This document shows positions 1 to 64,000 of a stretch of DNA of 64,000 nt, piece by piece. Below the pieces are notes generated by a model that made no database searches, was not told the DNA's origin, and worked only from the letters and a program-made list of their open reading frames with translations. Within the stretch, counting starts at the first letter, position 1; each line of letters opens with the position of its first letter. The stretch lies in IMG/VR virus record IMGVR_UViG_3300049783_001441. The stretch is one strand, 5' to 3'. The position numbers were made by a program, and so were the translations under genes. The DNA comes from a virus (lineage: Duplodnaviria; Heunggongvirae; Uroviricota; Caudoviricetes).

Positions 1-730
1 CGAGGTAAATACTGGTTGCTGACCATGCGGCGATGCCCGTTTGGCTCACCAGAGTCCAGTTACCCGCTTCGGCCACGGTGAAGGATCCCGCTGCGGTGTG
101 CCCTGCGGTGCTCTTCAGCAAGCGGACGCCCTCCGTCACAGGCTCGCCCGAGGCGTAGGTAGTTCCGCCAACGAACGCGGGGATCTCGTGAGTCGTTACT
201 GGGACGGAGGTAACTGCCGTCCACGAGCCGGCGCTGAAGACACCGGCGCTGGTGAAGGTTGCGCTAGCTTGGTAGACGATACCGCCCGAGTTGACCAGCT
301 CGTCCGCGAGGTAAACCGTCGTTGCGGCCCACGGTGCGATACCGGTCTGCCCGAGCAGTGTCCAGCTACCCGCTTCGGCCTCCGTGAAGGTGGCGGCTGA
401 CGTGTGGCCGGCAGTGCTGCGGAGCAAGCGGACGCCCTCGGTGGCGGTGCCGCCCGAGGCGTAGGTGGTGGCGGCGGTCCAGGCGATAACGTCGGTAGAC
501 GACGCGAGTGTGGACGCGGTTGAGGTCCACGCAGCGCCGCCATAGCGGAACGGCGCGGCGGTGCTACCCAACTGGATGTAGGTGTCTCCGGTCTGCAAAC
601 CGAGCAAAGTACCCGCCGCAATCAGGCTGGGGTCTAGGGTACCTGTGAAGGTGCGGTGTCCGTTTAGCTCAAGGGGTGCGACCCCATCACCGGAGGTTAC
701 GGTAAGGGCAGTGGCGATGGTCCGACTCAT
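1..730 (-). CDS. fibre-like virion protein, N-terminal part (C-terminus lies beyond the window start); contains tandem ~102-aa repeats
   Basis: rc ATG at 728-730 with GGAG 9 nt upstream; minus frame open to position 1 (not in the ORF track because there is no stop inside the window); a 306-nt direct repeat (56-84 vs 362-390; 1-9 vs 307-315) encodes repeated units of the type TYASG.TATEGVRLL.STAGHT.A..FT.AEAG.WTL..QTGIA.W.AT..YL. Confidence 0.55.
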   Translation of the reverse strand, partial: MSRTIATALTVTSGDGVAPLELNGHRTFTGTLDPSLIAAGTLLGLQTGDTYIQLGSTAAPFRYGGAAWTSTASTLASSTDVIAWTAATTYASGGTATEGVRLLRSTAGHTSAATFTEAEAGSWTLLGQTGIAPWAATTVYLADELVNSGGIVYQASATFTSAGVFSAGSWTAVTSVPVTTHEIPAFVGGTTYASGEPVTEGVRLLKSTAGHTAAGSFTVAEAGNWTLVSQTGIAAWSATSIYL

Positions 731-894
731 AGGGGACTCCAAAATGCAGGGTGTAGCTGTGCGTAAGTAAGATACAGCCTAGCATTAACCCAACACCGCG
801 CGCACTACAAACCCACCGGCGCTTAACGCCGAAAAGCCGCGACACTACAGTTAGCGGCGAGGCTTTGAGGTCTGCACTGACGAGCGTTTTCGGC

Positions 895-1896
895 CTAGCC
901 TAGACGCCCGGCTCGCGTACCGAATCGGGCGAATGAACCACTGATACGGGGGTCTGCTGATACGGCGCGGTTGGGGAAAAGTGTTACCCGGACCTTCAGA
1001 TCGGGCTGGATGGCAGCGGCCAATGACGGGTTAGTCGCACCGTCCCCCGCGTCCACCGTGTCTAGTCCGCCGGCCAGCGAGAGGGCGTTACCGTTGCTGA
1101 CCTTGCCGGCCAGCGGGATAACGAGCATCAGGAATGCCGATGTCTCCGGGGCCTTTACGGAGTTGTCATGGAGGTCCACGAGCGCGCCGTGGTCCAACTG
1201 GCGAGGCTTGAGGCCAGCCGAGTTAGCAAGCGACGAACCACCCTTATTGGTGACGGTTGCGATTCCACTGGAGTTACCTACGTGCGACCGGAACAGGCCA
1301 TGGTGCGTCGAAACCAGCGCGCAATGCGTGGGTGAGTTCGACAGAGCGCGGCCTTTGTGCAGGAAGTACTGCTCAATACCGCACCGCTGGATCAGGTTCA
1401 AGTCTGATTGGAGCGGTGCGCCGTCGTCGGCGCTGAACGCGTCAACCGCCATATGCGAGGCTAGGAACTCGGTGCGCCAAGCGGTGTCTCCACCCAGTGC
1501 CTTACGCGAGACGGCGACCCCGTGCTGACCCAACTGGTGATGGATGGACCCGTAGGTTCCGCCAAACAGGTTGGTGTCTGCAAACGGGCGGTCCGGCGTG
1601 GCCAATGCTGTGCCCGCGTAGAACTGCGGGTAGCGGAACAGCGGCACAAACATCGTGGTGGTGTCGGCGTCGTACACGACCGAGCCGGTCGGGAAGTTGT
1701 TGGCAACCTCGATAGCCGTCGCGGCTGCGGCGGTCGTCATAACGCCGCGGGGTAGATTGACGGTGTCGTAGATAGGGTCGGTAGGGCGGACGTTTCGGAT
1801 AAACTCCCCATACGAACTAGCGCTAGCTTGCTGGCATCCAGCAGCGGTGGAGGCAATCGGGGATGCCAGGTTACCGGTGGGGCGGCTTCGGTTCAT
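895..1896 (-). CDS. virion structural protein, paralogue A (333 aa; family not recognised, capsid-like or vertex/fibre-associated)
   Basis: about 50% identical to the 8632-9630 product (DPIYD..PRG, PLFRY, GGT.GSIH, LASHMAVDA.S.DDGA, SPTHCALVS, GLKPR.LD.GALV.LHD.SVKAPET, RVTLFP.R.VS); GGGAG RBS; lies directly upstream of the fibre gene. Confidence 0.55.
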   Translation of the reverse strand: MNRSRPTGNLASPIASTAAGCQQASASSYGEFIRNVRPTDPIYDTVNLPRGVMTTAAAATAIEVANNFPTGSVVYDADTTTMFVPLFRYPQFYAGTALATPDRPFADTNLFGGTYGSIHHQLGQHGVAVSRKALGGDTAWRTEFLASHMAVDAFSADDGAPLQSDLNLIQRCGIEQYFLHKGRALSNSPTHCALVSTHHGLFRSHVGNSSGIATVTNKGGSSLANSAGLKPRQLDHGALVDLHDNSVKAPETSAFLMLVIPLAGKVSNGNALSLAGGLDTVDAGDGATNPSLAAAIQPDLKVRVTLFPNRAVSADPRISGSFARFGTRAGRLG

Positions 1897-2117
1897 TGTG
1901 TTCTCCCATGCCGCGCTGAAACGGCAAAGTGATGATAGGGTCTATTTTTCGTGGCGTCGTTGGGCATGGTTGGATCCGTCCCAGCGGTGTAATAATAACG
2001 GGTCGCGACCATCTTATCACGGTTGACCGGGGCGTAGTCACCTGCTTTGACCGGCTTTACGGCGCTAGCCGCCGCCACCCCTTCACCAGCACCCACGGAA
2101 AGGCTTACCCAGCACAC
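1893..2117 (-). CDS. small hypothetical protein (74 aa)
   Basis: ORF with ATGA overlap onto 895-1896; no recognisable motif; could instead be a non-coding divergent promoter region. Confidence 0.25.
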   Translation of the reverse strand: MCWVSLSVGAGEGVAAASAVKPVKAGDYAPVNRDKMVATRYYYTAGTDPTMPNDATKNRPYHHFAVSARHGRTQ

Positions 2118-2209
2118 CAGCCCGGTGGTAGTTTTTCTTGGGGCCTACGCGCGAGGGCTACACACCGTAACCCTAGCTGCAAGGCCCGCTATGCACCGGC
2201 CCCCGCTCG

Positions 2210-3670
2210 GTGGGGCAGGCTGCACTGTGGGTTTTTCGGTTGGCTTGTAGCGGCTCGCGTTGTTACATTTCCGTACTAGGAGGGACCATCGCAAACAAGC
2301 CCAGCGTAGGTAAACAGATCGCGAAGTTAGTGCGGGAGCGGCAAGCCGACGCCGCGCAACGGCAAGCCGTTGCCTGCGGCGACCGCGGCGGCACTAAGCG
2401 CTCTGCCAACCCGAAACCTAAGCCGCTACCCCCGTTACCGCCGCAAGCGGTGCTCCAACCCGCCCCTAACCGGGTGGCGTTGTGCTCGGGTTGTGGCCTC
2501 AACACAAAGGACACGCCCCCGCTGCCAGTCCGCACCGCGAGGCCAAAAGCTAAGTTCCAACTGATCTTTAGGTGCGCCAGTGAAGAGGGACTACACGCGG
2601 GTAACTATGAATGGCTCAACGGCATCCGGCATATGCTGCCGCCCTTTGAGCCTTTACCGTTGCTGCGCTGCCCGCACGGTGCGCCCGCTGCGCTCAAAAA
2701 CGCCATGCGTGGCGATACTCACCTTAAAAAGCGGCTACTCGGTTGCCAGCTCGCCGAGCTAGACTGGGCTAAGACGACCACCAGCGAGACCGTACTCGTG
2801 ACTCTGGGTTCGTCGGCGTTCGGCGTGCTCCAGACCGCGCTAGGGGTCACCGATAAAAAGGATAAAGTCAAGTGGGACGACGTTTGGGGGACGTACATCA
2901 CGCTTGCCGGGCACACGGTTTACGTGGCGTCCGACTGGACCATGCCGAACTACCTTTCCGAGCACATGCGCGGGGTGGACATCGCCCGTATGTCCCGCCG
3001 CCCTGCCCGTGAGCAGCCGGACCCTATTTACCGGGTAGACCCTGGACAGTTCCTAAAGGCGCTGAAGGTAACCAAACGCAAGTGGGGTCCGATTGCAGCC
3101 GACATCGAGACCGGAGGCTTCGAGCCGCAGTACCAGCCGCTCCGAACACTCGGCATAGCTCACCCCAGTTACGGCGCTTTGGTGCTTGCGGCGCGGGATA
3201 TGGACGGCACTCGGCTCTTTAAAAAGAAGTGGGTCAAACGCTGTGTCGAGGCGTTGTACGAGTACGCGGTTATCTGGCATAACTCCACCTTCGACACGCG
3301 CTGGCTGGAGTACAAGACGGGTAAGCTCGCGGGTCCGAACACCCTGGATACGATGCTTCTACACCGTATTCTGTTCGAGTTGGCCCCGCATAGCTTGGCG
3401 GTTGCTTGCTCCATGGAGTGGTACACCGGCGGGTGGAAAGACGGCCTAAACCACGGGCTATCCGTGCGCTACTTGTCCGACCTCATGCTCTACAACGGCA
3501 TGGATTGCCTCAATACGTGGCGGCTGTACGCGATTCTGTGCCAGCGCTATCAGGCCGAATACGGCTACCCGGCTTACCCGATTCCGGCTCTCATACCGCA
3601 ACCGGGCCGCATCATTCACGGGGTTGAACCACCGCACCGCTTCGGCGAGCTTGTCCGGGTGGCCGCATGA
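2210..3670 (+). CDS. DNA polymerase I-like 3'-5' exonuclease (DEDDy) protein
   Basis: Exo I AADIETGGF, Exo II IWHNSTFDTRWL, Exo III YNGMDCLNTWRLY; 5' end uncertain (N-terminal about 60 aa low complexity; AGGAGG at 2279-2284); 4-nt overlap with the next ORF. Confidence 0.75.
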   Translation: MGQAALWVFRLACSGSRCYISVLGGTIANKPSVGKQIAKLVRERQADAAQRQAVACGDRGGTKRSANPKPKPLPPLPPQAVLQPAPNRVALCSGCGLNTKDTPPLPVRTARPKAKFQLIFRCASEEGLHAGNYEWLNGIRHMLPPFEPLPLLRCPHGAPAALKNAMRGDTHLKKRLLGCQLAELDWAKTTTSETVLVTLGSSAFGVLQTALGVTDKKDKVKWDDVWGTYITLAGHTVYVASDWTMPNYLSEHMRGVDIARMSRRPAREQPDPIYRVDPGQFLKALKVTKRKWGPIAADIETGGFEPQYQPLRTLGIAHPSYGALVLAARDMDGTRLFKKKWVKRCVEALYEYAVIWHNSTFDTRWLEYKTGKLAGPNTLDTMLLHRILFELAPHSLAVACSMEWYTGGWKDGLNHGLSVRYLSDLMLYNGMDCLNTWRLYAILCQRYQAEYGYPAYPIPALIPQPGRIIHGVEPPHRFGELVRVAA

Positions 3671-5058
3671 CTGTCTCCGCACCTATACCGATTCGCGACC
3701 TACGCGTGGACTGGTCAGCCCCGGAAGCCGACCGCCGCGAGGACTACGCGGGCCGGGTAATGACCCGCAACGGGATCCCCGTCCAGCACGACGTAGCTTG
3801 GAAGCTGTACCGCCGCCTAGACGGCATCGTGAACGAGTTCACGGACTACATTCGGGAGCGCGTCCCCGGCTTCACCTTGACAGCTGCCGGCACTCACAGC
3901 GTCGTGTATCGCCACCTGGGGTTGTCGCCGGACTTGGAGTTACCCGAAAACGTCACCCTCACCGACTCGGGCGGTTTTTCGACAAACCACGCCGCACTTT
4001 GCGGCATAGTGCGCAAGCTGGGTGATGACTCTAGCGCGAAAGAGCTACTTCGCCGGGTCATACTGGCCAACAAAGCGCAGACCACGCGGGACGCCGCGAA
4101 GTCGTTCCTACACCCGGACAGGCTCACGCTGCTGGAGTGCGCCGGGGTAAAAGTACCGAAACCCAATGACTACCACGTCGTGGACGGGTTCATCCATTGC
4201 CGGTTCTCCCCTAAGACCTTGAACGGGCGCTTCGCCGCGTCCAAGCCCAACAACCACGGGTACAACAAGGCGATAAAAGCCATCTTTGGGCAACCTGGGT
4301 GGTCGTTCATCCAGGCCGACGCGGACCAGATCCACATTCGCATCCAGGCGAACGAGTGGGGGATCCCTCGCCTGTGTAACGTGCTGAATAGCGGCGAAGA
4401 TCCTCACATGGCGGTTATGCGCGCCCTCTGGGGTGACGCCGAGGTCGCGAAGCTGCCCGGATTCAACGGGTGGGTAAAGAAGCCGGATCCGGGCTCGGAG
4501 GCGGACGCCTGCCGGCAGTTGGGCAAGGTGCTCAACTACACCGGGGCCTACGGCGGCGGCGCGGCTACGTTGCTAGCGGCGGCGCTCAAGCCGATTAACC
4601 GCCTCGGCATACCGGTTATGCACGGTGCCGGTCTGGCGCAATTCCAAGACTTGCTGCGCTCGCGGAAAGCGCTAGAGCCCGAATGGGCGGAGCACTATTC
4701 TCGCGTCCGTGCCGAGTGGAAAGCGCGGGGTTACCTCGAAACCTCCGCGACCCGTCGCCGGTTCCGCTGCAAAGGCGGCAAGGTTACCGAGCTTTACAAC
4801 TGCACGGTTCTCGGTTTCGAGGCGGACCTCATGGGTGCAATGACTCACGGTGCCGCCGTGAAGTGGCCAAAGTACCTAGTTAACCAGTCGCATGACTCCC
4901 TGGTTCTGCACGCTCCTGACGAGATGGCGGAAGAGTTAAAGCGCGAACTGGAGCTGCACATGAACGTGCGCTACATCGCTAATCCGGGCTTCACCGCCCA
5001 CAATACCCCCTACACTGCGGGTGCCTCCATCACCCCCACGCTACAAGAGGTCAAGTAA
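3667..5058 (+). CDS. family A DNA polymerase, polymerase-domain protein
   Basis: motif A-like FIQADADQIHIRI, motif B RQLGKVLNYTGAYGGG, motif C NQSHDSLVLHAP; ATGA overlap with the exonuclease ORF. Confidence 0.8.
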   Translation: MTVSAPIPIRDLRVDWSAPEADRREDYAGRVMTRNGIPVQHDVAWKLYRRLDGIVNEFTDYIRERVPGFTLTAAGTHSVVYRHLGLSPDLELPENVTLTDSGGFSTNHAALCGIVRKLGDDSSAKELLRRVILANKAQTTRDAAKSFLHPDRLTLLECAGVKVPKPNDYHVVDGFIHCRFSPKTLNGRFAASKPNNHGYNKAIKAIFGQPGWSFIQADADQIHIRIQANEWGIPRLCNVLNSGEDPHMAVMRALWGDAEVAKLPGFNGWVKKPDPGSEADACRQLGKVLNYTGAYGGGAATLLAAALKPINRLGIPVMHGAGLAQFQDLLRSRKALEPEWAEHYSRVRAEWKARGYLETSATRRRFRCKGGKVTELYNCTVLGFEADLMGAMTHGAAVKWPKYLVNQSHDSLVLHAPDEMAEELKRELELHMNVRYIANPGFTAHNTPYTAGASITPTLQEVK

Positions 5059-5870
5059 TGGGCACCACCAAAAACGCCAAGAGCAAAGCCGAAACGCCAG
5101 CTACCGTAGCCGACAAGCCACCCAAGCTGTTCTACCGTTACCTGATTGACGGGGGCAGGTCGGACAGCACCGCCAGCCTATACACGCGCATAGTGTCGCG
5201 CTGGGCCGACTACGAAGGGATGCTCGCGTACCTCGCCAGTCGTTCGCACCCGGACGCGGCGGAAGGCACCATGTGCCCGCTGATCAGCGCGGCTAACCAC
5301 TGGTGCGACTGGATGAGTTTGCCTCGGTCCCCCGTTAAGTACCGTTGGCGCAAAGTGGACGCTTACCTCGGGCTTATCGTCACCCGTGTAGAGGCGCTGG
5401 ACTTCCTAGACTTGTGCCCTCCGGGGCTCTCTAGGCTCTGTGCGCAGTTCGTTTTGGAGACCGGGCTCCGGGGTAACTCCCTGGTCGCTATCACCCTGCC
5501 CATGATTGCCGACGCCCGCGCGTCTAAGTTCCTACGCGTGCGGGGGAAGCGCGGGAAGCTGATCCAGTTGAGGGTTAGCAAGCGGGGCTGCAAGATTCTA
5601 AAGAAAATCAACAAGCTAGGTGGTTTCCCGCCCAACGAAGAAACGCTGCGCCGTCACTGGCGAGCGTGCCGAGCCGGGTACACTGGCCCCCGCGAAGACA
5701 TAAAATCATGGAAGATGCACACGTTCCGCCACGCGTTCGCCACCGAGTTGGCCCGCCGGGGAGCGCGGGAACGGGCGCTGCAAGAGATTCTAGGTCACTC
5801 GGACCCGAAAACCACTGCTCGGTATGTCCACCACATTGCGATCGACGATGCTATGCAGTTGCTCGAATAG
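5058..5870 (+). CDS. tyrosine site-specific recombinase (short, Xer-like, no arm-binding domain)
   Basis: C-terminal catalytic signature HTFRHAFATELARRG ... LGHSDPKTTARYVHH (H-x-x-R ... Y); start overlaps the polymerase stop. Confidence 0.75.
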   Translation: MGTTKNAKSKAETPATVADKPPKLFYRYLIDGGRSDSTASLYTRIVSRWADYEGMLAYLASRSHPDAAEGTMCPLISAANHWCDWMSLPRSPVKYRWRKVDAYLGLIVTRVEALDFLDLCPPGLSRLCAQFVLETGLRGNSLVAITLPMIADARASKFLRVRGKRGKLIQLRVSKRGCKILKKINKLGGFPPNEETLRRHWRACRAGYTGPREDIKSWKMHTFRHAFATELARRGARERALQEILGHSDPKTTARYVHHIAIDDAMQLLE

Positions 5871-5884
5871 CCTGGAGTCCCACT

Positions 5885-6631
5885 ATGCCGAAAGCCCGCC
5901 CCACGAAAGCCCGACCCTTTTACCCCTTGGTGCGCAACCCGCTGGCAGCGGAGTTTGAGCCTAACCAAACCGGGGACGCCCTGGACCGGTTCTACACGCC
6001 GTGGCCGCTCGCGCGGTTCGTCGCGTCGTTCGTCAAGTCGGTGTGTCTGAAGCACGAGTTACCCGTGAACTCCGTCATTGAACCCTCGGTCGGTGGCGGC
6101 GCGCTCGCCATGGCGGCGCGCTCCCGGTGGCCGCACGCCTCGCTGCAACTGGTGGACCTCGACCCGGAGGCCGCCGGGCTCAAGCTGCCGCTGCACGAGC
6201 CGGAAGGAGTTACCGCCTACCACCAAGACTGGCTCACCTCGAAGCTACGCGCGGACCTAGTGCTTGCAAATCCCCCGTTCACGGGTGCCAACGCCCTGCC
6301 GCACGTATGGCACGCAATGGCTTGTGCGGACACCGTGGCGCTCTTGCTGCCCTTGTCCCTGCTCGGAGGCGTAGGGCGCTGGAAAACCACTGTGCAGGGG
6401 CGCGAGCACCGCCTCATAGCCGTTGGGGCCGTTCACCCGCGACCGTGGCCGCTTAGTCTTCGCGAATCCGCCGTGATGATCTGGACCCGGCACGTAACCG
6501 TGCATCACAAGCTGGACCTCGGACCGGAGCTAATCGCCACGCCCCGCTGGACGTGCGTAGCCCCGAAGGTGAGCAAAGCTAGCGCAGACGCCGCCCGTGC
6601 AAGGCGAGCTGGTCGCCGCTCTGCGGACTAG
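5885..6631 (+). CDS. N6-adenine DNA methyltransferase (NPPF)
   Basis: DRFYTP, motif I EPSVGGGALA, motif IV LANPPFTG; ATG 5885 with GGAG 8 nt upstream (the track ORF 5666-6631 is an upstream extension into the recombinase gene). Confidence 0.65.
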   Translation: MPKARPTKARPFYPLVRNPLAAEFEPNQTGDALDRFYTPWPLARFVASFVKSVCLKHELPVNSVIEPSVGGGALAMAARSRWPHASLQLVDLDPEAAGLKLPLHEPEGVTAYHQDWLTSKLRADLVLANPPFTGANALPHVWHAMACADTVALLLPLSLLGGVGRWKTTVQGREHRLIAVGAVHPRPWPLSLRESAVMIWTRHVTVHHKLDLGPELIATPRWTCVAPKVSKASADAARARRAGRRSAD

Positions 6632-7311
6632 AGCCCGTGGCGTAGCGCGCCTGGGTGGAACACTTCCATCGGATTGTAGCCGTGGTCGCCTTGCTCGTCA
6701 GCTCGCATAGCTAGGATAGCCGCCGCGGCGCGGGTCGCGCCGCCCGATACGCGGTAGGTCGCCCGCACGTTACCGCCAGAGTCTATGATCTCTTCCGGGT
6801 GGCCCGGTTCAGGGCTCCAACACACAGCAGTTGGTGGGCTGCCAAGGGGCCATTCAGGGCGGCCTATCTCGTCCGCAGACAGGGTAAACCCGGCGCAAGC
6901 GATGTCGATAAAGGCACCGAGCGCCGGGCACACTAACCACGCGTGCATTTCCGGTAATGTCTTCGCCGCGAGCTGCATTTTAACGTCGGGGTGGTCCCGC
7001 CCTTGCCACTCGAAGCCCACGCGGGACGGGCCACCGTCGTCGCCGCGCCCACCTTCAGTAAACTGGTGCCAATAGGCCGTACCCGCGACCACGTGCAGCC
7101 GTGGTAACCCCGCCTTTCTCGCAGCCGCAACCGCCGCATACGACGCGGTCACGCACTGTAAACCGAGCCCGCTCTCTGCGATTTTGTCCGGGTCCATACC
7201 TTCGCGTAGGAGGGTCCGGCCCACCAGCTCTGACAACCGGCAAAGCTGGTTGGCACGTACTGGACCGAGCAACCGGGGGTCTCGGCTTACTGTAACTTCT
7301 AGTTGTAGCAC
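6628..7311 (-). CDS. hypothetical protein (weak NlpC/P60-like Cys motif)
   Basis: GLQCVTASYAAVAAARKAGLPR resembles the DCSGLV..Y......G..LPR Cys box; otherwise unassigned; last gene of the minus-strand structural block. Confidence 0.4.
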   Translation of the reverse strand: MLQLEVTVSRDPRLLGPVRANQLCRLSELVGRTLLREGMDPDKIAESGLGLQCVTASYAAVAAARKAGLPRLHVVAGTAYWHQFTEGGRGDDGGPSRVGFEWQGRDHPDVKMQLAAKTLPEMHAWLVCPALGAFIDIACAGFTLSADEIGRPEWPLGSPPTAVCWSPEPGHPEEIIDSGGNVRATYRVSGGATRAAAAILAMRADEQGDHGYNPMEVFHPGALRHGL

Positions 7312-7324
7312 GGCGGCTCCTACC

Positions 7325-8470
7325 TTAGAATGCGCTCATAACGGTTCGCCGCCAACCGCCCGTGAACTTAATGTAGAGGTAGTCTACACCGCCGTCCGTC
7401 CCGTATGCGAAACAGCCCACCGAGGCCGTGGACAGAGACGCCGACGTTGCGATGGTGCCGTCAGCGGACAACGCGAGCCGCAGCCCTTGGTGCTCGTCGC
7501 CCGCCTTTTGCTCGATGTCTAGGGTCGCGGTGGCGTTCGTGCTCACCGCCGCGGCGTCCCCGTTGACCTTGTGCAGACCCGTGGTGCCCGCGACGAAGCC
7601 TGCGATGGTGTGGCCTAACGACGCCGTGCCGCTACCCGCGCCCTGGAAGTCGATCCCGAACGCCGCGCCTTGCGCTTCGGCGATGGCACCGCGCCCAACG
7701 GCGGCAGAATGCAACCCCTTAGCCTGCGAGCCGGTGCCGATAGCTACGCAGTCCGTGTCGCTTACCGACGCCCCTACGCCTATGGCCACGTAGTCCACGG
7801 CCCCCGCGCCGATTATGGTTCCAAAGCCAAAATCGTAGTTCCTGGCAGACACCGCCAGAACCGTGGACGCTGCCACGCCGCCCGTCAGTAGCAGGTCGGC
7901 TTGGTCCGTGCCTAGCAGCACTGTCGAGAAGCTCTTTAGCTGGGATGTCAGCGAGGTTACGGTCAGGGTGCCGACATTCGTGGTGCCCGTGTCGGTAACT
8001 GTCAGCAAGGTCGCCGCAGCGCCCACAACAAACTGTGAGTTGTTGACGCCCTCCGTCACCACGAAGCCGCTGGAGTCTCCGACGCCGTGTACGAAACGGC
8101 AGGTGGTGGTCGCAGTCGCCGCCCCGGCTACCGTCCAGTCAGCTTGTTGTAGCTGCGTCCAGTTAGCCCCGTCATACGCCGTGATGTCACCGGTAGTGAT
8201 GCCTGGGATGCTCGTGTCGGTCAGTGCCAGGAACGTGGTAACTCCGGCGCTTGCGCCCCCGGTTGCGATCCACGCCGCCCCATCGTAGCGCCACAAGCTG
8301 TCAGCGCTGGTGGTGTCTAGGAAGGTGTCACCGAGAGCAAGCTCGCGGAAGGTGTAACCAGCAGCGTTCGGGTCGCCGGCCCCTATAAACCACCGTGAAC
8401 CCCTTATCTTCATGGCGAAGATCCCGTCGCCCCCGGACAACTGGATGTTTTTGTACGCTGTGGGTGGCAT
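7325..8470 (-). CDS. Gly/Ala/Thr-rich fibre or spike protein
   Basis: 381 aa, low-complexity G/A/T/V-rich shaft-like sequence with an N-terminal conserved-looking domain (KNIQLSGGDGIFAMKIRGSRWFIGAGDPNAAG); immediately downstream of paralogue B. Confidence 0.55.
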   Translation of the reverse strand: MPPTAYKNIQLSGGDGIFAMKIRGSRWFIGAGDPNAAGYTFRELALGDTFLDTTSADSLWRYDGAAWIATGGASAGVTTFLALTDTSIPGITTGDITAYDGANWTQLQQADWTVAGAATATTTCRFVHGVGDSSGFVVTEGVNNSQFVVGAAATLLTVTDTGTTNVGTLTVTSLTSQLKSFSTVLLGTDQADLLLTGGVAASTVLAVSARNYDFGFGTIIGAGAVDYVAIGVGASVSDTDCVAIGTGSQAKGLHSAAVGRGAIAEAQGAAFGIDFQGAGSGTASLGHTIAGFVAGTTGLHKVNGDAAAVSTNATATLDIEQKAGDEHQGLRLALSADGTIATSASLSTASVGCFAYGTDGGVDYLYIKFTGGWRRTVMSAF

Positions 8471-8631
8471 GTGTGCTCCGCGTGGGTCTGGGGTCTTGCG
8501 CCGCGCAACCCGCGCCGGCAGCGCAAAGGCGCTAGCTGGTGACGGGTAACCCGGAAAAGTAGAGGCATAAAACAGAGCCGCCCCGCCCGAGCAAACGAAC
8601 AGGGCGGCGGTCAGTCAACCAGAGGGTCGAC

Positions 8632-9630
8632 TTACTTCGTGAGCATCATCGGAGCTTGCGGGCCGAACTTGCTACGGGCACCCGGATCAGACGAGGAGAC
8701 GGTCCGGTCTGGGAAGAGTGTAACGCGGATAACGACGCCAGGCTGGACAGCGTTGGCAACGGCGGGGAGGGCGTTCGTGCCGTCATCAATCGAGTCGAAC
8801 CCGGTGACGTTGGCCAGAACCGAGCCGCTGGTTGCCTTGCGGAAGAACGGAATGCGCAGGGTCAAGTATGCGCGGGTCTCTGGGGCCTTGACACTGTCGT
8901 CATGCAGCACAACGAGTGCTCCACGGTCGAGCTTGCGGGGCTTCAGGCCGGACGGGCTCTGGAGGCTTGCACCACCGGAGGTCTTGGCAGCGGCAGCGCC
9001 ATCAGAATCGCCAGCGTGGGCGCGGAAGATTCCTGGGAAGCATGAAACCAGGGCGCAATGCGTCGGGGAGTCTGCAACCGTGCGGCCACCGATCAGGTAA
9101 TCCTGCTCAAGCGTGCCCTTTTGGATGCTGTTAACGTCGGTGAGCAAGAGCGCTCCGTCGTCGTTGGAGTAAGCATCAACGGCCATGTGCGAGGCAAGGT
9201 ACTCTGCGGTCCAGGCTTCGCCGCCGGCAGGGAGGTTGTTGCGTGAAGTAGCAACGCCGCCATGGCCGGTTTCATTGTGGATGGACCCGAAAGTCCCGCC
9301 GTAGATATTGGTCTCGTCCAAGCCGCGAGCCGGTGCAGTCACGCCGCTGGTGTAGCGGTGGTAGCGGAACAAGGGGATGGCGATGAACTTTTCGGTGGCG
9401 TCCCACGAGATCGTGCCGGCGGGGTAACCGTTAGCAGTTTCCATGGCAGCCAACACGACGGCAGACGACAAGTCGCCACGCGGAATGATGATGCTGTCGT
9501 AAATCGGGTCATCGAGGCCAACGCGAGCGATGAAATCGCTGAAAATGTCGCCCTTGTTGAACTGGCCCATCTTGCAGCCGGCTGCGGCCACCGATGCGAT
9601 AGGGGATGAGAGGCGAGTGTTGTCGTTCAT
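8632..9630 (-). CDS. virion structural protein, paralogue B (333 aa from the ATG at 9630)
   Basis: paralogue of 895-1896; start MNDNTRLSSPIASVAAAGC with GGAG RBS; the track ORF extends to 9678. Confidence 0.55.
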   Translation of the reverse strand: MNDNTRLSSPIASVAAAGCKMGQFNKGDIFSDFIARVGLDDPIYDSIIIPRGDLSSAVVLAAMETANGYPAGTISWDATEKFIAIPLFRYHRYTSGVTAPARGLDETNIYGGTFGSIHNETGHGGVATSRNNLPAGGEAWTAEYLASHMAVDAYSNDDGALLLTDVNSIQKGTLEQDYLIGGRTVADSPTHCALVSCFPGIFRAHAGDSDGAAAAKTSGGASLQSPSGLKPRKLDRGALVVLHDDSVKAPETRAYLTLRIPFFRKATSGSVLANVTGFDSIDDGTNALPAVANAVQPGVVIRVTLFPDRTVSSSDPGARSKFGPQAPMMLTK

Positions 9631-9649
9631 GGGGAACTCCGACCGCGCT

Positions 9650-10114
9650 TTACGCGGGTATAATAGTGGAAATTTCAAGATGAGAGAGGTTGTCTGGGCG
9701 GGTCTGCCCTAAAATGACTTCCGCAAAGAGTACCGGCCAACGCGGCGGCTTTACGGTGAAAGACGCATGTTCACGACTTACCAACTGTGCTGGTATGACT
9801 ACGCCTAAATGGGAGTGCGTTGCGTCGGCGAAAAACCGAACGGACAGCGCTCCCGGTGCGGCCCACTGTACGTCCAGCTTAGCTGCCGGCACCAGTGAGA
9901 ACACCATGCGAAAACCCAAGCCCCAGCTAAGGGGGTCGGCCCACAACAGGCCGCAATGGTTGCGGGCTAATTCCTTAGCCCTGGCCGCCTCTGGTTGGAG
10001 CACCCCATCGGCCACCACTGTAAATATCGGCCCTGGCTTATCCAGTGTGCCCGCCGCAAACCCCGTTCCAGGGGTTGACAGCAGCAGTAGCCTATTTTTC
10101 AGCGGTTCAGCCAT
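9650..10114 (-). CDS. hypothetical protein (154 aa)
   Basis: ORF in the operon upstream of paralogue B; no motif recognised. Confidence 0.45.
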   Translation of the reverse strand: MAEPLKNRLLLLSTPGTGFAAGTLDKPGPIFTVVADGVLQPEAARAKELARNHCGLLWADPLSWGLGFRMVFSLVPAAKLDVQWAAPGALSVRFFADATHSHLGVVIPAQLVSREHASFTVKPPRWPVLFAEVILGQTRPDNLSHLEISTIIPA

Positions 10115-10159
10115 GGGGCGAGATCTCCAGCAGGGGTTACTTACTTACTTACTTTGAGC

Positions 10160-10585
10160 TTAGTAGACGCTGGTGCCGTCGTCAAGGGTAACTGCGACCG
10201 TCACTTCGTCGTCTGCGCCGTCAGCGCCTTCAGCGATGGCTCCAGCGTTGGCACGCATTTCGCGGACATACTGAACGGTGGCGGGTGCGGACATTCCGAT
10301 AGCGAAGCCGGCTCCGACTTGCGCGGACGAGTCAACGCCAGCAGCGTTGAGGCCCATTGCGATTCCGGTGCCGACGACGGCTCCGGCGATAACGTCGGTC
10401 AGGACTCGCATCTTGGAGCCTTGCTCGGGAAGCCATTCGCCAGCGAAGCGCTCGATAAGGAACGAAGCGCCAACGCCCGCGCCAACTCCAGCAGCCGCGG
10501 GAGCGGCCATCATGCTGTAATCGATGACGGTGGACAGAGCGCCACCTTGCTGGCTAAGGTCCATGTAGTAGTTATCGGTGTTCAT
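10160..10585 (-). CDS. Gly/Ala-rich small hydrophobic protein
   Basis: 141 aa with several G/A-rich hydrophobic stretches (AAPAAAGVGAGVGASFLI, VIAGAVVGTGIAMGLNAAGV). Confidence 0.45.
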   Translation of the reverse strand: MNTDNYYMDLSQQGGALSTVIDYSMMAAPAAAGVGAGVGASFLIERFAGEWLPEQGSKMRVLTDVIAGAVVGTGIAMGLNAAGVDSSAQVGAGFAIGMSAPATVQYVREMRANAGAIAEGADGADDEVTVAVTLDDGTSVY

Positions 10586-10655
10586 TGGAAACTCCTGCGG
10601 GTTATTTTAGCCAGTTACAGGCCGGTGAGCTACCCCAGCTCGGGTTTTTCTAGGG

Positions 10656-11486
10656 TTACTCGGCAGATTTGCCAAGCGCCTTTAAGGGTGCGGTAACTCC
10701 GGCTAGCGCGCCTTTCAGCTCACTCCCGAAGTAAAACAACACCGCAAGAAACACTACAATTAGGACCACGGCGTAGTACGCCCCGGCTGATTGTATGAAG
10801 ACTTTGAAGATGTTTTTTGACCACTCGCTGAAGCCTCCCTTGGCTTCAATCGCGGTATCTTTTAACGCGGCCAGTGCCCTAGGCACCGTAGTAATCGCCA
10901 CCTCCAGCCCACCGTTTAGGGCTCGCGAGGCAGTTTCATACCAGCCCGAATCTAGCGGCTCTAGCTCGCCGTCCATAATCTCATTCGCCAGCCTAAAGGC
11001 CACCTGGGAGCCGAGGTTGCCAGCCACTCGCGCGGCTCCTCGGATGGTATCTTCGATGTCGCCGGTGCCGTTTGCACGGGGTATCGCGGGCAGGCCAGCC
11101 AGCCCCAGAATGTGGAGTGCGCTGAACTGCTCCCAACCGTAGGTAGCTTCCAGCCGGCCCAGCTTGCGGGCGGACGCGACCTTGAACTGGTCGTTACCGG
11201 TGTCGGCGTAGCCAACGGCGTAGATATACGCGGCGCGGACGTGCGCGCCAAAGTTGGTGCGTGGACGCATCATTACGCGGGCGGTAACATTGGACGGGGT
11301 GCCGTCTGGCACCAGGCTAACGAGCGCCGCCATGCTGGGGTTAGACGAGCCGGCGAGGCGAGTGTCCGAGCAGCCACAACCACCGGAGCTAGCCGCTACA
11401 GAGGCGATGGACGAGGCGAGGTGGGAGTCTTCGCAGGCCGAGCATTTCCCCTTATTCGTATTCCCGCAACCGGATAACTCACTCAT
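10656..11486 (-). CDS. Cys-rich protein with C-terminal transmembrane anchor
   Basis: N-terminus CGNTNKGKCSACEDSH...SSIASVAASSGGCGC shares the IASVAA..GC motif with both virion-protein paralogues; C-terminal helix AYYAVVLIVVFLAVLFYFG. Confidence 0.5.
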   Translation of the reverse strand: MSELSGCGNTNKGKCSACEDSHLASSIASVAASSGGCGCSDTRLAGSSNPSMAALVSLVPDGTPSNVTARVMMRPRTNFGAHVRAAYIYAVGYADTGNDQFKVASARKLGRLEATYGWEQFSALHILGLAGLPAIPRANGTGDIEDTIRGAARVAGNLGSQVAFRLANEIMDGELEPLDSGWYETASRALNGGLEVAITTVPRALAALKDTAIEAKGGFSEWSKNIFKVFIQSAGAYYAVVLIVVFLAVLFYFGSELKGALAGVTAPLKALGKSAE

Positions 11487-11865
11487 AGGTAACCTCTGTG
11501 AGACTTGCGCCCCTGCTGCTAGTCCACTTTAACACTGCTAGTAACCCGAAGGCCACCGCAATGCAGGCCAAAGTCCACACCCACCACGGGGTAGCTTTAA
11601 CTTTTTCGATTCCGGCCTCTGCTCGGTCCAGGCTGTCCACCCAAAAACCGCCCTCTTCCGAGCTTAGCGGATCCGAGCCCCAGTCCGAGTCTGTCGAATC
11701 TGACGGCACTAGGTCCGTGCTCTCTTCGCCAGACTGCGGGCTGGGGTCGGTGTAGCCGTTAGACGGGTCGTCCAAAGCGTCCTGCTTACTAGATAGCTGG
11801 TTTTTTAGCCGGTTTGCTAACCCGGCGGCGCGACCTGCTTGGAACTCTGGGAAGGGCTTACCCAC
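11479..11865 (-). CDS. tail-anchored membrane protein (acidic N-terminal domain)
   Basis: C-terminal helix WWVWTLACIAVAFGLLAVL. Confidence 0.45.
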   Translation of the reverse strand: MGKPFPEFQAGRAAGLANRLKNQLSSKQDALDDPSNGYTDPSPQSGEESTDLVPSDSTDSDWGSDPLSSEEGGFWVDSLDRAEAGIEKVKATPWWVWTLACIAVAFGLLAVLKWTSSRGASLTEVTYE

Positions 11866-11868
11866 GAG

Positions 11869-12390
11869 TTACCTCCGCCCGACGAGAACGAGCATTAACA
11901 CCACGAACAGGGCTGCGAGCGCCGCGGCTCCCAGCCCCACCCACTTCCAAGGGCTCTCTGTCTCCACCAAGTAATTCGCGGCGTCTTTCAGGATCGCCCC
12001 GGCAGACTTTGACTCTGCCGGTGGGGGTGTGTCCACACCGGGCGCGTCGTCGGGTTGGTGCGAAGCGTATTCGCGGAGCATGGCTAGCTCCACGATCTGC
12101 CAGTCAACCATGCGAGCATGGGCGTAGCGGTCGTTCGCCGTGGCCGTTGCCGGCGGGCTAACCTTAATCAAGGTCTGCTCGATGCGGCGGTCAGCTTCGG
12201 CGATAAACGCGCGCAAGCCTTTACTGTCCACTGGCGGGCTCTGGATGGCCGTGAACCAGTTAACCCCGCTAGCTTTGAGCCAGCTTAGGCGAGCGCCTAG
12301 CTGGGTGTAGGAACCGTCCTCGTAGGGGTAGTCTACGCCTTGAACGCCGGTGGGGTTGCTCGTGTGGCTATCGGTGGCATTATGCGGCAT
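11869..12390 (-). CDS. tail-anchored membrane protein
   Basis: C-terminal helix VGLGAAALAALFVVLMLVLVG. Confidence 0.45.
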   Translation of the reverse strand: MPHNATDSHTSNPTGVQGVDYPYEDGSYTQLGARLSWLKASGVNWFTAIQSPPVDSKGLRAFIAEADRRIEQTLIKVSPPATATANDRYAHARMVDWQIVELAMLREYASHQPDDAPGVDTPPPAESKSAGAILKDAANYLVETESPWKWVGLGAAALAALFVVLMLVLVGRR

Positions 12391-13333
12391 TGGACTTGCC
12401 TCCGAGTGTCTTCGCGAGGAGCACCACGAGCACGAGTGCGGCCACGAGAATCAGAGCCCCCGCCGCGTATGCAAAGTAGTTGGGCTTGTCGTCGGTCAAC
12501 CCGAACTCGCCGCCGGCATCGAGTTCGCCGTTGTTACCGGGCTCGTCAGGGCGGTCCATTCTGCGGCCGTCTTCGCGGTCCATTTTGGTGCTGTTACCTT
12601 CGCTGCGATCTTCGAGGGTGTCAGCGCCGGGTACGCCACGGGTCTTGATGCCCTCGGGGTGCTTGATGCGCTGCATGGCCGTAGAGTTTAGCACCTGCAA
12701 CCGCGCCGCTTCACCGTGGCCCGTGGTGATCACGCCACGCGTGCGGTAGGCCGCCACTGGGATCACGCCGCCGGTTAGTCCCGGCATCGGGACATCGGCC
12801 CAACTCTCTTTGAATGGGGTCAGCATGAAGCCCGCGCCGTACTTGCGGAGTAGCTGCCCTAGCTCGCGGTAACCTGCCCGCCACGCCTCTACTTCGGGCA
12901 GCGTGCGTGCAGCGGCACGGCGAGCCCTACCGGTCAGGGGATCAGCCGGGTTGGCCGATGGCCCGCTAGGGTTGAGCAATCGGCGCACCTTTTCAGGCAT
13001 CCGGCCCGGCCTGGCAACGACGTGTTTGATTACCTGCTTCCAAGTCTGGCCCAGAAACGGCTTAATCAGAGCTTGCAGGCGGATAGAGTCGCGGCCTACT
13101 TCGGCTGTCAGGTTCGCCATGCGCAGATAATAGTACGGGCGCATACCCGTAGACAGCCACAGGTTTTTGTGCGCTTGCTTTTTGGTGAGTACCGCCCGAA
13201 CGACCTCTTGCTGTGCGGCCTTTAGGAAGGCTTCGCGGTCGCTAGTACCCCACGATGGCCACAACTGGGCCGCGTCTAGCGCTAGTGTGGGTAAGTCTCG
13301 GGAAAGCCCCGCCGAAATGTCCGTGTGGCTCAT
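12380..13333 (-). CDS. tail-anchored membrane protein (317 aa)
   Basis: C-terminal helix FAYAAGALILVAALVLVVLLA. Confidence 0.5.
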   Translation of the reverse strand: MSHTDISAGLSRDLPTLALDAAQLWPSWGTSDREAFLKAAQQEVVRAVLTKKQAHKNLWLSTGMRPYYYLRMANLTAEVGRDSIRLQALIKPFLGQTWKQVIKHVVARPGRMPEKVRRLLNPSGPSANPADPLTGRARRAAARTLPEVEAWRAGYRELGQLLRKYGAGFMLTPFKESWADVPMPGLTGGVIPVAAYRTRGVITTGHGEAARLQVLNSTAMQRIKHPEGIKTRGVPGADTLEDRSEGNSTKMDREDGRRMDRPDEPGNNGELDAGGEFGLTDDKPNYFAYAAGALILVAALVLVVLLAKTLGGKSNAA

Positions 13334-13659
13334 GGCGAACCCCTTCGCGGTAACATGGCAATGATGAGCACAACAAGTGCCAGGATAACCACCACGACAA
13401 CCGATAGGCCGGCATAGTTCGTTGGGTTTAGCTGGCTAAGGGCCAGCTCTAAGTGTTGCTCCACGCGGAGCAACATCGCATACGTTTCGGCATCGCCAGC
13501 TCGGCGGGCACGCAACTTTTGCCGCTGCACCTCGGCGAGCTTGGCCGGGATACTGGCGCTGGTCTGTAGGTACGCGGATACGCCGGGGGCTAACGCCGCC
13601 AGGGTATCCGAGTCCAAACGCCCGACAATGTCGAGCGCAGCGCCAGTAACGTCAGCCAT
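13330..13659 (-). CDS. tail-anchored membrane protein
   Basis: C-terminal helix LSVVVVVILALVVLIIAML. Confidence 0.45.
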   Translation of the reverse strand: MADVTGAALDIVGRLDSDTLAALAPGVSAYLQTSASIPAKLAEVQRQKLRARRAGDAETYAMLLRVEQHLELALSQLNPTNYAGLSVVVVVILALVVLIIAMLPRRGSP

Positions 13660-13662
13660 GGC

Positions 13663-14106
13663 CTAGCCGCGAGCCTTGCTGATGCCGAGCGCAATGAGCA
13701 CACCCAACAGCACAAACACCACGAGACCAATCACGCGCCCTGGGGTTACCAGGGGTGCGGGAGGGGTGACTAGGGGGTTGTTACTGGTGGTGTCGTCAAG
13801 TTCGTCAAACACGTCCTCGCCAGCCGAACCCTTACCTTGAGCGGCGCGGATAAGTTCAGCGGCGGTCGGTCCGAGTGCGTCCACGAGGTCCGCAGCGAGA
13901 CGAGCAGCTTCCGCTGGGCTGATGCCGGAATCACCGGAGCCGCCGCCGGAATCTGGGGTGTCGCCACCGGTCTTTCTGCCGTTTTCGAGTGGGGCCTTAC
14001 CCGCGAGGCGAGCTTCGCTAAGCTGTGGTTGGCCGCCATCTTCTTCGAGCAACAGACGTTCGTATTCGGCCTCGTCGGGCCAGTCTTCTAGGGGTGGCAT
14101 AGGCAA
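13663..14106 (-). CDS. tail-anchored membrane protein
   Basis: C-terminal helix VIGLVVFVLLGVLIALGI. Confidence 0.45.
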   Translation of the reverse strand: MPMPPLEDWPDEAEYERLLLEEDGGQPQLSEARLAGKAPLENGRKTGGDTPDSGGGSGDSGISPAEAARLAADLVDALGPTAAELIRAAQGKGSAGEDVFDELDDTTSNNPLVTPPAPLVTPGRVIGLVVFVLLGVLIALGISKARG

Positions 14107-14124
14107 CTCCTCGGGCTTTACCCG

Positions 14125-14904
14125 TTAGGTTTGAGTCATTGTAACTGGTTTCCCGCCAAAATAGGCGGCAACAGCTAGTAGTAGCATGGCGGCAACGAGA
14201 AAAAACAAGTTACCACCTTTGGGTGCCCGACCGGCTCCGGCCAGCCACCCGTGGTTTCGGGCCGACGAGGTTACCACCCGGCTGGAGGTAGACCCGAAGG
14301 GCTCCCAGTCGGCGGTAGCGTCGGCTTCGCGGAATTGAATACTGCACGACACGTTACCTCGCGCGTCGGCGGCGCACTCTGGAGGCGTGCCGATGTCCAC
14401 AAAAATGTGGGTCGGGCTACCCGGCATATTTACCCCGCTGTCCGAGGTCCAGCGCTGCCCGTTGGGGTGGAACCCTGCGAGCATGAAGCGGTACGGAAGG
14501 CCGATAGAAGCCGCCGCAGCCGCCAGGAATACCGAGAAGTCGTCACAGTCCCCAAGCTGGTGCTCTATGGTGTCTAGCGGGTGCTGGATGTACTCTCCCG
14601 CCTCCAACACGTAGTAAAGGTTCTCCACGGCCCACTGGTGGATGGCACGGGCTTGGTTCACGTAGTCTCTGGGTGCTACTCTGGCCTTGCGGAGAATGCG
14701 GGTAACCACGAACACGCGCAACTCGTTGGCCTCCGCGGCCTCGTCGGAAACTTTGCGCAGACTGCCCAGCCGCTCGGACCACGACATTCGGTCCCACGAA
14801 GAGCGGGAGACTTGCGGGCCACGAATCGTGGGTACCGAAATCTTACGGGGCTTGCGCGGGCGACCTAGGCGGGTCTCGTCCATCACGGGTAAGGGGATCA
14901 GCAT
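14125..14904 (-). CDS. transglutaminase-like cysteine protease, C-terminally membrane-anchored
   Basis: Cys box GDCDDFSVFLAAAAASIGLPYRFMLAGF (cf. G.C.DFA.....L.RA.GIPAR.V.GY), His SPTHIFVDIG, then Asp; C-terminal helix LFFLVAAMLLLAVAAYFG. Confidence 0.6.
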   Translation of the reverse strand: MLIPLPVMDETRLGRPRKPRKISVPTIRGPQVSRSSWDRMSWSERLGSLRKVSDEAAEANELRVFVVTRILRKARVAPRDYVNQARAIHQWAVENLYYVLEAGEYIQHPLDTIEHQLGDCDDFSVFLAAAAASIGLPYRFMLAGFHPNGQRWTSDSGVNMPGSPTHIFVDIGTPPECAADARGNVSCSIQFREADATADWEPFGSTSSRVVTSSARNHGWLAGAGRAPKGGNLFFLVAAMLLLAVAAYFGGKPVTMTQT

Positions 14905-14907
14905 TGG

Positions 14908-15660
14908 TTACTCCGGGGCCGCTGCGAGGCGCAACGCCGTGTAGATGGCCACGATCAAAAGCACGACCATGAGGGCGGCCTTGCCGCCTACCCTTAACCG
15001 TTTGGCGTTGGCGAGGGACAGCATCGGTCGGCCCCCGGCAGCGCTGCTGCCTTTGTCGTGCGCCAGGGAGCCCGCAGCGGCAATCGCAGCGGCCTCGGTG
15101 GCGTTGTTCACCTCTGACGACTCGCGCGCCGCCCACGCCCCTAGAAACGACGTGTAAGCCGCTGTGCGGATACGGATGTGCGCGGCATTCCAGGCGTGCC
15201 GTTCGATGCGCCGCCCGAACAGTAACGCCAGATCCAGCACGCTCATATCCGACTCGCCTGCTGTCTTGACCGTGTCAGCCCAGCGGCCCGCGTCTAGCTC
15301 TTGCTCGATGAGGGCGCGGACGTTGGTTACCGGGTCAAGCCTCGGGTCTGCCGGGTGCGCGTATGCGCGACCTTCGCGGAATACCGGACCCGGCGGGTTC
15401 AGTATGCTGCCCGCGCCGTCTGGCACCTTCAGTTGGTGCAGCCCAACACTGAACTCCCGTGTACGCCCGTCTGGCCACTTCGTGTACGCAACAGCGTCGT
15501 TACGAAGGCGGCTTTCGGCCCACGCATTCGCCGCCGCAGCTAGGGTAAGTGCCGGAGTCGTGCCGTACTGGCCGTAAACCCGGATGAGCGTGGCTAGGTT
15601 CTGCCGCTGCTCTGCATTCAGGCTGGCAGCGGGTGTGAAGGCGGCTAGGGGTAGGCTCAC
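14908..15660 (-). CDS. tail-anchored membrane protein
   Basis: probable GTG start at 15658-15660 overlapping the upstream stop (GTGA); the track ORF extends to 15846, which is an implausible 190-nt overlap; C-terminal helix ALMVVLLIVAIYTALRLA. Confidence 0.45.
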   Translation of the reverse strand: MSLPLAAFTPAASLNAEQRQNLATLIRVYGQYGTTPALTLAAAANAWAESRLRNDAVAYTKWPDGRTREFSVGLHQLKVPDGAGSILNPPGPVFREGRAYAHPADPRLDPVTNVRALIEQELDAGRWADTVKTAGESDMSVLDLALLFGRRIERHAWNAAHIRIRTAAYTSFLGAWAARESSEVNNATEAAAIAAAGSLAHDKGSSAAGGRPMLSLANAKRLRVGGKAALMVVLLIVAIYTALRLAAAPE

Positions 15661-16286
15661 TTGGACCCCCGGAACTTGGACCACGCGAACACCGCTGCGA
15701 TTGTGACCAGCAGCACCAAGCCGAACGCTACGGAGCCTTTGGCTGCGACCTTGGCTGCGTCTCGCACGGGTTGGACGTAACTCGCGGCCTTGTCGGCAAC
15801 CCCGCTGATCCACGGCACAATGCCCTCGGACTTTGAGGGGTACCACGGTACCAAAGGTCCGCTCGCAGGCTGGTACTGGAACCGGCGGTTGTTGCCGGAA
15901 GCGCGGTGACTAACGTGGACGTGCCCGCCCTTGCTCGCGTGGTACAGGATTACCTGACCTACCGGAATATCCGGGTTCAGGTACAGGTACTCCATAAGGT
16001 CGCGCGACGTGCCTTCCACCGGCTTGACATCCGCAGCTTCGCCCTTGATGTGCTGGGAGTTATTGTTGCTCCCCACGCACGCACTGTTGTTGATTACGGC
16101 AGTTCGGAAGCCGCTTATGCGCTGTAGCCCGCCGAACTGCACCCACAACGGGTCCAGCACGTTGATAGCCAGCGCCATGAGCGCCGCCCTCTGGGTGGGG
16201 CTAGGCGTGTTGGGGTTACCCGCAGCGGCGGCGCAACCACTACGGGTAAGCGCCTCTTCGGACAGATACAGGCTAAGCATGGCCAC
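15657..16286 (-). CDS. LAS-family (peptidase M15-like) zinc metallopeptidase, C-terminally membrane-anchored
   Basis: SQHIKGEAADV matches S-x-H-x-x-G-x-A-x-D; second metal motif GGHVHVSH; C-terminal helix VAFGLVLLVTIAAVFAW. Confidence 0.65.
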   Translation of the reverse strand: MAMLSLYLSEEALTRSGCAAAAGNPNTPSPTQRAALMALAINVLDPLWVQFGGLQRISGFRTAVINNSACVGSNNNSQHIKGEAADVKPVEGTSRDLMEYLYLNPDIPVGQVILYHASKGGHVHVSHRASGNNRRFQYQPASGPLVPWYPSKSEGIVPWISGVADKAASYVQPVRDAAKVAAKGSVAFGLVLLVTIAAVFAWSKFRGSK

Positions 16287-16289
16287 GGG

Positions 16290-16892
16290 TTACCTCAACT
16301 TCGCGTAGGCGCGGGGTACGGTCATTGCGAGCAAGGCAAGGCTGATACTGACCAGCGCAATCAGCAGGTACAGACCCAACATACTCACCCGGCGTTGGTT
16401 GCGCTGTCCGGCTGTAATGCGGGTCTCGCGGGCTTTCTCGACCAACAGAGCGCCTTCGCGGGTAATGTCGCCCTGGAGGATAGCGGTTGCAGCCGCCTCC
16501 TTTTCGCGAGCGCCACCACCGTTTTTGGTGCGCATCTTCTCGATAGACTGCGCCAATTCTGCGGGGGTATCGTCAGAGTACTTGGCGTACACGCGGCGGT
16601 ACCGCTTGCTGAAGCCTTGCTCTTCCAGTTGGTTACGGATCAGCACCTTGGTCGGGTCCGTGTTGGCGGCCCCGGCTCCGATAGCACTACCTACGATCGA
16701 GACAACCGCGCCCGCAGCCGCCAAGGCGACATTGATCGGGGGTAACGGCAGCATTACGCCGATCGTGGTTAGTGCTGAACCCACCGCAACCGTGCCGCCG
16801 CCTATCGCCGTCTGCGCTGCGATACCTTTCTCTACCCGCTCAACTTCCGTTGGCGTTGGCGTGTGGAGTACGGGTGGCTGGGACGGCAGCAC
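16290..16892 (-). CDS. tail-anchored membrane protein
   Basis: hydrophobic ALAAAGAVVSIVGSAIGAGAA plus C-terminal helix LGLYLLIALVSISLALLAM. Confidence 0.45.
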   Translation of the reverse strand: MLPSQPPVLHTPTPTEVERVEKGIAAQTAIGGGTVAVGSALTTIGVMLPLPPINVALAAAGAVVSIVGSAIGAGAANTDPTKVLIRNQLEEQGFSKRYRRVYAKYSDDTPAELAQSIEKMRTKNGGGAREKEAAATAILQGDITREGALLVEKARETRITAGQRNQRRVSMLGLYLLIALVSISLALLAMTVPRAYAKLR

Positions 16893-17308
16893 TACGCCAC
16901 CTCAAGCGCCGCGTCCGGCCCCGGAGCCGGGAACAGCGCGACCAGCACGACTAGCGCAATGAGGGCGAAGATAGCGGCAACTCCGCCGATCCATGCCCAC
17001 TTGTTTTCGCCACGGAAAACGTCTAGGTAACTGGGTGGGTTCAGCAGCGCGTTTTCGGCGTCTTCGTTCGCTTGTAGCGCCAACTCTAGGTCCACGGCGG
17101 CTTGATCGAGGTCGCCTTCGTCGTTGGCGCAATCGTCGAGACGCCCTTCCCACTTGGCGTACCACGCGCTTAGCTTCTTATTGCGGTACGACTTCTTACC
17201 GTCCGCTTTGGCAGCCATGTAACCATCATACAGCCGTTGGGCCTTGGCGCACGAGGTCTTTTCAGGCGTGGCCGCTAGGCGGCTCGGGCTGGGTTTAGAT
17301 GGTCGCAT
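16892..17308 (-). CDS. tail-anchored membrane protein
   Basis: C-terminal helix WIGGVAAIFALIALVVLVALF. Confidence 0.45.
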   Translation of the reverse strand: MRPSKPSPSRLAATPEKTSCAKAQRLYDGYMAAKADGKKSYRNKKLSAWYAKWEGRLDDCANDEGDLDQAAVDLELALQANEDAENALLNPPSYLDVFRGENKWAWIGGVAAIFALIALVVLVALFPAPGPDAALEVA

Positions 17309-17411
17309 TGTAACTCCGGTGGGGCAACCTATCGCAATAAACCCCCGGAACCAACTGGTTCCGAGGGTTTAGGCGTGACTACGCTTGAGTTACCTCGCGC
17401 GTGGCCTTCGG

Positions 17412-18629
17412 CTAGAAGTCGAGGTCAGCGACCGTAATCTGCGAGGTCTTGGTGGTCTTGCGGGGCTTGCGGGCCTTCGGCTTGGTGGTCTTTGCCTTCG
17501 GGGCGGCCTTTGCCTTTGCCTTTGCCTTTGCCTTTGCCTTCGGGGCGGCCTTTGCCTTCGGGGCGGCCTTCGGTGCGGCCTTTGCCTTGGCGCGGGCGGC
17601 GTCACGGGCAGCGTTGAGCTTCAGCCACTTGGCGGCTACTGGCTTGATCTTCGCGGCTTCGGCAGTGCTGGGCTTGTGCAGTTGCGACTGGCTGGAGACA
17701 GCCTTGACGCGGCCTTGCAGGCTTGCAGTAGCGCGGACAGTGAGCTTGCCCTTGCTAGCGCCGCTCGTGCCGCGGCCCACGTAGAAGCCAGTTACCCAAC
17801 CGGCACCAGTCTCGTAGCGCACGGGCTGGCCTAGCGACGGGACTGCGGTGAGCGCCTTACCGGAATCGGTGGCGGCGGTCTTCTTTGCGGCGGGAGCTTT
17901 GCGCTTCGCGGTAGCTTTGCGCGTAGCCGGAGCGGCGGTCTTCTTAGCGGCAGTCTTCTTTTTGGCCGGAGCTTTGCGCTTTGCCGGAGCGGTCTTCTTT
18001 GCAGCGGTCTTCTTTGCCTTGGTATCGCGCTCGCTAGTCGAGCCCGGCCCGCTGCGTGGGCGTCCGCCTGCCGGTGCCTTGGCGGTCTTGCGCTTCGCCG
18101 CGGGAGCTTTGCTCGTCGGAACCAGCTTCATGCCGCGGATAGCGGCGAGCGAGCGCAGCTCTGCGAGGGAGAGTTCCTTGCAGTTGGCCGCGGCAGCAGC
18201 GGTAACCGGAGCACCGAGTGCGAGCGACCATGACGAACCGCTCTTGTTGGCCTTGCTGCCGGCGAACTTGTAGTTCGCGAGGCAACGGGCCTGGGTGGCT
18301 GCGCCGGTAGCCTTGACGGCGATCTCGGCGACGTTACCCTTGCGGATAGACACTTTCACCGGGATGCTGGACAGCTTGCTGCCGGCACCGAGGCGGAGCT
18401 TAGCGGTGTACCAGACGGTAGCGCGCTTGGCGTTACCCTTGGTTTCCTTGCGGCGGTTGTTGATTGCGGCCTGAATCTTGGCGGACTCGGCAGCGGCGGG
18501 TGGGTAGCGTTTAAGCAGTGCTTTGGTAGCAACGATCATGGGAGGAACCTCCGTCCAAACGGACATAGTGTGCGGGGCTCCAAACAAAGCACCCGGAGAC
18601 AGGGTAACCCCTGGTCCGGGTAACGGCAA
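17412..18629 (-). CDS. Lys/Ala/Pro-rich histone-H1-like basic DNA-binding protein
   Basis: 405 aa; long KAKAAPKAAPKAKAAPKAKAKAKAK and KKTAAKKTAPAKRKAPAKKK tracts encoded by GCCTTT-type simple repeats (about 17500-17600). Confidence 0.55.
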   Translation of the reverse strand: MPLPGPGVTLSPGALFGAPHTMSVWTEVPPMIVATKALLKRYPPAAAESAKIQAAINNRRKETKGNAKRATVWYTAKLRLGAGSKLSSIPVKVSIRKGNVAEIAVKATGAATQARCLANYKFAGSKANKSGSSWSLALGAPVTAAAAANCKELSLAELRSLAAIRGMKLVPTSKAPAAKRKTAKAPAGGRPRSGPGSTSERDTKAKKTAAKKTAPAKRKAPAKKKTAAKKTAAPATRKATAKRKAPAAKKTAATDSGKALTAVPSLGQPVRYETGAGWVTGFYVGRGTSGASKGKLTVRATASLQGRVKAVSSQSQLHKPSTAEAAKIKPVAAKWLKLNAARDAARAKAKAAPKAAPKAKAAPKAKAKAKAKAKAAPKAKTTKPKARKPRKTTKTSQITVADLDF

Positions 18630-18669
18630 CTGGCGTGCCGGGTAACTAATAGCGTCGGGCCGCTCTCAA

Positions 18670-20631
18670 TTAGCCACAGGCGCAGCCGCCCCAGTCGTGC
18701 GTAACTTCTCCGCAGTCTTGGCACTGGTCCAAGTAAGGCGCGTGGGGGTCTTCGTCCGTGGGGCCGGTAAACTCTGGCGTGCTGAACTTGTTCGCGGTGA
18801 TCCAGTTGAGCTGGTTCGTGGCGGTGTGCAGCGCGGCGGCTTCGGCGGGTAGCATTGCAGTGGGCACGTCACCTCTGAAGGTGTCCAAGTTCGCGCCAGT
18901 CTCGTTGTCCTCCTCGTCGTCATCGAGGTAGGCGTCTAGGGCGAAATCGTCTTCGTCTTCGTCTTCGTCCTCGCTCGTGCCGTCTTCGTCCGTGCCGTCT
19001 TCAATCTCGGACTCCACGTCGTCGTGCTCGATGTCGGCGGGGGTAACGGCTTCGTCACCGGCTAGCTCGGCTGCGTGGGCGCTCTGGTTCAGTGCGCGCC
19101 ACTGGACCCACATCAGGTCGTCGCCCATACTCTCGCCAGCTTCCGGGTGTACGCAGTCAAAGTCGAATAGCGCGGACAACCACTTAGCGTGGGCGTCGAG
19201 CGACCCAAGGCATTCACCGTAGCGCTCGCCACCCAGCGAAACGAAGGCTTCGTTCAGCCGGCGGATCACCTTGTCGGGGTTACCCTTTTTGTGGTCCTTA
19301 GCGACCTTGCGCACGGTCTGGCGCACAAGCTCGTCTTCATCCGTCTCGGACAGCCTACCTAGCACCGGGGCGTCTGGGAGCCCGGCGAGTAGCTCTACGG
19401 TGTAGTCGCGGAGGTCTGCGGCGTTCTGCGCGTCAGCCTCTTCGTTGTGCTCTTCTGGGGTCATATCGTCGGGGGTCGTAGCTTCGCCCTCTTCGGCGGC
19501 TTCGGCGGCTTCGGCGGCTTCGTCCGACTCCGCGTGGTACTCGGCTTGCTCGTCTTCGTGGTCGCGCGCATCGAAGTCTAGCTCTTCCGGCTCTTCCGGC
19601 TCTTCCGGCTCGTGCGCTACGTCGCGCTCGTGCATCGGGGTGTCCCCGGACAGCGCCGCTACCCGCCCCTTGGTCGGCATCGGCACGCCCGCGCCCAGTT
19701 GCGGGGTCGCTGCGGCTTCGGCTTCGCGCTTCGCTTGCAGTTCGTCCAGAATGCCGTCAACGCGGGCGTTGAGCGCGGCTTCGGTCTCCGCGGGCTCGGT
19801 CTCTGGTTCGGTCTCTGGTTCGGTCTCGGGGTCCATCATCACAACCTCACCGACTGCCGGGCGCCACGGGATCACGCCACTGAAGAACGGGTCGAGCGCC
19901 GCGCCGACGCGCGGCGTCGGGATGGCGGCGGCAAGCTCGGTCTCGGCTTCACCCATAAAGGATCGCGCAATGGTTTCGGACTCGGCAAGCTCCATCGCCA
20001 CCCCGTCGAGGTCTTCGCAGTGCTCGGTGAGCAACCACGTCGGGTCCTCTGCTCGGTACACGCGCAAGACGAGCGCCGCGAACCGGGGGTAGATGGTGTC
20101 CCAGGACTCTTCGGACTGCGCGGCTACCAGCTTTGCCAACGCCTTGAGCAGTCGCCGACTGGTTAGGGGCTTCGCTTCGGGGTCGGCGGCAGGTGTAGTC
20201 GGGTTCATGGCTTCGTCGCGGAACTCGTAGAGCCTAGCTCGCCACGTATCGCCGGGAGAGGTCGCCTCAAGGCCGGGGTACCATGCCAGCAACCGCGCCG
20301 CCTGGACCGTCTGTTGTGCCGCCTTGTCGTGGTCCATACCCGTACCGACCGCCTCTGAATACGCCGCGCTAAGTTCGCCCAGCACGATCGCAGCGGAGTC
20401 GAGGTCTTCCGGGTCATCTTCGCGGGTCTGGTGAGCTTGCTCCAGCAGGTACCGCGTGGTCTGCGTCCACCCCTTTTCATCCGTGTCGACGGCGTCTAGT
20501 GCCTCGCGGATCGCGGCTCGGGTCGCCCACACGTTGTCTTCAGTGGCTTTGTGGATCGCGGCCTTCAGGTGCTTCAGCGCGGCCTTTCGGACTTGCTTAA
20601 GTTCGGCCTTGGCGGCCTTTTTCTTGCTCAT
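18670..20631 (-). CDS. large acidic low-complexity protein with C-terminal Cys cluster
   Basis: start MSKKKAAKAELK at 20631; E/D-rich repeat blocks (ETEPETEPETEP, EPEEPEEPEE, AEAAEAAEAAE, EDEDEDEDD); C-terminus CQDCGEVTHDWGGCACG. Confidence 0.55.
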   Translation of the reverse strand: MSKKKAAKAELKQVRKAALKHLKAAIHKATEDNVWATRAAIREALDAVDTDEKGWTQTTRYLLEQAHQTREDDPEDLDSAAIVLGELSAAYSEAVGTGMDHDKAAQQTVQAARLLAWYPGLEATSPGDTWRARLYEFRDEAMNPTTPAADPEAKPLTSRRLLKALAKLVAAQSEESWDTIYPRFAALVLRVYRAEDPTWLLTEHCEDLDGVAMELAESETIARSFMGEAETELAAAIPTPRVGAALDPFFSGVIPWRPAVGEVVMMDPETEPETEPETEPAETEAALNARVDGILDELQAKREAEAAATPQLGAGVPMPTKGRVAALSGDTPMHERDVAHEPEEPEEPEELDFDARDHEDEQAEYHAESDEAAEAAEAAEEGEATTPDDMTPEEHNEEADAQNAADLRDYTVELLAGLPDAPVLGRLSETDEDELVRQTVRKVAKDHKKGNPDKVIRRLNEAFVSLGGERYGECLGSLDAHAKWLSALFDFDCVHPEAGESMGDDLMWVQWRALNQSAHAAELAGDEAVTPADIEHDDVESEIEDGTDEDGTSEDEDEDEDDFALDAYLDDDEEDNETGANLDTFRGDVPTAMLPAEAAALHTATNQLNWITANKFSTPEFTGPTDEDPHAPYLDQCQDCGEVTHDWGGCACG

Positions 20632-20689
20632 ATTGGTGTCCTCTGCGCATAAAGTCCACCGGGTGCGCGCTACACGCCGGTTCGCCGGG

Positions 20690-22366
20690 TTAGACCCGGA
20701 TATTTCGCAACGCCCGGAGCCGGAGTGCCTTGATAGCACCGGTCGGCCCGACGATGGAACTCACAGTGCGTATCCGGCGCAAGCCGGCTCGGCTCGTCAC
20801 CCATAGCGGAGAATTAGCGTCCATCACTGTTTCGTAGCCCGACTCTGCGCGTCGACCCCACACTCCGGCGTTGTCCAGCCACACCACCGGCACCTTGCGG
20901 CCAATGGCCTCGTACTGGACTTTAGCGTCACTATCGCCCCACGCCACCACTCCGGCCACGTTCAGCGTGCGGATCTGGTCCATCCACCACGCGGTGAGAT
21001 CTAGATGCCCGGTGTAGCTGTCCATAGGCTTGGCTCTCTTGGCCGCTCCGAATGCTTCGGTAGGCGTCCCGTTGAAGTGCAAAACCACGCCCACCAAGGG
21101 GTTTGACGTGAAGGATCGCACCATCGGCAAGCTGGTTCGGATCAGGTCTGCGCATGAGCCGCTGATGTCGATGAGCACTAGCGACACGGGTGGATCCAGT
21201 TCCGCCCTGCGTGCCGAGCTAAGCCGGTACCGTTTGGAGACCAGTTCACGGATGAGCTTCGCTCCGTCAATTCGCGGGGACTCTAGGTAGCCCGCGCCCA
21301 CGCTGAACCCGTCGAACAGGGCTTCGAGCGCCATGGTAATATCGCGTTGCAGCTTCGGGTGAGGTGCCGGGTACTTCGTGATGAGGTCGTCGTACTGGTC
21401 CGTATAGTTACGCATGCCGCTCATGGGCGTGCCGTTGCGCCCGGCTCCGCCGCTCGACCCGGCCACAGGGGGTGGCCCGACCAAGTCTTCTAGCTCTTTG
21501 AGTAACTCCTGCTCGCGCTGGCTTGCGCCCGCGTCGTCGTCAGCTTCCCACTGACCCTCTGCCTCGCCTTCGCCTTCGCCGGCTTTGGGGTCTTTTGGCT
21601 CTATAGGCTCGCCCTTTTCGCCCTTTTCGTCTTCGCTGTCTTCGCCTTCGCCGCCCTCTTGGCCGTCTTCGCCTTCGCTCTCTCCGTCTTCGCCGCCGCC
21701 ATCGCTCTCGCCTTCACCGTCTTCGCCCTCTTCCCCTTCTCCGTCCTCGCCATCTTCGCCGTCATTGCCATTTTCGCCGTCCTCGCCGTCCTCGCCATCG
21801 TCAGCCTCTCCGTCTTCGTTTTCGCTGGGTTCGTTTTCGTCGTCTTCGGGGTCAGCCCCCGAGCCTTCGCCTTCACCGTCTGCATCTTCGTCGTCGTCTT
21901 CGCCGGGTTCGCCTTCGCCGCCGCCTTCACCGCCCGGCTCTTCGTCTTCGTTACCGTCTTCGTCTTCGTCTTCGTCATCTTTACCGGGCTCACCCTTACC
22001 GTCGCCGGGCTCACCGTCGCCGCCCGGTCCCGGAGGGTCGCCGCCGGGTGGGTTGTCGTCTTCATCCGGGGGTATTCCGCCGCCGCCGCCGCCGGAAGGC
22101 GGGTCTTCGGTGTCTTCGTCGGAGTCTTCCTGCTCGGGTTCAGGTGGTGCGTTCACGGGTGCAAGCACCGTGGCACCGCCCATCTGCTCAACCCACTCGA
22201 ACAGCTCTTCTAGGCCCAGTGCCCGTGTCTCGTAATCCTCCGTGGGGACTGGCACGCGCACCGGGTCGCCAATGCCAGTTAGCTTCAGCCACGCACCGCC
22301 GTCTTGCGGCGTGATGGTAAGCTCGGTGCCGAGTAGGGCAGCGTCCAGCAGGGCGTCTAGTGTCAT
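20690..22366 (-). CDS. vWA-domain protein with long Gly/Glu/Asp-rich linker
   Basis: MIDAS-type VSLVLIDISGSCADL at the C-terminal domain; about 250-aa GEGEDGEDGE low-complexity region; 4-nt overlap with the MoxR gene. Confidence 0.6.
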   Translation of the reverse strand: MTLDALLDAALLGTELTITPQDGGAWLKLTGIGDPVRVPVPTEDYETRALGLEELFEWVEQMGGATVLAPVNAPPEPEQEDSDEDTEDPPSGGGGGGIPPDEDDNPPGGDPPGPGGDGEPGDGKGEPGKDDEDEDEDGNEDEEPGGEGGGEGEPGEDDDEDADGEGEGSGADPEDDENEPSENEDGEADDGEDGEDGENGNDGEDGEDGEGEEGEDGEGESDGGGEDGESEGEDGQEGGEGEDSEDEKGEKGEPIEPKDPKAGEGEGEAEGQWEADDDAGASQREQELLKELEDLVGPPPVAGSSGGAGRNGTPMSGMRNYTDQYDDLITKYPAPHPKLQRDITMALEALFDGFSVGAGYLESPRIDGAKLIRELVSKRYRLSSARRAELDPPVSLVLIDISGSCADLIRTSLPMVRSFTSNPLVGVVLHFNGTPTEAFGAAKRAKPMDSYTGHLDLTAWWMDQIRTLNVAGVVAWGDSDAKVQYEAIGRKVPVVWLDNAGVWGRRAESGYETVMDANSPLWVTSRAGLRRIRTVSSIVGPTGAIKALRLRALRNIRV

Positions 22367-23400
22367 GTGATGTTCCGGTTGCTCGGTGTGGACGTGCGGC
22401 GAATGTCGCGGGACAGGTCACGGGGCGACTTGTGGCTGATCTTGCCAGAGGCCAGGATCTTCGCAATGCGGGTAGCGGTAGTCCGGGGGCTAGAACCGTC
22501 CGCGCTGCGTAACACCCAACCACGTAGGACGAACTCCAGTTCGAGGATTAGCAGGGGAGTCTGGTCAGAGGCGCTCGCCAGGGTCAACGGGACGTCTAGG
22601 TCCGCGATCTCGCGGAGCGCCGCTTCGGACTCTTGCAGGGACAGGATTGACCCGTTCTCCTTTGCCAGCGCCAGTAGTTCTTTAAGCATCATCGTCAACC
22701 ATACCGAGTTGAACTTCGTTTTCAGGTTCAGGACTTCGACTTGTATGGTATCGGGTAGCTCGGGCACCTGAACGCGGCGGACACGGCGCATGAATGCGTC
22801 AGTGAGAGGGCGCATATCGTTACTGGTAATCGCGACAATTACGTTGGAAAGGTCGGTGTAAAGGTGCCGGCCTGGAGCAATCGGCACCCGGCCAGACTGC
22901 AACCAATCGAGCAGCAACGCCTCGACCCGCTCCGGGGCCTTGTCGATTTCATCCAGAATCAGGATTACTTGGCGACCGCCGGAGGACCGCTCGCCCTTGA
23001 CAAGCGGCGTCTCGCGGGGTTGCCCGGTTGTGAGCCGCGCCACTTGCGCCAACACGCCCAACTGCAACGTCTCTTTGGAGTTACCCGCTACAGCCGCTTG
23101 CACATTGACACCGGCGAATAGGTCGCTGGAATCGGCCCATGCGTGGAATTGGAATATCTTGGTGGTGCCGCCAGTGAGCCGAGCCAACGACTCGCCAAGG
23201 TACGTCTTACCGACGCCGGGAGCCCCTTCCAGCAGCATGGCTTGCGCACCGTCCATGCCCGACAAGCGACGACGGAACAAGCCTCGACAAGCGGCCACAA
23301 CCGGAAGCGCAGGGTAGTAACCCACGCGCTTTAGCTCGCCGACCCACTGTCCAGTCGACAGCGCGCCTAGCTCGTCAAAATCAAGGGTGCGTTCAGCCAT
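22363..23400 (-). CDS. MoxR-like AAA+ ATPase
   Basis: Walker A GAPGVGKT, Walker B ILILDEIDKAP, sensor VIVAITSN; the MoxR-vWA gene pair is typical. Confidence 0.8.
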   Translation of the reverse strand: MAERTLDFDELGALSTGQWVGELKRVGYYPALPVVAACRGLFRRRLSGMDGAQAMLLEGAPGVGKTYLGESLARLTGGTTKIFQFHAWADSSDLFAGVNVQAAVAGNSKETLQLGVLAQVARLTTGQPRETPLVKGERSSGGRQVILILDEIDKAPERVEALLLDWLQSGRVPIAPGRHLYTDLSNVIVAITSNDMRPLTDAFMRRVRRVQVPELPDTIQVEVLNLKTKFNSVWLTMMLKELLALAKENGSILSLQESEAALREIADLDVPLTLASASDQTPLLILELEFVLRGWVLRSADGSSPRTTATRIAKILASGKISHKSPRDLSRDIRRTSTPSNRNIT

Positions 23401-23485
23401 GTGGTAACTCCAGTCTAAAAGGGCGTGGGCAGGTGGCCCGTGTGCGCCCCACTATAGCGGATAGGTGCAGCGCAAGCCACTTACG

Positions 23486-24031
23486 CTAAAGGTACAAGTC
23501 ACGCTTAGCGACAGGTAACTGTAGGTAATCTGGCCCGCTCTTCAGCAACGCCGACTCGTAGACCTCGTGGTTGTATGCGGCCTCGCAAGTCTCGTTCAGC
23601 CGGGCACCGAGCCGGCCCGCTGCCGAGGGCACGTACAGGCCAGACAACGCCCAGGTGAGCAAGGTGGCAACCCGTTCGTCTAGGCCCGCTTCGCTCCGCG
23701 CAAAGGGCGCTAGGCGCTTGATTACAGCGGCGACCGACGCTTGGTAGTAGGCGTCTGTAGACCCCTCTAACCGGTACGTCACCGGGCGATCCCGTGTGTG
23801 CTTCTCGGAGCCTAGCGCCGCGTAGAAGCGCTTCAGCCACCCGTAGCGGTAAGTAGGCCCCAGGTTGTCAGCAGCCCACGCATGGGGCGACAGGAACGCG
23901 CCAACGGCCCAGGTGTGCTCGCGGGTGAGGTTGGCTACTCGGGTTGGGGGTTGCCGGTTGAGTAACGGTAGCGTCCACTGCCCGGCGGGGCTAACCGCGT
24001 GGGGTTCCCCGGCTGGCGTTTTAGCTGGCAT
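23486..24031 (-). CDS. hypothetical protein
   Basis: 181-aa ORF in the operon; no motif recognised. Confidence 0.4.
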   Translation of the reverse strand: MPAKTPAGEPHAVSPAGQWTLPLLNRQPPTRVANLTREHTWAVGAFLSPHAWAADNLGPTYRYGWLKRFYAALGSEKHTRDRPVTYRLEGSTDAYYQASVAAVIKRLAPFARSEAGLDERVATLLTWALSGLYVPSAAGRLGARLNETCEAAYNHEVYESALLKSGPDYLQLPVAKRDLYL

Positions 24032-24147
24032 CGGTGGGCTCTAACAGGGCAACGCCGATAGCGGGTGGGCGGGGGTTGTTGCGTTCGATGTTCATGGCGG
24101 GGTCCTGGGGTTTGATTGCGGTTTGTGGTGGGGTTCGCGGGGTGCGG

Positions 24148-24468
24148 TTACCACCCGGAGTCGTGTACACTCGTGAACACGGGGTTGTAGTTCAGAAGGT
24201 CGTGTTCGTCGGGGTCTAGGCCGACATTGGGGTCGTACCACGGGTCGGCTTGGCACCGCCCCATGCCGTCCAGCCGGGGGAGCGGCACGTGCTTGCCGGT
24301 TGCCCGCGACGGGGCGGTTAGCGGTGCTTGGCAGTTCACGTGCGTGCGCGTGGCTACCCCCATTCGAGCCCGCGACCGGGCGTCTCGGTACTGCGCACCT
24401 TTGGGGATCTCCTTGCCGCACGCTGCGCAGGTGTGCGCTTTGCGGCTTGTGCGTATGCGGCTACCCAT
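24148..24468 (-). CDS. small zinc-ribbon protein
   Basis: CAACGKEIPKGAQY...THVNCQ (C-x-x-C ... C). Confidence 0.4.
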   Translation of the reverse strand: MGSRIRTSRKAHTCAACGKEIPKGAQYRDARSRARMGVATRTHVNCQAPLTAPSRATGKHVPLPRLDGMGRCQADPWYDPNVGLDPDEHDLLNYNPVFTSVHDSGW

Positions 24469-25234
24469 CGGCTTGCCCCGCCACCATGGCGGCGATCTGC
24501 GGGTTCTCCCTTAGGAACACCGAATGGTAGTGTTGGACCCAGTCGGGCGCGGTTACGCGTTCAAGCTCCCGGAGCATGGCGGCGTGCCATCCGGGGTTCT
24601 CCGCCACGAACCACGTCGGCGCGAAGCGAGCGGCGGTAACCAACTGAAGTGCGTACAGTCGGCAGAACTTACCGGTCAGGTTTCGGCCCGACACCCCCTC
24701 AATCGCAAAGCGCGGGTCTCCGCCTTGCGGGCCACCTAGCAGCGGGTGTCGTGTGGCCCACCCCTCGCGGCCATGGACCCGCCAGCCGATGCCCAGCGCC
24801 AACGAGCTAAGCTCCCCACGGGGGCGAACTGGCCCTTTGGCGCTCACGAACAGCAAGCTAAGCGGGCTACGAGCTTTGCCCGGCTTGTAGTTCCCCCACG
24901 CGGACACCGCGCTTTGCTGGTCGCCCATACGGCACCAGTACTCGACTTGTGCGTTGATCCAGTGAGGCTCCACGCCGGAGCCCACGAAGTAGACCATATC
25001 TAAGTCGAACAGCGGCACTTGACCGTGAGCTGCGCTCACGACGCCGCCGACGTGGCCGTCAATGGGCTGGACGTGCCCACCGTTAATGCGCCTCACGACG
25101 CGCCCATAGTGGGCGGAGTGCTCGTTGCAGTCGGGTTGGTCGGTCCACGGCCATGCCAGGCGACACGGGCTTGTCGTGCGTGTTGGGTCGCTCATGGCTT
25201 GCCCGCCATAGCCATGAGTTCGCTCACTCGGCAC
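24461..25234 (-). CDS. hypothetical protein (257 aa)
   Basis: ORF overlapping its neighbours by a few nt; function unknown. Confidence 0.45.
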   Translation of the reverse strand: MPSERTHGYGGQAMSDPTRTTSPCRLAWPWTDQPDCNEHSAHYGRVVRRINGGHVQPIDGHVGGVVSAAHGQVPLFDLDMVYFVGSGVEPHWINAQVEYWCRMGDQQSAVSAWGNYKPGKARSPLSLLFVSAKGPVRPRGELSSLALGIGWRVHGREGWATRHPLLGGPQGGDPRFAIEGVSGRNLTGKFCRLYALQLVTAARFAPTWFVAENPGWHAAMLRELERVTAPDWVQHYHSVFLRENPQIAAMVAGQADG

Positions 25235-25461
25235 CAGTACACCTCACCGAACCCGTGAACCACGCGGATCTCGGTGCCGTGCGGGCCTTGACGGTACCCT
25301 TGCGCCTCCACCCACTCGCCAGTTTTGGTGGTGAACCACTGGCCCCCCTCTGCTGTGTCTTCTTCCGCGGCTTCTTCCGCGTCTATTTCGGCGAGGATCG
25401 CGGCTAGTTCCTCTGCGACTAGACGCCGCAGTTCGGTGATCTCTGCTAGGTCGTTGCTCAT
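25192..25461 (-). CDS. small acidic hypothetical protein
   Basis: 89 aa; conserved-type RBS CCGAGGACACACACACTATGAG upstream. Confidence 0.35.
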   Translation of the reverse strand: MSNDLAEITELRRLVAEELAAILAEIDAEEAAEEDTAEGGQWFTTKTGEWVEAQGYRQGPHGTEIRVVHGFGEVYWCRVSELMAMAGKP

Positions 25462-25708
25462 AGTGTGTGTGTGTCCTCGGTTGCATGGTGTCTGGGTGGG
25501 TTGTAGCCGGGCTTTGCGAGCCCGGCCACTTTTTATGGCTAGCTGGTGCCTAGTTTATGCCTAGCTTGTGCCTAGTCGGCTCCGATGCTCATTGAGCGGT
25601 GGCCTCTGCCGGGGCCGGCGGGGTAGGTTGCAAGTCAGGTCAACCCCTAAGTTTGCGGCGGCTTGCACAACCTCGTCGAGCGTAAAGGTGACGTCGGGCG
25701 CGCTAGGT

Positions 25709-26509
25709 TCAACCGCCATGGTACAATTCCAAGCGGTTGCCGTGTGGGTCGGTGAAGTAGTCCGCCGGGGCGAGTGCGGCGGAGCGACGGAACCACTTTG
25801 GGCGGTATGGCCAGTCTTCGTCACATGCTTCATCCCCAGCCGCGTATAAACCTTTGGCGCCACCCACCGACTTGGTCTTCACCAACTCCCCAACCGGCAC
25901 CGGGCAAGGCGCCGGCTTTGGCCAAGCGAGCTTCGGCCCCCACGTGCCGCCCTTTGCCGGGGTTACGGGCGGGTACCCAGGCTTGGTCAGCCCCAGTAAC
26001 TCCAGCGTGGCTTTGGCCGCGTCGAAGGCTTCTGGCAGGGTGGCGTAGGTCTTCGAGGTGAAGTCGCCGTTGTCCATGTAGATTTCAAACCGGTTTGCCG
26101 GGTACATGTGCGCGTGGTCGCCGTTGGTGCCGAACTTGCGGTGTGCGATCGTGGCATGGTCCGGGGCACTCGCCAACCACCCCTCTGGCAACTCTGCGGG
26201 GTCCACGGGCGCAGACGCGGGCTCGGGGGCAACCGGCGCAGGTTCGTCCGACTCGGTAACCACCATGTCGAAGTTGTACGCCTTCTCGCCGACTAGTTCG
26301 ACGGTGCGGACTGGCACCAACCGGTAGACGGCCAGTAACTCACTCTCGAAAGGCCAGTCGTCGTCGCCCTTGGCTTCGTAGGTCAGGCCATGGCGGTGGT
26401 CTTGGAAGTCCTCCAGCGCCTCTTCACGGGTGTAGCGCTCCCAGCCGCCATCGGGCACGTAGAGCAGGTGGTCTTTGGGTGCGGGTTCGGTGGGGGTTCC
26501 TGCGCTCAT
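25709..26509 (-). CDS. hypothetical protein; N-terminal domain paralogous to the 26506-26781 product
   Basis: shared HL.Y.P.G....Y.REQAL..F..HR......E...W....KLAVY.L.PVRTV.L....PKYNMVVTE. Confidence 0.45.
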   Translation of the reverse strand: MSAGTPTEPAPKDHLLYVPDGGWERYTREEALEDFQDHRHGLTYEAKGDDDWPFESELLAVYRLVPVRTVELVGEKAYNFDMVVTESDEPAPVAPEPASAPVDPAELPEGWLASAPDHATIAHRKFGTNGDHAHMYPANRFEIYMDNGDFTSKTYATLPEAFDAAKATLELLGLTKPGYPPVTPAKGGTWGPKLAWPKPAPCPVPVGELVKTKSVGGAKGLYAAGDEACDEDWPYRPKWFRRSAALAPADYFTDPHGNRLELYHGG

Positions 26510-26781
26510 GGGGTGGGCTCCTCGGTAACCACCATGTTGTACTTAGGCCCCTCCGCACCCGCGTAGGCGGTGAGGGTAACCGTCCGCACCGGGGTCAGTA
26601 GGTAGACCGCGAGCTTTTCGGCATCGGGGCTCCACTCGCCGTTGTGCTCTGCGATTGCTTCCGCGTTCGCGCGGTGGCGGTCAAACTCTGCAAGGGCTTG
26701 TTCGCGGGTGCAGGTGTAGAGGCGTGCTCCGTTGATGCCGTGCGGGTGGTAAACAAGGTGGTCTTCTGGTTCGGTGCTCAT
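26506..26781 (-). CDS. small protein paralogous to the N-terminal domain of the downstream gene
   Basis: see 25709-26509; ATGA overlap. Confidence 0.45.
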   Translation of the reverse strand: MSTEPEDHLVYHPHGINGARLYTCTREQALAEFDRHRANAEAIAEHNGEWSPDAEKLAVYLLTPVRTVTLTAYAGAEGPKYNMVVTEEPTP

Positions 26782-26818
26782 GGTGTGGTGTCCTCGTTGG
26801 GTGTTGGTTGGGTGTCGG

Positions 26819-27514
26819 TTACGGGGCCATGGTTGCGCGCACCGCCGCTTTCGTGGCTTCGTGTGCCTGAACTGTCCAGTGCGCCAAGAGGTAGAGAGAG
26901 GCGTCCACGGGTGGGTTGACTGGCTCGCGCATCACCGTGCGCTCCCCAACCCAGCGCGGCACCGTGCGCCCGCCGCCCCCGAGGGGCCGGGGGTAACTGG
27001 CGCGCAACCCGTCCGCGCCCACGGACACTAGCAACCCTCTGGGGCCTGCAATGGTCAAGCGCTCCGGCTCGGACCCGGTCAGGCGGACGTACTGCGGTGG
27101 TAGCGCAGGCAGCACCGGGCGCATGGACCCGGCGAACAGGCGGTAAGTCTCCGCGTCGTCTTCGTTGCCGGCTTCAGCCTGCTCGCTTGCAACGCCCTCC
27201 AGCAGTGCCCGTGCAGAGTCGAGCATGGTGGCCTCAACGAACACCGGAACCCAGCCGGAGTAGGCTTCGCGGGGCTGGTCGATGTCGGCAAGCGTGCGGG
27301 CCATTCGGGCAGACGCAGCGAGTAGCGGGGCGGTGCCGGTAGCGTCGTCTAGCTCCTCGGTCACGGTGAACTTGCCGTGCTCGCCACGGTACTCGACGCT
27401 GGTGTAATCGACCCCCGCGCCGGTGCACTGCATAGCGAACCGGGGGTTACCCGCTTCAGTGAGCAGGGCGGCGGCTTCTGCGGGGGTCACTGGCTCGTAC
27501 TTGTACCCACTCAT
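26819..27514 (-). CDS. hypothetical protein
   Basis: 231 aa; 4-nt overlap with the upstream gene. Confidence 0.45.
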   Translation of the reverse strand: MSGYKYEPVTPAEAAALLTEAGNPRFAMQCTGAGVDYTSVEYRGEHGKFTVTEELDDATGTAPLLAASARMARTLADIDQPREAYSGWVPVFVEATMLDSARALLEGVASEQAEAGNEDDAETYRLFAGSMRPVLPALPPQYVRLTGSEPERLTIAGPRGLLVSVGADGLRASYPRPLGGGGRTVPRWVGERTVMREPVNPPVDASLYLLAHWTVQAHEATKAAVRATMAP

Positions 27515-28014
27515 TCTTCACTGCCCGCAATGCTCGCGGCCCACTCAAAGGCGCTGGTCAGACTGACGGCCCGGCCTGTAGGTCCGGCATGGTCCACCCG
27601 GAACAGGCTCGCGCTGTCTACGCCTCCCCGGACTTCGTAGATCGCCCAGCTTTGCTCGGTGTACGTGCAACCACGGCCCGCCATAATCCGCGCACCGGGT
27701 AACCTTACCTGCACCAGCTCAAACCACTGCGTTTCGAGCATGGCCAGGGTCGCGGGGTCGTTGAGCACGGGCACGAGTCGCGCCGCCACCGCTTCGGTGT
27801 CGCCGTCCAAACGGCACAAGGGCGCGTCTCCGCCGATAGCGACATACGGCCCTTCAGTGACCGTCCGCACTCGCGGTATTGGCCCCTTCGAGTAAGTAAC
27901 TTGCATACGGGCTTCGATGATCCCGCCGTTACGCATTACGCTTTCGCCGCGTGCTATCGCAGCTTGAATCGGTATCAGTGCCCGTAAGGCGTCGGCTAGT
28001 GATCCTGCACTCAT
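27511..28014 (-). CDS. hypothetical protein
   Basis: 167 aa; operon overlap. Confidence 0.45.
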   Translation of the reverse strand: MSAGSLADALRALIPIQAAIARGESVMRNGGIIEARMQVTYSKGPIPRVRTVTEGPYVAIGGDAPLCRLDGDTEAVAARLVPVLNDPATLAMLETQWFELVQVRLPGARIMAGRGCTYTEQSWAIYEVRGGVDSASLFRVDHAGPTGRAVSLTSAFEWAASIAGSEE

Positions 28015-29102
28015 GGCGTGGCATCCTCGGGGTTTGTTGGGGTGGCGGGCTCGGTAGCCGCGGCGTCCAGGGCGTCACCGAGCAGCTTGCGGGCTTCAGT
28101 CACGCGGTCGTGGCTCGCGGTGGCCTGCCCTTGGAGGAGCTTAGCCGCTGCTTCGTAGAAGCTTGTGAAGCCGTCACGCTCGGCTGGGCCATGCAACCCA
28201 CCTTCGAGCCCGCCGTCGCCCAGCATCGCCGCGTGGGCGTCGTAGGCGGTTTGCGCCTCTGCGTCGGTGGCGCCTTCCGGGTAACCGGTAACCTGCCAGA
28301 GTCGAGCAGCGGTTGCCGGGCGTCGGCTGCTGACCGAGACCCCTAGCACTAGCTCCGCGGCCTTTGCAGCGGCTATCAACTCAACGACCGCCGGGTGTGC
28401 AAGTGCGGCTTTGCGCGCTGCAATGGCCTGGTGCGCGTCCCGGACTTCGCGAACCCCTTCGTACCATTGCTCGGTCGCACGGGAGGTTCGCGGGTAGAGC
28501 GGCTGGCGCCCTTTGGCGGACAGGGCAGCGGCCCGCCCTTCAGCGCGGTAGCGCTCGGGGTCCACCGTGTAGCAAGGGGCGTCCGGGCGAAGGGTTAGCT
28601 CCACCTGCAACTCGCTTAGCTTGGGCGGGGTGGTGTCCTCTTCGTCGCCTTGCTCGCCGCAGCGGTCGCACTCATAGTCCGTGTCCACGTCGTCTTCGGT
28701 GACTGGCCAGCCTCGGAACACGTAGCGAGTCTCGTCGCAGCCATGGCCCTCGCCATGGCAACCCCAGTACAGGTAGACCCCGTTGGCGTTGTACAGGTCG
28801 GTCGGGCCGTCGCCAATCATGGTCACCATGACTTCGTTGAGACGGGCAACGCACTCGGCCTTGCCCCAAACACCACCGGGAATCCCGCGCTGGTTGGCCG
28901 ACCACAGGTCGTGCGCGGACACGGTGTCGTGGGTGGAGTAACCTCGGTCGATGTCCCGTTGTAGGTGCGCACGGGTCGCTTCGATAATCCACTCCTTGGT
29001 AAGTGGGGTCGCAGCGAGGGTTTCGAGGTGCGCGGCGCGTTCGGCGCGAGCGGCTTTGCGTGCGGCCACAGCGGCGGGTTGCAGGGCTTCTAGGTGAGTC
29101 AT
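28011..29102 (-). CDS. hypothetical protein with central Cys/His cluster
   Basis: 363 aa; WGCHGEGHGCDETRY...YECDRCGEQGDEED. Confidence 0.45.
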   Translation of the reverse strand: MTHLEALQPAAVAARKAARAERAAHLETLAATPLTKEWIIEATRAHLQRDIDRGYSTHDTVSAHDLWSANQRGIPGGVWGKAECVARLNEVMVTMIGDGPTDLYNANGVYLYWGCHGEGHGCDETRYVFRGWPVTEDDVDTDYECDRCGEQGDEEDTTPPKLSELQVELTLRPDAPCYTVDPERYRAEGRAAALSAKGRQPLYPRTSRATEQWYEGVREVRDAHQAIAARKAALAHPAVVELIAAAKAAELVLGVSVSSRRPATAARLWQVTGYPEGATDAEAQTAYDAHAAMLGDGGLEGGLHGPAERDGFTSFYEAAAKLLQGQATASHDRVTEARKLLGDALDAAATEPATPTNPEDATP

Positions 29103-29749
29103 TACGGGGTGTCCTCGGTGGTGGGTGGGCTGGGCTCGGTAGTCACGGCGTCAAAGGCCCAGCCTTCGGGTAGCTCATAGTCGTCGGGGGCACGCTCGAC
29201 GGACGCACTCCACTGGTCTGCGGGGTCGATCTCGTAGGCCGCTGTGAGCACGCGGTAAGGGGTGCCGTCGCCCAGTGCAAGAATGTCACCGACCCGCACG
29301 CCCAACCCGAAACCGTGAACCATGCCGGTTGTGCCGGCCTCGCCAGCCGCCACAAAGAAGCACGAGTGCGCCCAGTTGCCCCTGCGCTTGCGGTAGTCGT
29401 GGACGCGCGGGGTGCTCGCTGGGGCTGGTTGGTTTTCGGCTTGCGGGGCTGGCGCCGTGGCGCGCATGTTCGTAGTGACCAACCCAGCGCCCGTCCGCAC
29501 TGCGCAACGGAGAAGTTCGGCAGCGACGAGAATCGGCGTCAGTGGGCCGGGTGGTAGCTCTAACTCGCCACGGGTTCCGGGTTGTGGGTACACGAGCACC
29601 CGGTAGTGCTCATCGTCGCGGCGCAAGACGCGGACCTTGAGGTCCGGCGACTCGGCTCGCCACGTGTGCCCCGGAATCCGCGACAGGTGCCAAGTCCAGT
29701 CGTCGGGTAGCTCGCTCGGGCGCTCAATCACAGGCTTCGGGTATTTCAT
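29102..29749 (-). CDS. hypothetical protein
   Basis: 215 aa. Confidence 0.45.
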   Translation of the reverse strand: MKYPKPVIERPSELPDDWTWHLSRIPGHTWRAESPDLKVRVLRRDDEHYRVLVYPQPGTRGELELPPGPLTPILVAAELLRCAVRTGAGLVTTNMRATAPAPQAENQPAPASTPRVHDYRKRRGNWAHSCFFVAAGEAGTTGMVHGFGLGVRVGDILALGDGTPYRVLTAAYEIDPADQWSASVERAPDDYELPEGWAFDAVTTEPSPPTTEDTP

Positions 29750-29879
29750 GGCTGTCCTCCATGTTGGGTGTGAATGAAGCCTAACGGGGCCGGGGCGGGG
29801 GGGCTACACAACTAGGCATAAACTAGGCATAAACTAGGCGCTGGCTGTGGTGCGCCCCCCCGAACTGCCGGCGTCTGTG

Positions 29880-30392
29880 CTAGCGTTTCGTCAGATCGCC
29901 GGGCATCAACAAACGCCCTGCACCGCCCTCTACACTGACCACGGCGTAGCCGCCCCAGTCACCGGTCAGACCTGGTGCTTTGCCGGCTCTGGCAAGTTGC
30001 CCGACCCGGTCCCAGCCATCCGGGCCATAGTAAAACCCGTTGCCCAGGTACCTGCACGGTAGCTTGAGGTCGGCTTCGGCGTACCACTTGCCACCCTCTT
30101 TGTAGTAGTCGATGTGGACGTTGGCGTCGGCCATGGTGTCGACTTCGGGTTCGGTGTCTGGCACGAGGGTTGCGGTTCCGGGCGTTTCGGCGGGCTGGTC
30201 GGGCTTGTTACACCCTGGGCGTCTCGCCGTGTTTTTCTGCCACTTCTTGAGCCAAGACATGCTGCGGTGCGTCCCTCTTCCTTCTCTGCCGCCATCGAAT
30301 ACGGTCACGAACTTCTTTCCGCTGCTACCGGACTGCCAGACTGTGTACTCATTGCCGTCAATGACGCCGCGCTCTACAGTTTCGCCACTCAT
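29880..30392 (-). CDS. hypothetical protein
   Basis: start MSGETVERG at 30392 (ATGA with the upstream zinc-ribbon gene); the track ORF extends to 30506. Confidence 0.4.
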   Translation of the reverse strand: MSGETVERGVIDGNEYTVWQSGSSGKKFVTVFDGGREGRGTHRSMSWLKKWQKNTARRPGCNKPDQPAETPGTATLVPDTEPEVDTMADANVHIDYYKEGGKWYAEADLKLPCRYLGNGFYYGPDGWDRVGQLARAGKAPGLTGDWGGYAVVSVEGGAGRLLMPGDLTKR

Positions 30393-30622
30393 CTCCGTCT
30401 CCTCATCTTGTGCCGACTCGCAGCGGATCCTGTGCAATACTTGCCGTGGCCCACGGCGCCGCATTCGGGGCAGGTCTTGCCTGCGTTCCGACCCGTACCC
30501 GCCCATAACTCTTCCAAGGCCCCCGGAAACGGCATGTCAACCACCTCCCCATCTTCCCGCCGCAGTCTCGGCGGCTCACATGCGGAGGCCATTGCCATTG
30601 CGTACAGCATCGCGATATTCAT
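30389..30622 (-). CDS. small zinc-ribbon protein
   Basis: CEPPRL...CPECGAVGHGKYC. Confidence 0.4.
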   Translation of the reverse strand: MNIAMLYAMAMASACEPPRLRREDGEVVDMPFPGALEELWAGTGRNAGKTCPECGAVGHGKYCTGSAASRHKMRRRR

Positions 30623-31476
30623 TCGGTCACCTCGTAGGCGATGAGGTCGCCAGCATCACCGTATTGCGCCCACTCTTCGGAGTCTTTCACCGTCCCGATT
30701 GGGACGGACACACCATTTGGCCGGTGGGCGTAGCCTTTCGCATCTTCGTCCACAGGACACTCCCCGCCATGCCAAGCCACAACGCCGTTAGGGTCTCGGC
30801 CTGCTTTGGCGGCGGTAACTTCTGGGCCGGTCGCTGGTGTCCAGAGGGTTCCGCGTAGGGCGTAGTGGCCGGGTACCCACCCCGCCTCCATGCTGTTGAC
30901 GGTGATGTCTCCGTCCTTCCAAATGACCATGCCGTAAGGGTTTGCGGACGACACAACAAGCGCCTCATACACACACAGCATCCGCTTCCGGCGGTAGTGG
31001 GTGACGAAACCCCATGGGTCGTCGGGCGTCCCTTGTATAGTCCACCGCTCTTCGGATCTTTGACCCAGCGCCTCCCCAGCCCCAAACTCAACCCCATCAG
31101 GTCGCTCACCCTCCTTCGCCAGTTTGGCCCAAGGCCCCCACTCTTCGGGCTCTGCGGCGGGCTTAGGCTGACGCTTGACCCACCCGGCGCGCTCGTAGTG
31201 GTCGTATTGGCCTTCACCGCGTGCCGAGACCATTCGGAGAAGCGCGGAGAATCCAGGCGGCAGGGCCATCCCGTTCCTACATGATGCCGAACCCTCGGAC
31301 ACATGCACCACGTTTATGAGTTTGTCCGGGTCGCAGTATTCTAAGGCGGCGAGGTCTCCGTCTGTGATTTCCATGTAGGATGGCAGGAAGAACTTCGACT
31401 CTGCGGCCTGCTTGCCGTAGTCCAACAGGAATTTGTTGAGCCGCCGCGCCGTCTCTGGCGGTAGTTCATTTGGCAT
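30619..31476 (-). CDS. hypothetical protein
   Basis: 285 aa. Confidence 0.45.
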   Translation of the reverse strand: MPNELPPETARRLNKFLLDYGKQAAESKFFLPSYMEITDGDLAALEYCDPDKLINVVHVSEGSASCRNGMALPPGFSALLRMVSARGEGQYDHYERAGWVKRQPKPAAEPEEWGPWAKLAKEGERPDGVEFGAGEALGQRSEERWTIQGTPDDPWGFVTHYRRKRMLCVYEALVVSSANPYGMVIWKDGDITVNSMEAGWVPGHYALRGTLWTPATGPEVTAAKAGRDPNGVVAWHGGECPVDEDAKGYAHRPNGVSVPIGTVKDSEEWAQYGDAGDLIAYEVTE

Positions 31477-31561
31477 TGTCGTCTCCGAATACGTGGCGCA
31501 TGATAGCGGCCAACGCCTGTTGTGGTTGCTCGTTGGGGATGTAGACCAGTACGGGCATGGG

Positions 31562-32359
31562 TTACTCCGTACCGAGTAGCAGTTCTAGCCCGCCATCACC
31601 AGCCGCAACGCCGGACAACTCGCCGTCCCACTTGTCAATGGCGCGGAGTCGCAGCGTGCGGTCTGTTACCGTGTCGGCCAGCAGCGTTTGGGCGGCAGCT
31701 TCGGCGGTCGCTACAGCCAGCAACGCGGCGGCCTCTCCGCCTGCGGTAGCCGCGGCTTGTAGCGCCTCGGTCTTGATGCGCGCTAAGTCGTTCAACGCTT
31801 CAGCAGCGGCTTGTTCGGCGATTTGCTTGGCTTCGATGGCGTGCTGGAAGTCTTCGTCGTAACGGAAATCCGTCAAAGACACCTCGCCAAGCTCAATCCA
31901 GCTGCGGTTGAGAACGGGCTCAAGCGCGGTCTGGATGGCATCCTTGACTTCCGCGCGCTTCGTGACCAACTCTTCGGCGGTATACTGCGCGGTAGCGGCC
32001 TTCACGGACTCGTTGAGAGCCGGCTGAATGACCACGTCGTTGAGCGCTTCCATCGTGCCGATGGTCTGGTAGATGTCGCGGACGTGGTCGCCGTCGAGTC
32101 GGTACGAAAGCACCACCTCGGAGGTAACCACCTGCATATCCTTGGAGGAGGCGACGGCGGTGATGGTCATGCGTTGCAAGCGGGTGTCGTACGTGATCAT
32201 GGAGGACATGGGCGACATGCCGTACCAGCCTTCGGTCCAGACTCCATCTTGAGTCTCGGACCACGAGGTCCAGACGCCGACGTAGCCGGGGGTGACTTTA
32301 CTGCATGCGCTGGTGAGGGTAAGTAGGGTGAACAGGGCAAGGGCGACAAGTGATCGCAT
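31562..32359 (-). CDS. SPFH/band-7 (HflC/K-like) domain lipoprotein
   Basis: signal peptide plus lipobox MRSLVALALFTLLTLTSAC; SPFH-like core DMQVVTSEVVLSYRLDGDHVRDIYQTIG...ALNDVVIQP...YTAEELVTKRAEV; Ala-rich coiled-coil tail. Confidence 0.55.
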   Translation of the reverse strand: MRSLVALALFTLLTLTSACSKVTPGYVGVWTSWSETQDGVWTEGWYGMSPMSSMITYDTRLQRMTITAVASSKDMQVVTSEVVLSYRLDGDHVRDIYQTIGTMEALNDVVIQPALNESVKAATAQYTAEELVTKRAEVKDAIQTALEPVLNRSWIELGEVSLTDFRYDEDFQHAIEAKQIAEQAAAEALNDLARIKTEALQAAATAGGEAAALLAVATAEAAAQTLLADTVTDRTLRLRAIDKWDGELSGVAAGDGGLELLLGTE

Positions 32360-32415
32360 AGTTACTCCGAATGGCCATGTGGCCGGGGTTGTTGGGTGAA
32401 GGTTGAGGTTGGAGG

Positions 32416-32970
32416 TTACTCGGAGCGGGGGAGCCAGTCACGGAGTTCGCGCTTGGCGGTCTCCACGGCACCCTGCTCGCCGGGCGTCCCGGTGGGGTTG
32501 TGCAGTCGGTCGATTGCTGCGCGTGTTTTGGCCCACTCGGCCTCACGACCTAGCTGGTAGCTCTGGCCGGTGGTCGGGTGCTCTGGCTCGGGCCCTTGAA
32601 CGTAACCCGCGCTGGGTTCTGACTCCGGCACCGCCGCCCCCTGGCCCCGCTGCGACTCAATGAAGGCGGTCAAGAGTACCACGTCGGGGTCCGGCTGGTT
32701 GGCCGGGTGGACGTGCAGCGCGAGCGGGGCTTGCAGGTAACCGATGGTAGTCCACACCCGGCGCAGCGCCTTCGCGGCCTTGGTTTTGCGGCGCACGTAC
32801 TTGTCCGCGATCCGGCTTTTGATGGTGTCCCCGGCGGCGCGGATACCGTCGTAGAAGCCCACCGATTGCCCCTTCTTGTGGGCGCTGTCGATTGCTCGAT
32901 GCAGGGTTGCGTGCAGTGCGCGCATCTGTTTGGCGTGGCCGGGTGGGGTGTCTTCGTTGTCAGTTGGCAT
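32416..32970 (-). CDS. hypothetical protein
   Basis: 184 aa. Confidence 0.45.
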   Translation of the reverse strand: MPTDNEDTPPGHAKQMRALHATLHRAIDSAHKKGQSVGFYDGIRAAGDTIKSRIADKYVRRKTKAAKALRRVWTTIGYLQAPLALHVHPANQPDPDVVLLTAFIESQRGQGAAVPESEPSAGYVQGPEPEHPTTGQSYQLGREAEWAKTRAAIDRLHNPTGTPGEQGAVETAKRELRDWLPRSE

Positions 32971-33208
32971 CTTCAGTATCCTCGTTGTCGGTGTCGTCTA
33001 GCCCGCGGTCCCAGCGTTGACACACGCCGTAGAAGCCCTCGCCCTTGCCCCTTCGGCAGTCGTGGATCCCCTCGCAGCGGATCCCCGATGCGCGGGCTTG
33101 GTCCGAGTCGGCGTTACAGGGTTTGCCCCGGCTCACCATCGTAACGCCGCTGCCCGGTTGCCCCAACCCCAGGGCAGTCAGGAGATCGTGTAGCTTGCGC
33201 TTACTCAT
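32960..33208 (-). CDS. small Cys-containing hypothetical protein
   Basis: start MSKRKL at 33208; the track ORF extends to 33256. Confidence 0.35.
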   Translation of the reverse strand: MSKRKLHDLLTALGLGQPGSGVTMVSRGKPCNADSDQARASGIRCEGIHDCRRGKGEGFYGVCQRWDRGLDDTDNEDTEDAN

Positions 33209-33641
33209 GGTCGGTGTCCTCCGCGGCGACTGCTGCCGGCTCCAGAGCCCACGCATCGAACAAGGCCCCGTGACTGTCGAGGGGCACCACGACCCGGCGC
33301 TTACCGGCGGTGCCGTCTTGGTTGACGAGGGCCAGCGTTACCTGCCCACCGGGGGCAAACCCGCTGCCGGAGAACGCGACAACCTCTGCGAGTTGGCCAA
33401 ATATATAATCCACATGCGCACCCACACAAGACTTACCCCGTACCCGGTCTCCGACCTTCCAGCCGGTTACCTCCTCGGCCCACGCGGCTTTGGCGGCGCG
33501 GTGAGCGACCGAGGCTTTGTTCAGCGCACGCTTAGCCGCTACGGTCTCCGCTTTGGTGCTTAGCACCGCGAGGTGGGCCGCTGATCGGTATTCGATCTCG
33601 TCTTTAGTGCTCATGGGGTTGTCGCTGTCTCGGTTACTCAT
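33201..33641 (-). CDS. hypothetical protein
   Basis: 146 aa; RBS CCGAGGACACCGACCATGAG. Confidence 0.45.
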   Translation of the reverse strand: MSNRDSDNPMSTKDEIEYRSAAHLAVLSTKAETVAAKRALNKASVAHRAAKAAWAEEVTGWKVGDRVRGKSCVGAHVDYIFGQLAEVVAFSGSGFAPGGQVTLALVNQDGTAGKRRVVVPLDSHGALFDAWALEPAAVAAEDTDHE

Positions 33642-34104
33642 GGTCGGTGTCCTCGGTTGGTGGTAGGTTGGTCAGAACGTGGAGGGTGGCCGCTCTGCAA
33701 CCCCGACCCCAGTAATACACGATAGCCGCGTTCAGTGTGTCTAGCGCGCTCTCGGGTACGTCTAAGAAGCCAGCTAGTGGGGCCGGGCCACCTCCGGGCT
33801 CCGCCAACTGCCAGCCGCCGGGCTCGTTGGACAGTATGCGCCCGGTCGCGAGTTCCCGCAACGCCAAGCGGCTCGCGGGGTCCGTGCGCACCAAGGCGGC
33901 GAAAGCCCAGCCGGCGGGGGGTTTCGGGCGTCTCGTGAGCAGGCGGGCGCTCGGGCTGTACCGGGTGTCGCCCTCGCGGGGTGCGTTGTAAGCGTTGGTC
34001 AGGTTCGCGTTGAGTCGGCGTAGAATTGGCTTCGGCAGGTTGGCCGCGCCGATCGCGACGGCGAGTTCTTCGATCTGGAGAGGAGTCAAGGTGCAGTCGT
34101 ACAT
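33634..34104 (-). CDS. hypothetical protein
   Basis: 156 aa. Confidence 0.45.
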   Translation of the reverse strand: MYDCTLTPLQIEELAVAIGAANLPKPILRRLNANLTNAYNAPREGDTRYSPSARLLTRRPKPPAGWAFAALVRTDPASRLALRELATGRILSNEPGGWQLAEPGGGPAPLAGFLDVPESALDTLNAAIVYYWGRGCRAATLHVLTNLPPTEDTDHE

Positions 34105-34107
34105 GGG

Positions 34108-34779
34108 TTACTCCGCGTCGGGTTTGGGTTCGGGTTCGGCCAACAACGCTGTTACCCGGTGCTGAAGGTAGGCGGTGATAGTGAGATCGTCGCACCACAG
34201 CAGCCCGTCTTGGTTAGGTTGGGTGTCGTCCAGCCCGTTGTCGAAGTCGCCAGCGTCGTAGGTTTCCGCCGCCAGCCACAACACCACGTTCGCAGGCGTG
34301 TTCTCCAAGGGGTAGTCGTTGCACCCGGCGTTACTCTGCACGGTGGACAGGCGGGCGAGCAAGTCCGCGAGCACGGCAAGCTCTGTCGGTGTCAGTGGGG
34401 CGGTCTGGGTCCGGGTCTGCACGGTGGACGCCAACAGCTGCACCGCGAGGGCGCGGTAACGCCCGGTCGGTAGTCCCGGCGGCATGTTCGCGGTGGTGGT
34501 TACTCCGTCCGGGGTGTCGGCGTAGCCGACAACTGCGCCAGAGAGGTAGAACTGCAACCGCGTCCGCCCGCACGGGGACGTAGCGCGGCCCACGTAGCTC
34601 GGGTGGTTGGTGTCGGACCCGTCCCAAGTCCAACCGACTGGGGCCTCGGCGGGGCGCCCGTACAAGGAGGGCTCCACGGGGGCGGCGGTGGCCCGTGCGC
34701 TCGCTAGAGCGGCGGTAGCGGTCCGCGCCCACGCCCAGACAGCTGGCTCCACGTCACGCGAGGTTTCTTGGTTGCTCAT
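34108..34779 (-). CDS. hypothetical protein
   Basis: start MSNQETS at 34779 (ATGA with the upstream gene); the track ORF 34108-35154 is an out-of-frame overlap extension. Confidence 0.45.
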   Translation of the reverse strand: MSNQETSRDVEPAVWAWARTATAALASARATAAPVEPSLYGRPAEAPVGWTWDGSDTNHPSYVGRATSPCGRTRLQFYLSGAVVGYADTPDGVTTTANMPPGLPTGRYRALAVQLLASTVQTRTQTAPLTPTELAVLADLLARLSTVQSNAGCNDYPLENTPANVVLWLAAETYDAGDFDNGLDDTQPNQDGLLWCDDLTITAYLQHRVTALLAEPEPKPDAE

Positions 34780-35567
34780 GGCATGGTCTCCAGGGCTGTC
34801 TTGATTAGAAAGGCGTCCACCCGGTCGGTGAATGCCCTCACGGCCTCTCTGGCCCCCGCTGGGGACGCGCAAGCCGTGGATGTGATGTGCAGGGCGGGTC
34901 CGCGCTTGTCGACGTACAGCACCCAGCCAGCGTCCAAGTCGGCCCAAACCCAGTTCCGGTGACGAAACTGGACGCAGAGTAGCTGGCGACCGAGCGCAGC
35001 CCGAAAGAAACGCCGCGTGTTCGTGGATAGGTCGGGCCACTGCCCGTTGGCTAGGCGCTCGTTCCAGCGGGCCATGCGTAGGTAGACGTTTGACAGCCAC
35101 GCTTGATAGCGCTCGGCTTCTCCCGGTGCGTGCTCCGGGTGCAGGAGCAGCCACGAGTACGCCTGACTCACGCTGTGATGGTCGATGGTGGTCTCGGCAG
35201 TCTCGGTGATCTCGGTCTCGGTGATCTCGGTCACTCCGTGGGCTTGAGCTGCGACCTTAGCGGCGAGTCGGGCTCTGCTCACCCGCCCAGCGTGCGCCAA
35301 AACGGCCCGATGAGCGCGAGCGGCGGTGTTCGCGGCGGTGTTCGCAGCGGCTTTCACGGCCTTCGCACTGGTTATTTCGGCTTCATCCGGTGGCGTTCGC
35401 CGGCTTGCCACGTTCAGCGCCCTTGTAGCGCGAGCCAGTGCAGCGTTTGCCGCTCGCCGGATGTCCACGGCTGTCTGCCGTGCCGCGAGATCAGCCTCGG
35501 AGGCCACAAAAGCCGCCTCGGACTCAAGGCCCAGTCCATTTAGGGGCCTTCCGACTGTCTTTATCAT
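34776..35567 (-). CDS. hypothetical protein; first gene of the leftward operon
   Basis: start MIKTVGRP at 35567 with AGGAGG RBS; contains a TEITETEITET repeat. Confidence 0.45.
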   Translation of the reverse strand: MIKTVGRPLNGLGLESEAAFVASEADLAARQTAVDIRRAANAALARATRALNVASRRTPPDEAEITSAKAVKAAANTAANTAARAHRAVLAHAGRVSRARLAAKVAAQAHGVTEITETEITETAETTIDHHSVSQAYSWLLLHPEHAPGEAERYQAWLSNVYLRMARWNERLANGQWPDLSTNTRRFFRAALGRQLLCVQFRHRNWVWADLDAGWVLYVDKRGPALHITSTACASPAGAREAVRAFTDRVDAFLIKTALETMP

Positions 35568-36011
35568 GGTGTCCTCCTCTGATTGTGCCTGAACCCTAAG
35601 CCACTGCTTTGGGGCTGTCAACACAAAGTGGTTTTTAGCGTCTAAAACTGGCGTTTTCAAGTGTCACAACCCGTCGTGGAAACTGAACCTACCCCGGTAA
35701 TCGGCGTTTGCCCGTGGAAAAGTGTTGGCATGTCAAGAGTTTTCGTCTGCCCTCAAGTTGAGGCAATCGCCGTTGTTGCCCTGGGGCCCTCACCCGCAAC
35801 TTGCGCAGCTCACCCCGGCTCTTTCTCCCGTTTAGCCTCTTTCCCTGCTCCGGCTCGACCCGGCTTTGGGCTCGATTTCGGGTCAATTTCGGCCCCTAGC
35901 CTCATGCGCACGAACATCGTTCAGATCGTGTCCGTGTACGGAAAGTCGCCAATGCACGAAAAGGTTGGGGGTTTATAGATGTGATAGAGAGAGAGTTGTA
36001 AAGTCTATGTA

Positions 36012-36029
36012 TAGTATAGACTACTATAC
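36012..36029. repeat. AT-rich palindrome AGTATAG-ACTA-CTATACT
   Basis: 7-bp inverted arms with 4-bp spacer inside the AT-rich stretch 35960-36030. Confidence 0.5.
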
Positions 36030-36048
36030 TGCTCACACTGCCTAGCCT

Positions 36049-36130
36049 GTGAAAGTTAGTGGTTGCTTCCGCGATACCATGCGACTAGTAAAAAGCGTCG
36101 TTTTCGGCGAAAAAAAGCACTAACTTTCAC
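36049..36130. promoter_or_regulatory. 13-bp inverted repeat GTGAAAGTTAGTG ... CACTAACTTTCAC (56-bp spacer), operator-like
   Basis: perfect 13-bp arms at 36049-36061 and 36118-36130; further half-site copies AACTTTCA at 36145 and TAACTTTCAC at 36472-36481. Confidence 0.5.
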
Positions 36131-36176
36131 AAGGGGGTCGTTGAACTTTCATAACCGTACCCTCCGTGAGTACTTT

Positions 36177-36662
36177 GACCGGCTGATAATGCGTGTAATT
36201 CAGCCCGTGTACGGAAATGCTGGGAGCACACACAAGCGTATCTCACGGTGGAAACTCCCGTATTGCTGAAAAGGTTACATTTCTGACATTTCCGTACACG
36301 GAATCCCAGATATATTGAAGACCCCCCTCCCAGACACAATCGGCGTGTTTTGGCCCAAAGCCCCCAAATGACCCCGTTGGCGTTCAAACTGGCATACGGA
36401 CAAAACGGACAGAAAATGGTCGTTTCAAAACTAGCCACAAGTGGTCGCGGAGTGGCTCACTTACCGGTTTTTAACTTTCACGGCAAAACACCCACTTCGG
36501 CGCATAGGCGGGCTTCATGGCTAGCTTTCAGCGAAAATGTAAGTGCGTTAAAACGCCAAAACCCTAGTAGCCAGGGGCTTATCGCCGAATCAGGCTCTCC
36601 AACCTCGCCATTACCCTGCTTTGCCCTGCATAGTGCCCGCAAAAGTCGACCGGCTGATAATG
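36177..36662. repeat. 15-bp direct repeat GACCGGCTGATAATG (36177-36191 and 36648-36662), contains a GATAAT -10-like hexamer
   Basis: exact 15-mer twice, 471 bp apart. Confidence 0.5.
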
Positions 36663-36805
36663 GACCCCCTAGCCCGTGGCGACCTTTCGCCGGCCTTGCC
36701 CGAAAACGGGGCTTCCGGTGTCCGCTGTGGGTGCCCGTGGCCTCTCAACCGTCCGGGGGCTATGGAGAGAGCGCGCACACTGCGCAAACACCCCACGAGG
36801 TCTCC

Positions 36806-37181
36806 CATGGCTACCCACATTGACACCACCGGCTTTAATTCGGTCCTAGTCCCCCTCTCTGCACTCGCTCGCGGGCACGACGGCCCGGTCGGCGCTCGCT
36901 TCGCCATGATGACCGTACCCACCGGTGCGGTCTGCTTCGTGCAGTCACAGTTCTTCGTAAACGACGCAGCCGGCCTAGCGGTCGCTCAAGTCGTGGACGG
37001 GGTCACCGACATTTCCACGGGCACCGCTGCGGGTAACCCTGCCGTCACGGGCGTCATTACGCTGCGGATTACGCACCCCGACGAGGCGGTGTGCATCACC
37101 GACGACACCCGCTCGACAATCTTCACCCAGAGCGACGTGGATGTCAGCGTACAATGGTCGAAGTACGGGTTCAACTCGTAG
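36806..37181 (+). CDS. hypothetical protein (125 aa), first rightward gene
   Basis: ATG 36806 (MATHIDTTGF) with GAGG upstream; high-GC coding character resumes here. Confidence 0.45.
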
Positions 37182-37449
37182 AGTGAACGTGTTCACTAAC
37201 CGCAAGCACTTACGCCGGTAGGCGGGGAGTTACCCCCACTACCGGCGCGAGGGTCACTGTTCGGCCATTGTAGGCCCGTTGTTTGGCGGTTACTACGGCT
37301 GCGAGAGCCAGAAAACCAAGGCGCTAGCGTTGGTGGCCCGTGCGTTTGCCGGCCTATTTCGTGGTCCCTCCCCGGTATTGGTGGCGGGTTGCTTACTCTG
37401 GAGTTACCGGTTGGAGCGCGAATGCGCAGACACCACCCTGGAGCCCCAC

Positions 37450-39144
37450 ATGAGCGGAAGATCAATCGTTGACGACCTCGTCGCACTCGTAGCCGAGGCC
37501 GACCTGGCTGCGAACCTAGCGACAGCCCTGGCATCCACACAGGCGCAGCTCGCAGCGTGCCAAGCGGCGCTAACCGCGCTACAACTCCAGAGCGCAGCGG
37601 ACGCAGCCGCGTGCGCTGCCCGCATCACCGAATTGGAGCTTGAAGTGTATAACTTGCAACTTGCCCTTGATATGTCGACCGGCGGAGGCGGAACGTCCAC
37701 CGGCGGTGTCACTGCCGCCGCTTTGGTCGCCGTGAGTGCCAGTCAGTTCACGCTGAACTCGGACGTTAACGGCCTCGTTCAGAGTCCCCCCGCCGACGTG
37801 GTAGGTGGCGTCCAGTTCGACACCTCGAAGACTGGTAACCCGAATTACCCACCAGGGACGAACGCGGCGTACTACAACTACCCGCTCCCCGCCGCAATGC
37901 CAGCAGCCGCAGACGGTGAGTTTCTGGTGCTCGTGACCACGACGGTAGTGTTCAACACCTCCCCGAACCTGATGAACCGTGAAACCATCCTGGGCTGGGG
38001 TACGGACACTACCGAGATTCAAGGAATCAAGCTGTTCTCCGTAGGCTCGGACGCCTACACGTACTACGTCAACGGTAACGACTCGCACGGCATCGCCGCG
38101 AGCGGTGGCCCGGACGTGTTCGGCAAGACTGAAATGCACATGGGCCAGGATGTTGACGGCATGAACGCGTCCATCCGCGAGTGGGTCTACCCCACCTCGG
38201 TCTACGGTTACAACCGCACGAGCAAAGACATTCAAGTCTCGACAACGCAGCAGTTCGACGACGTTCTAGTGGACGGGCAGACCTCGAAGCGCCCTAGCTT
38301 CTTTATCGGCTGTAGCACTGACGGCGTGGCGGGTACTGTCTACCCCATGAATGTCCCCGCGTTCACGATGGAGCAGTCGGTTACCCCGGTTGACCCAGAC
38401 GACGGCACCGTGATCACTGCCGCCATGATCACAATCGCACACGACCCCTTCGGACGCATTAGCGCCGTTGCGGACTCCGGTACAGACCAGCTCCGCATTA
38501 CCCAGACCGGAGTCGCTGCGGGCGCATCGACTACCGCCGCAAACACCCCTCGACTGGTGATTACACGCCCTGCCGGGTTCGTTGACGACGGCACATACGA
38601 GCACTTCATCGTCATTGACAAACTGGAAATGGCAGGCGGGCTAGAAGCGAGCACTCGAACAGAACCGGGTTGCATGGGAATCGGCATCGCCGACGGTGCC
38701 GGCCTCTCCGACACCTCCATGACCAATGCCTACGTCGCTTGGAACCAAGTGTCGTTCTCCGGCGGGGCAACGGCCCACAACCAAGCCGCCTCGACTGCTT
38801 ACGACGGAAGCGGCACGCAAGACACCACCGCCGGCGGCGTGGGGTTCGGCGATGCGGACGGTGGTTACCTTGTTCACTTGGAAGCCCACGGTAAGTGGTC
38901 GCCGGGTGTTGGCGAGTCAGGCGACGTAGGCCAGTGTGAGCTGATCCAGTACCAGGGTAACGGCGGCGTCCGCATTGCGCAGGGTATCAGCACTCCAAAG
39001 GACCGTGGCGGCGCAGCTTGCCCGGTTACCTCCACCTTGGAAGCATTCCTGTCCCCCGGAACGGAAGTGACCGCCGGCGAGTACGTGTTCCGTGCCCGTT
39101 GGGTTAGCTACAAGGTCCGCAACGTCGAGCACATCACGACCTAG
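37450..39144 (+). CDS. fibre-like protein with N-terminal coiled coil
   Basis: start MSGRSIVDD at 37450 (GGAG 7 nt upstream); Ala/Leu heptad region LAANLATALASTQAQLAACQAALTALQLQ...ELELEVYNLQLALD followed by a GGGGTSTGG linker and a large beta-type domain. Confidence 0.55.
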   Translation: MSGRSIVDDLVALVAEADLAANLATALASTQAQLAACQAALTALQLQSAADAAACAARITELELEVYNLQLALDMSTGGGGTSTGGVTAAALVAVSASQFTLNSDVNGLVQSPPADVVGGVQFDTSKTGNPNYPPGTNAAYYNYPLPAAMPAAADGEFLVLVTTTVVFNTSPNLMNRETILGWGTDTTEIQGIKLFSVGSDAYTYYVNGNDSHGIAASGGPDVFGKTEMHMGQDVDGMNASIREWVYPTSVYGYNRTSKDIQVSTTQQFDDVLVDGQTSKRPSFFIGCSTDGVAGTVYPMNVPAFTMEQSVTPVDPDDGTVITAAMITIAHDPFGRISAVADSGTDQLRITQTGVAAGASTTAANTPRLVITRPAGFVDDGTYEHFIVIDKLEMAGGLEASTRTEPGCMGIGIADGAGLSDTSMTNAYVAWNQVSFSGGATAHNQAASTAYDGSGTQDTTAGGVGFGDADGGYLVHLEAHGKWSPGVGESGDVGQCELIQYQGNGGVRIAQGISTPKDRGGAACPVTSTLEAFLSPGTEVTAGEYVFRARWVSYKVRNVEHITT

Positions 39145-39183
39145 CAGGCTTGCGGCTAGGCGGCGGGCGAGGTAAGTGCGGCA

Positions 39184-39570
39184 ATGCCGACGATTACACT
39201 CATGCTCGCCGCCCTAGCTGCCGTAGCTGCCGCGAATCCAGACTATACGCCCGCAGAGGTCACCTTCCCGGTTACTCTGCGGGCTACTGTCGTTGGCGAG
39301 CCGGCGCAGCCGGCGAAGACTCCCGAGCTGCCCGAGCTGCCGGGGCCTAGCGAGGCACCGAGCGGCTTACCAGCGCGGCGGCACGAGCCGGTAAACGCCC
39401 CCGTAGCGCAGCCGGGAGACCACCCTACTGCCGGGTGGCTGCTCGTAGACTCGGACGGAGACGGTCGCAGCGACGTGGCATTGCGGTGCTGGTACGTCGA
39501 GGCTTTTGGGGCTGGCCGGCAGGTGTGGGCCGGGTGCGAGCCCGACGAACCTGGCACTCCGCCCGAATAA
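39184..39570 (+). CDS. small secreted protein
   Basis: signal peptide MPTITLMLAALAAVAAA. Confidence 0.45.
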   Translation: MPTITLMLAALAAVAAANPDYTPAEVTFPVTLRATVVGEPAQPAKTPELPELPGPSEAPSGLPARRHEPVNAPVAQPGDHPTAGWLLVDSDGDGRSDVALRCWYVEAFGAGRQVWAGCEPDEPGTPPE

Positions 39571-39723
39571 GGCTTGCGCACCACCTACGCCGCGTTACAG
39601 CAGTCGGGATTGGTGACTAACCTTGCAGGACCGTATCAACAGGTAAAAAGCAAGGCCGGCTAGCTCCGGGTGATTGCGTGGAAGAGCGCAAACGAACAGT
39701 AGGCGGCGAGTCGAGCAGGGTAA

Positions 39724-39769
39724 GCGCACCCGGCTAGGCTCGCCGCTGTTTCGTTGCGCACCCGGCTAG
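39724..39769. repeat. 14-bp direct repeat GCGCACCCGGCTAG (39724-39737 and 39756-39769)
   Basis: exact copies 32 bp apart in the intergenic region upstream of 39861; flanked by a possible hairpin GGCGGCGAG...CTCGCCGC plus TGTTTCGTT. Confidence 0.4.
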
Positions 39770-39860
39770 CCCGCAGTAACCAAAGCGTGGCCACGCTTAA
39801 CGTCGACCCGTTACTCCCTTGACTAGCCTACGCGTGCTATGCTAACGGGCGGAGGTTTAC

Positions 39861-40664
39861 ATGGTTGCAGTCCCAGTCAGCGAAGAGCAATGGAAAGCGG
39901 GTATAGCCAAGGTGCAAGCCCGCGACTGGCTCCACGTCTTCCACGGCACGCGGTTGTCCGTGGCCCCGCAACTGCTGAACGGATTCGACGCGAACCGGAT
40001 TAAGAAGCGGCACTACAACGGCCCACGCCACGCGGGTCTGTTCGTGTCGGCGAACCTAGAACTAGCCCGTAGCTTCTCGGACTACGGGCTGTTCGTGCTG
40101 GCGCTACGGGTCCAGGCTAAGCACCTGCACGGCACCGACTATTCGGGTAACATCGACACCCCGGCAGAGGGCCGCGAATGGCGTTTCAAGTACCCGGACA
40201 GCTTCCGGCCAGGGTTGTCCTACTCGATGCTCCGGGACCACGAACCGCAAGGGTTACTCCGCGGCCTAGTCCGACCGAGGCAGATTACCGGGGTGTGGTA
40301 CTCGACCTCCAGCGCGCCCGATGCCGGGCGCTGGTACACCCGCAAAGAGTTCCTGAAGCTCAACCTCACCGTCGCACCTGAAGGCCAGTACGGGTCGAAG
40401 TACAAGATTCGCGAGCTAGGTTACGACCTGTCGAATCCGGGTTACTCGTTGCCGGAGTTCATGGCCGCATTCGCCTCCGCTATCGAAGTGGAACCGGCGG
40501 AGGTAACCCCGGTCGTCCAGCGTCACTGGGCCATGGCCGGGCGGTTCGGAGGCGAAGACTGGATCGAGGAGCAGCTAGACTCTGCCGGGTTCGGGCCGAC
40601 CGCGACCAAGGCGTTCATTGCAGCGTTGCGCCGGTCTCTAGGTCCAGCCGGGCAGGGCGCGTAG
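39861..40664 (+). CDS. hypothetical protein (267 aa)
   Basis: GGAGG RBS; no confident motif. Confidence 0.45.
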   Translation: MVAVPVSEEQWKAGIAKVQARDWLHVFHGTRLSVAPQLLNGFDANRIKKRHYNGPRHAGLFVSANLELARSFSDYGLFVLALRVQAKHLHGTDYSGNIDTPAEGREWRFKYPDSFRPGLSYSMLRDHEPQGLLRGLVRPRQITGVWYSTSSAPDAGRWYTRKEFLKLNLTVAPEGQYGSKYKIRELGYDLSNPGYSLPEFMAAFASAIEVEPAEVTPVVQRHWAMAGRFGGEDWIEEQLDSAGFGPTATKAFIAALRRSLGPAGQGA

Positions 40665-40667
40665 CCC

Positions 40668-40967
40668 ATGACCATGCACGACGCCGACACCCCACCCCCT
40701 GAAGCCCTGGCCGCCGTTCGCGACTGGCTCGTTGCCTCCGGTCGCGAGGGTCACGCCGCCGCCCTAGACTCCGCGTGGGAGCGGGCAACGGGTGTGGGGC
40801 CGGTGCCGCCAGAGGACTTGGACCCGGAGCAAACGGCCATCTTGAAGCTAAGGTTACTCGCCAGAGCAGCCACCATTAACGTGCTGCTCGGTTCCGTCCG
40901 AGCCATCGCTATTGCCGCTGTGGTGGGCTTTATCTGGCTGATCGTGCGCAGCTTGACGCGCAGGTAA
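40668..40967 (+). CDS. small protein with C-terminal TM helix
   Basis: AIAIAAVVGFIWLIV. Confidence 0.4.
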   Translation: MTMHDADTPPPEALAAVRDWLVASGREGHAAALDSAWERATGVGPVPPEDLDPEQTAILKLRLLARAATINVLLGSVRAIAIAAVVGFIWLIVRSLTRR

Positions 40968-41028
40968 CCCGGTGGCACGGGTCAGTGGCGCGGGGTAGAG
41001 TAGGGGGCACCTACACACTGGAGCCTCC

Positions 41029-41721
41029 ATGCCGCCCAAACGCCCCGCCCGCAAGGTCATAGTCAAACCCGAACCCAAGCTCCGGCTGCACAAAGGCCGC
41101 CGATACGCGTTGCATTACTTGGCGAACGAAGCCTTGGTGTTCCCAGCGATGGACCGCCAACTGACCACCCTCTACAAGCCGGCGGCGGCGCTTGCCGAGA
41201 AGCTGATCAAGGCGCAGTATCCGCCCGCAGATATGAAGGTGCTGGCGCGACACGGCACCGCCGCGCCTAAAGCCGGTTGGCACTTCCTGCGCGTGCGAGA
41301 CGGGGTAACTCGGTACGCTGAAAGTATGCTCTTCGTGCTCCCGTGGGACGACAACCGCCTAGCGCCGCTGCTGCACAACCACCCGTCCGGCGACCGGGCG
41401 AAGGGGCACGGGATGCGGGTTGGCACCCCCATCGTTCGAGTCGACGCGGCTAAGGTGTCCGACGCTCGCTTCGCACCTATCGTGCAGTACGACGACATGA
41501 AGGACGCGCTGCAAAGCCGTAAGGGTACCACCCAGCGAGCGCTAACCACCGTGATCAATGGAGCCCGCACCCTCGAAGACGTGGCCGCGCTCTGGCCTGA
41601 CGCGTTGCGGTACCGCGCGGAGCTTCAGGGTGTCAGTCCGAGACTCGGCACAGGCCGGTGGAGCGGCGGTATGCCCACTCCCATAGCCGGTCTGGACATG
41701 GACGACGTGGTGCTCGGGTAG
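41029..41721 (+). CDS. hypothetical protein
   Basis: 230 aa. Confidence 0.45.
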   Translation: MPPKRPARKVIVKPEPKLRLHKGRRYALHYLANEALVFPAMDRQLTTLYKPAAALAEKLIKAQYPPADMKVLARHGTAAPKAGWHFLRVRDGVTRYAESMLFVLPWDDNRLAPLLHNHPSGDRAKGHGMRVGTPIVRVDAAKVSDARFAPIVQYDDMKDALQSRKGTTQRALTTVINGARTLEDVAALWPDALRYRAELQGVSPRLGTGRWSGGMPTPIAGLDMDDVVLG

Positions 41722-41747
41722 TCCAGTGGCACGGGTCGCTAGACGCG

Positions 41748-42104
41748 CTAGACGCGCACGCGGGTCAGGAATGTCCGCGTGAAGCGTATCGGGTCGTCAA
41801 GGTTTTCGCGGACATACTCGGAGATCCGGGCCACGCCACCGACGCCTACCGTCACGGTAACGAGCGTGTTGACCAACCCACCCGGCTCCATGAGCTTCGG
41901 GGTTCGTAGGTTCAGCGGGTACCCTAGAGTGGACGCTAAACGGAGCGGGCGCATGCGCAGCAACCCGGAGAAGCTCGCCTCGCGGTTAGTCTCACGGGAC
42001 AAGGCGTAGGCGTCGTCCAAGTCTGCCATGAGCGAGTCCGGCAGCGATACGATGTACGAGGTGCCGTCTAGCGCGAGAATGCGGGTAACGAAAGTCTGGG
42101 GCAT
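41748..42104 (-). CDS. hypothetical protein
   Basis: 118 aa; part of a short minus-strand block embedded in the rightward arm. Confidence 0.4.
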   Translation of the reverse strand: MPQTFVTRILALDGTSYIVSLPDSLMADLDDAYALSRETNREASFSGLLRMRPLRLASTLGYPLNLRTPKLMEPGGLVNTLVTVTVGVGGVARISEYVRENLDDPIRFTRTFLTRVRV

Positions 42105-42148
42105 GGAGGCTCCTTACCGGTTGAGCCTCCAGTGTAACCCGGCGCGGC

Positions 42149-42691
42149 TTACCCGGTGAGTTTGCCGGCTACGCTCAAGGTCATCTTGTCCCATATGGCG
42201 TCGCGGCCCTCTGCCGCTCGTACGTGCTTGCGGAAGCACCGCACGGCCATGCCAGCGCAGGACCGAGCATCGTCGTCGCTCCGCCGCTCATTGAACGCTG
42301 CGGCCCAGATCATCTTTTCGCCGTCTGTGAGTTCGTCCGGGTGCGGCTTCGGTTTGGCGGCGGTGGCAAGCGGCGCAAGGGGTGCGGCAACAACGGCAAA
42401 GCCCGCGGCGGTAACCACCTGCACCGCGGCGGCGAGGGTTCCAGCCTCGGGCGTGGTCGCTTCCAAGGCTGCCACCCCCGCAGCCAGCGACTCCACGTGC
42501 CGCACTTGCCCGACGTAAACCCAGCCGGCCCACCACAAGCGCGCCTCGCCGGAGTCTCGCAGGTAGGGGTTCAAGTGGACCATCGGCGGGACACAGAGCG
42601 CGGGTTCGGTCATCTGGGTGAGGTAGCTTAGGTGGCCCCTGCGGCCAGCGTCGAACGCGACTTGCCATTGGTTGTCTTCGTGGGTTGTCAT
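42149..42691 (-). CDS. hypothetical protein
   Basis: 180 aa. Confidence 0.4.
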   Translation of the reverse strand: MTTHEDNQWQVAFDAGRRGHLSYLTQMTEPALCVPPMVHLNPYLRDSGEARLWWAGWVYVGQVRHVESLAAGVAALEATTPEAGTLAAAVQVVTAAGFAVVAAPLAPLATAAKPKPHPDELTDGEKMIWAAAFNERRSDDDARSCAGMAVRCFRKHVRAAEGRDAIWDKMTLSVAGKLTG

Positions 42692-43371
42692 TACGGGGTC
42701 TCCAGGTTGCGCAGTGCATAGTCGAGCACTACGGGGCGGGTGTGGGTGGGTAGTAAGTCCGAGGGGTGCGCGGGCGTGCCGCGCCAGGGCTGCTTACGGG
42801 CTTCGGGGCGAGTAACCGGGCGCGGTGTTGGCGACGTTACCGGTGCAGTGCGAGCGTGCGGGGCCGGGCGGTGTAGCGGCTTAGCCGCCGGGTTTCGCGG
42901 TGTGCCGGCGGCGTCCGCGTAGGCGTTTGGTGGTATCCGAGTGAGGGGTTTCGGGGCCGGGGGTGTGGGGTGCATGAAGCTGTGGTGTAACAGCGCGCAG
43001 TCGGCGTAGGCGGAGACGGTCTTGTGCTCCACCAAACCCCCGTATAGCCGCTGGTATCGCACGGCTTTGTGACTACGGCGCAAGGTTTCCAGGGCACGGT
43101 CCACGTCCGCCATCTGCATGAACTGGGAGCCTGCTACGAGTTCGCGCAACCGGGCCTCGCGGGCACCCCCCCGTTTCAGGAAGCCCCGGAGGGCAGCTTT
43201 AGCGCGCTCGTGAGCTTCAGGGTCGAGGGTGGTCGCGGGCTCGGACTTCCAGTCGGGGGCGTCAGGGTAGGTAGCCCGCCGGTTACGCTCAAGCCACGCG
43301 CGGTTCTCCGTGTCGGCAGCGTCTTGACCCCAGATCGCTACCCATGGGGCGTAGTCGGGGTGGCGGTTCAT
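42691..43371 (-). CDS. hypothetical protein (Pro/Thr-rich C-terminus)
   Basis: start MNRHPDYAPW at 43371 (ATGA with the upstream gene); the track ORF extends to 43452. Confidence 0.4.
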   Translation of the reverse strand: MNRHPDYAPWVAIWGQDAADTENRAWLERNRRATYPDAPDWKSEPATTLDPEAHERAKAALRGFLKRGGAREARLRELVAGSQFMQMADVDRALETLRRSHKAVRYQRLYGGLVEHKTVSAYADCALLHHSFMHPTPPAPKPLTRIPPNAYADAAGTPRNPAAKPLHRPAPHARTAPVTSPTPRPVTRPEARKQPWRGTPAHPSDLLPTHTRPVVLDYALRNLETP

Positions 43372-43625
43372 TTCGCCACCTGCGCAGTGCGCCCTTCCGG
43401 GTCCGCGTACACGCTGACGGAGTGCCAAATCGAACGCGGGAAGAAGATGCACTTCACACCCTCCACGCGGTCGTGCTTGGTCTTAGGTGCGCTGCCGGTG
43501 GCCCGCTTCAGGAACTTCCTGGCGGCGTCCAGGCTGCCCAGATCGGACGCGGAGCCTTCGTAGTGTTCGACGGTGGGGCCGTTCGGGTTGCTGACGCGGT
43601 GAATGTAGGAGATTGCAATGCGCAT
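43368..43625 (-). CDS. small hypothetical protein
   Basis: 85 aa. Confidence 0.35.
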   Translation of the reverse strand: MRIAISYIHRVSNPNGPTVEHYEGSASDLGSLDAARKFLKRATGSAPKTKHDRVEGVKCIFFPRSIWHSVSVYADPEGRTAQVAK

Positions 43626-43673
43626 GGTGGTGTCCGTTGGTGTGGGGTGGTGTGGTGTGGTGGGGGCCTAGGA

Positions 43674-44171
43674 CTAGCCGTTGAACCCGATTGCTTCGCG
43701 GGCTTTCACGGCGTCTGGCCCTTCGGTGAGAACACTAGTAAAGCGATAGCCCTTAAGGTATCCGGCCTCGCGTAGCGCGTCCTTATTGTCGAGCCACCAG
43801 ACGCCGCCGATTGCGCGGGTGTGAGGGGCGCCCACATTGATCCGCCCGTTGCGAACCGCGCCCTCTTTGCCGTACCGCTCGATCTCAAGGTCGATGGCGA
43901 TTGAGCCCGCGCCGGTTTCACCCGGTGCGTTCGCGGTGATGACGACGCGGCGGGTGTAAAGGCGATGCCAGTACGGGGTGCCAGCGGCCTTGCGGGTGTT
44001 GACCTTGCCGTAGAACACCCAGTTTTCTACTTGGATGTCTAGCACCATGCAGCCGAGCGCTTCCAAGCGCTCAACGATGTTGACCGCGCGCTGGCTGTGC
44101 TCCGCTGCGATCTCGTTATCGTCTTGCCATTCACACTCGAATGGGGCAGCCGGTGGGGGCGTAGTGGGCAT
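43674..44171 (-). CDS. hypothetical protein
   Basis: ATG at 44171 (MPTTPPP) with GAGG upstream; the track ORF extends to 44246. Confidence 0.4.
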   Translation of the reverse strand: MPTTPPPAAPFECEWQDDNEIAAEHSQRAVNIVERLEALGCMVLDIQVENWVFYGKVNTRKAAGTPYWHRLYTRRVVITANAPGETGAGSIAIDLEIERYGKEGAVRNGRINVGAPHTRAIGGVWWLDNKDALREAGYLKGYRFTSVLTEGPDAVKAREAIGFNG

Positions 44172-44288
44172 GGAGCCTCGGTGGTGGGGTGTGAGACGAA
44201 CCTCACACCCCACCCCTACACCGACTACCCTGAAGCTGGCAACCAAATACTTTGTATTTCGTGATTGCCGGCGTGTTAAGGTACCCTG

Positions 44289-44627
44289 GTGCCTGGAGGT
44301 TCGATGGTTTACGCCAACTTTGTGACACTGCCCGACATTGTAGCGCTGGAGCCTATGGCGGCTCGCTTAGGCGTCAGCGTGGTTGCCCGCCGGTCCACCG
44401 GCTTTCTAGGTGCTTACAAGCGGGCTGGCGGCAACCCCGCCAAGCTGCCGGAGGCGTGGGCGGTGAAGCGTAGAAACTTCATCCGGCGGCATGTGGCCGG
44501 AGCACGGGCGAACAACGAACCGTGGTTCCGAGACGGGGAGCCCACGCGCCGCCACCTAGCGCTGATCATGTGGGCGTACACGCCGACTCCCAGGCGGCTT
44601 GCCGCCGGGCAAAACCCTAGTTACTAA
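44289..44627 (+). CDS. hypothetical protein
   Basis: 112 aa. Confidence 0.4.
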   Translation: MPGGSMVYANFVTLPDIVALEPMAARLGVSVVARRSTGFLGAYKRAGGNPAKLPEAWAVKRRNFIRRHVAGARANNEPWFRDGEPTRRHLALIMWAYTPTPRRLAAGQNPSY

Positions 44628-44668
44628 GCCAGTGCGCAGGCACCTACGCCGCGCAATAGGAGTTACTA

Positions 44669-45055
44669 ATGAGTGCTTGTCTAGTCACACGGGTTGAGGA
44701 CATCAACGGCTACGATTTTCTGGTGGAGATTCACCCTTGGGCCAAGCGCCAGATGCGCTTCGCACTGTTCAACGCGAAGCGCATGGGCCAGCCAGGGCGG
44801 GACATTCAGATCACAGGCCGTGTTGTGTCGACATACCGCGTGGACGTGGAGCACGACGGGCGGGCTTCCGCCATTCCGCTAGGGCAGTTGATGGTCCTCG
44901 ACGAGTCTTGGTACACCCCAGAGGACCAGGGGCTAGAGCTTGAGGTAACGGTGTACCGTAACGGGGGCTCCCGCCTTTCCGGCACCGGTTACACGGCGTC
45001 CGGTGGGCGTTTTGCATTCGACTTCTCGCCGTTCGTGCGGGTTTCGAGCGAGTAA
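44669..45055 (+). CDS. hypothetical protein, tandem paralogue 1
   Basis: shares (V/L)VTRV.D...D.Y(L/I)VE(I/V)...A.RQ.R.A... and a C-terminal ..GTGYT(A/P)(S/N)G..(A/G)F...PFVRV with 45110-45514. Confidence 0.45.
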   Translation: MSACLVTRVEDINGYDFLVEIHPWAKRQMRFALFNAKRMGQPGRDIQITGRVVSTYRVDVEHDGRASAIPLGQLMVLDESWYTPEDQGLELEVTVYRNGGSRLSGTGYTASGGRFAFDFSPFVRVSSE

Positions 45056-45109
45056 GCGGCCAGCCGCCTAGCGGGTTACCAAGAGGCACGCAAGGCGCTT
45101 CCGCCGCGA

Positions 45110-45514
45110 ATGGAGTTTCACATGGGTAAAGTGCTAGTCACGCGAGTAATGGACAGCTTCGATGACGACTACATCGTAGAGGTCAGTAAGAACGCCCGCC
45201 GCCAGATTCGGGCTGCGCGGGAACATGCTGCGGGTGGGGAGAGCGTGGAGGTCGGCATTAGTGCGCGGCTTCTGCGGGTTTACGACATCGGACGGTACAC
45301 AGACGAGGCGTCCAGAATCCCCGTGGGTTGGTTAGCCAAGAAGCCCGGTAAGTGGTTTTCGCCAGCCGCAGAGGCGCAACTGCTCGTTATCGAGGTCTCC
45401 GAGGACGGGGGCACCACGATCACGGGCACCGGCAACACCCCGAACGGCGCCCTATGGGGTTTCTACGGCGAGCCGTTTGTGCGGGTGGGTGCCCAACGCC
45501 TGCGCGTTATCTAG
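45110..45514 (+). CDS. hypothetical protein, tandem paralogue 2
   Basis: see 44669-45055. Confidence 0.45.
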   Translation: MEFHMGKVLVTRVMDSFDDDYIVEVSKNARRQIRAAREHAAGGESVEVGISARLLRVYDIGRYTDEASRIPVGWLAKKPGKWFSPAAEAQLLVIEVSEDGGTTITGTGNTPNGALWGFYGEPFVRVGAQRLRVI

Positions 45515-45652
45515 GCGAGGGCGTAAGCATGAGAGCGAGTAAGCACTCCCGCGTAACCACCGAATAGTCGGCTACGTTCGCCCGCCCGCGTGTAGTCGGT
45601 TATTCGGGGGCCGTGCTGGCAACCGCCAGCCGTAACACGACGGAGCGATAAC

Positions 45653-46141
45653 ATGCAAGAGCTAGTACCCACATGGGCGCAGGAAATCCGCTGGGGTAAG
45701 ATCTTCGACGAAGAGACGCTAACCGACGCGCTCGCCGAGCTGGTAGACGACGGCTACAAGCCAGACGACGCGGTCGCGCTCCTCCTCCGCGAAGTAGCCG
45801 AGAACGCCACGGAGGAGGTGGCCACCCAACTGGCTAAGCTGCTCAATCAGATCCACACGCCGGGGCCAGCGGGCACAGTGTTGCGCCTCGTCGGTACACC
45901 GCTCATCCTCGCCTTGGAGGAGTGGGCAGTTAACGCGATTCGCGGCCTCAAGCCGAGCCCCGAACGCCGACTCAAGCGAATCCGTAAGCGCGCCGACCGG
46001 GCCGCTGGTTACGCCCCAGCAGAGGCCGCCGCAATCCGCTTCTTCGCGGAGGTTCACCAGGGCGATATGGTAGCTTTGGGGCACCTTGCCGTGCTCTCCA
46101 GCTTCAGCCGCAACGAGAAAAAGGCCGCGCGAAACGCGTAA
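45653..46141 (+). CDS. hypothetical protein
   Basis: 162 aa; stop embedded in the CGCGTAAC repeat cluster. Confidence 0.45.
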   Translation: MQELVPTWAQEIRWGKIFDEETLTDALAELVDDGYKPDDAVALLLREVAENATEEVATQLAKLLNQIHTPGPAGTVLRLVGTPLILALEEWAVNAIRGLKPSPERRLKRIRKRADRAAGYAPAEAAAIRFFAEVHQGDMVALGHLAVLSSFSRNEKKAARNA

Positions 46142-46161
46142 CGCGTAACGCACCGCGTAAC
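46135..46161. repeat. three CGCGTAAC 8-mers in 27 bp (46135-46142, 46142-46149, 46154-46161)
   Basis: read directly; related GCGTAAC/GCGTAAGC motifs at 45520-45556 and the palindrome at 52835-52848. Confidence 0.45.
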
Positions 46162-46193
46162 CCTTGAAACCAAACCCGAAACTTGGAGGTCTC

Positions 46194-46655
46194 ATGGACC
46201 CGATAGTAGACCTAGACTCTGACCTTTCCGCTGACTCGGACAGCGTAGCTGACGCCAACAACCACCTGACGGACCTAGTCGGCATTCTGGACGGTGCGCA
46301 GGACGCAAACCCCGAGTTCACCGGAACTAGCCTAGCTGCGCAGTACGGACTAACCATGCTGCTAGTTATCGTGATTACGCAAGCCGCCCGCCGTTACTCC
46401 AAGTTCCTGAACTTCGACAAGGGCACCATCCCGGTGCTCGCTGGCGTGATCTCCACGCTGCTCGTCGTGGTCGGAAGCGCGGTCGGAAGCGCGGTGTATG
46501 GCATGGATTACTCTTGTCTGCAAGTCTTGCAGTTCGGCACGTCCGCCGCCATGGCCTCGGTGCTTAGTTACTACGGCGTGGACCGCTCTTGGAAGGTGTT
46601 CCGCCTAGCCGTTGCTTTCCGCGCCGCTAAGCGCGCCTCCGCAGACTCCCAGTAA
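46194..46655 (+). CDS. holin-like membrane protein
   Basis: ATG 46194 with GGAGGT RBS (the track start 46164 is a TTG); 2-3 hydrophobic helices (LTMLLVIVITQAA, IPVLAGVISTLLVVVGSAVGSAVYG, LQFGTSAAMASVLSYYG); immediately upstream of the muramidase. Confidence 0.4.
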   Translation: MDPIVDLDSDLSADSDSVADANNHLTDLVGILDGAQDANPEFTGTSLAAQYGLTMLLVIVITQAARRYSKFLNFDKGTIPVLAGVISTLLVVVGSAVGSAVYGMDYSCLQVLQFGTSAAMASVLSYYGVDRSWKVFRLAVAFRAAKRASADSQ

Positions 46656-46691
46656 TGCGATGTTACGACCCCGAAAACGAGGACAACTAAT

Positions 46692-47480
46692 ATGCCCACC
46701 GTCAAGCTGACCGCCGCCCTGGCTAGACTAGCCCCTTACGCCGCCATGCTGGGCGTTGACCCGGCCACGCTGCACACAGTGGTCCAAGTGGAGTCTGGTA
46801 ACATCCCGTGGGTTATCGATGGCTACCCGCTGACCCGCCTGGAGTTACACCACGTCTGGTCCCGGTCCCCGGTGGCCCACCAACCGCTGCTCGATGACTT
46901 CATTCGGGTGGACGGCAAGGTCCACTACCTGCCGAGGGGCAAGGCACGCACGGGCCGCTACAAAAACGGACCCTGGCAAGGGCACCGCTACTGTCTGCGG
47001 ACGCATGAAGTCCCTGGAGGTTACCCGATTCTACGCGAGGCTACGCACCTAGACGGTGACTGGTCCTGGGTGTCTCTACACGACGTGAAGTGGTCAACTG
47101 CACAGCACGACCTCCAGATACACTGCATGGAGCGGCTGGTGTCCATTGCCCACATGCAAGACGACCACGAGGTTGCGCGGAAAGCGGAAGCCGCCGTGTG
47201 GGAATCAGCTAGCTACGGTGGACTGCAAGTCATGGGTTTCAACTTCCGTGATGGCGACCATGCGAGCGCCGCCGATATGTTCGGCGACTACGAGACAGAG
47301 CCAGGGCAGCTAATTAGTTTCGTCCAGCGGGTACTATCCAAACCCCACGAATTGAGTGCCCTCCGAAGGGGTAACTTCCTCACCTTCGCGGCGTCTTACA
47401 ACGGGCCCGGACAGCCCGAGGTGTACGCCGCGCGCATGACCCGGTTACTCCGAGAAACGCGCCGCGAGCTGCGGGGTTAG
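46692..47480 (+). CDS. endolysin, DUF3380-type N-acetylmuramidase-like
   Basis: AAMLGVDPATLHTVVQVESGNIPWVIDGYPLTRLELHHVWSRS matches the I.AV.EVES.G.GF...GRP.ILFERH.F.R.T signature of the phage muramidase family. Confidence 0.5.
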   Translation: MPTVKLTAALARLAPYAAMLGVDPATLHTVVQVESGNIPWVIDGYPLTRLELHHVWSRSPVAHQPLLDDFIRVDGKVHYLPRGKARTGRYKNGPWQGHRYCLRTHEVPGGYPILREATHLDGDWSWVSLHDVKWSTAQHDLQIHCMERLVSIAHMQDDHEVARKAEAAVWESASYGGLQVMGFNFRDGDHASAADMFGDYETEPGQLISFVQRVLSKPHELSALRRGNFLTFAASYNGPGQPEVYAARMTRLLRETRRELRG

Positions 47481-47599
47481 CGGGTCTAGTGGACTTGCGT
47501 GGTGTAACGGTTTAATAATGGTGTATCGAGCCGCCTCCGGGCGGTCAGACTCACAGCGGTTCAGGCTATCGCCAAGACCCCCACACTGGAATACCACCC

Positions 47600-48073
47600 A
47601 TGACCGCACCCATTGCACTAGCCGAGTCTGCCGCCGCCGCAGAATCAGCGCCACCACCCCGACAACAGCACAAACAGCCAGCCAAGGGTTTCAACGGGGA
47701 CAGCACAGAAACGGCATTAATAGCCATGTTAGACCGCCACGGGGAACGGACAGTAGCGGCAACCGCTAAAGGCATGAGCGCCATTGCCGAGGAGTTACGA
47801 GACCTTCGCACAGCGGTAGACGGGGTAAGAGAGGACAACACCCGCACCATGAATCGAATGCTGATGCTGGTCGGTGCGGTGGCGCTTGTAGCCATTGTTA
47901 TGATGGCCGGGCTTGTTCGAGCTACTTACCTCACCGCGGGTCTGGACGGCATCAAGGCCGGCAGCGGCAGTCCGTACAGCCACAACGACGGCCCGGCGGA
48001 CGCAGTCAATCTGGATGAGGACACCAGCAACCACGGCGGGGGTTCCATGGCCACGCCTCGGCCTAGGCGGTAA
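47600..48073 (+). CDS. membrane protein with single internal TM helix (lysis accessory?)
   Basis: MLMLVGAVALVAIVMMAGLV helix; downstream of the endolysin. Confidence 0.4.
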   Translation: MTAPIALAESAAAAESAPPPRQQHKQPAKGFNGDSTETALIAMLDRHGERTVAATAKGMSAIAEELRDLRTAVDGVREDNTRTMNRMLMLVGAVALVAIVMMAGLVRATYLTAGLDGIKAGSGSPYSHNDGPADAVNLDEDTSNHGGGSMATPRPRR

Positions 48074-48077
48074 GCAG

Positions 48078-48101
48078 GCGAATGGGCGAATGGGCGAATG
48101 G
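48078..48101. repeat. (GCGAATGG)x3 tandem repeat
   Basis: read directly, immediately after the stop of 47600-48073. Confidence 0.5.
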
Positions 48102-48163
48102 CGAGGCGCGGCGGTGTAGGTTAGCTTTAACCCAACCCGCGCACCCCAGTCTAGGAGCCCTTA

Positions 48164-49042
48164 ATGAGCGTCGTCATACACCACAACGGTTACAGAGCAG
48201 AAGACCTTTACACCTGGCTTTCTAGCACAGGTAAAGCCTACGGGGCGGCGGGTCCGGGGCGGCTAGAAGTCGGCTCCGTGGACGCCGTTCTGACCGAAAT
48301 AGCCCGCGAGAACGGCTGGTATGTCGAGGCCGCCCCGGCGCGACTGCTGGCTATGCTCCCGGCGGGCCAGTTGTGGGGGCCGCTCGCAGCGCTCAACTAC
48401 CGAACCGGACTAACCGGTAGGTTGGAGCAGGTAACGACCTTCGAGTTTGGCCATTGCGTGCAGGTGGACCTTGTGGACGACGCCGGCGACGTGGTTGTGA
48501 GCGAAGTGTCGAGTTACTGGCCCGCGCCAAGTGCGCAGGCCACGAGCGTTGGCCCGTCCTGCCGCCTGCTAGTCATCGAATGGCTGGACACTGCGGGGAA
48601 CGTCTGCGCCACGAAGTACCGGTTCAAGCCTTACGTTACGCTGGCCGCCCCGATTAGCAAGCAAGCTGGCGAGACGTGGTCCACGTATGCGGCCCGCTTT
48701 GCCGCTGCCGCTGCTGTACCAGGTGCGCTGGCCGCCGCCGGCCCGAGCATTGCCGCCGGTCGTCGCCGCCGCCAGAACGTCATCGACGAGCTGTCTGCCG
48801 TTATCGGCGGCGTGCTGCTGGCCGCAGACCCCAACACCGACCCGTCAATCGGCGGCACAGCGTTCCTGTCCTCGCTCGCGGGCGCTGACTCTGCTTTCCT
48901 GCACAGCGGCTCCACAGCGCTGGCTACTGCCGTCACCGCCTCGTCTCCCAGCACGTTCCCGTGGTTGGCTGTAGAGTTAGCTCCGGGGCTTACGGTGCAG
49001 GTGTACTTACTCTCGAAGCTGGCCCCTTGGACAGCGGCCTAA
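48164..49042 (+). CDS. hypothetical protein (292 aa, Ala-rich C-terminus)
   Basis: stop overlaps the patatin start (TAATG). Confidence 0.45.
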   Translation: MSVVIHHNGYRAEDLYTWLSSTGKAYGAAGPGRLEVGSVDAVLTEIARENGWYVEAAPARLLAMLPAGQLWGPLAALNYRTGLTGRLEQVTTFEFGHCVQVDLVDDAGDVVVSEVSSYWPAPSAQATSVGPSCRLLVIEWLDTAGNVCATKYRFKPYVTLAAPISKQAGETWSTYAARFAAAAAVPGALAAAGPSIAAGRRRRQNVIDELSAVIGGVLLAADPNTDPSIGGTAFLSSLAGADSAFLHSGSTALATAVTASSPSTFPWLAVELAPGLTVQVYLLSKLAPWTAA

Positions 49043-49908
49043 TGGCCGCTATGCGGCGGGACCAGACGTGGGTGGTCGCCAGTGGTGGCGGCGCTCGCGG
49101 GCGGTGCGAGCCGCCGCAGATCCAAGGTGCTATCGACGAAACCCTAGCGGCCACGGGGCTTTTCCCTGCTGGCTTTGTGGGTAACAGCATCGGAGCCACA
49201 ACGGCCCGGTTCGCCGCGGCTAACGCCATGGAGGAGCTAGACCAGTTCAGCCGGGAAACAATCCGCGAGCGCGACGTGCAAAGGGTGAACGACCCGAACC
49301 CGCTGGACGGGTGGAAGAGCCTGAATATCTTCATGCGCCGGCTGCGCCCGTACTTGGAAGCGCACCCGTGCACCGCCCAGTGCTGGGTGCTTGTTACCGA
49401 CCGGAACTTGTGGGCACCCGGATCCGGTGAGCCCGAGGACTTACCCGGTGCGAAGCTGGTGCGCATTGACCGGTTAAGCGTAGCGGCGCAGCTCAAGTGG
49501 ATCGGGCGTAGCAGCGCTATATTACCCTTCCATGAGCCCGTGGAGGGTTGGCGATACATGGACGGTGGCGCGGTTGCCGTCTACCCGCCGTTACCCCGGC
49601 TCGCGCGAAAGGCTTGCGCCCGGTTGTACGCGGTTGGTGCAAGCCCGTACAAGCTGGCAGACCGCGCGTTTGGTCGCTGGGAGCGGGGTAGTGTGGGCGT
49701 GCTGAACCAACTGTCGGAGGTCCACGTAGGTAACATCCTCCGCAGGGACGTTGCGAGACTTACCCGGTACGCGGAAGCCATGGACGTGTGGATTTCCGCC
49801 CCGGATAACCTCGCAGACGTTGGTGACACCTTCGAGTTTGGCGCCGAGATTGACAGCAAGCGCATAGCTGCCGGGCACCGCGCGTGGGCTAACCGGGTGA
49901 AGCTGTAG
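49042..49908 (+). CDS. patatin-like phospholipase
   Basis: oxyanion GGGARG, nucleophile elbow GNSIG (G-x-S-x-G), DGG dyad motif YMDGGAV; start MAAMRRDQTWVVASGGG at 49042. Confidence 0.7.
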   Translation: MAAMRRDQTWVVASGGGARGRCEPPQIQGAIDETLAATGLFPAGFVGNSIGATTARFAAANAMEELDQFSRETIRERDVQRVNDPNPLDGWKSLNIFMRRLRPYLEAHPCTAQCWVLVTDRNLWAPGSGEPEDLPGAKLVRIDRLSVAAQLKWIGRSSAILPFHEPVEGWRYMDGGAVAVYPPLPRLARKACARLYAVGASPYKLADRAFGRWERGSVGVLNQLSEVHVGNILRRDVARLTRYAEAMDVWISAPDNLADVGDTFEFGAEIDSKRIAAGHRAWANRVKL

Positions 49909-49989
49909 GTCGGAGAGCGGCACCCGGTTGCGGGTGCCCACCCTGCGAGCTAACAAAGCAGGCCGCGATAGCGGCGGGAGGATCTTCTA

Positions 49990-50313
49990 ATGGACATCAA
50001 AGCAGGTATCGAGTCGCGGGCACTAGGCGAGGTTGTACGGGCCGTCAGGGCGCACACCAAGGTTAACCAGAAAGACCTCGCGGATAGGTTGGGCTGGAAA
50101 ACGTCGTCGTTGTCGGCCATCGAGAACGGGCGCAACGCGGTAGACGCGGCAGTCGTGGGGCAACTTTGCACCGTGCTGAAATTCGAAAAGGGCAAACTTG
50201 CGCAGGCCGTGGTCGCCACGATCAACACGCTACGCGCGAAGGAAGGCACCGCAAAGCGCCATGAACTCTACATGGTCCACGAGGCGAACCTACTGGCGGG
50301 TGGAGCCGAGTAA
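49990..50313 (+). CDS. XRE-family helix-turn-helix transcriptional regulator
   Basis: VNQKDLADRLGWKTSSLSAIENGRN HTH. Confidence 0.7.
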   Translation: MDIKAGIESRALGEVVRAVRAHTKVNQKDLADRLGWKTSSLSAIENGRNAVDAAVVGQLCTVLKFEKGKLAQAVVATINTLRAKEGTAKRHELYMVHEANLLAGGAE

Positions 50314-50331
50314 GCCGAGTAAGCCGAGTAA
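50305..50331. repeat. (GCCGAGTAA)x3 tandem 9-mer giving three consecutive in-frame TAA stops for the XRE gene
   Basis: read directly. Confidence 0.6.
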
Positions 50332-50364
50332 ACTGTAGCCTGGGGCGTTTCGCGCTCCGGGTTT

Positions 50365-50455
50365 CATTTTGCCCGGCGTTCGTCGCAGTGTGCGGCGGGC
50401 AAAAAAGTAGCCCCTATGCAGGCGGAATCGGGGAAGAAACCTACATAGGGGCGAC
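50365..50455. terminator. two adjacent stem-loops in a convergent intergenic region (TTTTGCCCGGCG...CGGCGGGCAAAA; CCCCTATGCAGG...CCTACATAGGGG)
   Basis: inverted repeats with one mismatch each; the U-tract geometry is atypical, so the terminator function is tentative. Confidence 0.3.
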
Positions 50456-50690
50456 TCCCCAAAATGAGACGAGCGAGCGAAGCGCTCAACCCTCCATGGT
50501 CTAAGCGGTCACGGCGGGACAGGCAAGGCCAGATCAGCCGCGCACACCGGAGCCGGCGTGGTGTAGTTGACGATAACTGTGGGTTGCCGGGTACGTTGGC
50601 AGTTAACCATGGTAGCGAAAGCTCCCACGATCACGGCGAGGAGCACCCAGTTGGTACGCGGGGCGGGTGCCGGGGCGGGCGCTTCGTAGT

Positions 50691-51116
50691 TCATGGGCGC
50701 AACTTCGGGCGGCAGTCAATGGCGGGGCCGCTAGTCAACCGGAGTCCGAGCCCGTAAAAGCCAGCGCCCAACACCGAGTAGGGGCCGCGGCGCATGTGCT
50801 CGTACCGGACACGCTGCACTAGCTCCACCGGACGGGTCGCCATGTATTGATGGCCGACGTAGGCTAGGCCGTGGCCCACGCAGGATGCGACCATGAGCAA
50901 CAGCAGTGCCACCTGTAGCGGAAACCACGCGGTCGGAACCACGAGCGGGGACAGGTAGCAAGCGCTGAAAACCGCACAGTCCAACAGGGTCAGCTCGGGC
51001 GGCTTCGAGAACTCGTAGAAGTCCGCGAGGCCGGCGTACCCTGGTGGCCCGGCAATGTCGGCGGTAGTGTCCATTTCCATTTCCATGTCGGTGTCGGTGT
51101 CGGTGTCGGTGTCCAT
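50691..51116 (-). CDS. polytopic membrane protein with simple-sequence-repeat-encoded N-terminus (MDTDTDTDTDMEMEMD)
   Basis: ATG at 51116 with GGAG upstream; 3-4 hydrophobic helices; the track ORF extends to 51182. Confidence 0.45.
   Translation of the reverse strand: MDTDTDTDTDMEMEMDTTADIAGPPGYAGLADFYEFSKPPELTLLDCAVFSACYLSPLVVPTAWFPLQVALLLLMVASCVGHGLAYVGHQYMATRPVELVQRVRYEHMRRGPYSVLGAGFYGLGLRLTSGPAIDCRPKLRP
51071..51114. repeat. hexanucleotide tracts (CCATTT)x2 and (GTGTCG)x4-5 inside the 5' end of the membrane-protein gene
   Basis: read directly. Confidence 0.6.
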
Positions 51117-51250
51117 TAGGGCTCCATTCGGGGGAAAGTCGGCGTTTGGTCGTTTTCGGGCTAAAAAGTGTGGCGAACTCACAACAGACTGTTATCAGGG
51201 TGGTGTTGCTGCCGCAACAAGCAATTTTGCGCACTTCGGAAGGAACTTAC

Positions 51251-51689
51251 AATGTCTTGTATCTACATCAACACCGTCACTGGCGCTATCACTGACGACT
51301 GGCACGTCGCGGAGCCCTGGATGGTGGACGCGGAATACCACCGGAACTGGAGCGTCATGGCGGACGTGGAGGAGTTGGCCGCTTTCGTGACCGAGAAGAA
51401 CGCAGACGGGACCGGCTCGACCTACATTGCGACGGACGCCGGGGAGCACGCCGCGTCTCACCGGTTCGGCGTGGTCCGTATGCCGGAAGTCGGCGACCTC
51501 GTGTCCTACGGGTTCAACGGGGATTGCTACCCGTGCGGCAAGATCGAGCGGATCAGCCCGACCGGCTCGCGAATCACGACCGATACCGGGACGCGCTTCA
51601 CCCGGCAAAAGCTCTCGGGTAGCTGGCGCTCCGGCGGCACTTGGTGGATGCGCAAGGGCCACGTTACGGCGTACAACCTTAGTTTCTAG
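51251..51689 (+). CDS. hypothetical protein (146 aa)
   Basis: ATG 51251 MSCIYINTVTGA; the track ORF starts earlier at 51168. Confidence 0.4.
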
Positions 51690-51795
51690 GCCGCTACTAG
51701 TCGGGCGCGCACCGGGGTCGTCTCGGGTGCTCGCCAGTCTGTTAGTTTTCTAGTCCGCACACCCCCTGGCGCGGTAACCTCTGGAGATTCTGAAA

Positions 51796-52188
51796 ATGAC
51801 TAAGCTCGTTACCCGTTACACCCCGCTCGTTTACCAGTGGCTCGGGCTGCTCTACCTCGCGGTCGCGGTGTACGGCAACATCCGCACGGCGGACTGGTGG
51901 CAGGTGGCCCTTGGGTTGGCCTACGCTGCACTATGGGGTTGGGTCACGCAACCGCCCCGCGAGCCCACCGAAGCCCGGTGGGTCCACTCCAAGACGGGCC
52001 GGACCTACGCCCTGGTCGGCTACGCACGTTTGCGGCGGTACGATCCCCGCTCGCATGACAGGCTCCGAGTGGTCGTGTACCGCTCGTGCGACGACGGCGA
52101 GCTTTGGGTGCGCCACGCCAACGACTTCCTTGAGCGCTTCGAGGAGCTAGGCGACGGGGCTTACTACCCCGGTGTAGGTGCGCCATGA
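51796..52188 (+). CDS. small membrane protein
   Basis: N-terminal hydrophobic helices LVYQWLGLLYLAVAVYG, VALGLAYAALWGW. Confidence 0.4.
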   Translation: MTKLVTRYTPLVYQWLGLLYLAVAVYGNIRTADWWQVALGLAYAALWGWVTQPPREPTEARWVHSKTGRTYALVGYARLRRYDPRSHDRLRVVVYRSCDDGELWVRHANDFLERFEELGDGAYYPGVGAP

Positions 52189-52380
52189 AGTGGGCACTAC
52201 TACTCTTCGTCTACGTCAACCTAAACCTGAACGCCTTGTGGTTTGTGGTGCTCGTGAATATCGCCACGCACGACACCCAGCACCAAGACCTAGCCCGCAC
52301 CCACTGCGCGGACATCAATCGAAGCATGCAGACCATCGGAGCGGCACCATGAGAGATACCCTGACACCCACAACGTAAGA

Positions 52381-52418
52381 AGCCCGCCGCGTGCAACGAG
52401 CACCCGGCGGGCTTTTCC
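52381..52418 (+). terminator. rho-independent terminator
   Basis: GCCCGCCG-cgtgcaacgagcacc-CGGCGGGC followed by TTTTCC, between the convergent 51796-52188 (+) and HU (-) genes. Confidence 0.45.
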
Positions 52419-52441
52419 GCGTGCGGCAGTGAAGCCCCAGC

Positions 52442-52720
52442 TTACTTGTTCAGCTTGCCCTTGAGCACTGAAGACTGCGAGAACGAGCAGCCCTTGCTGG
52501 CCTTGATCTTCATCGAACGGCCTGTCTGCGGGTTGCGGCCTGTACGGGCCTTGTTGCTGCGGCGGTTGAATGTACCGAAGCCAGGGATGGAGATCTTATC
52601 GCCGCGCTTGATGCGGGCCGGAGCAACGTCCTTGAACGCGGCTTCGAGGACGGCTTGAACGGTGGCTTGGCTCTCGCCGCTCTTTTTGGCGACGGCTTTG
52701 ACGAAATCATTGTGGGTCAT
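52442..52720 (-). CDS. HU/IHF-family DNA-binding protein
   Basis: MTHNDFVKAVAKKSGESQATVQAVLEA...PGFGTFNRRSNKARTGRNPQTGRSMKIKAS, the canonical HU arm. Confidence 0.8.
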   Translation of the reverse strand: MTHNDFVKAVAKKSGESQATVQAVLEAAFKDVAPARIKRGDKISIPGFGTFNRRSNKARTGRNPQTGRSMKIKASKGCSFSQSSVLKGKLNK

Positions 52721-52834
52721 GGGGTAGCTCCGGTGGGCGCGTGGCCCATGGTTGGTGTGCGCCCCTGGTTTAGCGGGTGCGCAGGGTAAAGGCAAGCAGG
52801 AAGCGACTTAAACCGGGCTGGGCGGACCTACCCC

Positions 52835-52848
52835 GGTTACGCGTAACC
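52835..52848. promoter_or_regulatory. perfect 14-bp palindrome GGTTACGCGTAACC between the divergent HU and GNAT genes
   Basis: read directly; contains the recurring CGCGTAAC motif. Confidence 0.5.
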
Positions 52849-52874
52849 AGTAACCCGCCACAGTGGAGCCTTAC

Positions 52875-53288
52875 ATGCCGCGAAACGAAGCCCAGCCAGA
52901 ATGGTTGGAAGACCCCGAAGACCTAGACGACTTAGGGTTAGACCCGTGGGCGTTTGCCCGTGACAATGGCGTGAACATCCTGGCGAACAAAGACTTTAGG
53001 GCCGCGTACACCGTGGCCGACAAGCTCGTAGCGGTCCTGTTCGATGCGTCCGACTCGGACGGTTACGAGTTCGACATTGCGGTAACCGCGCGCTGGCGTA
53101 GGCGCGGGCTAGGGGCGAAGCTCACCGACTACGCGCTCTCGATCTACGAGGAGACCAGTGACGCTTACGGCGAGGATTACACCCTGAACCTGGACGTAAT
53201 AAACCCCGCTGCGGAAGCCATGCTCGCGAAGCGGGGTCTGGTTGTGGTGGGTCGCGAGCGCGGCCACACGTTGATGACCCGGCGATAG
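52875..53288 (+). CDS. GNAT-family N-acetyltransferase
   Basis: motif A WRRRGLGAKL; ATG 52875 with GGAG RBS. Confidence 0.5.
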   Translation: MPRNEAQPEWLEDPEDLDDLGLDPWAFARDNGVNILANKDFRAAYTVADKLVAVLFDASDSDGYEFDIAVTARWRRRGLGAKLTDYALSIYEETSDAYGEDYTLNLDVINPAAEAMLAKRGLVVVGRERGHTLMTRR

Positions 53289-53297
53289 AGCGGCGGG

Positions 53298-53834
53298 TTA
53301 TTCGGGTGCGTGGGGGACGCTGGCGGTGGTAACCTTGACCGGCGGAGTAACTAACGCTAGCACCGCCTCCACCGCCGCTATGGCCTTCGCTAGTGTGGGC
53401 GCACGGTGACTCGTCCGCGCACCGTCCGGGTGCTTGGCAGTCCAGTGAAACCCGTGTTCTGCGCCAGAGGCGTCAGGGCGTACCTCGGAGTCGGTGGCCT
53501 TGTGCCGCGCGTAGTCCCCGTTGATACGCCAGCCAGGGTACGCCGGTACCGCTACCGGCAGGCTGTCGCGGTAGGCGAACACGGCTTCGCTGAACCCCTG
53601 CGAAAAGCGGTTGACTCGGTAGCTAGCGTTAAGGTCGAGTTCGGGCAACTCCGCCACATACGCCAGCAGCGCCAACCCTTCAGCGCCTACGAGCGCGAGC
53701 CCTTCAGCAAACAAGGGTGTGCCCCTCGCCACCCAGAGGTCGCCGTCGTGTCTCCAACCCTCGCCGCCGTGAGATAGCAACTTTGCGAGCGACGGGGCTA
53801 GCCCCAGGGCTTCCAATTCTTTTTGAGACTGCAT
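53298..53834 (-). CDS. hypothetical protein
   Basis: 178 aa. Confidence 0.4.
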   Translation of the reverse strand: MQSQKELEALGLAPSLAKLLSHGGEGWRHDGDLWVARGTPLFAEGLALVGAEGLALLAYVAELPELDLNASYRVNRFSQGFSEAVFAYRDSLPVAVPAYPGWRINGDYARHKATDSEVRPDASGAEHGFHWTAKHPDGARTSHRAPTLAKAIAAVEAVLALVTPPVKVTTASVPHAPE

Positions 53835-53894
53835 GTTGAGTGTCCTCTAGTGGGTTTAGTGCGCAGTAACCGGGGTGTCGGGCGCGCGTAGGCG

Positions 53895-54533
53895 CTAAGG
53901 TTTGCGCCCCTCGATAATTACCTGGACGCGACCCAGAGCGCTGGCGACCCCAGAGGTGAACCGTGGGCTGGTGCTTGCGGCGGCAGTCAGCGGGGCCGTA
54001 GCAAGCGCGTGTACGGCCTCCAGGCGCTCAAGGGCACACGCGGGGTGGTCTCGCCAGCACTCGGCGTGGTGGGCTGGTTCCGGCTCTGTAGAGTCGAGGT
54101 TGTCACCCCACCACACCAGGGTGGAGTGCCACGTGATGTACGGGTTGTCCGCGATGTCCGCGCCACACGTCATGCACGGTCTGGAGCGGAAACCACCGGG
54201 GTACGCCACCTGCCCTGCCGGGAGTCGCACCAAAAAACACGCAGCTTCTACGTTGGGTGTGCGGTGGTGGTAGTCCGTGCAGACCTCCGCGTTCACCGCC
54301 TGCCCCAGCTGCTCAAACACCCTCGTGAGTGCGGTGGGGTTCCACCCGGTGTACGCGAAGTCGGCGAAGCACACCGACGTGTAACCCCGCGCCGCTTTAC
54401 GATCGAACACAGCTTGGAAGGTCGACTGCACGTTGGGTGAGGTGTCGGCGAACGAGTCGAAGTAGCTCGCGAGGTAAGGGGCAAGGTCCAGGGATTCCCG
54501 TGGTCGGCGTGGTTTGGGGGTTTGGTTGCTCAT
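53895..54533 (-). CDS. hypothetical protein
   Basis: 212 aa. Confidence 0.4.
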   Translation of the reverse strand: MSNQTPKPRRPRESLDLAPYLASYFDSFADTSPNVQSTFQAVFDRKAARGYTSVCFADFAYTGWNPTALTRVFEQLGQAVNAEVCTDYHHRTPNVEAACFLVRLPAGQVAYPGGFRSRPCMTCGADIADNPYITWHSTLVWWGDNLDSTEPEPAHHAECWRDHPACALERLEAVHALATAPLTAAASTSPRFTSGVASALGRVQVIIEGRKP

Positions 54534-54913
54534 TTCGGGACTCCTAGTACCGCCGCAGCAGTCTCCAGCGGGTTCTGGGTCCGCGTCTTGCTACCGGCCT
54601 GCACTCGGGCGGCAGCGAAGCCCAGCCGGTCGGCGACGGCTTGCGTGGCCGCTGCGGCGTACTGGAACGCCTCACCCCGCTCTCTGCCGGTCGCCGCGTC
54701 CAGCCGGCCCATCTCGGCGGCTGTAGGGGTCACGGACGGGTGCTGCCGTAGGATCTCGGCCCGTAGGTATGGCGCGGCGGACGGAAGCTCGTGGGTCCAC
54801 AACGGGTGGCCTGCTAGGTGCTCCATCAGTTCGTGGGCCTCGGCGAACGGACCCCAAAGCCGCCCTGTCGATACGGTCAAAATTGCATGTAGTGGGAACT
54901 CTTTCGTGCTCAT
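54530..54913 (-). CDS. hypothetical protein
   Basis: 127 aa; ATGA overlaps on both sides. Confidence 0.4.
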   Translation of the reverse strand: MSTKEFPLHAILTVSTGRLWGPFAEAHELMEHLAGHPLWTHELPSAAPYLRAEILRQHPSVTPTAAEMGRLDAATGRERGEAFQYAAAATQAVADRLGFAAARVQAGSKTRTQNPLETAAAVLGVPK

Positions 54914-55623
54914 TTCGGGGCTCCGGGCATAGCGTCAATGGCTCTCTGGCGAATCTTCACCCAGTCTTCGGGGGTCAAGACGCTGCCGGCCATGAGGTGG
55001 TCGGCCCAACACACGGCGTGGCGTGGGGTGTTACCCCAGTCGCGCTTAGGCTCGTCGTGCGTGGTCTTGTGGTGTGGGTACATGGCGGAGTCAATCAGAA
55101 ACTCCACGTGCTTGCTGGCGTGCCAGAGGTGCCAACCTTGCGTGTAGAACCGGAGCACTAGCCAACCCATGTGCGGGTTACACTTGCACCGTCGAGACCA
55201 GTAAGGCCCCTCTTTGGCCTCGCCGCTGCGGTAGTCCCACCGGTTACCCAGGTGACTGGTGATGAGGTCGGCGGCGTTGCCGGCGTCGTCTTCGTCCGCC
55301 GGACCGGCATTCAGCGGCTCGACAACCTCGGTGTCGGCGCGGTCGTGCGCCAAGTAACCCAGCGTGGACCCGGTACCGTCGCAAGGGTGGCACCCGAAGC
55401 CTTTGCATTCAGGGCAACGCGTGTCGGCGGCTTCGGTGAACGACACCGCCGGGTGCAAGGCCCGGACGGCGGCGCGAAAGGCCAGGGTGTTGCGCCCGTG
55501 CCGATCGCTATAGCGGCAGATAACCTCTGTTTCCGCGCCGCTAAGGGTGTAAGGTAACACCCAACACCGCTGCATTGCGGTTGCGATTTCCGGGGTAACC
55601 GGCGGGGGTGTGGGGTCAGTCAT
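54910..55623 (-). CDS. protein with DnaJ-type zinc finger (2x CxxCxGxG)
   Basis: CPECKGFGCHPCDGTGS. Confidence 0.45.
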   Translation of the reverse strand: MTDPTPPPVTPEIATAMQRCWVLPYTLSGAETEVICRYSDRHGRNTLAFRAAVRALHPAVSFTEAADTRCPECKGFGCHPCDGTGSTLGYLAHDRADTEVVEPLNAGPADEDDAGNAADLITSHLGNRWDYRSGEAKEGPYWSRRCKCNPHMGWLVLRFYTQGWHLWHASKHVEFLIDSAMYPHHKTTHDEPKRDWGNTPRHAVCWADHLMAGSVLTPEDWVKIRQRAIDAMPGAPK

Positions 55624-56207
55624 TACTTACTCTCCAGGGCGACAAGCGCCTCCAGTGCGGGCTGAATACACGGCACCCAGGTGGTTTCCCAGAAGTCTCG
55701 AAAGGTGGGGTCAGGCATGGTGCAGGTGTGCTCCCAGGGCGCGTCGAAGTCGGTGGTTTGCATCCACTCCTCGGACGAGTCGCACGATTCGAGCTTGTCC
55801 CACTCCTCGCGGGCGTCGGCTTTGCTCATTTCGCCGTCTTTGCGAAGCTCAATGATGAGTGCTTTCACGCCCGCCGCTGTGGCGTCGTAGTCGTCTTGCC
55901 GGGGCAGGTTGCACAGCTTCCCGTATGCGTAGCCCTGGTCAATATTGAGGCAGAACGCGGCGAGGCTGCGGGGTCCGCCCCGCGACCACCAACGGTACCG
56001 CCAGACGCCGAACTCGCCATGGACCACGAGCAGCCCGTTCTCGTGAAGCTCCAGGGTGAACCCGCACCCTCGGGTGTTCGTGCCGCGCACTTGCAGGTGA
56101 GTCGGCGGGGTGATCTCGAAGGAGCCCGCGTGCCCGAAGTTCCACCAACGCGGGTGGCGGCGAGGGTGCGGGGCGTCGTCGGGTACTGCGTCGTCGGCGC
56201 GGGTCAC
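55623..56207 (-). CDS. hypothetical protein
   Basis: 194 aa. Confidence 0.4.
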   Translation of the reverse strand: MTRADDAVPDDAPHPRRHPRWWNFGHAGSFEITPPTHLQVRGTNTRGCGFTLELHENGLLVVHGEFGVWRYRWWSRGGPRSLAAFCLNIDQGYAYGKLCNLPRQDDYDATAAGVKALIIELRKDGEMSKADAREEWDKLESCDSSEEWMQTTDFDAPWEHTCTMPDPTFRDFWETTWVPCIQPALEALVALESK

Positions 56208-57646
56208 TCTGGCACCATCGTGAAGTCGATTACCGGCGTTTTGCGGGTCGGTATGGCCAGAATGCTCTCGACGTGCCGGTCAAATGCCGCCTTGGAGGAG
56301 GCGCTTCTGCGCCAGTAGCGCAACCCCTCAACCACCGACTCACACGAAGGGCACGTCGGGAGGTTACTCGATTTCACGATGGAGCTAGAGTAAACCGTGC
56401 CGCACGCTACGGGCACCGCCACGGCTTGCACCCCTAGCGCGCAGATTCCCGGCACCACGATGTGCGCGAAGGCTTCGTCGTCGCTGGGAGACTCCACGAG
56501 TGAGCCGACCGCGTAACCGCTAGGCAGAGTAGCTAGCGGGGCGGGGCCGCGGGGCATCGGGGTTACCCGGCGCTCGTCTAGCCGGCGTTCAACTTCACGG
56601 GACTTGCGGTACAGCCCCACCGTGGACTGGTTGGCCAGATTCACGATGGCGCACGCCGCCTTCGCGTGGCCGTGGGTCGGGTCGGTGCCCGCGTCCATAG
56701 CCAGCAACGCCGTGATCTTGGTGGCGTGCAGCGCGCACCTAGACAGCACGACGGCCTCGCTCTGGGTGCCGGCGTCGTGGGTCTTCGCTGCCCACTCGGT
56801 GATGACCGCCAGGGCGGCGGGCGGTAAGGTCAGCGTCTCCACGGTAGCGGCGTGGGCTACGACGCGGCGCAAGGCTTCGCGGGCTCCACGTAAGCACACG
56901 ACCGCGCTGCTGGGGCTGGTGGTACCCGGACCAGGGCGCTCGGCCTCTCCGTAGACCCACAGGAACCGCCCTGCGAGCCCTTGCAGCCAAGCTACGTCGG
57001 ACAGGGAGCCTACCACCTGCTCGGGAGTCAGGCACACGGCCACCGACAACCGGGCAGAGGGCAGCAGGATTCGGTACCGCGCGCCGTTGGCCGTGTCGGA
57101 CAAGTCCGCTTCGTCGTACGCTGCCATGAAGAACGCGCGCCCTTCCCGACTGGCCGCCGCCGCCGCAAAGAACGCCTCACCTTCGTGGTAGACCGCGAGG
57201 GACTTCGCGGGGGCGGCCTGTGCTAATGCCCACTTCACCGCTTGGTAGGTCGCGGGGGTCCGCATCAGCCCGTGCGGGTTTATAACGGGGGCTTCAGGGT
57301 CTTCGTGCTCTGGCGGTGTGCTCTCCGCGGCTTTGGCATCGGCAACCAGCTTGCACATGGCGTCCATGGTGGACGACTTACGGGTAACCCCGGACGCCCC
57401 TACAAACGCGGTGTAGAGATGGAGCGCAGACGGGCCGTGCGGGGTTTCGACAATGGCCGAACCGCTGCACGACTCTAGCGCCTGTAGGGCGGCGAATAAC
57501 GGGAAAACCAAGGGTGCGTCGATACTGCGCTCGCTCAAGCGCAGGAATTGCGCGACGAACGAGTCAGCGGGGAGTAGCCGGGCAATGGCGCGCACCGCGG
57601 CGCCTGGGTTGAGTGGGTAGTCTAGGGTTACTGCTTCAGTGGTCAT
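56204..57646 (-). CDS. large hypothetical protein (481 aa), possibly replication-associated
   Basis: start MTTEAVTLD at 57646; contains the segment YTAFVGASGVTRKSSTMDAMCKL; no Walker A identified. Confidence 0.4.
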   Translation of the reverse strand: MTTEAVTLDYPLNPGAAVRAIARLLPADSFVAQFLRLSERSIDAPLVFPLFAALQALESCSGSAIVETPHGPSALHLYTAFVGASGVTRKSSTMDAMCKLVADAKAAESTPPEHEDPEAPVINPHGLMRTPATYQAVKWALAQAAPAKSLAVYHEGEAFFAAAAASREGRAFFMAAYDEADLSDTANGARYRILLPSARLSVAVCLTPEQVVGSLSDVAWLQGLAGRFLWVYGEAERPGPGTTSPSSAVVCLRGAREALRRVVAHAATVETLTLPPAALAVITEWAAKTHDAGTQSEAVVLSRCALHATKITALLAMDAGTDPTHGHAKAACAIVNLANQSTVGLYRKSREVERRLDERRVTPMPRGPAPLATLPSGYAVGSLVESPSDDEAFAHIVVPGICALGVQAVAVPVACGTVYSSSIVKSSNLPTCPSCESVVEGLRYWRRSASSKAAFDRHVESILAIPTRKTPVIDFTMVPE

Positions 57647-57648
57647 AG

Positions 57649-57918
57649 TTACTGTCCTCGGGAATGGTATTCGGCGACCTCGGCAGGGGTCCAGACGCGC
57701 AAGCGCCAACCCTCCCGACGCCGCAGCCGCAGCTTGTTGCGGAAGTTCTTTTGACTGTAGGCGCGGCCTTGCAGCTCGCACGCGAGGCCAAGCGCTACGC
57801 GGGGCGGCTTACACCCGATGGCGGCTTCCCACCACGAGCGGGGTAACCCGCACAGGTGCTCTTGGGCTCCGGTGATCACGCCGGCTCCATCGTAGGGGTT
57901 CATCAGAGGTCCGAGCAC
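57649..57918 (-). CDS. small hypothetical protein
   Basis: 89 aa. Confidence 0.35.
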   Translation of the reverse strand: MLGPLMNPYDGAGVITGAQEHLCGLPRSWWEAAIGCKPPRVALGLACELQGRAYSQKNFRNKLRLRRREGWRLRVWTPAEVAEYHSRGQ

Positions 57919-57991
57919 TCGGCTTGAGTCTGCGCAATGGCAGCGCGGCGGTCCGCGTCAATAACGCTGAAAAGTGAGGTACAGCGGGTCA

Positions 57992-58282
57992 TTACAGCAC
58001 CTCCAAGGCTTCGTAGAATGCGGTCCGGGGGCCGGGGCCGCAGTCGCAGCAAGCGCACGCAGAGGCTACGAACTCTTCAGGTTCGTAGTCGTCCGCCAGC
58101 ACGATGACGCCGTGAGTTGTTAGCTCGTTGATACCGGCGGTCATGGCTGCGTACTGCTTGTAGGTCACGTCGCCGGTGTCGCCGTTCGTGGCGAGCACGG
58201 TGCAGTCACGACAAACCCAAATCAGGGCGTGCGTCTCGGCTAGTAGCTGGGCCATGGTGATAACGGCAGCGGTCGCGGTCAT
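57992..58282 (-). CDS. small Cys-rich protein
   Basis: start MTATAAV at 58282 with CCGAGGACAACCCACC upstream; CRDC...CACCDC. Confidence 0.4.
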   Translation of the reverse strand: MTATAAVITMAQLLAETHALIWVCRDCTVLATNGDTGDVTYKQYAAMTAGINELTTHGVIVLADDYEPEEFVASACACCDCGPGPRTAFYEALEVL

Positions 58283-58400
58283 GGTGGGTTGTCCTCGGTG
58301 TGTCGCCGGTTGCTTCCGACACCAACACCATAAGCCGGCGTGAAGAGTGCGCAACACTGTTGTTTGCACGCCCCCCAAAACGGGGCTTGGCTCGGTGTTC

Positions 58401-59495
58401 TTAGTTGTGATCGGGCGCCTCCAACTCCACGACCCCCAACGTGGCAAGCTCGGCTTGCACCTCCTTAGACCAGTCACCCTCCGCCGCCTCTAGGAAGTAG
58501 AAAGGGGGTTTCCAGCCACCGGTGAGCAGCGCCCGGACTTGCTCTTTGGTCGCGGAGCCCTCGGCGTCTATGCGACCTTTGCGATCACGGACCACGAACA
58601 TAGTGTCGCGGTCGTGGGGGTTGCGCCCGCTGCGCTGCACTTTGCACCACCCGGCATCCTCCAAGTCGTGCGTGTGCATGCGGAGGTAGCTGTAGACCAG
58701 GGCGTCGTGTTCCCAGTACGCGCACCGGTAAACCTCGCCAGTAGGGGAGACCCAGGCGTTGTCGAGGCTCGTGTCAGTTACCCGCTGGCTCCAGTAGGCG
58801 TGTGTGGCGGTGAGGGTGTGGTCCAGCCAGTTGTCGTCCTGCACCCAGGCGTCTTGCAGCACCACGTGCGCGTCGGTCTGTGTTTGGTACGGGCGACCCC
58901 AACCGTGGAACCAGCAGTTGCGCCCGTCCCGTTTCCACGCTGCCCCTTTACCGGGCTCACGCTCCACAAGGCACCAACGCACCGGGGCGTCACCAGCGAA
59001 TGCGGCGGGTACTGGGCGGAACTCCCAGACCTCTTCGTTGCCGTCGCCTACCTCCATGCCGACGCAGTGTCGCCGACGCTCAAAGCCGGGCAAGTCCATA
59101 GCCGCGTTACCCGGTGCGCTGATATAAAGGAACGCGGACGCGGTCGCCTTCGCGTGCTTCACAGTGTCTGCGATCCACTGGGCACTATGGCAAGGGCGGG
59201 CGAACACGATGACGGCATCGGGCAGCTTCACAACGCCGTGCTTGGCGGTGTCGCCGTAGAGTAGGCGGGTTACCGCCGCCGGGTGCCGGGTAACGCCGGC
59301 TGCAATCTTGTCGTGCATGAGGTCGAGGCCGACCGCACCGGGGCACCCGTTCAGGATGAGCGCTTCGGTGAAGTTACCGTACCCGCAGCCGGCGTCGATG
59401 ATAGCTTTCGAGCCGTAGTTGGCGGCCATCCAAGCCAAGAACTCGGGTGCGGGGTTGAAGAACGGGGCGGGGCTGATGAAGGGCAGCAGGTCCAT
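58401..59495 (-). CDS. class I SAM-dependent methyltransferase
   Basis: motif I IIDAGCGYGNFT, acidic post-I GLDL. Confidence 0.55.
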   Translation of the reverse strand: MDLLPFISPAPFFNPAPEFLAWMAANYGSKAIIDAGCGYGNFTEALILNGCPGAVGLDLMHDKIAAGVTRHPAAVTRLLYGDTAKHGVVKLPDAVIVFARPCHSAQWIADTVKHAKATASAFLYISAPGNAAMDLPGFERRRHCVGMEVGDGNEEVWEFRPVPAAFAGDAPVRWCLVEREPGKGAAWKRDGRNCWFHGWGRPYQTQTDAHVVLQDAWVQDDNWLDHTLTATHAYWSQRVTDTSLDNAWVSPTGEVYRCAYWEHDALVYSYLRMHTHDLEDAGWCKVQRSGRNPHDRDTMFVVRDRKGRIDAEGSATKEQVRALLTGGWKPPFYFLEAAEGDWSKEVQAELATLGVVELEAPDHN

Positions 59496-59500
59496 GGCGG

Positions 59501-60088
59501 TTACTCCTTTGCAGCGGCGGCGGCAGTCTCACCAGCGGCCACTTCAGCGAGGCTGGCAGCGTAATCGAGACAGATGGTAGCCAACGCTAATGCGTCCACG
59601 TAGCGCAGGTTTGAGTCGGGCAGCGTGGCGGCGTGCATCTCGTCTAGGTCCAGGCCGACTACCATGAGCTGATCCCAGAACAGCGAGCGGTCGGCGTCTT
59701 CCCAGCCGCCGGGACGCTCCCACAACCCTAGCGCGTTGTGCAACGGCAGCGAATCCACCGTCAACGGCACAACCTCGGCCAGCCACCAAGCGCAGTGAAC
59801 TTGGCTCGTAGGGTCGGATAGGTCCACTTGGAGGCAATCCGGGTGGAAAGAGCGGCTGTAGTCCGCCGCAAAGGTGTCGCCGAGGTCGGCCCACACGCCG
59901 CAAGGGGCGACTACCCAGTTACCCGTTATGTCCGGGTCCGCGCCGACCACTACGCCGTAACCCGCGCGGTTCCGGGGTTGGTTGTCGCCGGCTACGCCGT
60001 CGCCGTGCCCCAGCACGCGGGTGCCAGAGCGCAGGATGCCGGCCAGCGGGCCGTTCGTGGTGAAGTTGGGTGGGTCAAGGTGTTGCAT
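59501..60088 (-). CDS. hypothetical protein
   Basis: 195 aa. Confidence 0.4.
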   Translation of the reverse strand: MQHLDPPNFTTNGPLAGILRSGTRVLGHGDGVAGDNQPRNRAGYGVVVGADPDITGNWVVAPCGVWADLGDTFAADYSRSFHPDCLQVDLSDPTSQVHCAWWLAEVVPLTVDSLPLHNALGLWERPGGWEDADRSLFWDQLMVVGLDLDEMHAATLPDSNLRYVDALALATICLDYAASLAEVAAGETAAAAAKE

Positions 60089-60407
60089 CGGATGCTCCAG
60101 AGGTTTCGTGAATGAGGGCGTAGAATGTCACGCGGGCGAGCCGCGCGGTGGGGTGAGCGTGGCGGGTAAGTCGGAGCATGGGCACCGCACCGGGGTCGCC
60201 GTCTGCGTAGAATATGGCGTCGGCGGCATGGGGCGTCCAACACGGCCCGAAGCTGGCGCCCGCACCCCGCAGGAACAACCCGTCGTCGCGGGTGAGGACC
60301 ACCCCAACCCGCGCGGTGAGCGTGCCGGGGCTGGGCAGGGCTCGGGCGCGGGCGCTGGTTTCGAGCGCACGTAGGGCCGTGGCGCGGATCAGGACGTAGT
60401 CGCTCAT
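60075..60407 (-). CDS. hypothetical protein
   Basis: 110 aa. Confidence 0.35.
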   Translation of the reverse strand: MSDYVLIRATALRALETSARARALPSPGTLTARVGVVLTRDDGLFLRGAGASFGPCWTPHAADAIFYADGDPGAVPMLRLTRHAHPTARLARVTFYALIHETSGASDATP

Positions 60408-60985
60408 GGGGTGGCCTCCAGGGTGTCGTGTGCGGCTTTCAGGTTTTCAATGTGGGTCAGGTTGGCGGCGACCCACTCCCAGGCGGCGACCAGTGCCCTC
60501 GCTTCCGCGAAGGCCCCGTTACCGGTGAACACGGGGGACGCTTGCTCGTCTGAATCGGCGGCATTGGGCTCTACCCGTAGCCACAAACCCAGCCGGAAAG
60601 ACCCGTTACCGGCTACAGGTACCGGCGGCGGGTAGCACCTCCGGGTAACCTCGTGCCAGTACAGCGCGTTACCCAGGTGAGCTACCAAGGCCCCGCAGAC
60701 CGCGCGGAGCGTGGCGGGGTCGGAGAGGTCGTGTAGAGCGTCGTGGCGCAGGGTTTCGCTGTTAGCCCTGACCCGGTCGTCGCCGTCCACAAAGCCGCCG
60801 GGGTAACAACCCAGGTCCGACGCGCGCTTAGGCCACGGGCCGGCTCCGAATGTCACCCGGATACCACTGCTATCGAGCATGACCCGCCACCAAGGGCACG
60901 GGGTAGCCTTGAGCCGGCGGGCCAGGGCGTCTAGCTCGGGGTTGGCGAGCCTCGGGGGTCCGGGTGTGCGGTAACTAACCGGCAT
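60404..60985 (-). CDS. hypothetical protein (weak Nudix-like segment)
   Basis: 193 aa; GGFVDGDDRVRANSETLRHDALHDL only loosely resembles a Nudix box. Confidence 0.4.
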   Translation of the reverse strand: MPVSYRTPGPPRLANPELDALARRLKATPCPWWRVMLDSSGIRVTFGAGPWPKRASDLGCYPGGFVDGDDRVRANSETLRHDALHDLSDPATLRAVCGALVAHLGNALYWHEVTRRCYPPPVPVAGNGSFRLGLWLRVEPNAADSDEQASPVFTGNGAFAEARALVAAWEWVAANLTHIENLKAAHDTLEATP

Positions 60986-61283
60986 GGGGTGCCTCTGGCG
61001 ACGGGGCGAACATGCCCCGGAACCACGCGTTCGGGCAGACCTCGTCGATGTACTCCACGGCGACCGCGTCCAAACTTACACGGAGGGCAACCAACATAAA
61101 AAGCGGGTAACCCCCAGAGTCCGCGCCCCAAGACGGCGACAGCGGCGCTGCGAGCGCGTGGCCCTTGAATCGCAGAGTGACTATCTGGGCTTCGGCATCC
61201 GAAAACCCCTTGCTTGCGAGGTAGTTAGTCACGTACTGTTCGAGGGTGGCGGGGGTGGCTGCGGGCAATGGGTAGGGGGTCAT
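60975..61283 (-). CDS. hypothetical protein
   Basis: 102 aa. Confidence 0.4.
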   Translation of the reverse strand: MTPYPLPAATPATLEQYVTNYLASKGFSDAEAQIVTLRFKGHALAAPLSPSWGADSGGYPLFMLVALRVSLDAVAVEYIDEVCPNAWFRGMFAPSPEAPHAG

Positions 61284-61377
61284 TCGGGCACCTTAGCGGT
61301 TGCGGGTTGGGGGGTAGCGGACGGCGCAATGGGCTGCACCGGCAGGGTCGGGTCGTCCGCGATAAGCGGGGCGAGCT

Positions 61378-61803
61378 TCAAGGGGTAAGGGGCGCTAATT
61401 GTGGGGTCTCCTTCAGGGTTTGCATCAATTCGTAGGCGTCGGCTGCTAGGCGGGTGTCCGCGCGCCACACGTCGTCTTTCCACAGGCACGACGACGCCGG
61501 CGTGCCGTCCGCGTAGTAGGTTTCTTCGGAGTACATTGTGCGGACCTCCGGCCCGTGGCAGTGCTCCAGCACCTCGCGGGCGGCGGCCACGAAGGGGTAG
61601 GCGTCGGCAAGCACGAACTTCGGCTTGCGCGCCCGGAAGGGCCACCCGCGGAAGGGCCAGAGTAGGAGTCGCCAGATCACGAGATTGACCGGGTGAGCCC
61701 GGTACCGCGCACGGTGTAGCGGAAGGTGCCGCGGGGTCCGACGGGCGCGCGGGTACAGGCGCGGCTCATTGGGGCTCACTGGCGTGCGTTTCGAGCGCGG
61801 CAA
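61378..61803 (-). CDS. hypothetical protein (frame ambiguity with the overlapping ORF 61280-61645)
   Basis: two long minus ORFs overlap in different frames here; see findings. Confidence 0.25.
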   Translation of the reverse strand: MPRSKRTPVSPNEPRLYPRARRTPRHLPLHRARYRAHPVNLVIWRLLLWPFRGWPFRARKPKFVLADAYPFVAAAREVLEHCHGPEVRTMYSEETYYADGTPASSCLWKDDVWRADTRLAADAYELMQTLKETPQLAPLTP

Positions 61804-62113
61804 CCCAGTCGGCGGTCATCTGGTAGTACAGAGCGGATAGCTCGCGGTACTCTTCGCGGTGCTCGGGCGCGGCGTCGGCGGCTGTACCTCGGTCTTCGGT
61901 GCGCTTCATGGTGGCGAACAGCGTGGAGAGCACGTCAGGCATGACCCGGCGGTACTCGTCGCTGCCGGGCTCGACCAGCTTCAGACTATTCACGTACCCG
62001 TCAGGGCAGGGCGAGGCGAACCACGTAGTGATCCCGTCAGCGAACTTTGCGAGGTAGACCGACGCGCCGCCGCCAATCGGGGGTGCTTCTCTTAGGGTCG
62101 TTGCACGGCTCAT
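61766..62113 (-). CDS. hypothetical protein
   Basis: start MSRATTL at 62113; the track ORF extends to 62293. Confidence 0.4.
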   Translation of the reverse strand: MSRATTLREAPPIGGGASVYLAKFADGITTWFASPCPDGYVNSLKLVEPGSDEYRRVMPDVLSTLFATMKRTEDRGTAADAAPEHREEYRELSALYYQMTADWVAALETHASEPQ

Positions 62114-62115
62114 GC

Positions 62116-62376
62116 TTACACCAAACCCGTGATGGCGAGAATCTGCGCTAGGCGTTCCTCTGCGTGGACGGTATCGTCCGCCGCGATACTCTGAATGCGG
62201 TCCAGCTTGTGACCCGCGTTTCCCAGCACCGCGCCAAGGTCGTCGATATGGTCCAGCGTGCCTCCGTACGTGCCGGTCATCAAGTTTCGCCACTGCTCGC
62301 GGGTCGCGGCGAATGGGCGGGGGTCGAATGCCCAGACTAGGGCTAGGGTGCGTTCGGCTTTCGGGGTGCGTGCCAT
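62116..62376 (-). CDS. hypothetical protein
   Basis: 86 aa; RBS CCGGAGGACACACCATG. Confidence 0.4.
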   Translation of the reverse strand: MARTPKAERTLALVWAFDPRPFAATREQWRNLMTGTYGGTLDHIDDLGAVLGNAGHKLDRIQSIAADDTVHAEERLAQILAITGLV

Positions 62377-62478
62377 GGTGTGTCCTCCGGTGTGGCTGCT
62401 AGGGGATTAACGGGGCGTGAGGACTTTGCAACTAAATAAGCTACGAAACCCCACGAATAACGGTCAAACGCCCACTAC

Positions 62479-63021
62479 TCACGCCCGCACCCCGCGCAAG
62501 CCCTTACCGCAGCAGGTCTTGCACCTGGTCTTGGTGCCTCGGGAGCCGCACCGACCACAGGTGAGTATGGGGCGGAGCTTGGTGGGCGGGTGTGCGCTGT
62601 CTAGGCTCTGGCGGTACAGCCGGGGCGACTCCGGGTACGTGGTCTTGTGCTCGATCATCTGAATCCGCGCCAGTTGGTGCGGGTCGGTAACCACGGGCTT
62701 CGGGTTACCCGCCTTGGACGGTCGAGTCAGGATGGTACCAGCCGTGTGCGAACCGCCGCCGGGCAGGGAGCGCCGGGGGATCGGGAACAGCGAGCCGCCC
62801 GGAATCTCTGGCCCCGCGTCAATCAGGTCGCGGCAAGTGTGGCAGTAGAACGCGGTCATTACCCGGTTGTAGTTGTGGGCGTCGGCGTAGTCGCTGCACG
62901 CGGTGGTGTTGCAGCGGAGGCCAACGCGCTCGTCTGGGTCGGTGGGTGCAGCAGGGGCGGGGTGGCTGGCGGGGACTACGGCCATGGCTCGCATCGCCGC
63001 CTGAAGGTATTTATTCGACAT
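62479..63021 (-). CDS. Cys-rich protein
   Basis: start MSNKYLQ at 63021; C-terminus LTCGRCGSRGTKTRCKTCCGKG. Confidence 0.4.
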   Translation of the reverse strand: MSNKYLQAAMRAMAVVPASHPAPAAPTDPDERVGLRCNTTACSDYADAHNYNRVMTAFYCHTCRDLIDAGPEIPGGSLFPIPRRSLPGGGSHTAGTILTRPSKAGNPKPVVTDPHQLARIQMIEHKTTYPESPRLYRQSLDSAHPPTKLRPILTCGRCGSRGTKTRCKTCCGKGLRGVRA

Positions 63022-63059
63022 CGTTACTGCCCTCGGTGGGGGTGTACGGGTGGGGTTAC

Positions 63060-63578
63060 TCATTGCGAGTCTCCGATCTGAACGTATAGCTTGATGCCGG
63101 GCTGTCCGAGTACGCCCGGACCAGCGTGGTCCGCCATGACCTCGACCACTTCCTCGGCACTCCATACCCACAACGAGCGCAGGTGATCGGCGTCCAAGGT
63201 GTGCTCATAGACGGCTACGGCGAACGGGGCGGCACCTAGCGTGAACTCGCACGCGTCCCACCATTCGGGGTTTTGGGTGCCGTACTCGGTCGCGGTGCGG
63301 CAAGCGTCACCCAGGGCCGGCTGGCCCCACACGACGAACGTGTTCGGTCGGTTGCCGGCGTATTGCTCGACTAGCTCCGCCCGGTCGATGCCCAGGGTGA
63401 CGGTGACGCCGCCGCTATCGGTGAGCGCTGCTGGGACCACCTCGGGATCCCAGGCTCCCAGGTCAGCGAGGTCGAGCGCTAGCGGGTCGGTGTCGGCGGT
63501 GTCGGCGGGTAACTCCTCGATGCAACCGATCGAGGTCATAGCGAAGGCGAGCGCCAAGAGGCGGATTTTAGTAGGCAT
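63060..63578 (-). CDS. lipoprotein
   Basis: ATG 63578 with GGAG RBS; MPTKIRLLALAFAMTSIGC lipobox. Confidence 0.45.
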   Translation of the reverse strand: MPTKIRLLALAFAMTSIGCIEELPADTADTDPLALDLADLGAWDPEVVPAALTDSGGVTVTLGIDRAELVEQYAGNRPNTFVVWGQPALGDACRTATEYGTQNPEWWDACEFTLGAAPFAVAVYEHTLDADHLRSLWVWSAEEVVEVMADHAGPGVLGQPGIKLYVQIGDSQ

Positions 63579-63642
63579 GGGGTAACTCCGAGTTGGCAAT
63601 TATGCCGGTTAAAGGGGCGAAGGGGCGAAACTAGGGGCGAAA

Positions 63643-63924
63643 CTAGAGGACTAGTAAAACGTCCAGCGGGTGACCAGGGAACCGCGAGCAATAGCCAAAC
63701 CGGTAAGTGGCCAGCGCGGTGGCCAGGGCGGCCACCGGCGGGCTTCCCAGCCCTTTCGTGTATCGCCGGTGTTGGGCGATGCTCCAGGGTTTCCCCAGCG
63801 CGGCTAGAACGTCGAGATCGGTGGCCGGTAACCCGGCGGCGACTAACGCCCCTTTGATGTACCGCAACACGCAGGCCGTGGTATGCAATTGCGGGATAGC
63901 GTAGGCGTAGGCGGGCCCGGTCAT
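63643..63924 (-). CDS. hypothetical protein
   Basis: 93 aa. Confidence 0.3.
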   Translation of the reverse strand: MTGPAYAYAIPQLHTTACVLRYIKGALVAAGLPATDLDVLAALGKPWSIAQHRRYTKGLGSPPVAALATALATYRFGYCSRFPGHPLDVLLVL

Positions 63925-64000
63925 ATCGCAGCTACCCGGCTTTCCACAGTGAGCGCGCTAAGGCCCAGGTAGATCCCGCCTGCCGCGTCCAAGTAGTAGC

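What the first reader, a model, noticed from the sequence alone, without database searches (positions are those of the whole stretch)
895..9630. Duplicated virion-protein plus fibre cassettes with different fibres
The 895-1896 and 8632-9630 products are clear paralogues (about 50% identity, long identical blocks). Each is immediately followed on the same strand by a different fibre-like gene. Paralogue A is followed by a beta-repeat fibre with 102-aa tandem units (1-730). Paralogue B is followed by a Gly/Ala-rich collagen-like fibre (7325-8470). Either the particle carries two distinct vertex or receptor-binding assemblies (host-range breadth), or the cassette was duplicated and the fibre was swapped. 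The two copies flank the polymerase/recombinase/MTase island.
Basis: seen in the sequence. Interest (0 to 1): 0.65.

Follow-up and report, generated by a model that had tools for sequence, protein, structure and literature searches.

The report
Duplicated surface-protein and fibre gene pairs
A virus-like element of about 100 kb, unlike anything annotated, carries two old, diverged copies of a two-gene unit: an apparently abundant soluble protein followed by a fibre. The two fibres share only their first ~85 residues, so one particle may carry two different host-binding fibres, but that these proteins are in a virion is inferred, not shown.

Summary
A (895-1896, -) and B (8632-9630, -) are 48% identical over 326 aa (E=7e-98). 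Each is followed 161-164 nt downstream by a fibre-like gene.
- The two fibres are not wholly different. Their first ~85 aa are homologous (36% identity, E=4e-8), so the whole two-gene unit was duplicated and only the distal fibre parts differ.
- Fibre A is the start of a 2,862-aa protein with about 22 CBM5/12-like modules.
- Fibre B is Gly/Ala-rich but not collagen-like.

Cassette B sits in the position conserved in the only three related lineages found among 1.84 billion protein representatives. That order is: basic DNA-binding protein, about 10 tail-anchored membrane proteins, a ~150-aa protein, the A/B homologue, a terminator hairpin, then the fibre. Cassette A is an old extra copy; synonymous sites between A and B are saturated.

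A/B match nothing in Pfam, PHROGs, NCBIfam or PDB. AlphaFold2 models were poor (pLDDT 42), so the fold is unresolved.

Best reading (confidence about 0.45): two cognate pairs of surface subunit and fibre in an uncharacterised, probably membrane-containing virus. The theme is known; the protein family and the element are new.

The parts
2..730 (-). First 243 codons of the fibre A gene. The full product is 2,862 aa and runs off the window start. It has the shared N-terminal anchor domain (residues 1-~85), then alternating CBM5/12-like ~50-aa modules.
   Evidence: The translation is identical to the start of the ORF at L001 9883-18471. The N-domain matches fibre B at 36% identity, E=4e-8. Pfam CBM_5_12 scores 36.5 bits (cut-off 26.2) and TSP3_bac 35.1 bits (cut-off 25). 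GGAG lies before the ATG at 730.
731..894 (-). Spacer between A and fibre A. It has imperfect hairpins and no canonical terminator.
   Evidence: RNA fold z = -1.7, not significant. It does not align with the cassette B spacer.
895..1896 (-). Paralogue A, 333 aa. The extra, derived copy of the A/B family.
   Evidence: BLASTP against B. Sister to B relative to P0002-P0004. The JGI gene call of 281 aa starts at an internal Met. The longer form is supported by N-terminal conservation with B and by the GGAG site.
1897..2209 (.). Divergent intergenic region between A (-) and the PolA exonuclease gene (+). Contains a promoter-like site at 2020..1992 on the - strand.
   Evidence: Consensus scan only, and the number of sites is no higher than chance. 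This part is inference.
2210..6631 (+). Island between the cassettes: 3'-5' exonuclease-like protein, family A DNA polymerase, tyrosine recombinase, methyltransferase.
   Evidence: Pfam hits DNA_pol_A, Phage_integrase, MTS and RNase_H_2. No flanking att-like repeats were found.
7325..8470 (-). Fibre B, 381 aa. Shared N-terminal anchor domain, a GVTTFLALTDT motif, a Gly/Ala/Thr-rich part with 13-14-residue repeats, and a conserved C-terminal end.
   Evidence: Positional and sequence homologue of the L003 424-aa and L004 413-aa proteins. Composition and repeats. YadA_head E=0.023, below the Pfam cut-off.
8577..8608 (-). Terminator-like hairpin 24 nt after the stop codon of B: a 13-bp stem with 10 G-C pairs, followed by UCUGUUUUAU.
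   Evidence: z = -4.56, 0 of 200 shuffles fold as well. Equivalent hairpins follow the homologues in L004 (z = -3.4) and L006 (z = -4.4); L003 has a hairpin but its region is not significant (z = -1.85). No comparable - strand site was listed in 12-32 kb, and the site count there is at chance level.
8632..9630 (-). Paralogue B, 332 aa. The copy in the conserved (ancestral) position.
   Evidence: Same neighbours as P0002, P0003 and P0004 in L003-L006. Codon bias ENC 38.3, fifth strongest of 40 genes.
9650..10114 (-). 154-aa soluble protein that precedes the A/B gene in every relative. It is not duplicated.
   Evidence: Alignment A5. There is a single copy in the window.
10160..17308 (-). Run of 11 genes whose products are membrane proteins, most of them with a single C-terminal transmembrane anchor. 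They include a transglutaminase-core protein, a lysozyme-like protein and an M15 peptidase. This is the context that defines cassette B as part of a conserved module.
   Evidence: Hydropathy scan. Pfam hits. Homologues and the same pattern in L003, L004 and L006.
17412..18629 (-). Lys/Ala-rich, histone-H1-like basic protein at the head of the conserved module.
   Evidence: Sequence. Basic counterparts sit at the equivalent place in L004 (244 aa, 66 K+R) and L003 (215 aa, 50 K+R).

Best explanation
The window holds two diverged copies of a two-gene unit: a soluble, apparently highly expressed virion-surface subunit (the A/B family) followed by a fibre.

The fibre's conserved N-terminal ~85 residues are its attachment domain. 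I infer that this domain docks on, or next to, the A/B protein encoded just upstream.

Cassette B is the ancestral unit. It closes a conserved morphogenesis-like module made of a basic DNA-condensing protein, about 10 tail-anchored membrane proteins (three of them cell-wall or protease-type enzymes), a ~150-aa protein, B, a terminator and the fibre.

Cassette A is an old duplicate, apparently a separate transcription unit. Its fibre kept only the anchor domain and gained a giant adhesin-like distal part. That part has about 22 CBM5/12-like modules, an ice-binding-type beta-helix segment and TSP3 calcium-binding repeats.

The expected result is a particle, or a mix of particles, with two fibre types, each held by its cognate paralogue. 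This would give two binding specificities.

Shown: the paralogy, the shared fibre N-domain, the conserved gene order, the terminator placement, and the age and integrity of both copies.

Inferred: that these proteins are in a virion, that A/B contacts the fibre N-domain, and that the particle has an internal membrane and no tail.
For: 1. A and B are 48% identical (E=7e-98). Synonymous sites are saturated and both ORFs are intact with GGAG sites, so both copies have been kept by selection.
2. The fibre N-domains are homologous. The same domain heads the fibres of L003 and L004. Profile searches find exactly two A/B genes and two fibres with this domain in the window, always adjacent, but only one copy of the upstream 154-aa gene. 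The duplicated unit is therefore precisely A/B plus the fibre anchor.
3. The same gene order occurs in three other lineages whose DNA is 50-69% G+C.
4. A terminator-like hairpin follows B and its homologues in L004 and L006 (z = -3.4 to -4.6); the L003 spacer also has a hairpin but is not significant. B has strong codon bias while fibre B does not. This is the pattern of an abundant subunit followed by a low-copy fibre.
5. The module has 11 consecutive membrane proteins, most of them tail-anchored, including peptidoglycan hydrolases, plus a histone-like basic protein. No terminase, portal or HK97-type capsid hit was found in the window or in about 16 kb of flanks.
6. Fibre A's N-domain is more diverged from relatives (21-22% identity) than fibre B's (29-32%). 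This fits A being the derived copy.
Against: - No member of the A/B family matches any known virion protein by sequence or profile.
- No A/B-fibre contact has been tested.
- The correlation of divergence between A/B proteins and fibre N-domains is weak and rests on 6 pairs (r = 0.62).
- Cassette A lacks the strong terminator (z = -1.7) and has only average codon bias.
- About 18 kb of the roughly 99-kb contig was not seen and could hold tailed-phage head genes.
- No packaging ATPase of the FtsK/A32 type was found. The only Walker-A protein in the operon is an AAA_5 (MoxR-like) ATPase.
Confidence: 0.45

Rival explanations
1. Tailed-phage reading. The element is a very diverged tailed phage. A/B is a baseplate or adaptor protein that carries a fibre, and the duplication gives a dual-fibre tail like the known dual-tailspike phages.
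For: Fibres with a conserved N-terminal adaptor-binding domain and variable distal parts are typical of tailed phages (established knowledge). The genome is about 99 kb and encodes PolA, helicases, a DUF3987 protein and a Phage_phiTE_072 protein. About 18 kb of the contig was not seen.
Against: No terminase, portal, HK97 capsid, tape-measure or sheath/tube hit was found in any sizeable ORF of the window or its flanks by Pfam or PHROGs. Eleven consecutive membrane proteins and a histone-like protein next to the cassette are not features of tail modules. There are no matches in 50,697 phage records.
Confidence: 0.15
2. A/B is not structural. It is a fibre-specific assembly or modification factor (chaperone, protease or other enzyme) that each fibre needs in a matched version.
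For: Polar motifs are unusually well conserved for 27-49% identity: RDTN[LVI][WFY]GG and TH[LMI][AG][VI]D[AIV][FY]..DG. Cys21, His148, Asp152, Asp157 and Asp165 are invariant. A/B was duplicated together with the fibre anchor.
Against: Fibre chaperones are usually small, encoded downstream of the fibre, and act on its C-terminal part (established knowledge). Here A/B is upstream, the conserved fibre part is N-terminal, and the distal parts are unrelated. The terminator placement and B's codon bias point to a product made in large excess over the fibre. No enzyme family matched.
Confidence: 0.15
3. Only cassette B is virion-related. Cassette A with the giant protein is an accessory unit expressed separately, for example a cell-surface or extracellular adhesin, and is not a second virion fibre.
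For: A lies outside the long - strand operon, next to and divergent from the replication genes, with a promoter-like site of its own. It has no strong terminator and average codon bias. The giant protein has an adhesin-type make-up: CBM5/12 modules, TSP3 repeats and an ice-binding-like beta-helix.
Against: The giant protein keeps the fibre anchor domain, and A keeps all the family motifs after an old duplication. This is hard to explain without the same partnership as B and fibre B. Neither protein shows a hydrophobic secretion signal by eye or in the hydropathy scan.
Confidence: 0.1
4. The element is not a virus. The module builds a surface or transfer apparatus of a plasmid or integrative element, and A/B plus the fibres are its exposed parts.
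For: No viral hallmark gene was recognised. The module has many small membrane proteins and cell-wall hydrolases, and the element encodes a tyrosine recombinase.
Against: No VirB4, VirD4, FtsK-type ATPase or relaxase hits were found. The remaining content is phage-like: split PolA, M15 endolysin-like protein, muramidase, phrog_200/SPFH, Phage_phiTE_072, and phage-type methyltransferase in relatives. Nothing related was found in one genome per species of GTDB.
Confidence: 0.05

Closest known systems
PRD1/PR772 (Tectiviridae) vertex complex: penton protein P31 plus spike P5 (and P2)
   Same: The genes for the base protein and the spike are adjacent (XXXI then V). The spike has an N-terminal base domain and a distal binding part (PMC6750898). 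The virion has an internal membrane with many small membrane proteins and membrane-associated lytic enzymes.
   Different: There is no detectable sequence or profile similarity of A/B to P31 or P3, or of the fibre N-domain to P5 (probability below 1%). In PRD1 the spike N-domain is homologous to the penton protein; here the fibre N-domain is related neither to A/B nor to the 154-aa protein. A/B is 333 aa against 126 aa for P31. No FtsK-type packaging ATPase was found. The genome is about 99 kb against 15 kb. PRD1 has no duplicated base gene.
Adenoviruses with two fibre genes (human adenovirus 40/41, fowl adenoviruses). From my own knowledge, not checked here.
   Same: Two fibres of different length share a conserved N-terminal tail that binds the vertex protein, giving two binding specificities on one particle.
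   Different: Those viruses have a single penton base gene. Here the upstream partner is duplicated as well and has diverged to 48% identity.
Dual-tailspike tailed phages with adaptor proteins (K1-5, SP6, CBA120, G7C). From my own knowledge, not checked here.
   Same: Several receptor-binding proteins have conserved N-terminal attachment modules and exchangeable distal parts, which widens host range.
   Different: No tail, portal, terminase or HK97 capsid genes were detected here. The neighbouring genes encode membrane proteins, most of them tail-anchored.
T7 gene 10 followed by terminator T-phi. Established knowledge.
   Same: An intrinsic terminator sits directly after the gene for the most abundant structural protein, and the downstream low-copy tail and fibre genes are read by read-through.
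   Different: This is only an analogy of gene layout. No homology is implied, and transcription was not measured here.

Membership tests
PRD1-adenovirus type vertex (jelly-roll base protein plus fibre) | The base or capsid protein has a jelly-roll fold | tested here: inconclusive
PRD1-adenovirus type vertex (jelly-roll base protein plus fibre) | The fibre has a conserved N-terminal attachment domain and a variable distal part | tested here: met
   Fibre A and fibre B are 36% identical over the first 86 aa (E=4e-8) and unrelated beyond that. The same domain heads the L003 and L004 fibres.
PRD1-adenovirus type vertex (jelly-roll base protein plus fibre) | The genome encodes a double jelly-roll capsid protein and an FtsK/A32-type packaging ATPase | tested here: not met
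   No such Pfam or PHROGs hit was found in the window or flanks. The only Walker-A protein in the operon is an AAA_5 ATPase. Caveats: these families are very diverged, and about 18 kb of the genome was not seen.
PRD1-adenovirus type vertex (jelly-roll base protein plus fibre) | Specific to tectiviruses: the spike N-domain is homologous to the penton protein | tested here: not met
   hhalign of the fibre N-domain profile against the A/B profile and against the 154-aa family profile gave probability at or below 0.1%.
Internal-membrane-containing bacterial viruses (general) | A cluster of small virion membrane proteins with membrane-anchored lytic enzymes next to the capsid genes | tested here: inconclusive
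   Eleven consecutive predicted membrane proteins, most of them tail-anchored, include Transglut_core, a lysozyme-like protein and Peptidase_M15. The pattern is conserved in relatives. Whether they are in a virion was not testable.
Tailed phages (Caudoviricetes) fibre/adaptor module | Terminase large subunit, portal and HK97-fold capsid protein in the same genome | tested here: not met
   No hit in any sizeable ORF of the 64-kb window or in about 16 kb of flanks. About 18 kb of the contig was not examined.
   The longest G-X-Y run is 2 triplets.
YadA-head-like beta-roll repeats (fibre B) | A Pfam YadA_head match above the cut-off, with 14-residue repeats | tested here: inconclusive
   E=0.023, 15.5 bits against a cut-off of 25. 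A[IVF]G motifs recur at 229, 243, 257 and 270, a spacing of 13-14 residues.
CBM5/12 carbohydrate-binding modules (fibre A) | A Pfam CBM_5_12 match above the gathering score | tested here: met
   36.5 bits against a cut-off of 26.2, in 3 stretches. About 22 modules of ~50 aa lie between residues ~85 and ~1230. Sugar binding itself was not tested.

The most novel reading that the evidence does not exclude
The A/B family is the capsid-shell protein of a previously unrecognised lineage of large (about 100 kb) tailless bacterial viruses. In these viruses the DNA is condensed by a histone-like protein inside a membrane studded with tail-anchored proteins. No known hallmark genes are present, which would explain why virus catalogues miss them. 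In this member the shell protein has duplicated, and one copy has specialised as the socket for a giant 2,862-aa fibre.
Probability: 0.2. Interest if true: 0.85.

Novelty: new variant of a known kind. Interest (0 to 1): 0.55.

Why it matters
Two receptor-binding fibres on one particle is a known way to widen host range. Here the partner protein has been duplicated along with the fibre's attachment domain. That gives a natural matched-pair experiment on how fibres are anchored: cognate against swapped pairs.

The cassettes also mark a conserved module with no detectable link to any known virion gene set. It has a basic DNA-binding protein, about 10 tail-anchored membrane proteins, one major soluble protein and a fibre. 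The A/B family has only four clusters among 1.84 billion protein representatives and none in IMG/VR or in the phage records searched. If particles can be obtained, this could define a new virion architecture for bacterial viruses.

Tried and rejected
Structure:
- AlphaFold2 of A with 2 sequences gave pLDDT 28.6. With all 5 known family members it gave pLDDT 42.1. Both are too poor to classify the fold.
- The AFDB libraries were not available.

Family and sequence searches:
- Pfam, PHROGs and NCBIfam found nothing for A/B.
- PDB profile searches of the A/B family and of the fibre B family found nothing, even at E <= 10.
- tblastn against 50,697 phage records found nothing for A, for the transglutaminase-like protein or for fibre B.
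- The word-indexed protein searches returned only this element's own proteins plus P0004.

Searches for more relatives:
- Scans of IMG/VR, JGI metagenome contigs and GTDB genomes found none.
- The metagenome negative is weak. An exact 50-mer from this element's own contig was also absent from that collection.

Extending the genome:
- The DNA pattern scan found nothing.
- About 18 kb of the roughly 99-kb contig therefore remains unseen.

Ideas tested and dropped:
- The fibre N-domain is homologous to A/B or to the 154-aa protein, as in PRD1 P5/P31. Rejected by hhalign.
- Similarity to PRD1 P3, P31 or P5. None found.
- The polymerase/recombinase island is flanked by att-like repeats. None found.
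- Recent gene conversion between A and B. Rejected: the longest identical run is 12 nt.
- A lipoprotein signal in A/B. Rejected by eye: there is no hydrophobic segment before the conserved Cys, and the residues before it do not fit a lipobox in the relatives.


Full report
**Observation**

ORF A (895-1896, -, 333 aa) and ORF B (8632-9630, -, 332 aa) are clear paralogues. BLASTP gives 48% identity over 326 residues, E=7e-98. Identical blocks run up to nine residues. Both start at an ATG preceded by GGAG, as do the neighbouring genes. The JGI gene call for A (P0001, 281 aa) starts at an internal Met. The longer form is supported by N-terminal conservation with B.

At the DNA level the copies are 57% identical. 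The longest exact run is 12 nt, and third-codon positions agree in only 46% of codons for identical residues. The duplication is therefore old, both copies have been maintained, and there is no recent gene conversion.

Two other metagenome assemblies (L001, L002) carry the same double arrangement with two mismatches in 10.6-11.7 kb. It is not an assembly artefact.

**The fibres**

Window 2-730 (-) is the first 243 codons of a 2,862-aa ORF, seen complete in L001. After an N-terminal ~85-aa domain it has about 22 modules of ~50 aa of two alternating subtypes. Pfam CBM_5_12 and TSP3_bac both pass their cut-offs. Residues 2048-2233 resemble ice-binding-type beta-helix proteins (PDB 6eio, E=1.7e-4).

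Fibre B (7325-8470, 381 aa) is rich in Ala, Gly and Thr. It has no collagen triplet runs, and shows 13-14-residue A[IVF]G repeats with a sub-threshold YadA_head match.

Profile searches of all six frames find exactly two A/B genes and exactly two fibres with this N-domain in the window, always as adjacent pairs. The gene upstream of B (154 aa) is present only once. The duplicated unit is thus A/B plus the fibre anchor, and only the distal fibre differs.

**Relatives and context**

A and B have no hit in Pfam, PHROGs or NCBIfam, none in PDB by profile search, and none in 50,697 phage records.

An exhaustive HMMER search of 1.84 billion representatives with the A+B profile found only A itself and three other clusters: P0002, P0003 and P0004, with E values from 2e-32 to 8.5e-24. 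A and B are each other's closest relatives, at 49% against 27-31% to the others.

The contigs that encode the relatives have 50-69% G+C and share one gene order:
- a very basic Lys/Arg-rich protein;
- a set of proteins that nearly all end in a single transmembrane helix, including a lysozyme-like protein and a transglutaminase-core protein;
- a multi-pass membrane protein;
- a ~150-aa soluble protein;
- the A/B homologue;
- a fibre with the same N-domain.

In the window this is the stretch 18629 down to 7325 on the - strand. It has 11 consecutive predicted membrane proteins (10160-17308), most of them with a C-terminal anchor. A Lys/Ala-rich histone-like protein is encoded at 17412-18629.

Cassette B is therefore the ancestral one and cassette A is the extra copy. 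Consistent with this, fibre A's N-domain is the most diverged of the four.

**Expression signals**

A 13-bp G+C-rich hairpin with a U-rich tail lies 24 nt after the stop codon of B (z = -4.56). Canonical terminators follow the homologues in L004 (z = -3.4) and L006 (z = -4.4). L003 also has a hairpin but its region is not significant (z = -1.85).

No comparable - strand site was listed elsewhere in the operon, and the site count there is at chance level.

B has the fifth strongest codon bias of 40 genes (ENC 38.3). A is average (43.7) and fibre B is weak (49.6).

Cassette A has no significant terminator (z = -1.7) and lies divergent from the PolA genes.

This pattern suggests an abundant B product and a low-copy fibre, as with T7 gene 10 and T-phi (established knowledge). 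It is indirect evidence.

**What kind of element**

Recognisable genes are the following:
- a split PolA, a tyrosine recombinase and a methyltransferase;
- helicases and a DUF3987 protein;
- an AAA_5 (MoxR-like) ATPase;
- an SPFH protein, an M15 peptidase, a muramidase and a patatin-like protein;
- HU and an HTH repressor-like protein;
- a Phage_phiTE_072 protein.

No terminase, portal, HK97 capsid, tail protein, double jelly-roll capsid or FtsK-type ATPase was detected in the window or in about 16 kb of flanks. About 18 kb of the roughly 99-kb contig could not be retrieved.

GGAG ribosome-binding sites and peptidoglycan hydrolases point to a bacterial host.

**Fold**

At 48% identity A and B certainly share one fold, but which fold is unknown.

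**Interpretation**

The best-supported reading (about 0.45) is two cognate pairs of surface subunit and fibre in an uncharacterised, probably membrane-containing and tailless bacterial virus. B with the short fibre is ancestral. A anchors a giant adhesin-like fibre.

The closest known arrangement is the PRD1/PR772 vertex. There the penton and spike genes are adjacent, and the spike has an N-terminal base domain. Membership is not supported:
- there is no similarity to P3, P31 or P5;
- the fibre N-domain is unrelated to A/B;
- no packaging ATPase of that lineage was found.

The rivals are:
- a diverged tailed phage with a dual-fibre baseplate (0.15);
- A/B as a fibre-specific assembly factor or enzyme, suggested by strongly conserved polar motifs (0.15);
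- cassette A as a separately expressed accessory adhesin (0.10);
- a non-viral element (0.05).

**Verdict**

The finding is real and sharper than first described. The theme of dual fibres with a shared attachment module is known. Duplication of the partner protein, the complete lack of homology, and the unusual conserved module around it are new. I rate it a new variant of a known kind, with interest 0.55.

Noticed in passing
window 1836-1869 (A), 9574-9612 (B), 11376-11423 (276-aa product of 10656-11486), all - strand: The N-terminal motif L[AS]S[PS]IAS[VT]AA..GC is shared by A, B and an unrelated tail-anchored membrane protein. The Cys is the only invariant N-terminal residue in the five-member A/B family. 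It may be a processing or targeting signal. A membrane-anchored transglutaminase-core (papain-fold) protein is encoded nearby at 14125-14904.
   Followed up: partly
window 10160-17308 (-); L003 4718-8647; L004 3288-6406: Eleven consecutive genes encode predicted membrane proteins, most with a single C-terminal transmembrane anchor. They include a transglutaminase-core protein, a lysozyme-like protein and an M15 peptidase. The order is conserved in relatives with 50-69% G+C.
   Followed up: partly
window 17412-23400 (-): An AAA_5 (MoxR-like) ATPase (22363-23400) is followed by three unusual proteins. The 558-aa protein has a hyper-acidic N-half and an 'LVLIDISGSC' segment that looks like a VWA MIDAS motif by eye, with no Pfam hit. 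Next come a hyper-acidic 689-aa protein and a Lys/Ala-rich histone-H1-like 405-aa protein. Basic counterparts exist in L003 and L004.
   Followed up: partly
window 37279-39144 (+): A 621-aa protein has a hydrophobic N-terminus, an Ala/Leu/Gln-rich coiled-coil-like stretch and a beta-rich remainder. It is a third fibre-like protein but lacks the shared N-domain. It has no Pfam, PHROGs, NCBIfam or PDB match.
   Followed up: partly
window 1-64000 plus L001, L007, L010, L012: No terminase, portal, capsid or tail family was recognised anywhere in about 80 kb of this element. The A/B family was not found in IMG/VR. The element may be invisible to marker-based virus detection.
   Followed up: partly
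window 10137-10154: A tetranucleotide repeat, (TTAC)4.5 on the + strand and GTAA on the - strand, lies in the short spacer just upstream of the 154-aa gene. It could be a slippage-prone tract.
   Followed up: no
window 5666-6631 (+) versus 5058-5870 (+): The longest methyltransferase ORF overlaps the recombinase gene by about 200 nt. JGI called a 234-aa product, so the true start is probably near 5930.
   Followed up: no
window 8182-8470 (fibre B N-domain) versus PRD1 P5 residues 103-205 (L014 5287-6309): hhalign placed 'LGDTFLDTTSADS...GGASAGVTTFLAL' against PRD1 P5 'FGESLLDTTSEPG...GGGGGGGVTDALSL', 34% identity over 73 columns. The probability is only 0.24%, so this is not significant. It may be a short motif common to fibres or it may be chance.
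   Followed up: no
window 31562-32359 (-), 48961-49908 (+), 46692-47480 (+): An SPFH/Band 7 protein (phrog_200, E=6e-48), a patatin-like phospholipase and a PF11860 muramidase are encoded elsewhere in the element. In relative L004 the patatin gene lies directly after the fibre.
   Followed up: no

What the first reader, a model, noticed from the sequence alone, without database searches (positions are those of the whole stretch)
10656..17308. Uninterrupted array of 11 genes whose products all end in a single C-terminal transmembrane helix
Every ORF from 10656 to 17308 (minus strand, tightly overlapping) encodes a soluble N-terminal domain followed by one hydrophobic helix within the last ~30 residues. 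That is a tail-anchored topology. Two carry recognisable enzymatic domains (transglutaminase-like protease, LAS/M15 peptidase). The array sits directly upstream of the virion-protein/fibre genes. In known phages this many consecutive tail-anchored proteins beside structural genes is the hallmark of internal-membrane viruses (the PRD1-like membrane protein set). It is not expected in a tailed-phage morphogenesis operon.
Basis: partly seen in the sequence, partly recalled or inferred. Interest (0 to 1): 0.8.

Follow-up and report, generated by a model that had tools for sequence, protein, structure and literature searches.

The report
Conserved operon of tail-anchored phage membrane proteins
Eleven neighbouring genes in an uncultured, roughly 99-kb phage-like genome from glacier ice each encode a protein held in a membrane by one helix at its very end, three of them cell-wall-cutting enzymes; the block recurs in a few distant relatives and most likely helps the virus breach the cell envelope, possibly as part of a lipid-containing particle.

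Summary
All 11 minus-strand ORFs between 10656 and 17308 end in a strongly hydrophobic 19-28-residue segment, with 0-19 residues after it. They are tightly packed and unrelated to each other. The same block recurs in two other metagenomic lineages, with its downstream end also seen on a third, short contig. Its order is: basic protein, tail-anchored array, multi-pass membrane protein, ~150-aa protein, ~330-aa beta-rich protein, terminator, fibre-like protein. The element has a circular map of about 98.6 kb with phage-like replication genes. No terminase, portal, capsid or tail gene was recognisable, and neither was a double-jelly-roll capsid protein or packaging ATPase. PRD1, Bam35c, PM2 and P23-77 do not have tail-anchored runs, so the "PRD1 hallmark" claim fails as stated. 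PRD1 and Bam35c do anchor a lysin by a C-proximal helix, and so do some tailed-phage endolysins. Best reading (about 0.4): a late, structure-linked module of membrane-anchored envelope-breaching proteins, probably carried in a virus lipid membrane. Main rival (about 0.27): a lysis or egress module.

The parts
17412..18629 (-). Basic Lys/Ala-rich protein (405 aa), immediately upstream of the array. Probably nucleic-acid- or wall-binding.
   Evidence: Sequence read. A K/R/A/S-rich basic protein sits in the same position, directly before the A-like gene, in L008 (4019-4666) and L009 (2506-3240). No Pfam, PHROG or NCBIfam hit.
16892..17308 (-). A: tail-anchored protein, 138 aa.
   Evidence: Hydropathy maximum 2.97; by the charge-bounded core, 7 residues follow the helix. 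Weak homologue in L009, 125 aa, 26% identity, E 3e-5.
16290..16892 (-). B: 200 aa, with a Gly/Ala-rich hydrophobic region (residues 35-76) plus a C-terminal helix.
   Evidence: Homologues in L009 (218 aa, 31% identity, E 5e-16) and L008 (225 aa, E 8e-9) have the same two hydrophobic regions.
15657..16286 (-). C: tail-anchored M15 (LAS-type) peptidase, 209 aa.
   Evidence: Peptidase_M15_3 at 1.2e-6. phrog_894 endolysin at 2.9e-12. SxHxxGxAxD at residue 77 and HxH at 122. C-terminal helix followed by KFRGSK.
14908..15660 (-). D: tail-anchored lysozyme/lytic-transglycosylase-like protein, 250 aa.
   Evidence: Homologues L008 245 aa (38% identity) and L009 241 aa (35%) carry PF18013 Phage_lysozyme2 in precomputed Pfam. 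Invariant AES (residue 48) and GL[FH]Q (residue 73) motifs.
14125..14904 (-). E: tail-anchored transglutaminase-like cysteine peptidase, 259 aa.
   Evidence: Transglut_core at 6.8e-8. 41-46% identical homologues in L008 and L009 with Cys120 and His166 invariant. PDB 3isr putative cysteine protease, E 0.0048.
13663..14100 (-). F: tail-anchored, acidic N-part, 145 aa.
   Evidence: Hydropathy maximum 2.95, tail KARG, net charge of the N-domain -15.
13330..13659 (-). G: tail-anchored, 109 aa.
   Evidence: Hydropathy maximum 3.51. Homologues L008 115 aa and L009 110 aa.
12380..13333 (-). H: tail-anchored, 317 aa, no relatives found.
   Evidence: The only hit among 5.8 billion clusters was itself.
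11869..12390 (-). I: tail-anchored, 173 aa.
   Evidence: Hydropathy maximum 2.76, ends in RR.
11479..11865 (-). J: tail-anchored, 128 aa.
   Evidence: Hydropathy maximum 2.16; 11 residues after the segment in the threshold scan, 16 after the charge-bounded core.
10656..11486 (-). K: tail-anchored, 276 aa, Cys-rich N-terminus, long hydrophobic end.
   Evidence: N-domain homologues L008 197 aa and L009 204 aa. In L008, L009 and L011 the equivalent protein ends in a conserved YVLIR(T/M)Y(V/I)P motif.
10160..10585 (-). Multi-pass Gly/Ala-rich membrane protein, 141 aa. A possible holin-like or channel component.
   Evidence: Weak phrog_126 holin/anti-holin hit, E 0.0056. Positional equivalents with two hydrophobic segments in L008 (147 aa) and L009 (131 aa); L011 has a 137-aa protein in the same position.
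9650..10114 (-). Soluble beta-rich protein, 154 aa.
   Evidence: Positional and weak sequence equivalents in L008, L009 and L011, 18-24% identity. AF2 pLDDT 48; only generic beta-sandwich matches, Z up to 5.4.
8632..9630 (-). Conserved 332-aa beta-rich protein, last gene of the unit. Candidate major structural or vertex protein.
   Evidence: The exhaustive search gave only 4 relatives: one is the window's own paralogue, the others lie in L008, L009/L010 and L011. AF2 pLDDT 49, pTM 0.57, mostly beta. Weak jelly-roll-type matches, Z up to 4.1.
8577..8608 (-). Intrinsic terminator: 13-bp GC-rich stem followed by a U-tract.
   Evidence: Strong GC-rich hairpins with U-rich tails also follow the paralogue and the L008, L009 and L011 homologues; z-scores against shuffles range from -1.69 (L008) to -4.58 (L011).
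7325..8470 (-). Fibre-like protein, 381 aa.
   Evidence: The first ~85 residues are 36% identical to the N-terminus of the 2862-aa giant fibre-like protein left of the window. Residues 67-144 are 37-40% identical to the L008 424-aa and L009 413-aa proteins.
895..1896 (-). Paralogue (333 aa, 48% identity) of the 332-aa protein. It precedes the 2862-aa fibre-like gene.
46692..48073 (+). Context: a separate candidate lysis cassette, made of a muramidase without a membrane helix (46692-47480) and a 157-aa protein with one helix (47600-48073).
   Evidence: PF11860 Muramidase at 9.4e-19. Hydrophobic segment at residues 83-115.

Best explanation
The 11 genes are the core of a conserved late operon in a previously undescribed lineage of phage-like elements. 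Each product is made without a signal peptide. Each is most likely fixed in a lipid bilayer by a single, very hydrophobic C-terminal helix closed by a short basic stop (R/K). Three of them (M15 peptidase, lysozyme/transglycosylase-like, transglutaminase-like peptidase) would together cut glycan and peptide bonds of peptidoglycan. The other eight are distinct non-enzymatic partners. The operon is preceded by a basic protein. It continues into a multi-pass membrane protein, a ~150-aa and a ~330-aa beta-rich protein, a terminator and then a fibre gene, and a conventional lysis cassette lies elsewhere. I therefore infer that the array is a structure-linked, membrane-embedded machine for breaching the cell envelope. 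It is most likely carried in a virus-associated lipid membrane and used at entry, in the way PRD1 P7 and PM2 P7 are. SHOWN: the ORFs, the hydrophobic ends and basic tails, the enzyme motifs, the operon structure, conservation and synteny in other lineages, and the lack of any recognisable tailed-phage or PRD1-like hallmark gene. INFERRED: membrane insertion and topology, presence in the particle, a role at entry, and the existence of a virion membrane.
For: Tail-anchor architecture is present in all 11 ORFs, and the clustering has P about 4e-11. The 32 such proteins in three lineages have helix cores of 19-34 residues. Their tails sum to +53 net charge, against +10 in the 15 residues upstream. 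The 11 are not paralogues of each other. The module and its order are conserved in L008 (GC 0.70) and L009/L010 (GC 0.50), and its downstream end recurs in L011 (GC 0.57). Six of the eleven have detectable homologues there. A basic protein precedes the A-like gene in all three lineages. A strong terminator follows every ~330-aa gene, which defines one transcription unit from the array to that gene. The fibre-like neighbours share N-termini, and the [330-aa + fibre] cassette is duplicated. Catalytic motifs are intact. Separate soluble endolysin plus small membrane-protein cassettes exist: window 46692-48073 and L010 CHAP plus a 97-aa two-helix protein. Membrane-embedded virion lysins are documented for PRD1, PM2 and phi6 (PMC5380687). 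PRD1 P7 and Bam35c ORF26 have C-proximal helices. Helices this hydrophobic (hydropathy up to 3.5) are hard to carry in a lipid-free particle (inference).
Against: There is no direct evidence that a particle exists or contains lipid. No capsid, packaging or tail gene of any kind was recognised in about 95 of about 98.6 kb (and the precomputed Pfam). The models of the 332-aa and 154-aa proteins are of low confidence, and their fold matches are non-specific. Tailed phages do make endolysins with a C-terminal helix and basic tail that act in lysis (PMC7143992; PMC8943055 and PMC8879335). In L008 a PG_binding_1 protein lies in the same operon as the A-, B- and D-like genes. Known membrane-containing phages do not show tail-anchored runs.
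Confidence: 0.4

Rival explanations
1. The array is a lysis or egress module. The three enzymes would be self-exporting or membrane-tethered endolysins of the M4Lys/Enc34/AP1 type (N-terminal catalytic domain, C-terminal helix, basic tail). The eight other tail-anchored proteins and the multi-pass protein would be holin-like, spanin-like or regulatory partners that act in the infected cell's own membrane. None would be in the particle.
For: The architecture is the same as M4Lys, whose helix is essential for Sec- and holin-independent lysis and whose basic tail predicts an N-out topology (PMC7143992). Enc34 and AP1 endolysins are also C-terminally anchored. Basic tails follow nearly every helix here. 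The 141-aa multi-pass protein right after the array gives a weak holin hit, E 0.0056. In L008 a PG_binding_1 protein follows the D-like gene.
Against: Eleven distinct anchored proteins, eight without an enzyme domain, far exceed any described lysis cassette. Conventional soluble endolysin plus small membrane-protein pairs lie elsewhere in the window and in L010. The array is co-transcribed with the conserved beta-rich proteins next to the fibre gene and follows a basic protein in all lineages.
Confidence: 0.27
2. The proteins are ejected 'pilot' proteins of a lipid-free, probably tailed, particle. They would be packed in the capsid or tail, expelled at infection, and would insert their C-terminal helices into the target cell's membrane to form a DNA conduit while the enzymes open the wall, in the manner of T7 gp14-16.
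For: The enzymes plus membrane-active segments sit next to fibre genes. Basic tails could be drawn through an inside-negative membrane (inference). The D family matches a Pfam lysozyme family that, from memory, is described from phage tail proteins.
Against: The helices are extremely hydrophobic (hydropathy 2.2-3.5, Val/Leu/Ile-rich), so they should insert into the producer cell's membrane on synthesis. No portal, tape measure, tail tube or terminase was recognised.
Confidence: 0.1
3. The element is a true member of the PRD1-like viruses (Tectiviridae/Kalamavirales), and this is its internal-membrane protein set.
For: There is a cluster of single-pass membrane proteins in a late operon with anchored lysins, as in PRD1 and Bam35c. 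The fold hints for the 332-aa protein are jelly-roll-like but weak.
Against: The polymerase is family A, with an integrase and a circular ~98.6-kb map. No FtsK/HerA-type P-loop protein is present in the window, and the flanks show only helicase-type ATPase families in precomputed Pfam. No sequence match to any of 50,697 phage records was found for E or the 332-aa protein. The tail-anchored topology is absent from PRD1, Bam35c, PM2 and P23-77.
Confidence: 0.03
4. The array has a non-virion function in a plasmid-like element, for example a cell-envelope remodelling, exclusion or contact system expressed in the carrier cell.
For: No capsid or packaging genes were recognised. The map is circular and carries an integrase, HU and many replication genes.
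Against: The gene content is otherwise phage-like: phrog_200 at 5.8e-48, phrog_894, phrog_62 and PF26211 Phage_phiTE_072. The fibre-like proteins have shared N-terminal anchors. No relaxase or type IV secretion ATPase turned up in the Pfam scans or in the precomputed Pfam of the flanks. Proteins exported by conjugation systems are, from general knowledge, anchored N-terminally.
Confidence: 0.1
5. The C-terminal segments are sortase- or exosortase-type sorting signals (motif + helix + basic tail) that are cleaved off after export.
For: A helix followed by a basic tail at the extreme C-terminus matches the general layout of such signals.
Against: There are no N-terminal signal peptides. No conserved motif precedes the helices. 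No NCBIfam sorting-signal model matched at E up to 0.05.
Confidence: 0.02

Closest known systems
Virion-membrane lysins and membrane-protein clusters of Tectiviridae (PRD1 P7/P14; Bam35c ORF26) and Corticoviridae (PM2 P7)
   Same: These are also late-operon clusters of single-pass membrane proteins near capsid and spike genes. They also include a peptidoglycan-cutting enzyme with an N-terminal catalytic domain and a C-proximal membrane helix. PRD1 P7 has its helix at 213-243 of 265 residues, and Bam35c ORF26 at 169-203 of 250. Membrane-associated virion lysins are reviewed in PMC5380687.
   Different: There, most membrane proteins are 27-120 aa with N-terminal or central helices. Scored the same way, those phages have 0-2 tail-anchored ORFs and no run. 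Their genomes are 10-17 kb; the tectiviruses (PRD1, Bam35c) use a terminal protein and a protein-primed family-B polymerase. All four annotate a small packaging ATPase and capsid proteins. Here there are 11 larger tail-anchored proteins, three enzymes, a ~98.6-kb circular map and a family-A polymerase, and neither a jelly-roll capsid protein nor a packaging ATPase was recognised.
Tailed-phage endolysins with a C-terminal transmembrane domain (Salmonella phage BSPM4 M4Lys; Hafnia phage Enc34; Acidovorax phage AP1 LysAP)
   Same: They have an N-terminal peptidoglycan hydrolase, no signal peptide, and one C-terminal helix followed by basic residues (PMC7143992; PMC8943055 and PMC8879335).
   Different: Those are single genes within a lysis cassette. 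Here three different enzymes sit in a run with eight non-enzymatic tail-anchored proteins. The run is co-transcribed with structural-looking genes, and a separate soluble lysin cassette exists.
Multi-protein entry complexes of enveloped large DNA viruses (vaccinia entry-fusion complex of 11 small membrane proteins)
   Same: About eleven different small proteins are each embedded in a virus membrane and act together at entry (PMC10664964 and PMC6235832). This is a functional analogy only.
   Different: There is no sequence or demonstrated structural relation. The host is eukaryotic and no cell-wall enzymes are involved. The resemblance is a lead, not a test.
Bacterial tail-anchored proteins in general (for example the T6SS subunit TssL, inserted by YidC)
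   Same: They have a single C-terminal helix, no signal peptide and post-translational insertion (PMC3426401).
   Different: Cellular examples are scattered single genes. An operon of 11, conserved across lineages, has not been described to my knowledge.

Membership tests
Tail-anchored membrane proteins (architectural class) | One hydrophobic helix within about the last 30-50 residues, with no other membrane segment | tested here: met
   Ten of the 11 have a single segment, with hydropathy maxima of 2.16-3.51, ending 0-14 residues from the C-terminus in the threshold scan. ORF B has one further hydrophobic region at residues 35-76.
Tail-anchored membrane proteins (architectural class) | No N-terminal signal peptide | tested here: met
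   No N-terminal hydrophobic segment was found in any of the 11 by the hydropathy scan. No dedicated signal-peptide predictor was available.
Tail-anchored membrane proteins (architectural class) | Actual membrane integration and N-in/C-out orientation | not testable with these tools
   This needs reporter fusions or fractionation. The basic tails leave the orientation ambiguous.
PRD1-like internal-membrane viruses (Tectiviridae/Kalamavirales) | Double-jelly-roll major capsid protein | tested here: inconclusive
   No Pfam, PHROG, NCBIfam or PDB-sequence hit. The AF2 model of the 332-aa candidate has pLDDT 49, with only weak jelly-roll-type matches, Z up to 4.1.
PRD1-like internal-membrane viruses (Tectiviridae/Kalamavirales) | FtsK/HerA-type packaging ATPase next to the capsid genes | tested here: not met
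   The only credible P-loop match in the window is a MoxR-type AAA_5 protein at 22363-23400. The flanks hold only helicases. Caveat: about 3.9 kb of the circle was not seen.
PRD1-like internal-membrane viruses (Tectiviridae/Kalamavirales) | Linear ~15-kb genome with a terminal protein and protein-primed family-B polymerase | tested here: not met
   DNA_pol_A at 3667-5058 and an integrase at 5058-5870. One JGI record joins both sides of the window into a map of about 98.6 kb.
PRD1-like internal-membrane viruses (Tectiviridae/Kalamavirales) | Cluster of small membrane proteins and a membrane-anchored lysin in the late operon | tested here: met
   This is met in a looser sense, because the topology differs from PRD1, Bam35c and PM2.
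C-terminal-TMD endolysins (M4Lys / Enc34 / LysAP type) | N-terminal peptidoglycan hydrolase plus a single C-terminal helix with a basic tail | tested here: met
   ORFs C and E fit fully; D has the anchor, but its own C-terminal residue is acidic (its L008/L009 homologues have basic tails). The comparison is with PMC7143992. No sequence homology to those proteins was tested.
C-terminal-TMD endolysins (M4Lys / Enc34 / LysAP type) | The gene lies in the phage's lysis cassette and causes lysis on its own | tested here: inconclusive
   A multi-pass protein with a weak holin hit follows the array, but separate soluble-lysin cassettes exist. Lysis activity is not testable here.
Tailed phages (Caudoviricetes) | Large terminase, portal, HK97-fold capsid protein and tail proteins | tested here: inconclusive
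   None was recognised by Pfam, PHROGs or NCBIfam among the ORFs tested across about 95 of 98.6 kb (and precomputed Pfam). Most ORFs have no relatives, so failing to detect these genes does not show they are absent.
Sortase/exosortase C-terminal sorting signals | Signature motif before the helix, plus an N-terminal signal peptide | tested here: not met
   No shared motif, no signal peptide and no NCBIfam sorting-domain hit.

The most novel reading that the evidence does not exclude
These elements are a new lineage of large (~100 kb) lipid-containing dsDNA bacterial viruses, unrelated to tectiviruses and corticoviruses. Their virion membrane proteome would be built almost wholly from tail-anchored proteins, including a three-enzyme wall-cutting set. 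Their capsid and packaging proteins would belong to no recognised family.
Probability: 0.28. Interest if true: 0.88.

Novelty: new variant of a known kind. Interest (0 to 1): 0.66.

Why it matters
If the array sits in a virion membrane, it would extend lipid-containing bacterial viruses to a genome size and gene repertoire not seen in cultured phages. It would also give a defined set of about 11 proteins for studying how a membrane-bearing particle crosses a cell wall. If it is instead a lysis module, it would be by far the most elaborate set of C-terminally anchored lysis proteins known, and would bear on how enzymes without signal peptides reach the wall. Either way, it is a rare case in bacteria of a conserved operon devoted to tail-anchored proteins, which raises the question of how they are inserted. 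It also flags a phage-like lineage whose structural genes escape all current profile libraries.

Tried and rejected
DNA and protein searches that found nothing:
- blastn of 10001-18000 against phages and plasmids: no match.
- tblastn of E and of the 332-aa protein against 50,697 phage records: no match.
- IMG/VR scans with E, the 332-aa protein and alignments A1, A2 and A5: no relatives.
- Word-index searches with H, A1 and the 369-aa protein: only the element's own proteins, plus the already-known L011 relative P0004 for A1.

Searches that led away from the module:
- Genome and metagenome scans with A2 found only distant transglutaminase genes without arrays. I used these as a background control, where about 3% of ORFs are tail-anchored.
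- One exception was a 1.1-kb contig in a Saccharibacteria MAG, 40% identical to E and tail-anchored. That MAG has no other module gene.
- The 332-aa family was not found in the 401 genomes searched from the phylum of that MAG.

Structure and profile searches:
- ESM Atlas look-ups of the 332-, 369- and 696-aa proteins: no usable hit.
- PDB sequence-profile searches with A1 and A3: nothing. A4 and A5: nothing significant.
- Foldseek and VIA searches with the two low-confidence models gave only generic beta-sandwich or jelly-roll rows. I treat these as uninformative about virion type.
- Complex prediction of the 332-aa protein with the fibre N-terminus: no verdict.

Other dead ends:
- No RNA holder is listed for the stretch.
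- No whole genome is held for the window, and the records behind the loci are not searchable.
- My greedy ORF caller fails on the 70% GC contig L008, so I used the collection's gene calls there.

Explanations considered and rejected: chance or wrong-frame ORFs, recent tandem duplication (the 11 share no detectable similarity), and sortase-type signals.

Full report
1. THE OBSERVATION

The minus strand between 10656 and 17308 carries 11 back-to-back ORFs. The assembly collection's own gene calls give the same set, with the fourth ORF at 250 aa, starting at 15660. A Kyte-Doolittle scan (19-residue window) finds one strongly hydrophobic segment in every product. The maxima are 2.16-3.51, and at threshold 1.6 the segment ends 0-14 residues from the C-terminus. 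None has an N-terminal hydrophobic segment. Only the second ORF has a further hydrophobic, Gly/Ala-rich stretch, at residues 35-76.

Neighbouring genes are separated by -11 to +24 nt. In a crude gene call of the whole 64-kb window, only one other ORF has this architecture. The probability that 11 of 12 such ORFs among 86 form one run is about 4e-11. The 11 proteins share no detectable similarity with each other. The stretch is held entire by four ice-metagenome runs, although these may include the source sample.

2. ENZYMES

- ORF C (15657-16286) matches Peptidase_M15_3 (1.2e-6) and phrog_894 endolysin (2.9e-12). It keeps the SxHxxGxAxD and HxH motifs.
- ORF E (14125-14904) matches Transglut_core (6.8e-8). 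Its Cys120 and His166 are invariant among homologues.
- ORF D (14908-15660) has no hit of its own. Its homologues in related loci carry PF18013 Phage_lysozyme2, and the family has invariant AES and GL[FH]Q motifs, as in lysozyme/transglycosylase-type enzymes.

So three different wall-cutting activities are each fixed by a C-terminal helix.

3. THE ELEMENT

The window is a metagenomic contig from ice. Walking out from both ends showed one JGI record that joins the right of the window to the left of the window in a single orientation. This gives a circular or permuted map of about 98.6 kb. The longest contig on record is 98,770 bp. About 3.9 kb was not seen.

Recognised genes:
- a family-A polymerase split into exonuclease and polymerase ORFs, an integrase and a methyltransferase;
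- RecD-like and ResIII helicases, DUF3987 and HU;
- a 2112-aa phrog_62 helicase-type giant;
- a MoxR-type AAA_5 ATPase, followed by a protein whose C-terminal part I read by eye as VWA-like;
- an SPFH protein (phrog_200, 5.8e-48);
- a patatin and a muramidase.

No terminase, portal, capsid, tail, tape-measure or baseplate family was recognised by Pfam, PHROGs or NCBIfam among the ORFs tested. The only credible P-loop protein in the window is the AAA_5 ATPase.

4. RELATIVES

An exhaustive profile-free search of 1.84 billion representatives with the 332-aa protein just downstream of the array gave only four hits. One is the window's own paralogue at 895-1896, 48% identical. The other three lie on contigs L008 (GC 0.70), L009/L010 (GC 0.50) and L011 (GC 0.57).

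L008 and L009 carry the same module:
- a transglutaminase-like tail-anchored protein, followed by 6-7 more tail-anchored proteins;
- then a multi-pass membrane protein, a ~150-aa protein, the ~330-aa protein and a 413-424-aa fibre-like protein;
- and a divergent operon made of a basic protein, an A-like tail-anchored protein, a B-like protein and a D-like tail-anchored lysozyme.

BLAST links A, B, D, E, G and K, the 332-aa protein and the N-terminal part of the fibre-like protein between lineages. Across the 32 tail-anchored proteins of the three lineages, the helix cores are 19-34 residues long. The tails after them sum to +53 net charge, against +10 in the 15 residues before them.

Distant transglutaminase loci from other genomes and metagenomes lack such arrays. 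No cultured phage has a match to E or to the 332-aa protein. The module is therefore real, conserved and very rare.

5. OPERON LOGIC

A 13-bp GC-rich hairpin with a U-tract lies at 8608-8577, just after the 332-aa gene. Strong GC-rich hairpins with U-rich tails also follow the paralogue and the L008, L009 and L011 homologues. The array, the multi-pass protein and the ~150- and ~330-aa proteins thus form one unit that ends at the ~330-aa gene.

The next gene (381 aa) shares its first ~85 residues with a 2862-aa giant fibre-like protein that follows the paralogue. There are therefore two [~330 aa + fibre] cassettes.

A basic Lys/Ala-rich protein precedes the A-like gene in all three lineages. 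A soluble muramidase plus a one-helix protein (46692-48073) in the window, and a CHAP lysin plus a two-helix 97-aa protein in L010, look like the conventional lysis cassettes.

I scored PRD1, Bam35c, PM2 and P23-77 with the same rule. They have 0-2 tail-anchored ORFs and no run. Their membrane proteins are mostly very small, with N-terminal or central helices. Lambda and a Microbacterium phage also show no run. So the array is a hallmark neither of known membrane-containing phages nor of tailed ones.

What does carry over is looser. PRD1 P7 and Bam35c ORF26 are lysins with a C-proximal helix, and membrane-embedded virion lysins are established for PRD1, PM2 and phi6 (PMC5380687). On the other side, tailed phages also make endolysins with a C-terminal helix and basic tail that drive lysis (PMC7143992).

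7. STRUCTURE ATTEMPTS

AF2 with the shallow family alignments gave low-confidence, beta-rich models for the 332-aa protein (pLDDT 49, pTM 0.57) and the 154-aa protein (pLDDT 48). Fold searches returned only weak beta-sandwich or jelly-roll-type rows, Z up to 4.1 and 5.4. These cannot tell a capsid or vertex protein from a tail-tip or carbohydrate-binding domain.

8. INTERPRETATION

The proteins are almost certainly integral membrane proteins. Helices this hydrophobic should enter the producer cell's membrane. Their conserved co-transcription with structure-like genes, the basic protein upstream and the separate lysis cassettes favour a structure-linked, membrane-embedded envelope-breaching machine carried in a virus lipid membrane (confidence about 0.4). 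A lysis or egress module built around C-terminally anchored lysins is the main rival (about 0.27). Ejected pilot proteins of a lipid-free particle (about 0.1) and a non-virion function (about 0.1) remain possible. Strict membership of the PRD1-like viruses is disfavoured (about 0.03). Sortase-type signals are rejected. Membrane insertion, topology, presence in particles and the existence of a virion membrane are all inferred, not shown.

9. VERDICT

I rate the novelty as a new variant of a known kind: phage membrane-protein modules with anchored lysins. There is a real chance (about 0.28) that it marks a new lineage of large lipid-containing phages.

Noticed in passing
window 895-1896 and 8632-9630; L014 10946-19534: There are two paralogous cassettes. 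Each has a ~330-aa beta-rich protein (48% identical to the other), then a hairpin with a U-rich tail, then a fibre-like protein. The two fibre-like proteins (381 aa and 2862 aa) share only their first ~85 residues. The giant one has faint CBM_5_12 and weak TSP3 repeat hits.
   Followed up: partly
window 8577-8608; L008 10029-10147; L009 7870-7954; L011 2221-2311: A strong GC-rich hairpin with a U-rich tail directly follows every member of the ~330-aa gene family, in lineages with 50-70% GC. This fits a highly expressed last gene of an operon.
   Followed up: yes
window 20690-23400: A MoxR-type AAA_5 ATPase (22363-23400) is followed by a 558-aa protein with a ~250-residue Asp/Glu/Gly low-complexity region. 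Its C-terminal part looks VWA-like by eye (LIDISGS). Next comes a 689-aa highly acidic protein (18670-20739), just upstream of the basic protein and the array.
   Followed up: no
window 17385-17834 (+) opposite 17412-18629 (-): The Lys/Ala-rich repeats of the basic protein create a spurious open frame on the other strand (GLCLCLCL...). That frame should not be annotated as a gene.
   Followed up: no
whole element (window plus L014, L016, L039, L040): The genome map closes into a circle of about 98.6 kb, and almost every ORF lacks relatives. No capsid, portal, terminase or tail family is recognisable anywhere in the ~95 kb seen.
   Followed up: partly
L039 10713-17051: A 2112-aa protein matches phrog_62 'DNA helicase' (1.1e-34). 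From memory, it resembles the giant helicase/methylase anti-restriction proteins of P1-like phages. It follows a 696-aa and a 369-aa ORF that have no relatives.
   Followed up: no
window 2210-5870: The family-A DNA polymerase is split into a separate exonuclease-like ORF (2210-3670) and polymerase ORF (3667-5058). A tyrosine integrase (5058-5870) is translationally coupled right behind them.
   Followed up: no
window 31562-32359 and 48961-49908; L009 9196-10086: There are further membrane- or lipid-related genes: an SPFH/Band-7 protein with an N-terminal helix (phrog_200, 5.8e-48) and a patatin-like phospholipase. In L009 a patatin gene sits directly after the fibre-like gene of the module.
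   Followed up: no
L018 (= L048), 1.1-kb contig of a Candidatus Saccharibacteria MAG: This contig encodes a tail-anchored homologue of ORF E (40% identity; profile E 1.3e-64). It is the only hint of a host, but binning of so short a contig is unreliable and no other module gene is in that MAG.
   Followed up: partly
window 40668-40967: This is the only other tail-anchored ORF in the window (99 aa), isolated on the plus strand.
   Followed up: no

What the first reader, a model, noticed from the sequence alone, without database searches (positions are those of the whole stretch)
10656..17308. Uninterrupted array of 11 genes whose products all end in a single C-terminal transmembrane helix
Every ORF from 10656 to 17308 (minus strand, tightly overlapping) encodes a soluble N-terminal domain followed by one hydrophobic helix within the last ~30 residues. 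That is a tail-anchored topology. Two carry recognisable enzymatic domains (transglutaminase-like protease, LAS/M15 peptidase). The array sits directly upstream of the virion-protein/fibre genes. In known phages this many consecutive tail-anchored proteins beside structural genes is the hallmark of internal-membrane viruses (the PRD1-like membrane protein set). It is not expected in a tailed-phage morphogenesis operon.
Basis: partly seen in the sequence, partly recalled or inferred. Interest (0 to 1): 0.8.

Follow-up and report, generated by a model that had tools for sequence, protein, structure and literature searches.

The report
Conserved array of tail-anchored phage proteins
Eleven back-to-back genes really do encode unrelated proteins that all end in one membrane helix plus a short basic tail. 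The same array, followed by a jelly-roll-like protein and a fibre, recurs in distant relatives of a ~99 kb phage-like genome with no recognisable head, portal or terminase genes, so a membrane-bearing, non-tailed particle is plausible but unproven.

Summary
All 11 minus-strand genes from 17308 to 10656 encode a signal-peptide-free N-domain and one strongly hydrophobic C-terminal helix. About 1 of 71 other ORFs in the window has such a helix. The eleven are not paralogs.

New findings:
- Three are wall hydrolases with catalytic motifs intact: an M15 peptidase, a lysozyme-like protein (PF18013 type) and a transglutaminase-like Cys protease.
- The array belongs to a larger module: TA array, a 2-TM protein, a ~150-aa protein, a ~330-aa jelly-roll-like protein, then a fibre. 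This module is almost the only thing shared with three distant metagenomic relatives (50–69% GC), two of which carry 10–11 TA genes (the third is only a 2.3 kb fragment). A fourth, more distant lineage has a similar run.
- In 40 of 41 such proteins a K/R follows the helix directly.
- The element closes into a ~98.6 kb circle. It has PolA, helicases and a separate lysis cassette, but no terminase, portal, HK97 capsid, double-jelly-roll capsid or FtsK/HerA ATPase hit.

PRD1, Bam35 and P23-77 each have only 1–2 tail-anchored-like proteins, so "hallmark" is overstated.

Best reading (~0.4): a virion-membrane and entry module of a new non-tailed lineage. Rivals are cell-side lysis or envelope remodelling, ejected proteins of a very divergent tailed phage, and a vesicle or plasmid transfer apparatus.

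The parts
16892..17308 (-). TA1, 138 aa, C-terminal helix at 107-125. Weak ortholog in L020 (125 aa, E 3e-5).
16290..16892 (-). TA2, 200 aa. Conserved Gly/Ala-rich amphipathic segment (~55-100) plus C-terminal helix at 171-192. Orthologs in L019 (225 aa) and L020 (218 aa).
15657..16286 (-). TA3, 209 aa. LAS/M15 zinc peptidase (H79-x6-D86, H122-x-H124) plus C-terminal helix at 184-202. No ortholog in the relatives.
14908..15660 (-). TA4, 250 aa. Lysozyme-like / lytic-transglycosylase-like domain (invariant NA[YW]AES and GS[VL]GLxQ) plus C-terminal helix. Its orthologs in L019 and L020 carry Pfam Phage_lysozyme2.
14125..14904 (-). TA5, 259 aa. Transglutaminase-like Cys protease (GDC120DDF, H166 conserved) plus C-terminal helix. 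The most conserved protein of the module (E 1e-51 to 1e-54 against L019 and L020).
13663..14106 (-). TA6, 147 aa (145 by the public gene call). Acidic, probably disordered N-part, C-terminal helix.
13330..13659 (-). TA7, 109 aa, C-terminal helix. Orthologs in L019 (115 aa) and L020 (110 aa).
12380..13333 (-). TA8, 317 aa, unknown N-domain, C-terminal helix.
11869..12390 (-). TA9, 173 aa, C-terminal helix. Weak similarity to TA1 (3e-4).
11479..11865 (-). TA10, 128 aa, acidic N-part, C-terminal helix.
10656..11486 (-). TA11, 276 aa, last protein of the array. Orthologs in L019 (197 aa), L020 (204 aa) and L022 (133 aa fragment).
10160..10585 (-). w141, a Gly/Ala-rich membrane protein. The counterpart at the same position in the relatives has two strong helices, but no sequence similarity to w141 was detected. 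Weak holin/anti-holin PHROG hit (E 0.006).
9650..10114 (-). w154, a soluble ~150-aa protein present at the same position in all relatives (18-24% identity in the alignment; the relatives match each other by blastp, w154 itself does not). AlphaFold2 model is beta-rich but low confidence (pLDDT 48).
8632..9630 (-). w332, a jelly-roll-like beta-sandwich protein and the founding member of the family that led to the relatives. Paralog of w333.
8577..8608 (-). Strong terminator-like hairpin (13-bp stem with 10 G-C pairs, then a T-run) directly after w332.
7325..8470 (-). w381, a fibre-like protein. The N-terminal ~150 aa are conserved in the relatives' fibres and in the giant p2862; the C-terminal part is variable.
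895..1896 (-). w333, paralog of w332 (49% identity). It sits directly before the giant fibre-like gene.
2..730 (-). Start of p2862 (2862 aa, continues beyond the window). Its N-terminal ~85 aa are homologous to those of w381 (E 1e-6). Weak TSP3_bac and CBM_5_12 hits.
17412..23400 (-). Upstream genes of the same minus-strand run: MoxR-type AAA_5 ATPase (22363-23400); w558, acidic with a C-terminal VWA-like DISGS motif (20690-22366); w689, acidic (18670-20739); w405, SAP-like motif plus Lys/Ala-rich repeats (17412-18629). Whether they belong to the module is not known.
46164..49908 (+). Separate canonical lysis cassette: 2-TM holin candidate (46164-46655), muramidase PF11860 (46692-47480), 1-TM protein (47600-48073) and patatin-like phospholipase (48961-49908).

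Best explanation
The 11 genes are the membrane-protein part of a conserved module. In order, the module is: the tail-anchored array, a 2-TM protein, a ~150-aa protein, a ~330-aa jelly-roll-like protein, and a fibre. It belongs to a previously undescribed lineage of phage-like elements that lack every tailed-phage hallmark gene.

Shown: eleven unrelated N-domains share only a C-terminal helix with a short basic tail. This acts as a common address that would bring them all to one lipid bilayer.

Inferred: that bilayer is a virion-associated membrane taken from the host cytoplasmic membrane.
- Three of the proteins (M15 peptidase, lysozyme-like, transglutaminase-like protease) would be membrane-tethered wall-cutting enzymes. 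With no signal peptide they stay harmless in the producing cell, and they reach peptidoglycan only when the viral membrane meets the next host, as proposed for PRD1 P7.
- The other eight would link the membrane to the shell or vertices, or to the DNA through their basic tails, or help membrane remodelling or fusion. TA2's glycine-rich amphipathic segment is a candidate for the latter.
- The jelly-roll-like protein and the fibre would form the vertex or receptor-binding part.
For: - All 11 have a C-terminal anchor and no signal peptide.
- They are not paralogs, so the common tail is a shared constraint and not the result of duplication.
- Two relatives with 69% and 50% GC (L019; L020+L021) share the same gene order and 10-11 tail-anchored genes; a 2.3 kb fragment at 57% GC (L022) holds only the end of the module. 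TA1, TA2, TA4, TA5, TA7, TA11, w332 and w381 match their counterparts by blastp, and all these counterparts keep the anchor although the helix sequence itself is not conserved.
- Apart from one small protein, this module is the only thing the genomes share, which is typical of a morphogenetic core.
- A more distant lineage (L023) again has a transglutaminase-like anchored protein heading a run of about 8 anchored proteins.
- Catalytic motifs of all three hydrolases are intact.
- A separate holin-muramidase-patatin lysis cassette exists at 46-50 kb, so the anchored hydrolases are not needed for ordinary lysis. The L020/L021 relative likewise has its own holin plus CHAP endolysin.
- The complete ~98.6 kb circular map has no terminase, portal or HK97 capsid hit in Pfam or PHROGs. 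Its only P-loop NTPases are AAA_5, a Sak4-like protein and helicases.
- The AlphaFold2 model of the w332 family is a beta-sandwich whose best, though weak, structural neighbours are jelly-roll capsid proteins, including P23-77 VP16 and the HCIV-1 capsid protein. No HK97 fold appears among them.
- A strong terminator follows w332, which fits an abundant product.
- PRD1 P7/P14 and Bam35 gp26 are precedents for hydrolases held by a C-terminal helix in a viral membrane.
Against: - No double-jelly-roll or paired single-jelly-roll capsid protein is identified with confidence. The best VIA Z-score is 4.8, the model's pLDDT is 53, and lectins and CBMs score equally.
- No FtsK/HerA-type packaging ATPase was found.
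- A ~98.6 kb genome has no precedent among the membrane-containing phages compared here (15-17 kb) or, to my knowledge, any other.
- The w332 and w333 paralogs each precede a fibre gene with a shared N-terminus. This fits an adaptor or vertex protein as well as it fits a capsid protein, and tailed phages also have such adaptor-fibre cassettes.
- In 40 of 41 anchored proteins the tail after the helix is basic. By the positive-inside rule this predicts C-in/N-out, which is the opposite of classical tail-anchor insertion from the cytoplasm.
- Known membrane phages have only 1-2 such proteins each.
- There is no particle, lipid or expression evidence of any kind.
Confidence: 0.4

Rival explanations
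1. The module acts on the cell side. The proteins insert into the infected cell's own cytoplasmic membrane and never enter a particle. They act in egress or envelope remodelling, as holin-endolysin-like fusions, spanin-like connectors, superinfection exclusion factors or cell-wall remodelling factors.
For: [quoted passage not shown]
- The next gene, w141, has a weak holin/anti-holin PHROG hit.
- Three of the 11 are wall hydrolases.
- The basic C-tails fit a C-in/N-out orientation that would place the hydrolase domains at the wall.
Against: - A complete separate lysis cassette exists in the window, and one also exists in the L020/L021 relative.
- Eight of the 11 have no enzymatic domain.
- The array is invariably linked to the jelly-roll-like protein and the fibre, and this block is almost the only one conserved between genomes. 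That is not the usual behaviour of lysis or exclusion genes, which are typically highly variable (from general knowledge).
- N-domains of up to 290 aa without a signal peptide are hard to export.
Confidence: 0.22
2. The element is a very divergent tailed, or otherwise proteinaceous, phage. The 11 proteins are ejected or internal virion proteins. After ejection, the hydrolase domains open the wall. The C-terminal helices insert from outside into the host membrane, with the basic tails pulled in by the membrane potential, and together they build the DNA conduit.
For: - The helix-plus-basic-tail design in 40 of 41 proteins predicts N-out/C-in, which is exactly what insertion from outside would give.
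- Wall hydrolases are tethered next to a fibre gene.
- Duplicated adaptor-plus-fibre cassettes with a shared fibre N-terminus are typical of tailed phages.
- The PolA is distantly related to actinobacteriophage PolA.
Against: - No terminase, portal, HK97 capsid, tape-measure or tail-tube hit was found in the complete genome with Pfam or PHROGs.
- Carrying eleven strongly hydrophobic helices in a lipid-free particle would need chaperoning.
- No such set is known in any tailed phage.
Confidence: 0.2
3. The element has no capsid. It is a large plasmid-like element that spreads in self-encoded membrane vesicles or through a novel contact-dependent apparatus. The anchored proteins, the fibre and the giant adhesin-like protein decorate the vesicle or mating junction. 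The SAP and Lys/Ala-rich protein condenses the DNA.
For: - No capsid or packaging gene is recognisable (calls as above).
- The map is circular and carries a short tyrosine recombinase.
- A Lys/Ala-rich SAP-like protein, a MoxR-VWA pair and acidic proteins lie just upstream of the array.
- A self-vesiculating plasmid, pR1SE, is known from an Antarctic haloarchaeon (PMC10818511).
- The present element is known only from ice metagenomes.
Against: - No relaxase, VirB4, VirD4, FtsK-like translocase, Rep or Par genes were found.
- The element has a holin-muramidase lysis cassette and phage-type replication genes: PolA, DUF3987 primase-helicase, a Sak4-like ATPase and a PD-(D/E)xK nuclease.
- A jelly-roll-like protein is conserved next to the array.
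Confidence: 0.13

Closest known systems
PRD1 P7/P14 (Tectiviridae) and Bam35 gp26: viral-membrane-associated peptidoglycan hydrolases
   Same: An N-terminal wall-hydrolase domain followed by one helix near the C-terminus, with no signal peptide. They are encoded in the late operon among other membrane-protein genes and near the spike and vertex genes.
   Different: - Each of those phages has one such protein, not three hydrolases among eleven anchored proteins.
- There is no detectable sequence similarity.
- Those phages are ~15 kb, linear, protein-primed, and have a double-jelly-roll capsid protein and an FtsK/HerA-type ATPase. None of these features is found here.
P23-77 / HCIV-1 type membrane-containing viruses with vertical single-jelly-roll capsid proteins
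   Same: Two tail-anchored-like small proteins (ORF18, VP19) lie directly beside the capsid genes in P23-77. The w332 model's weak best matches include VP16, VP17 and the HCIV-1 capsid protein. The present genome has two paralogs of the jelly-roll-like protein.
   Different: The Z-scores (3.7-4.8) lie in the range of generic beta-sandwiches. The relatives show only one copy. No packaging ATPase was found. The genome is about six times larger.
Endolysins with a C-terminal transmembrane domain in tailed phages (BSPM4 M4Lys, Enc34, AP1 LysAP)
   Same: The same domain plan as TA3, TA4 and TA5: a catalytic N-domain and a single C-terminal helix (PMC7143992, PMC8943055, PMC8879335).
   Different: Those are single genes inside the lysis cassette. 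Here there are three of them among eight non-enzymatic anchored proteins, away from the lysis cassette and linked to a fibre gene.
Bacterial tail-anchored membrane proteins (e.g. TssL; Tat-dependent tail-anchored proteins)
   Same: A single C-terminal helix and no Sec signal peptide (PMC3426401, PMC10924467).
   Different: Those are scattered single genes, and the Tat-dependent ones have an N-terminal twin-arginine signal. Here 10-11 lie in one operon, and almost all have a basic residue directly after the helix.
Plasmid vesicles of pR1SE (Halorubrum lacusprofundi)
   Same: A mobile element from a polar habitat that encodes membrane proteins for its own vesicle-borne spread, without a recognisable capsid (PMC10818511).
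   Different: That element is archaeal and has no shared genes with this one. The present element has bacterial-type ribosome-binding sites, peptidoglycan hydrolases and a lysis cassette.

Membership tests
Tail-anchored membrane proteins (topological class) | A single hydrophobic transmembrane segment within about the last 30-50 residues | tested here: met
   All 11: KD 19-mer mean 2.2-3.5, ending 4-19 aa from the C-terminus. The Hessa-type sum is negative only there.
Tail-anchored membrane proteins (topological class) | No N-terminal signal peptide or other transmembrane segment | tested here: met
   No hydrophobic N-terminal segment in any of them. The only borderline internal segment is in TA2 (55-73, +1.7). 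Hydropathy only; no SignalP or DeepTMHMM was available.
Tail-anchored membrane proteins (topological class) | Post-translational insertion with the N-domain in the cytoplasm | not testable with these tools
   The basic C-tails in 40 of 41 proteins in fact argue for the opposite orientation by the positive-inside rule.
Internal-membrane icosahedral phages (PRD1-like / Tectiviridae and allies) | Double-jelly-roll (or paired vertical single-jelly-roll) major capsid protein | tested here: inconclusive
   No Pfam or PHROG capsid hit. The w332-family model (pLDDT 53, pTM 0.61) is jelly-roll-like, but the best Z is 4.8 and lectins and CBMs score the same.
Internal-membrane icosahedral phages (PRD1-like / Tectiviridae and allies) | FtsK/HerA-type packaging ATPase | tested here: not met
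   Walker-A scan of the whole 98.6 kb map plus Pfam and PHROGs: only AAA_5 (MoxR type), a Sak4-like ATPase, SNF2, RecD and ResIII helicases. Sequence-level test only.
Internal-membrane icosahedral phages (PRD1-like / Tectiviridae and allies) | For Tectiviridae: linear ~15 kb genome with inverted terminal repeats and a protein-primed family B polymerase | tested here: not met
   Circular map of ~98.6 kb with a split family A polymerase. No terminal repeats on the relatives' contigs, but these may be incomplete.
Internal-membrane icosahedral phages (PRD1-like / Tectiviridae and allies) | A cluster of small membrane-protein genes in the structural operon, including a membrane-bound wall hydrolase | tested here: met
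   The array with three anchored hydrolases lies next to the fibre gene. For comparison, see PRD1, Bam35 and P23-77.
Internal-membrane icosahedral phages (PRD1-like / Tectiviridae and allies) | Lipid in the virion | not testable with these tools
   The element is known only from metagenomes.
Tailed phages (Caudoviricetes) | Large terminase, portal and HK97-fold capsid protein | tested here: not met
   No hit at E <= 0.01-0.1 for any ORF of the complete map in Pfam or PHROGs (precomputed Pfam). Very divergent versions cannot be excluded: the single-sequence models of w332 and p369 failed.
Endolysins with a C-terminal transmembrane domain | Catalytic N-domain plus a single C-terminal transmembrane helix | tested here: met
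   TA3 (M15: H79x6D86, H122xH124), TA4 (conserved E49-S50 and GLxQ) and TA5 (C120, H166).
Endolysins with a C-terminal transmembrane domain | Position and role in the lysis cassette | tested here: not met
   The lysis cassette (2-TM protein, muramidase, 1-TM protein, patatin) lies about 30 kb away on the other strand. The role itself is not testable.
Sortase / exosortase / rhombosortase C-terminal sorting signals | N-terminal signal peptide and a conserved motif (LPXTG, PEP, GlyGly and the like) just before the helix and basic tail | tested here: not met
   No signal peptides. The 12 residues before the helix share no motif across the 41 proteins.
Conjugative type IV secretion / actinomycete TraB systems | VirB4/VirD4 or FtsK-like translocase, and a relaxase | tested here: not met
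   None found in Pfam, PHROGs or the Walker-A scan of the whole map.

The most novel reading that the evidence does not exclude
The window belongs to a new lineage of non-tailed bacterial viruses, or capsid-less infectious vesicles. Genomes reach ~100 kb. The particle carries a lipid membrane populated through a dedicated tail-anchor address (helix plus basic tail) by 10-11 different proteins, including three tethered wall hydrolases. A jelly-roll-like protein and exchangeable fibres form the receptor-binding vertices. This would be by far the largest membrane-containing phage type, and the first viral membrane proteome built almost wholly from tail-anchored proteins.
Probability: 0.3. Interest if true: 0.9.

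Novelty: new variant of a known kind. Interest (0 to 1): 0.72.

Why it matters
Membrane-containing phages are few, small and poorly sampled. How viral proteins are sorted into a viral rather than a cellular membrane is largely unknown.

This finding offers a conserved, easily recognised signature: a transglutaminase-like anchored protein heading a run of proteins that each end in a helix and a basic tail, followed by a jelly-roll-like protein and a fibre. The signature can be searched for in metagenomes. It defines a lineage that automated pipelines miss, because the lineage has no terminase, portal or known capsid gene.

If the particles do carry lipid, the lineage would extend the size range of such viruses about fivefold. 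It would also provide a simple, testable sorting code, and three tethered wall hydrolases whose latency and activation could be studied. If the particles carry no lipid, the set is an unprecedented battery of membrane-inserting ejection or envelope-remodelling proteins.

Either way, the ~98.6 kb genome with no recognisable morphogenesis genes is itself a target for structure-based annotation.

Tried and rejected
- **DNA similarity.** blastn of 10001-18000 against the phage and plasmid collections gave no match.
- **Protein similarity to known records.** tblastn of TA5 and P0007 against phages gave no match. The TA5 ortholog against plasmids gave only a generic transglutaminase protein.
- **No whole genome** is held for the window. 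Family search on a locus handle was not possible.
- **Word-based protein searches** with TA5 and p369 found only the proteins themselves.
- **Collection scans.** IMG/VR scans with TA5, PolA, p369, A3 and A5 gave no relatives. The A3 scans of the genome and metagenome collections gave none. The A5 scans returned only generic transglutaminase-core proteins without arrays, apart from a 1.1 kb fragment of the L020 lineage (L039).
- **ESM Atlas** for w332 and p369: the models have pLDDT 0.25 and 0.31, so the neighbours are meaningless.
- **PDB sequence and profile searches** for TA3, TA4, TA5, A3, A4, A8 and A10 gave nothing, or only weak hits consistent with the muramidase and transglutaminase-like assignments.
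- **Fold searches.** Foldseek with the w332 model against PDB and BFVD gave no significant match. The w154 AlphaFold2 model was too poor to search (pLDDT 48).
- **Complex prediction** of the w332 family with the fibre N-terminus gave no verdict.
- **Sequencing runs.** No RNA holder is listed. Laying contigs of four ice-metagenome runs showed the same near-clonal sequence with only 2 SNPs, so no dN/dS test was possible.
- **PRD1 P7 against TA4** by BLASTP: no similarity.
- **Paralogy among the 11**: rejected, with only TA1-TA9 at 3e-4.
- **Sortase-type or Tat-type sorting signals**: rejected, because there are no N-terminal signals and no motif before the helix.
- **A haloarchaeal host**, suggested by the very acidic proteins, was rejected. 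The pI values are mixed, and the element has Shine-Dalgarno sites and peptidoglycan hydrolases.
- **p336 as a packaging ATPase** was considered and rejected. It has an N-terminal Walker A, but from its sequence pattern and its PD-(D/E)xK nuclease neighbour it looks like a Sak4/AAA_24-type recombination ATPase (inference).

Full report
**1. The observation**

The eleven minus-strand ORFs between 17308 and 10656 are real, tightly packed genes. Junctions are overlaps of 1-11 nt or gaps of 3-18 nt. GGAG/GAGG sites lie upstream of most starts. The public gene caller finds the same genes on independent contigs.

Each product has one strongly hydrophobic 19-mer that ends 4-19 residues from its C-terminus (Kyte-Doolittle 2.2-3.5). 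A crude Hessa-type insertion energy is negative there (-0.6 to -5.8) and nowhere else. None has an N-terminal hydrophobic segment. TA2 has an extra borderline Gly/Ala-rich segment.

Only one of about 71 other ORFs in the window (40668-40967) has a comparable C-terminal helix, so a run of eleven is not chance. Peptidase_M15_3 in TA3 and Transglut_core in TA5 are confirmed. No dedicated topology predictor was available.

**2. What the eleven proteins are**

They are not paralogs. An all-against-all BLASTP gives only one weak pair, TA1-TA9 at 3e-4. The shared tail is therefore a convergent or selected feature on eleven different N-domains.

Three are wall hydrolases:
- TA3 has the LAS zinc ligands H79-x6-D86 and H122-x-H124. 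It resembles phage M15 endolysins at 35-38% identity.
- TA4 was unassigned by Pfam. It is orthologous to anchored proteins in the relatives that carry Pfam Phage_lysozyme2, and it keeps the invariant NA[YW]AES and GS[VL]GLxQ motifs. Its best PDB profile hit is a muramidase, but weak (E 0.29).
- TA5 keeps GDC120DDF and H166. Its profile hits a solved transglutaminase-like putative cysteine protease at E 0.005.

The other eight have no recognisable domain.

**3. The genome around the array**

Walking along public contigs from ice metagenomes closes the map into a circle of about 98.6 kb. The database lists a 98,770-base contig for the same proteins.

The genome encodes:
- a split family A DNA polymerase, a tyrosine recombinase and methyltransferases;
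- RecD-like, ResIII and DUF3987 helicases or primases;
- a PD-(D/E)xK nuclease next to a Sak4-like ATPase;
- a 2112-aa SNF2-helicase polyvalent protein;
- a 2862-aa protein with weak TSP3 and CBM hits;
- a MoxR-type AAA_5 ATPase next to an acidic protein with a VWA-like DISGS motif;
- a SAP-like protein rich in Lys/Ala repeats;
- an SPFH lipoprotein.

A canonical lysis cassette (2-TM protein, PF11860 muramidase, 1-TM protein, patatin-like phospholipase) lies at 46-50 kb on the other strand.

No ORF in the whole map hits a terminase, portal, HK97 capsid, tail, double-jelly-roll capsid or FtsK/HerA ATPase family in Pfam or PHROGs. A Walker-A scan finds only the ATPases listed above. The element looks like a phage in its replication genes, lysis cassette and fibre-like proteins (w381, w621). 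It is not recognisable as a tailed one.

**4. Relatives**

The 332-aa protein just downstream of the array (w332) has a paralog, w333, with 49% identity. Each of the two is followed by a fibre-like gene, and the first ~85 residues of those two fibre genes are homologous (w381 against p2862, E 1e-6).

A profile of the two paralogs, searched against 1.84 billion representative proteins, found only three true relatives. Their contigs, at 69%, 50% and 57% GC, show the same module:
- a transglutaminase-like anchored protein;
- six or seven more anchored proteins;
- a 2-TM protein;
- a ~147-aa protein;
- the w332 homolog;
- a fibre whose N-terminus matches that of w381.

Beside this, transcribed divergently, are anchored orthologs of TA1, TA2 and TA4. 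In total L019 has 8+3 anchored genes and L020 has 7+3. The third contig (L022, 2.3 kb) holds only the end of the module: a TA11-like anchored fragment, the 2-TM protein, the ~140-aa protein and the w332 homolog.

BLASTP supports homology for TA1, TA2, TA4, TA5, TA7, TA11, w332 and w381. For w141 and w154 the relatives match each other, but the link to the window rests on position and a weak alignment (18-24% identity). In every matched protein the anchor is kept while its sequence drifts. Outside the module, the genomes share only one small protein.

A profile of TA5 led to a more distant lineage (L023, 65% GC). There a 320-aa transglutaminase-like anchored protein again heads a run of about eight proteins with C-terminal helices.

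A 1.1 kb fragment of the L020 lineage is binned in a Candidatus Saccharibacteria MAG. This is weak evidence for a host.

**5. A sorting-signal-like design**

Across 41 anchored proteins from these lineages, 40 have K/R directly after the uncharged helix. The C-tail is short (mean 6.8 aa) with a net charge of +2.1. The N-flank has a net charge of +0.5 and no shared motif.

This is not a sortase- or exosortase-type signal, because there is no signal peptide and no motif. By the positive-inside rule, the design predicts C-in/N-out. That orientation is awkward for proteins made in the cytoplasm without a signal peptide. It fits two other scenarios:
- insertion from outside into an energised host membrane;
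- basic tails facing the DNA in a membrane-bounded lumen that becomes continuous with the host cytoplasm at entry.

This point is unresolved.

**6. Fold of the conserved downstream protein**

AlphaFold2 on the five-member w332 alignment gave a beta-rich model with pLDDT 53 and pTM 0.61. Foldseek found nothing significant, and its weak hits are jelly-roll proteins.

VIA-align against 48,161 chains gave a best Z of 4.8, for a geminivirus coat protein and P23-77 VP16. The HCIV-1 capsid protein scored 4.1 and VP17 scored 3.7, among lectins, CBMs and Tc-toxin beta-sandwiches. By the tool's own calibration this shows no more than a jelly-roll-like sandwich. No HK97-like match appeared.

A strong terminator hairpin follows w332. 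The pairing of w332 and w333 with fibre genes fits a vertex or adaptor role (as in PRD1 P31-P5 or the adenovirus penton base and fibre; from general knowledge) at least as well as a major capsid role.

**7. Testing the "hallmark" claim**

The same hydropathy test was applied to three known membrane phages:
- PRD1 has one protein with an N-domain and a C-terminal helix (P7/P14).
- Bam35 has one, plus gp26 with a helix 54 residues from the end.
- P23-77 has two, directly after its capsid genes.

Their other membrane proteins are tiny, with N-terminal or central helices. A cluster of membrane-protein genes beside structural genes, including a tethered hydrolase, is indeed typical of such viruses. 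An all-tail-anchored array is not. Single C-terminally anchored endolysins also exist in tailed phages.

**8. Conclusion**

It is a conserved, multi-lineage module and the signature of an undescribed group of phage-like elements.

The most likely function, at about 0.4, is a virion-membrane and entry module with tethered wall hydrolases. The rivals are a cell-side lysis or remodelling set (0.22), ejected membrane-inserting proteins of a very divergent tailed phage (0.20), and a vesicle or plasmid transfer apparatus (0.13).

Shown:
- the topology class, by hydropathy;
- the enzymatic motifs;
- the lack of paralogy;
- the synteny and orthology across lineages;
- the absence of recognisable tailed-phage genes;
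- the separate lysis cassette.

Inferred:
- the membrane targeting;
- the location in a particle;
- the role at entry;
- the role of w332.

Noticed in passing
whole element (window plus L008, L015, L011, L005): The window is part of a circular map of about 98.6 kb, known only from ice metagenomes. No terminase, portal or capsid gene is recognisable in Pfam or PHROGs.
   Followed up: yes
window 895-1896 and 8632-9630; 2-730 and 7325-8470: There are two cassettes, each a jelly-roll-like paralog (49% identity) followed by a fibre-like gene. The two fibre genes share their N-terminal ~85 aa. One fibre is 381 aa; the other is a 2862-aa giant with weak TSP3 and CBM hits.
   Followed up: partly
window 20690-23400: A MoxR-type AAA_5 ATPase lies next to a 558-aa protein. 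That protein has a ~250-aa Asp/Glu/Gly low-complexity stretch and a C-terminal VWA-like DISGS motif, which suggests a MoxR-VWA chaperone pair in the same operon as the array.
   Followed up: partly
window 17412-18629: A 405-aa protein with a SAP-like motif (LSLAELRSLAAIRGMKL) and long Lys/Ala-rich histone-H1-like repeats lies directly upstream of the array. Several off-window proteins (p421, p331, p336, p216, p369) also carry Lys/Ala-rich ends.
   Followed up: no
window 28011-34104: Several consecutive minus-strand genes end in similar acidic peptides (EDTDHE, TEDTP, PEDATP) that overlap the next start codon. These look like a reused translational-coupling junction.
   Followed up: no
window 46164-49908; L020 9196-10086: A patatin-like phospholipase sits in the window's lysis cassette. 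In the 50%-GC relative it sits directly after the fibre gene.
   Followed up: no
window 40668-40967: A lone 99-aa protein with a C-terminal helix and an RR-type tail, outside the array. It follows a 267-aa basic protein of unknown function.
   Followed up: no
window 31562-32359: An SPFH/Band 7 lipoprotein (Pfam 2e-27, PHROG 'lipoprotein' 6e-48) with a lipobox-like N-terminus, inside the long minus-strand gene run.
   Followed up: no
window 2210-5058: The family A DNA polymerase is split into separate exonuclease (486 aa) and polymerase (463 aa) genes that overlap by 4 nt. Its most similar phage sequences (~27% identity) are actinobacteriophage PolA.
   Followed up: partly
L039 (1.1 kb contig of a Candidatus Saccharibacteria MAG): Three consecutive anchored genes, apparently orthologous to those of L020 (their C-terminal tails nearly match; 51% vs 50% GC), are binned in a Saccharibacteria MAG. 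This may hint at a host, or it may be a binning artefact (coverage 1.7).
   Followed up: partly
beyond the window (L011 10713-17051): A 2112-aa polyvalent protein with an SNF2-type helicase core (phrog_62, 1e-34). It is preceded by 696-aa and 369-aa proteins with no relatives other than themselves.
   Followed up: partly
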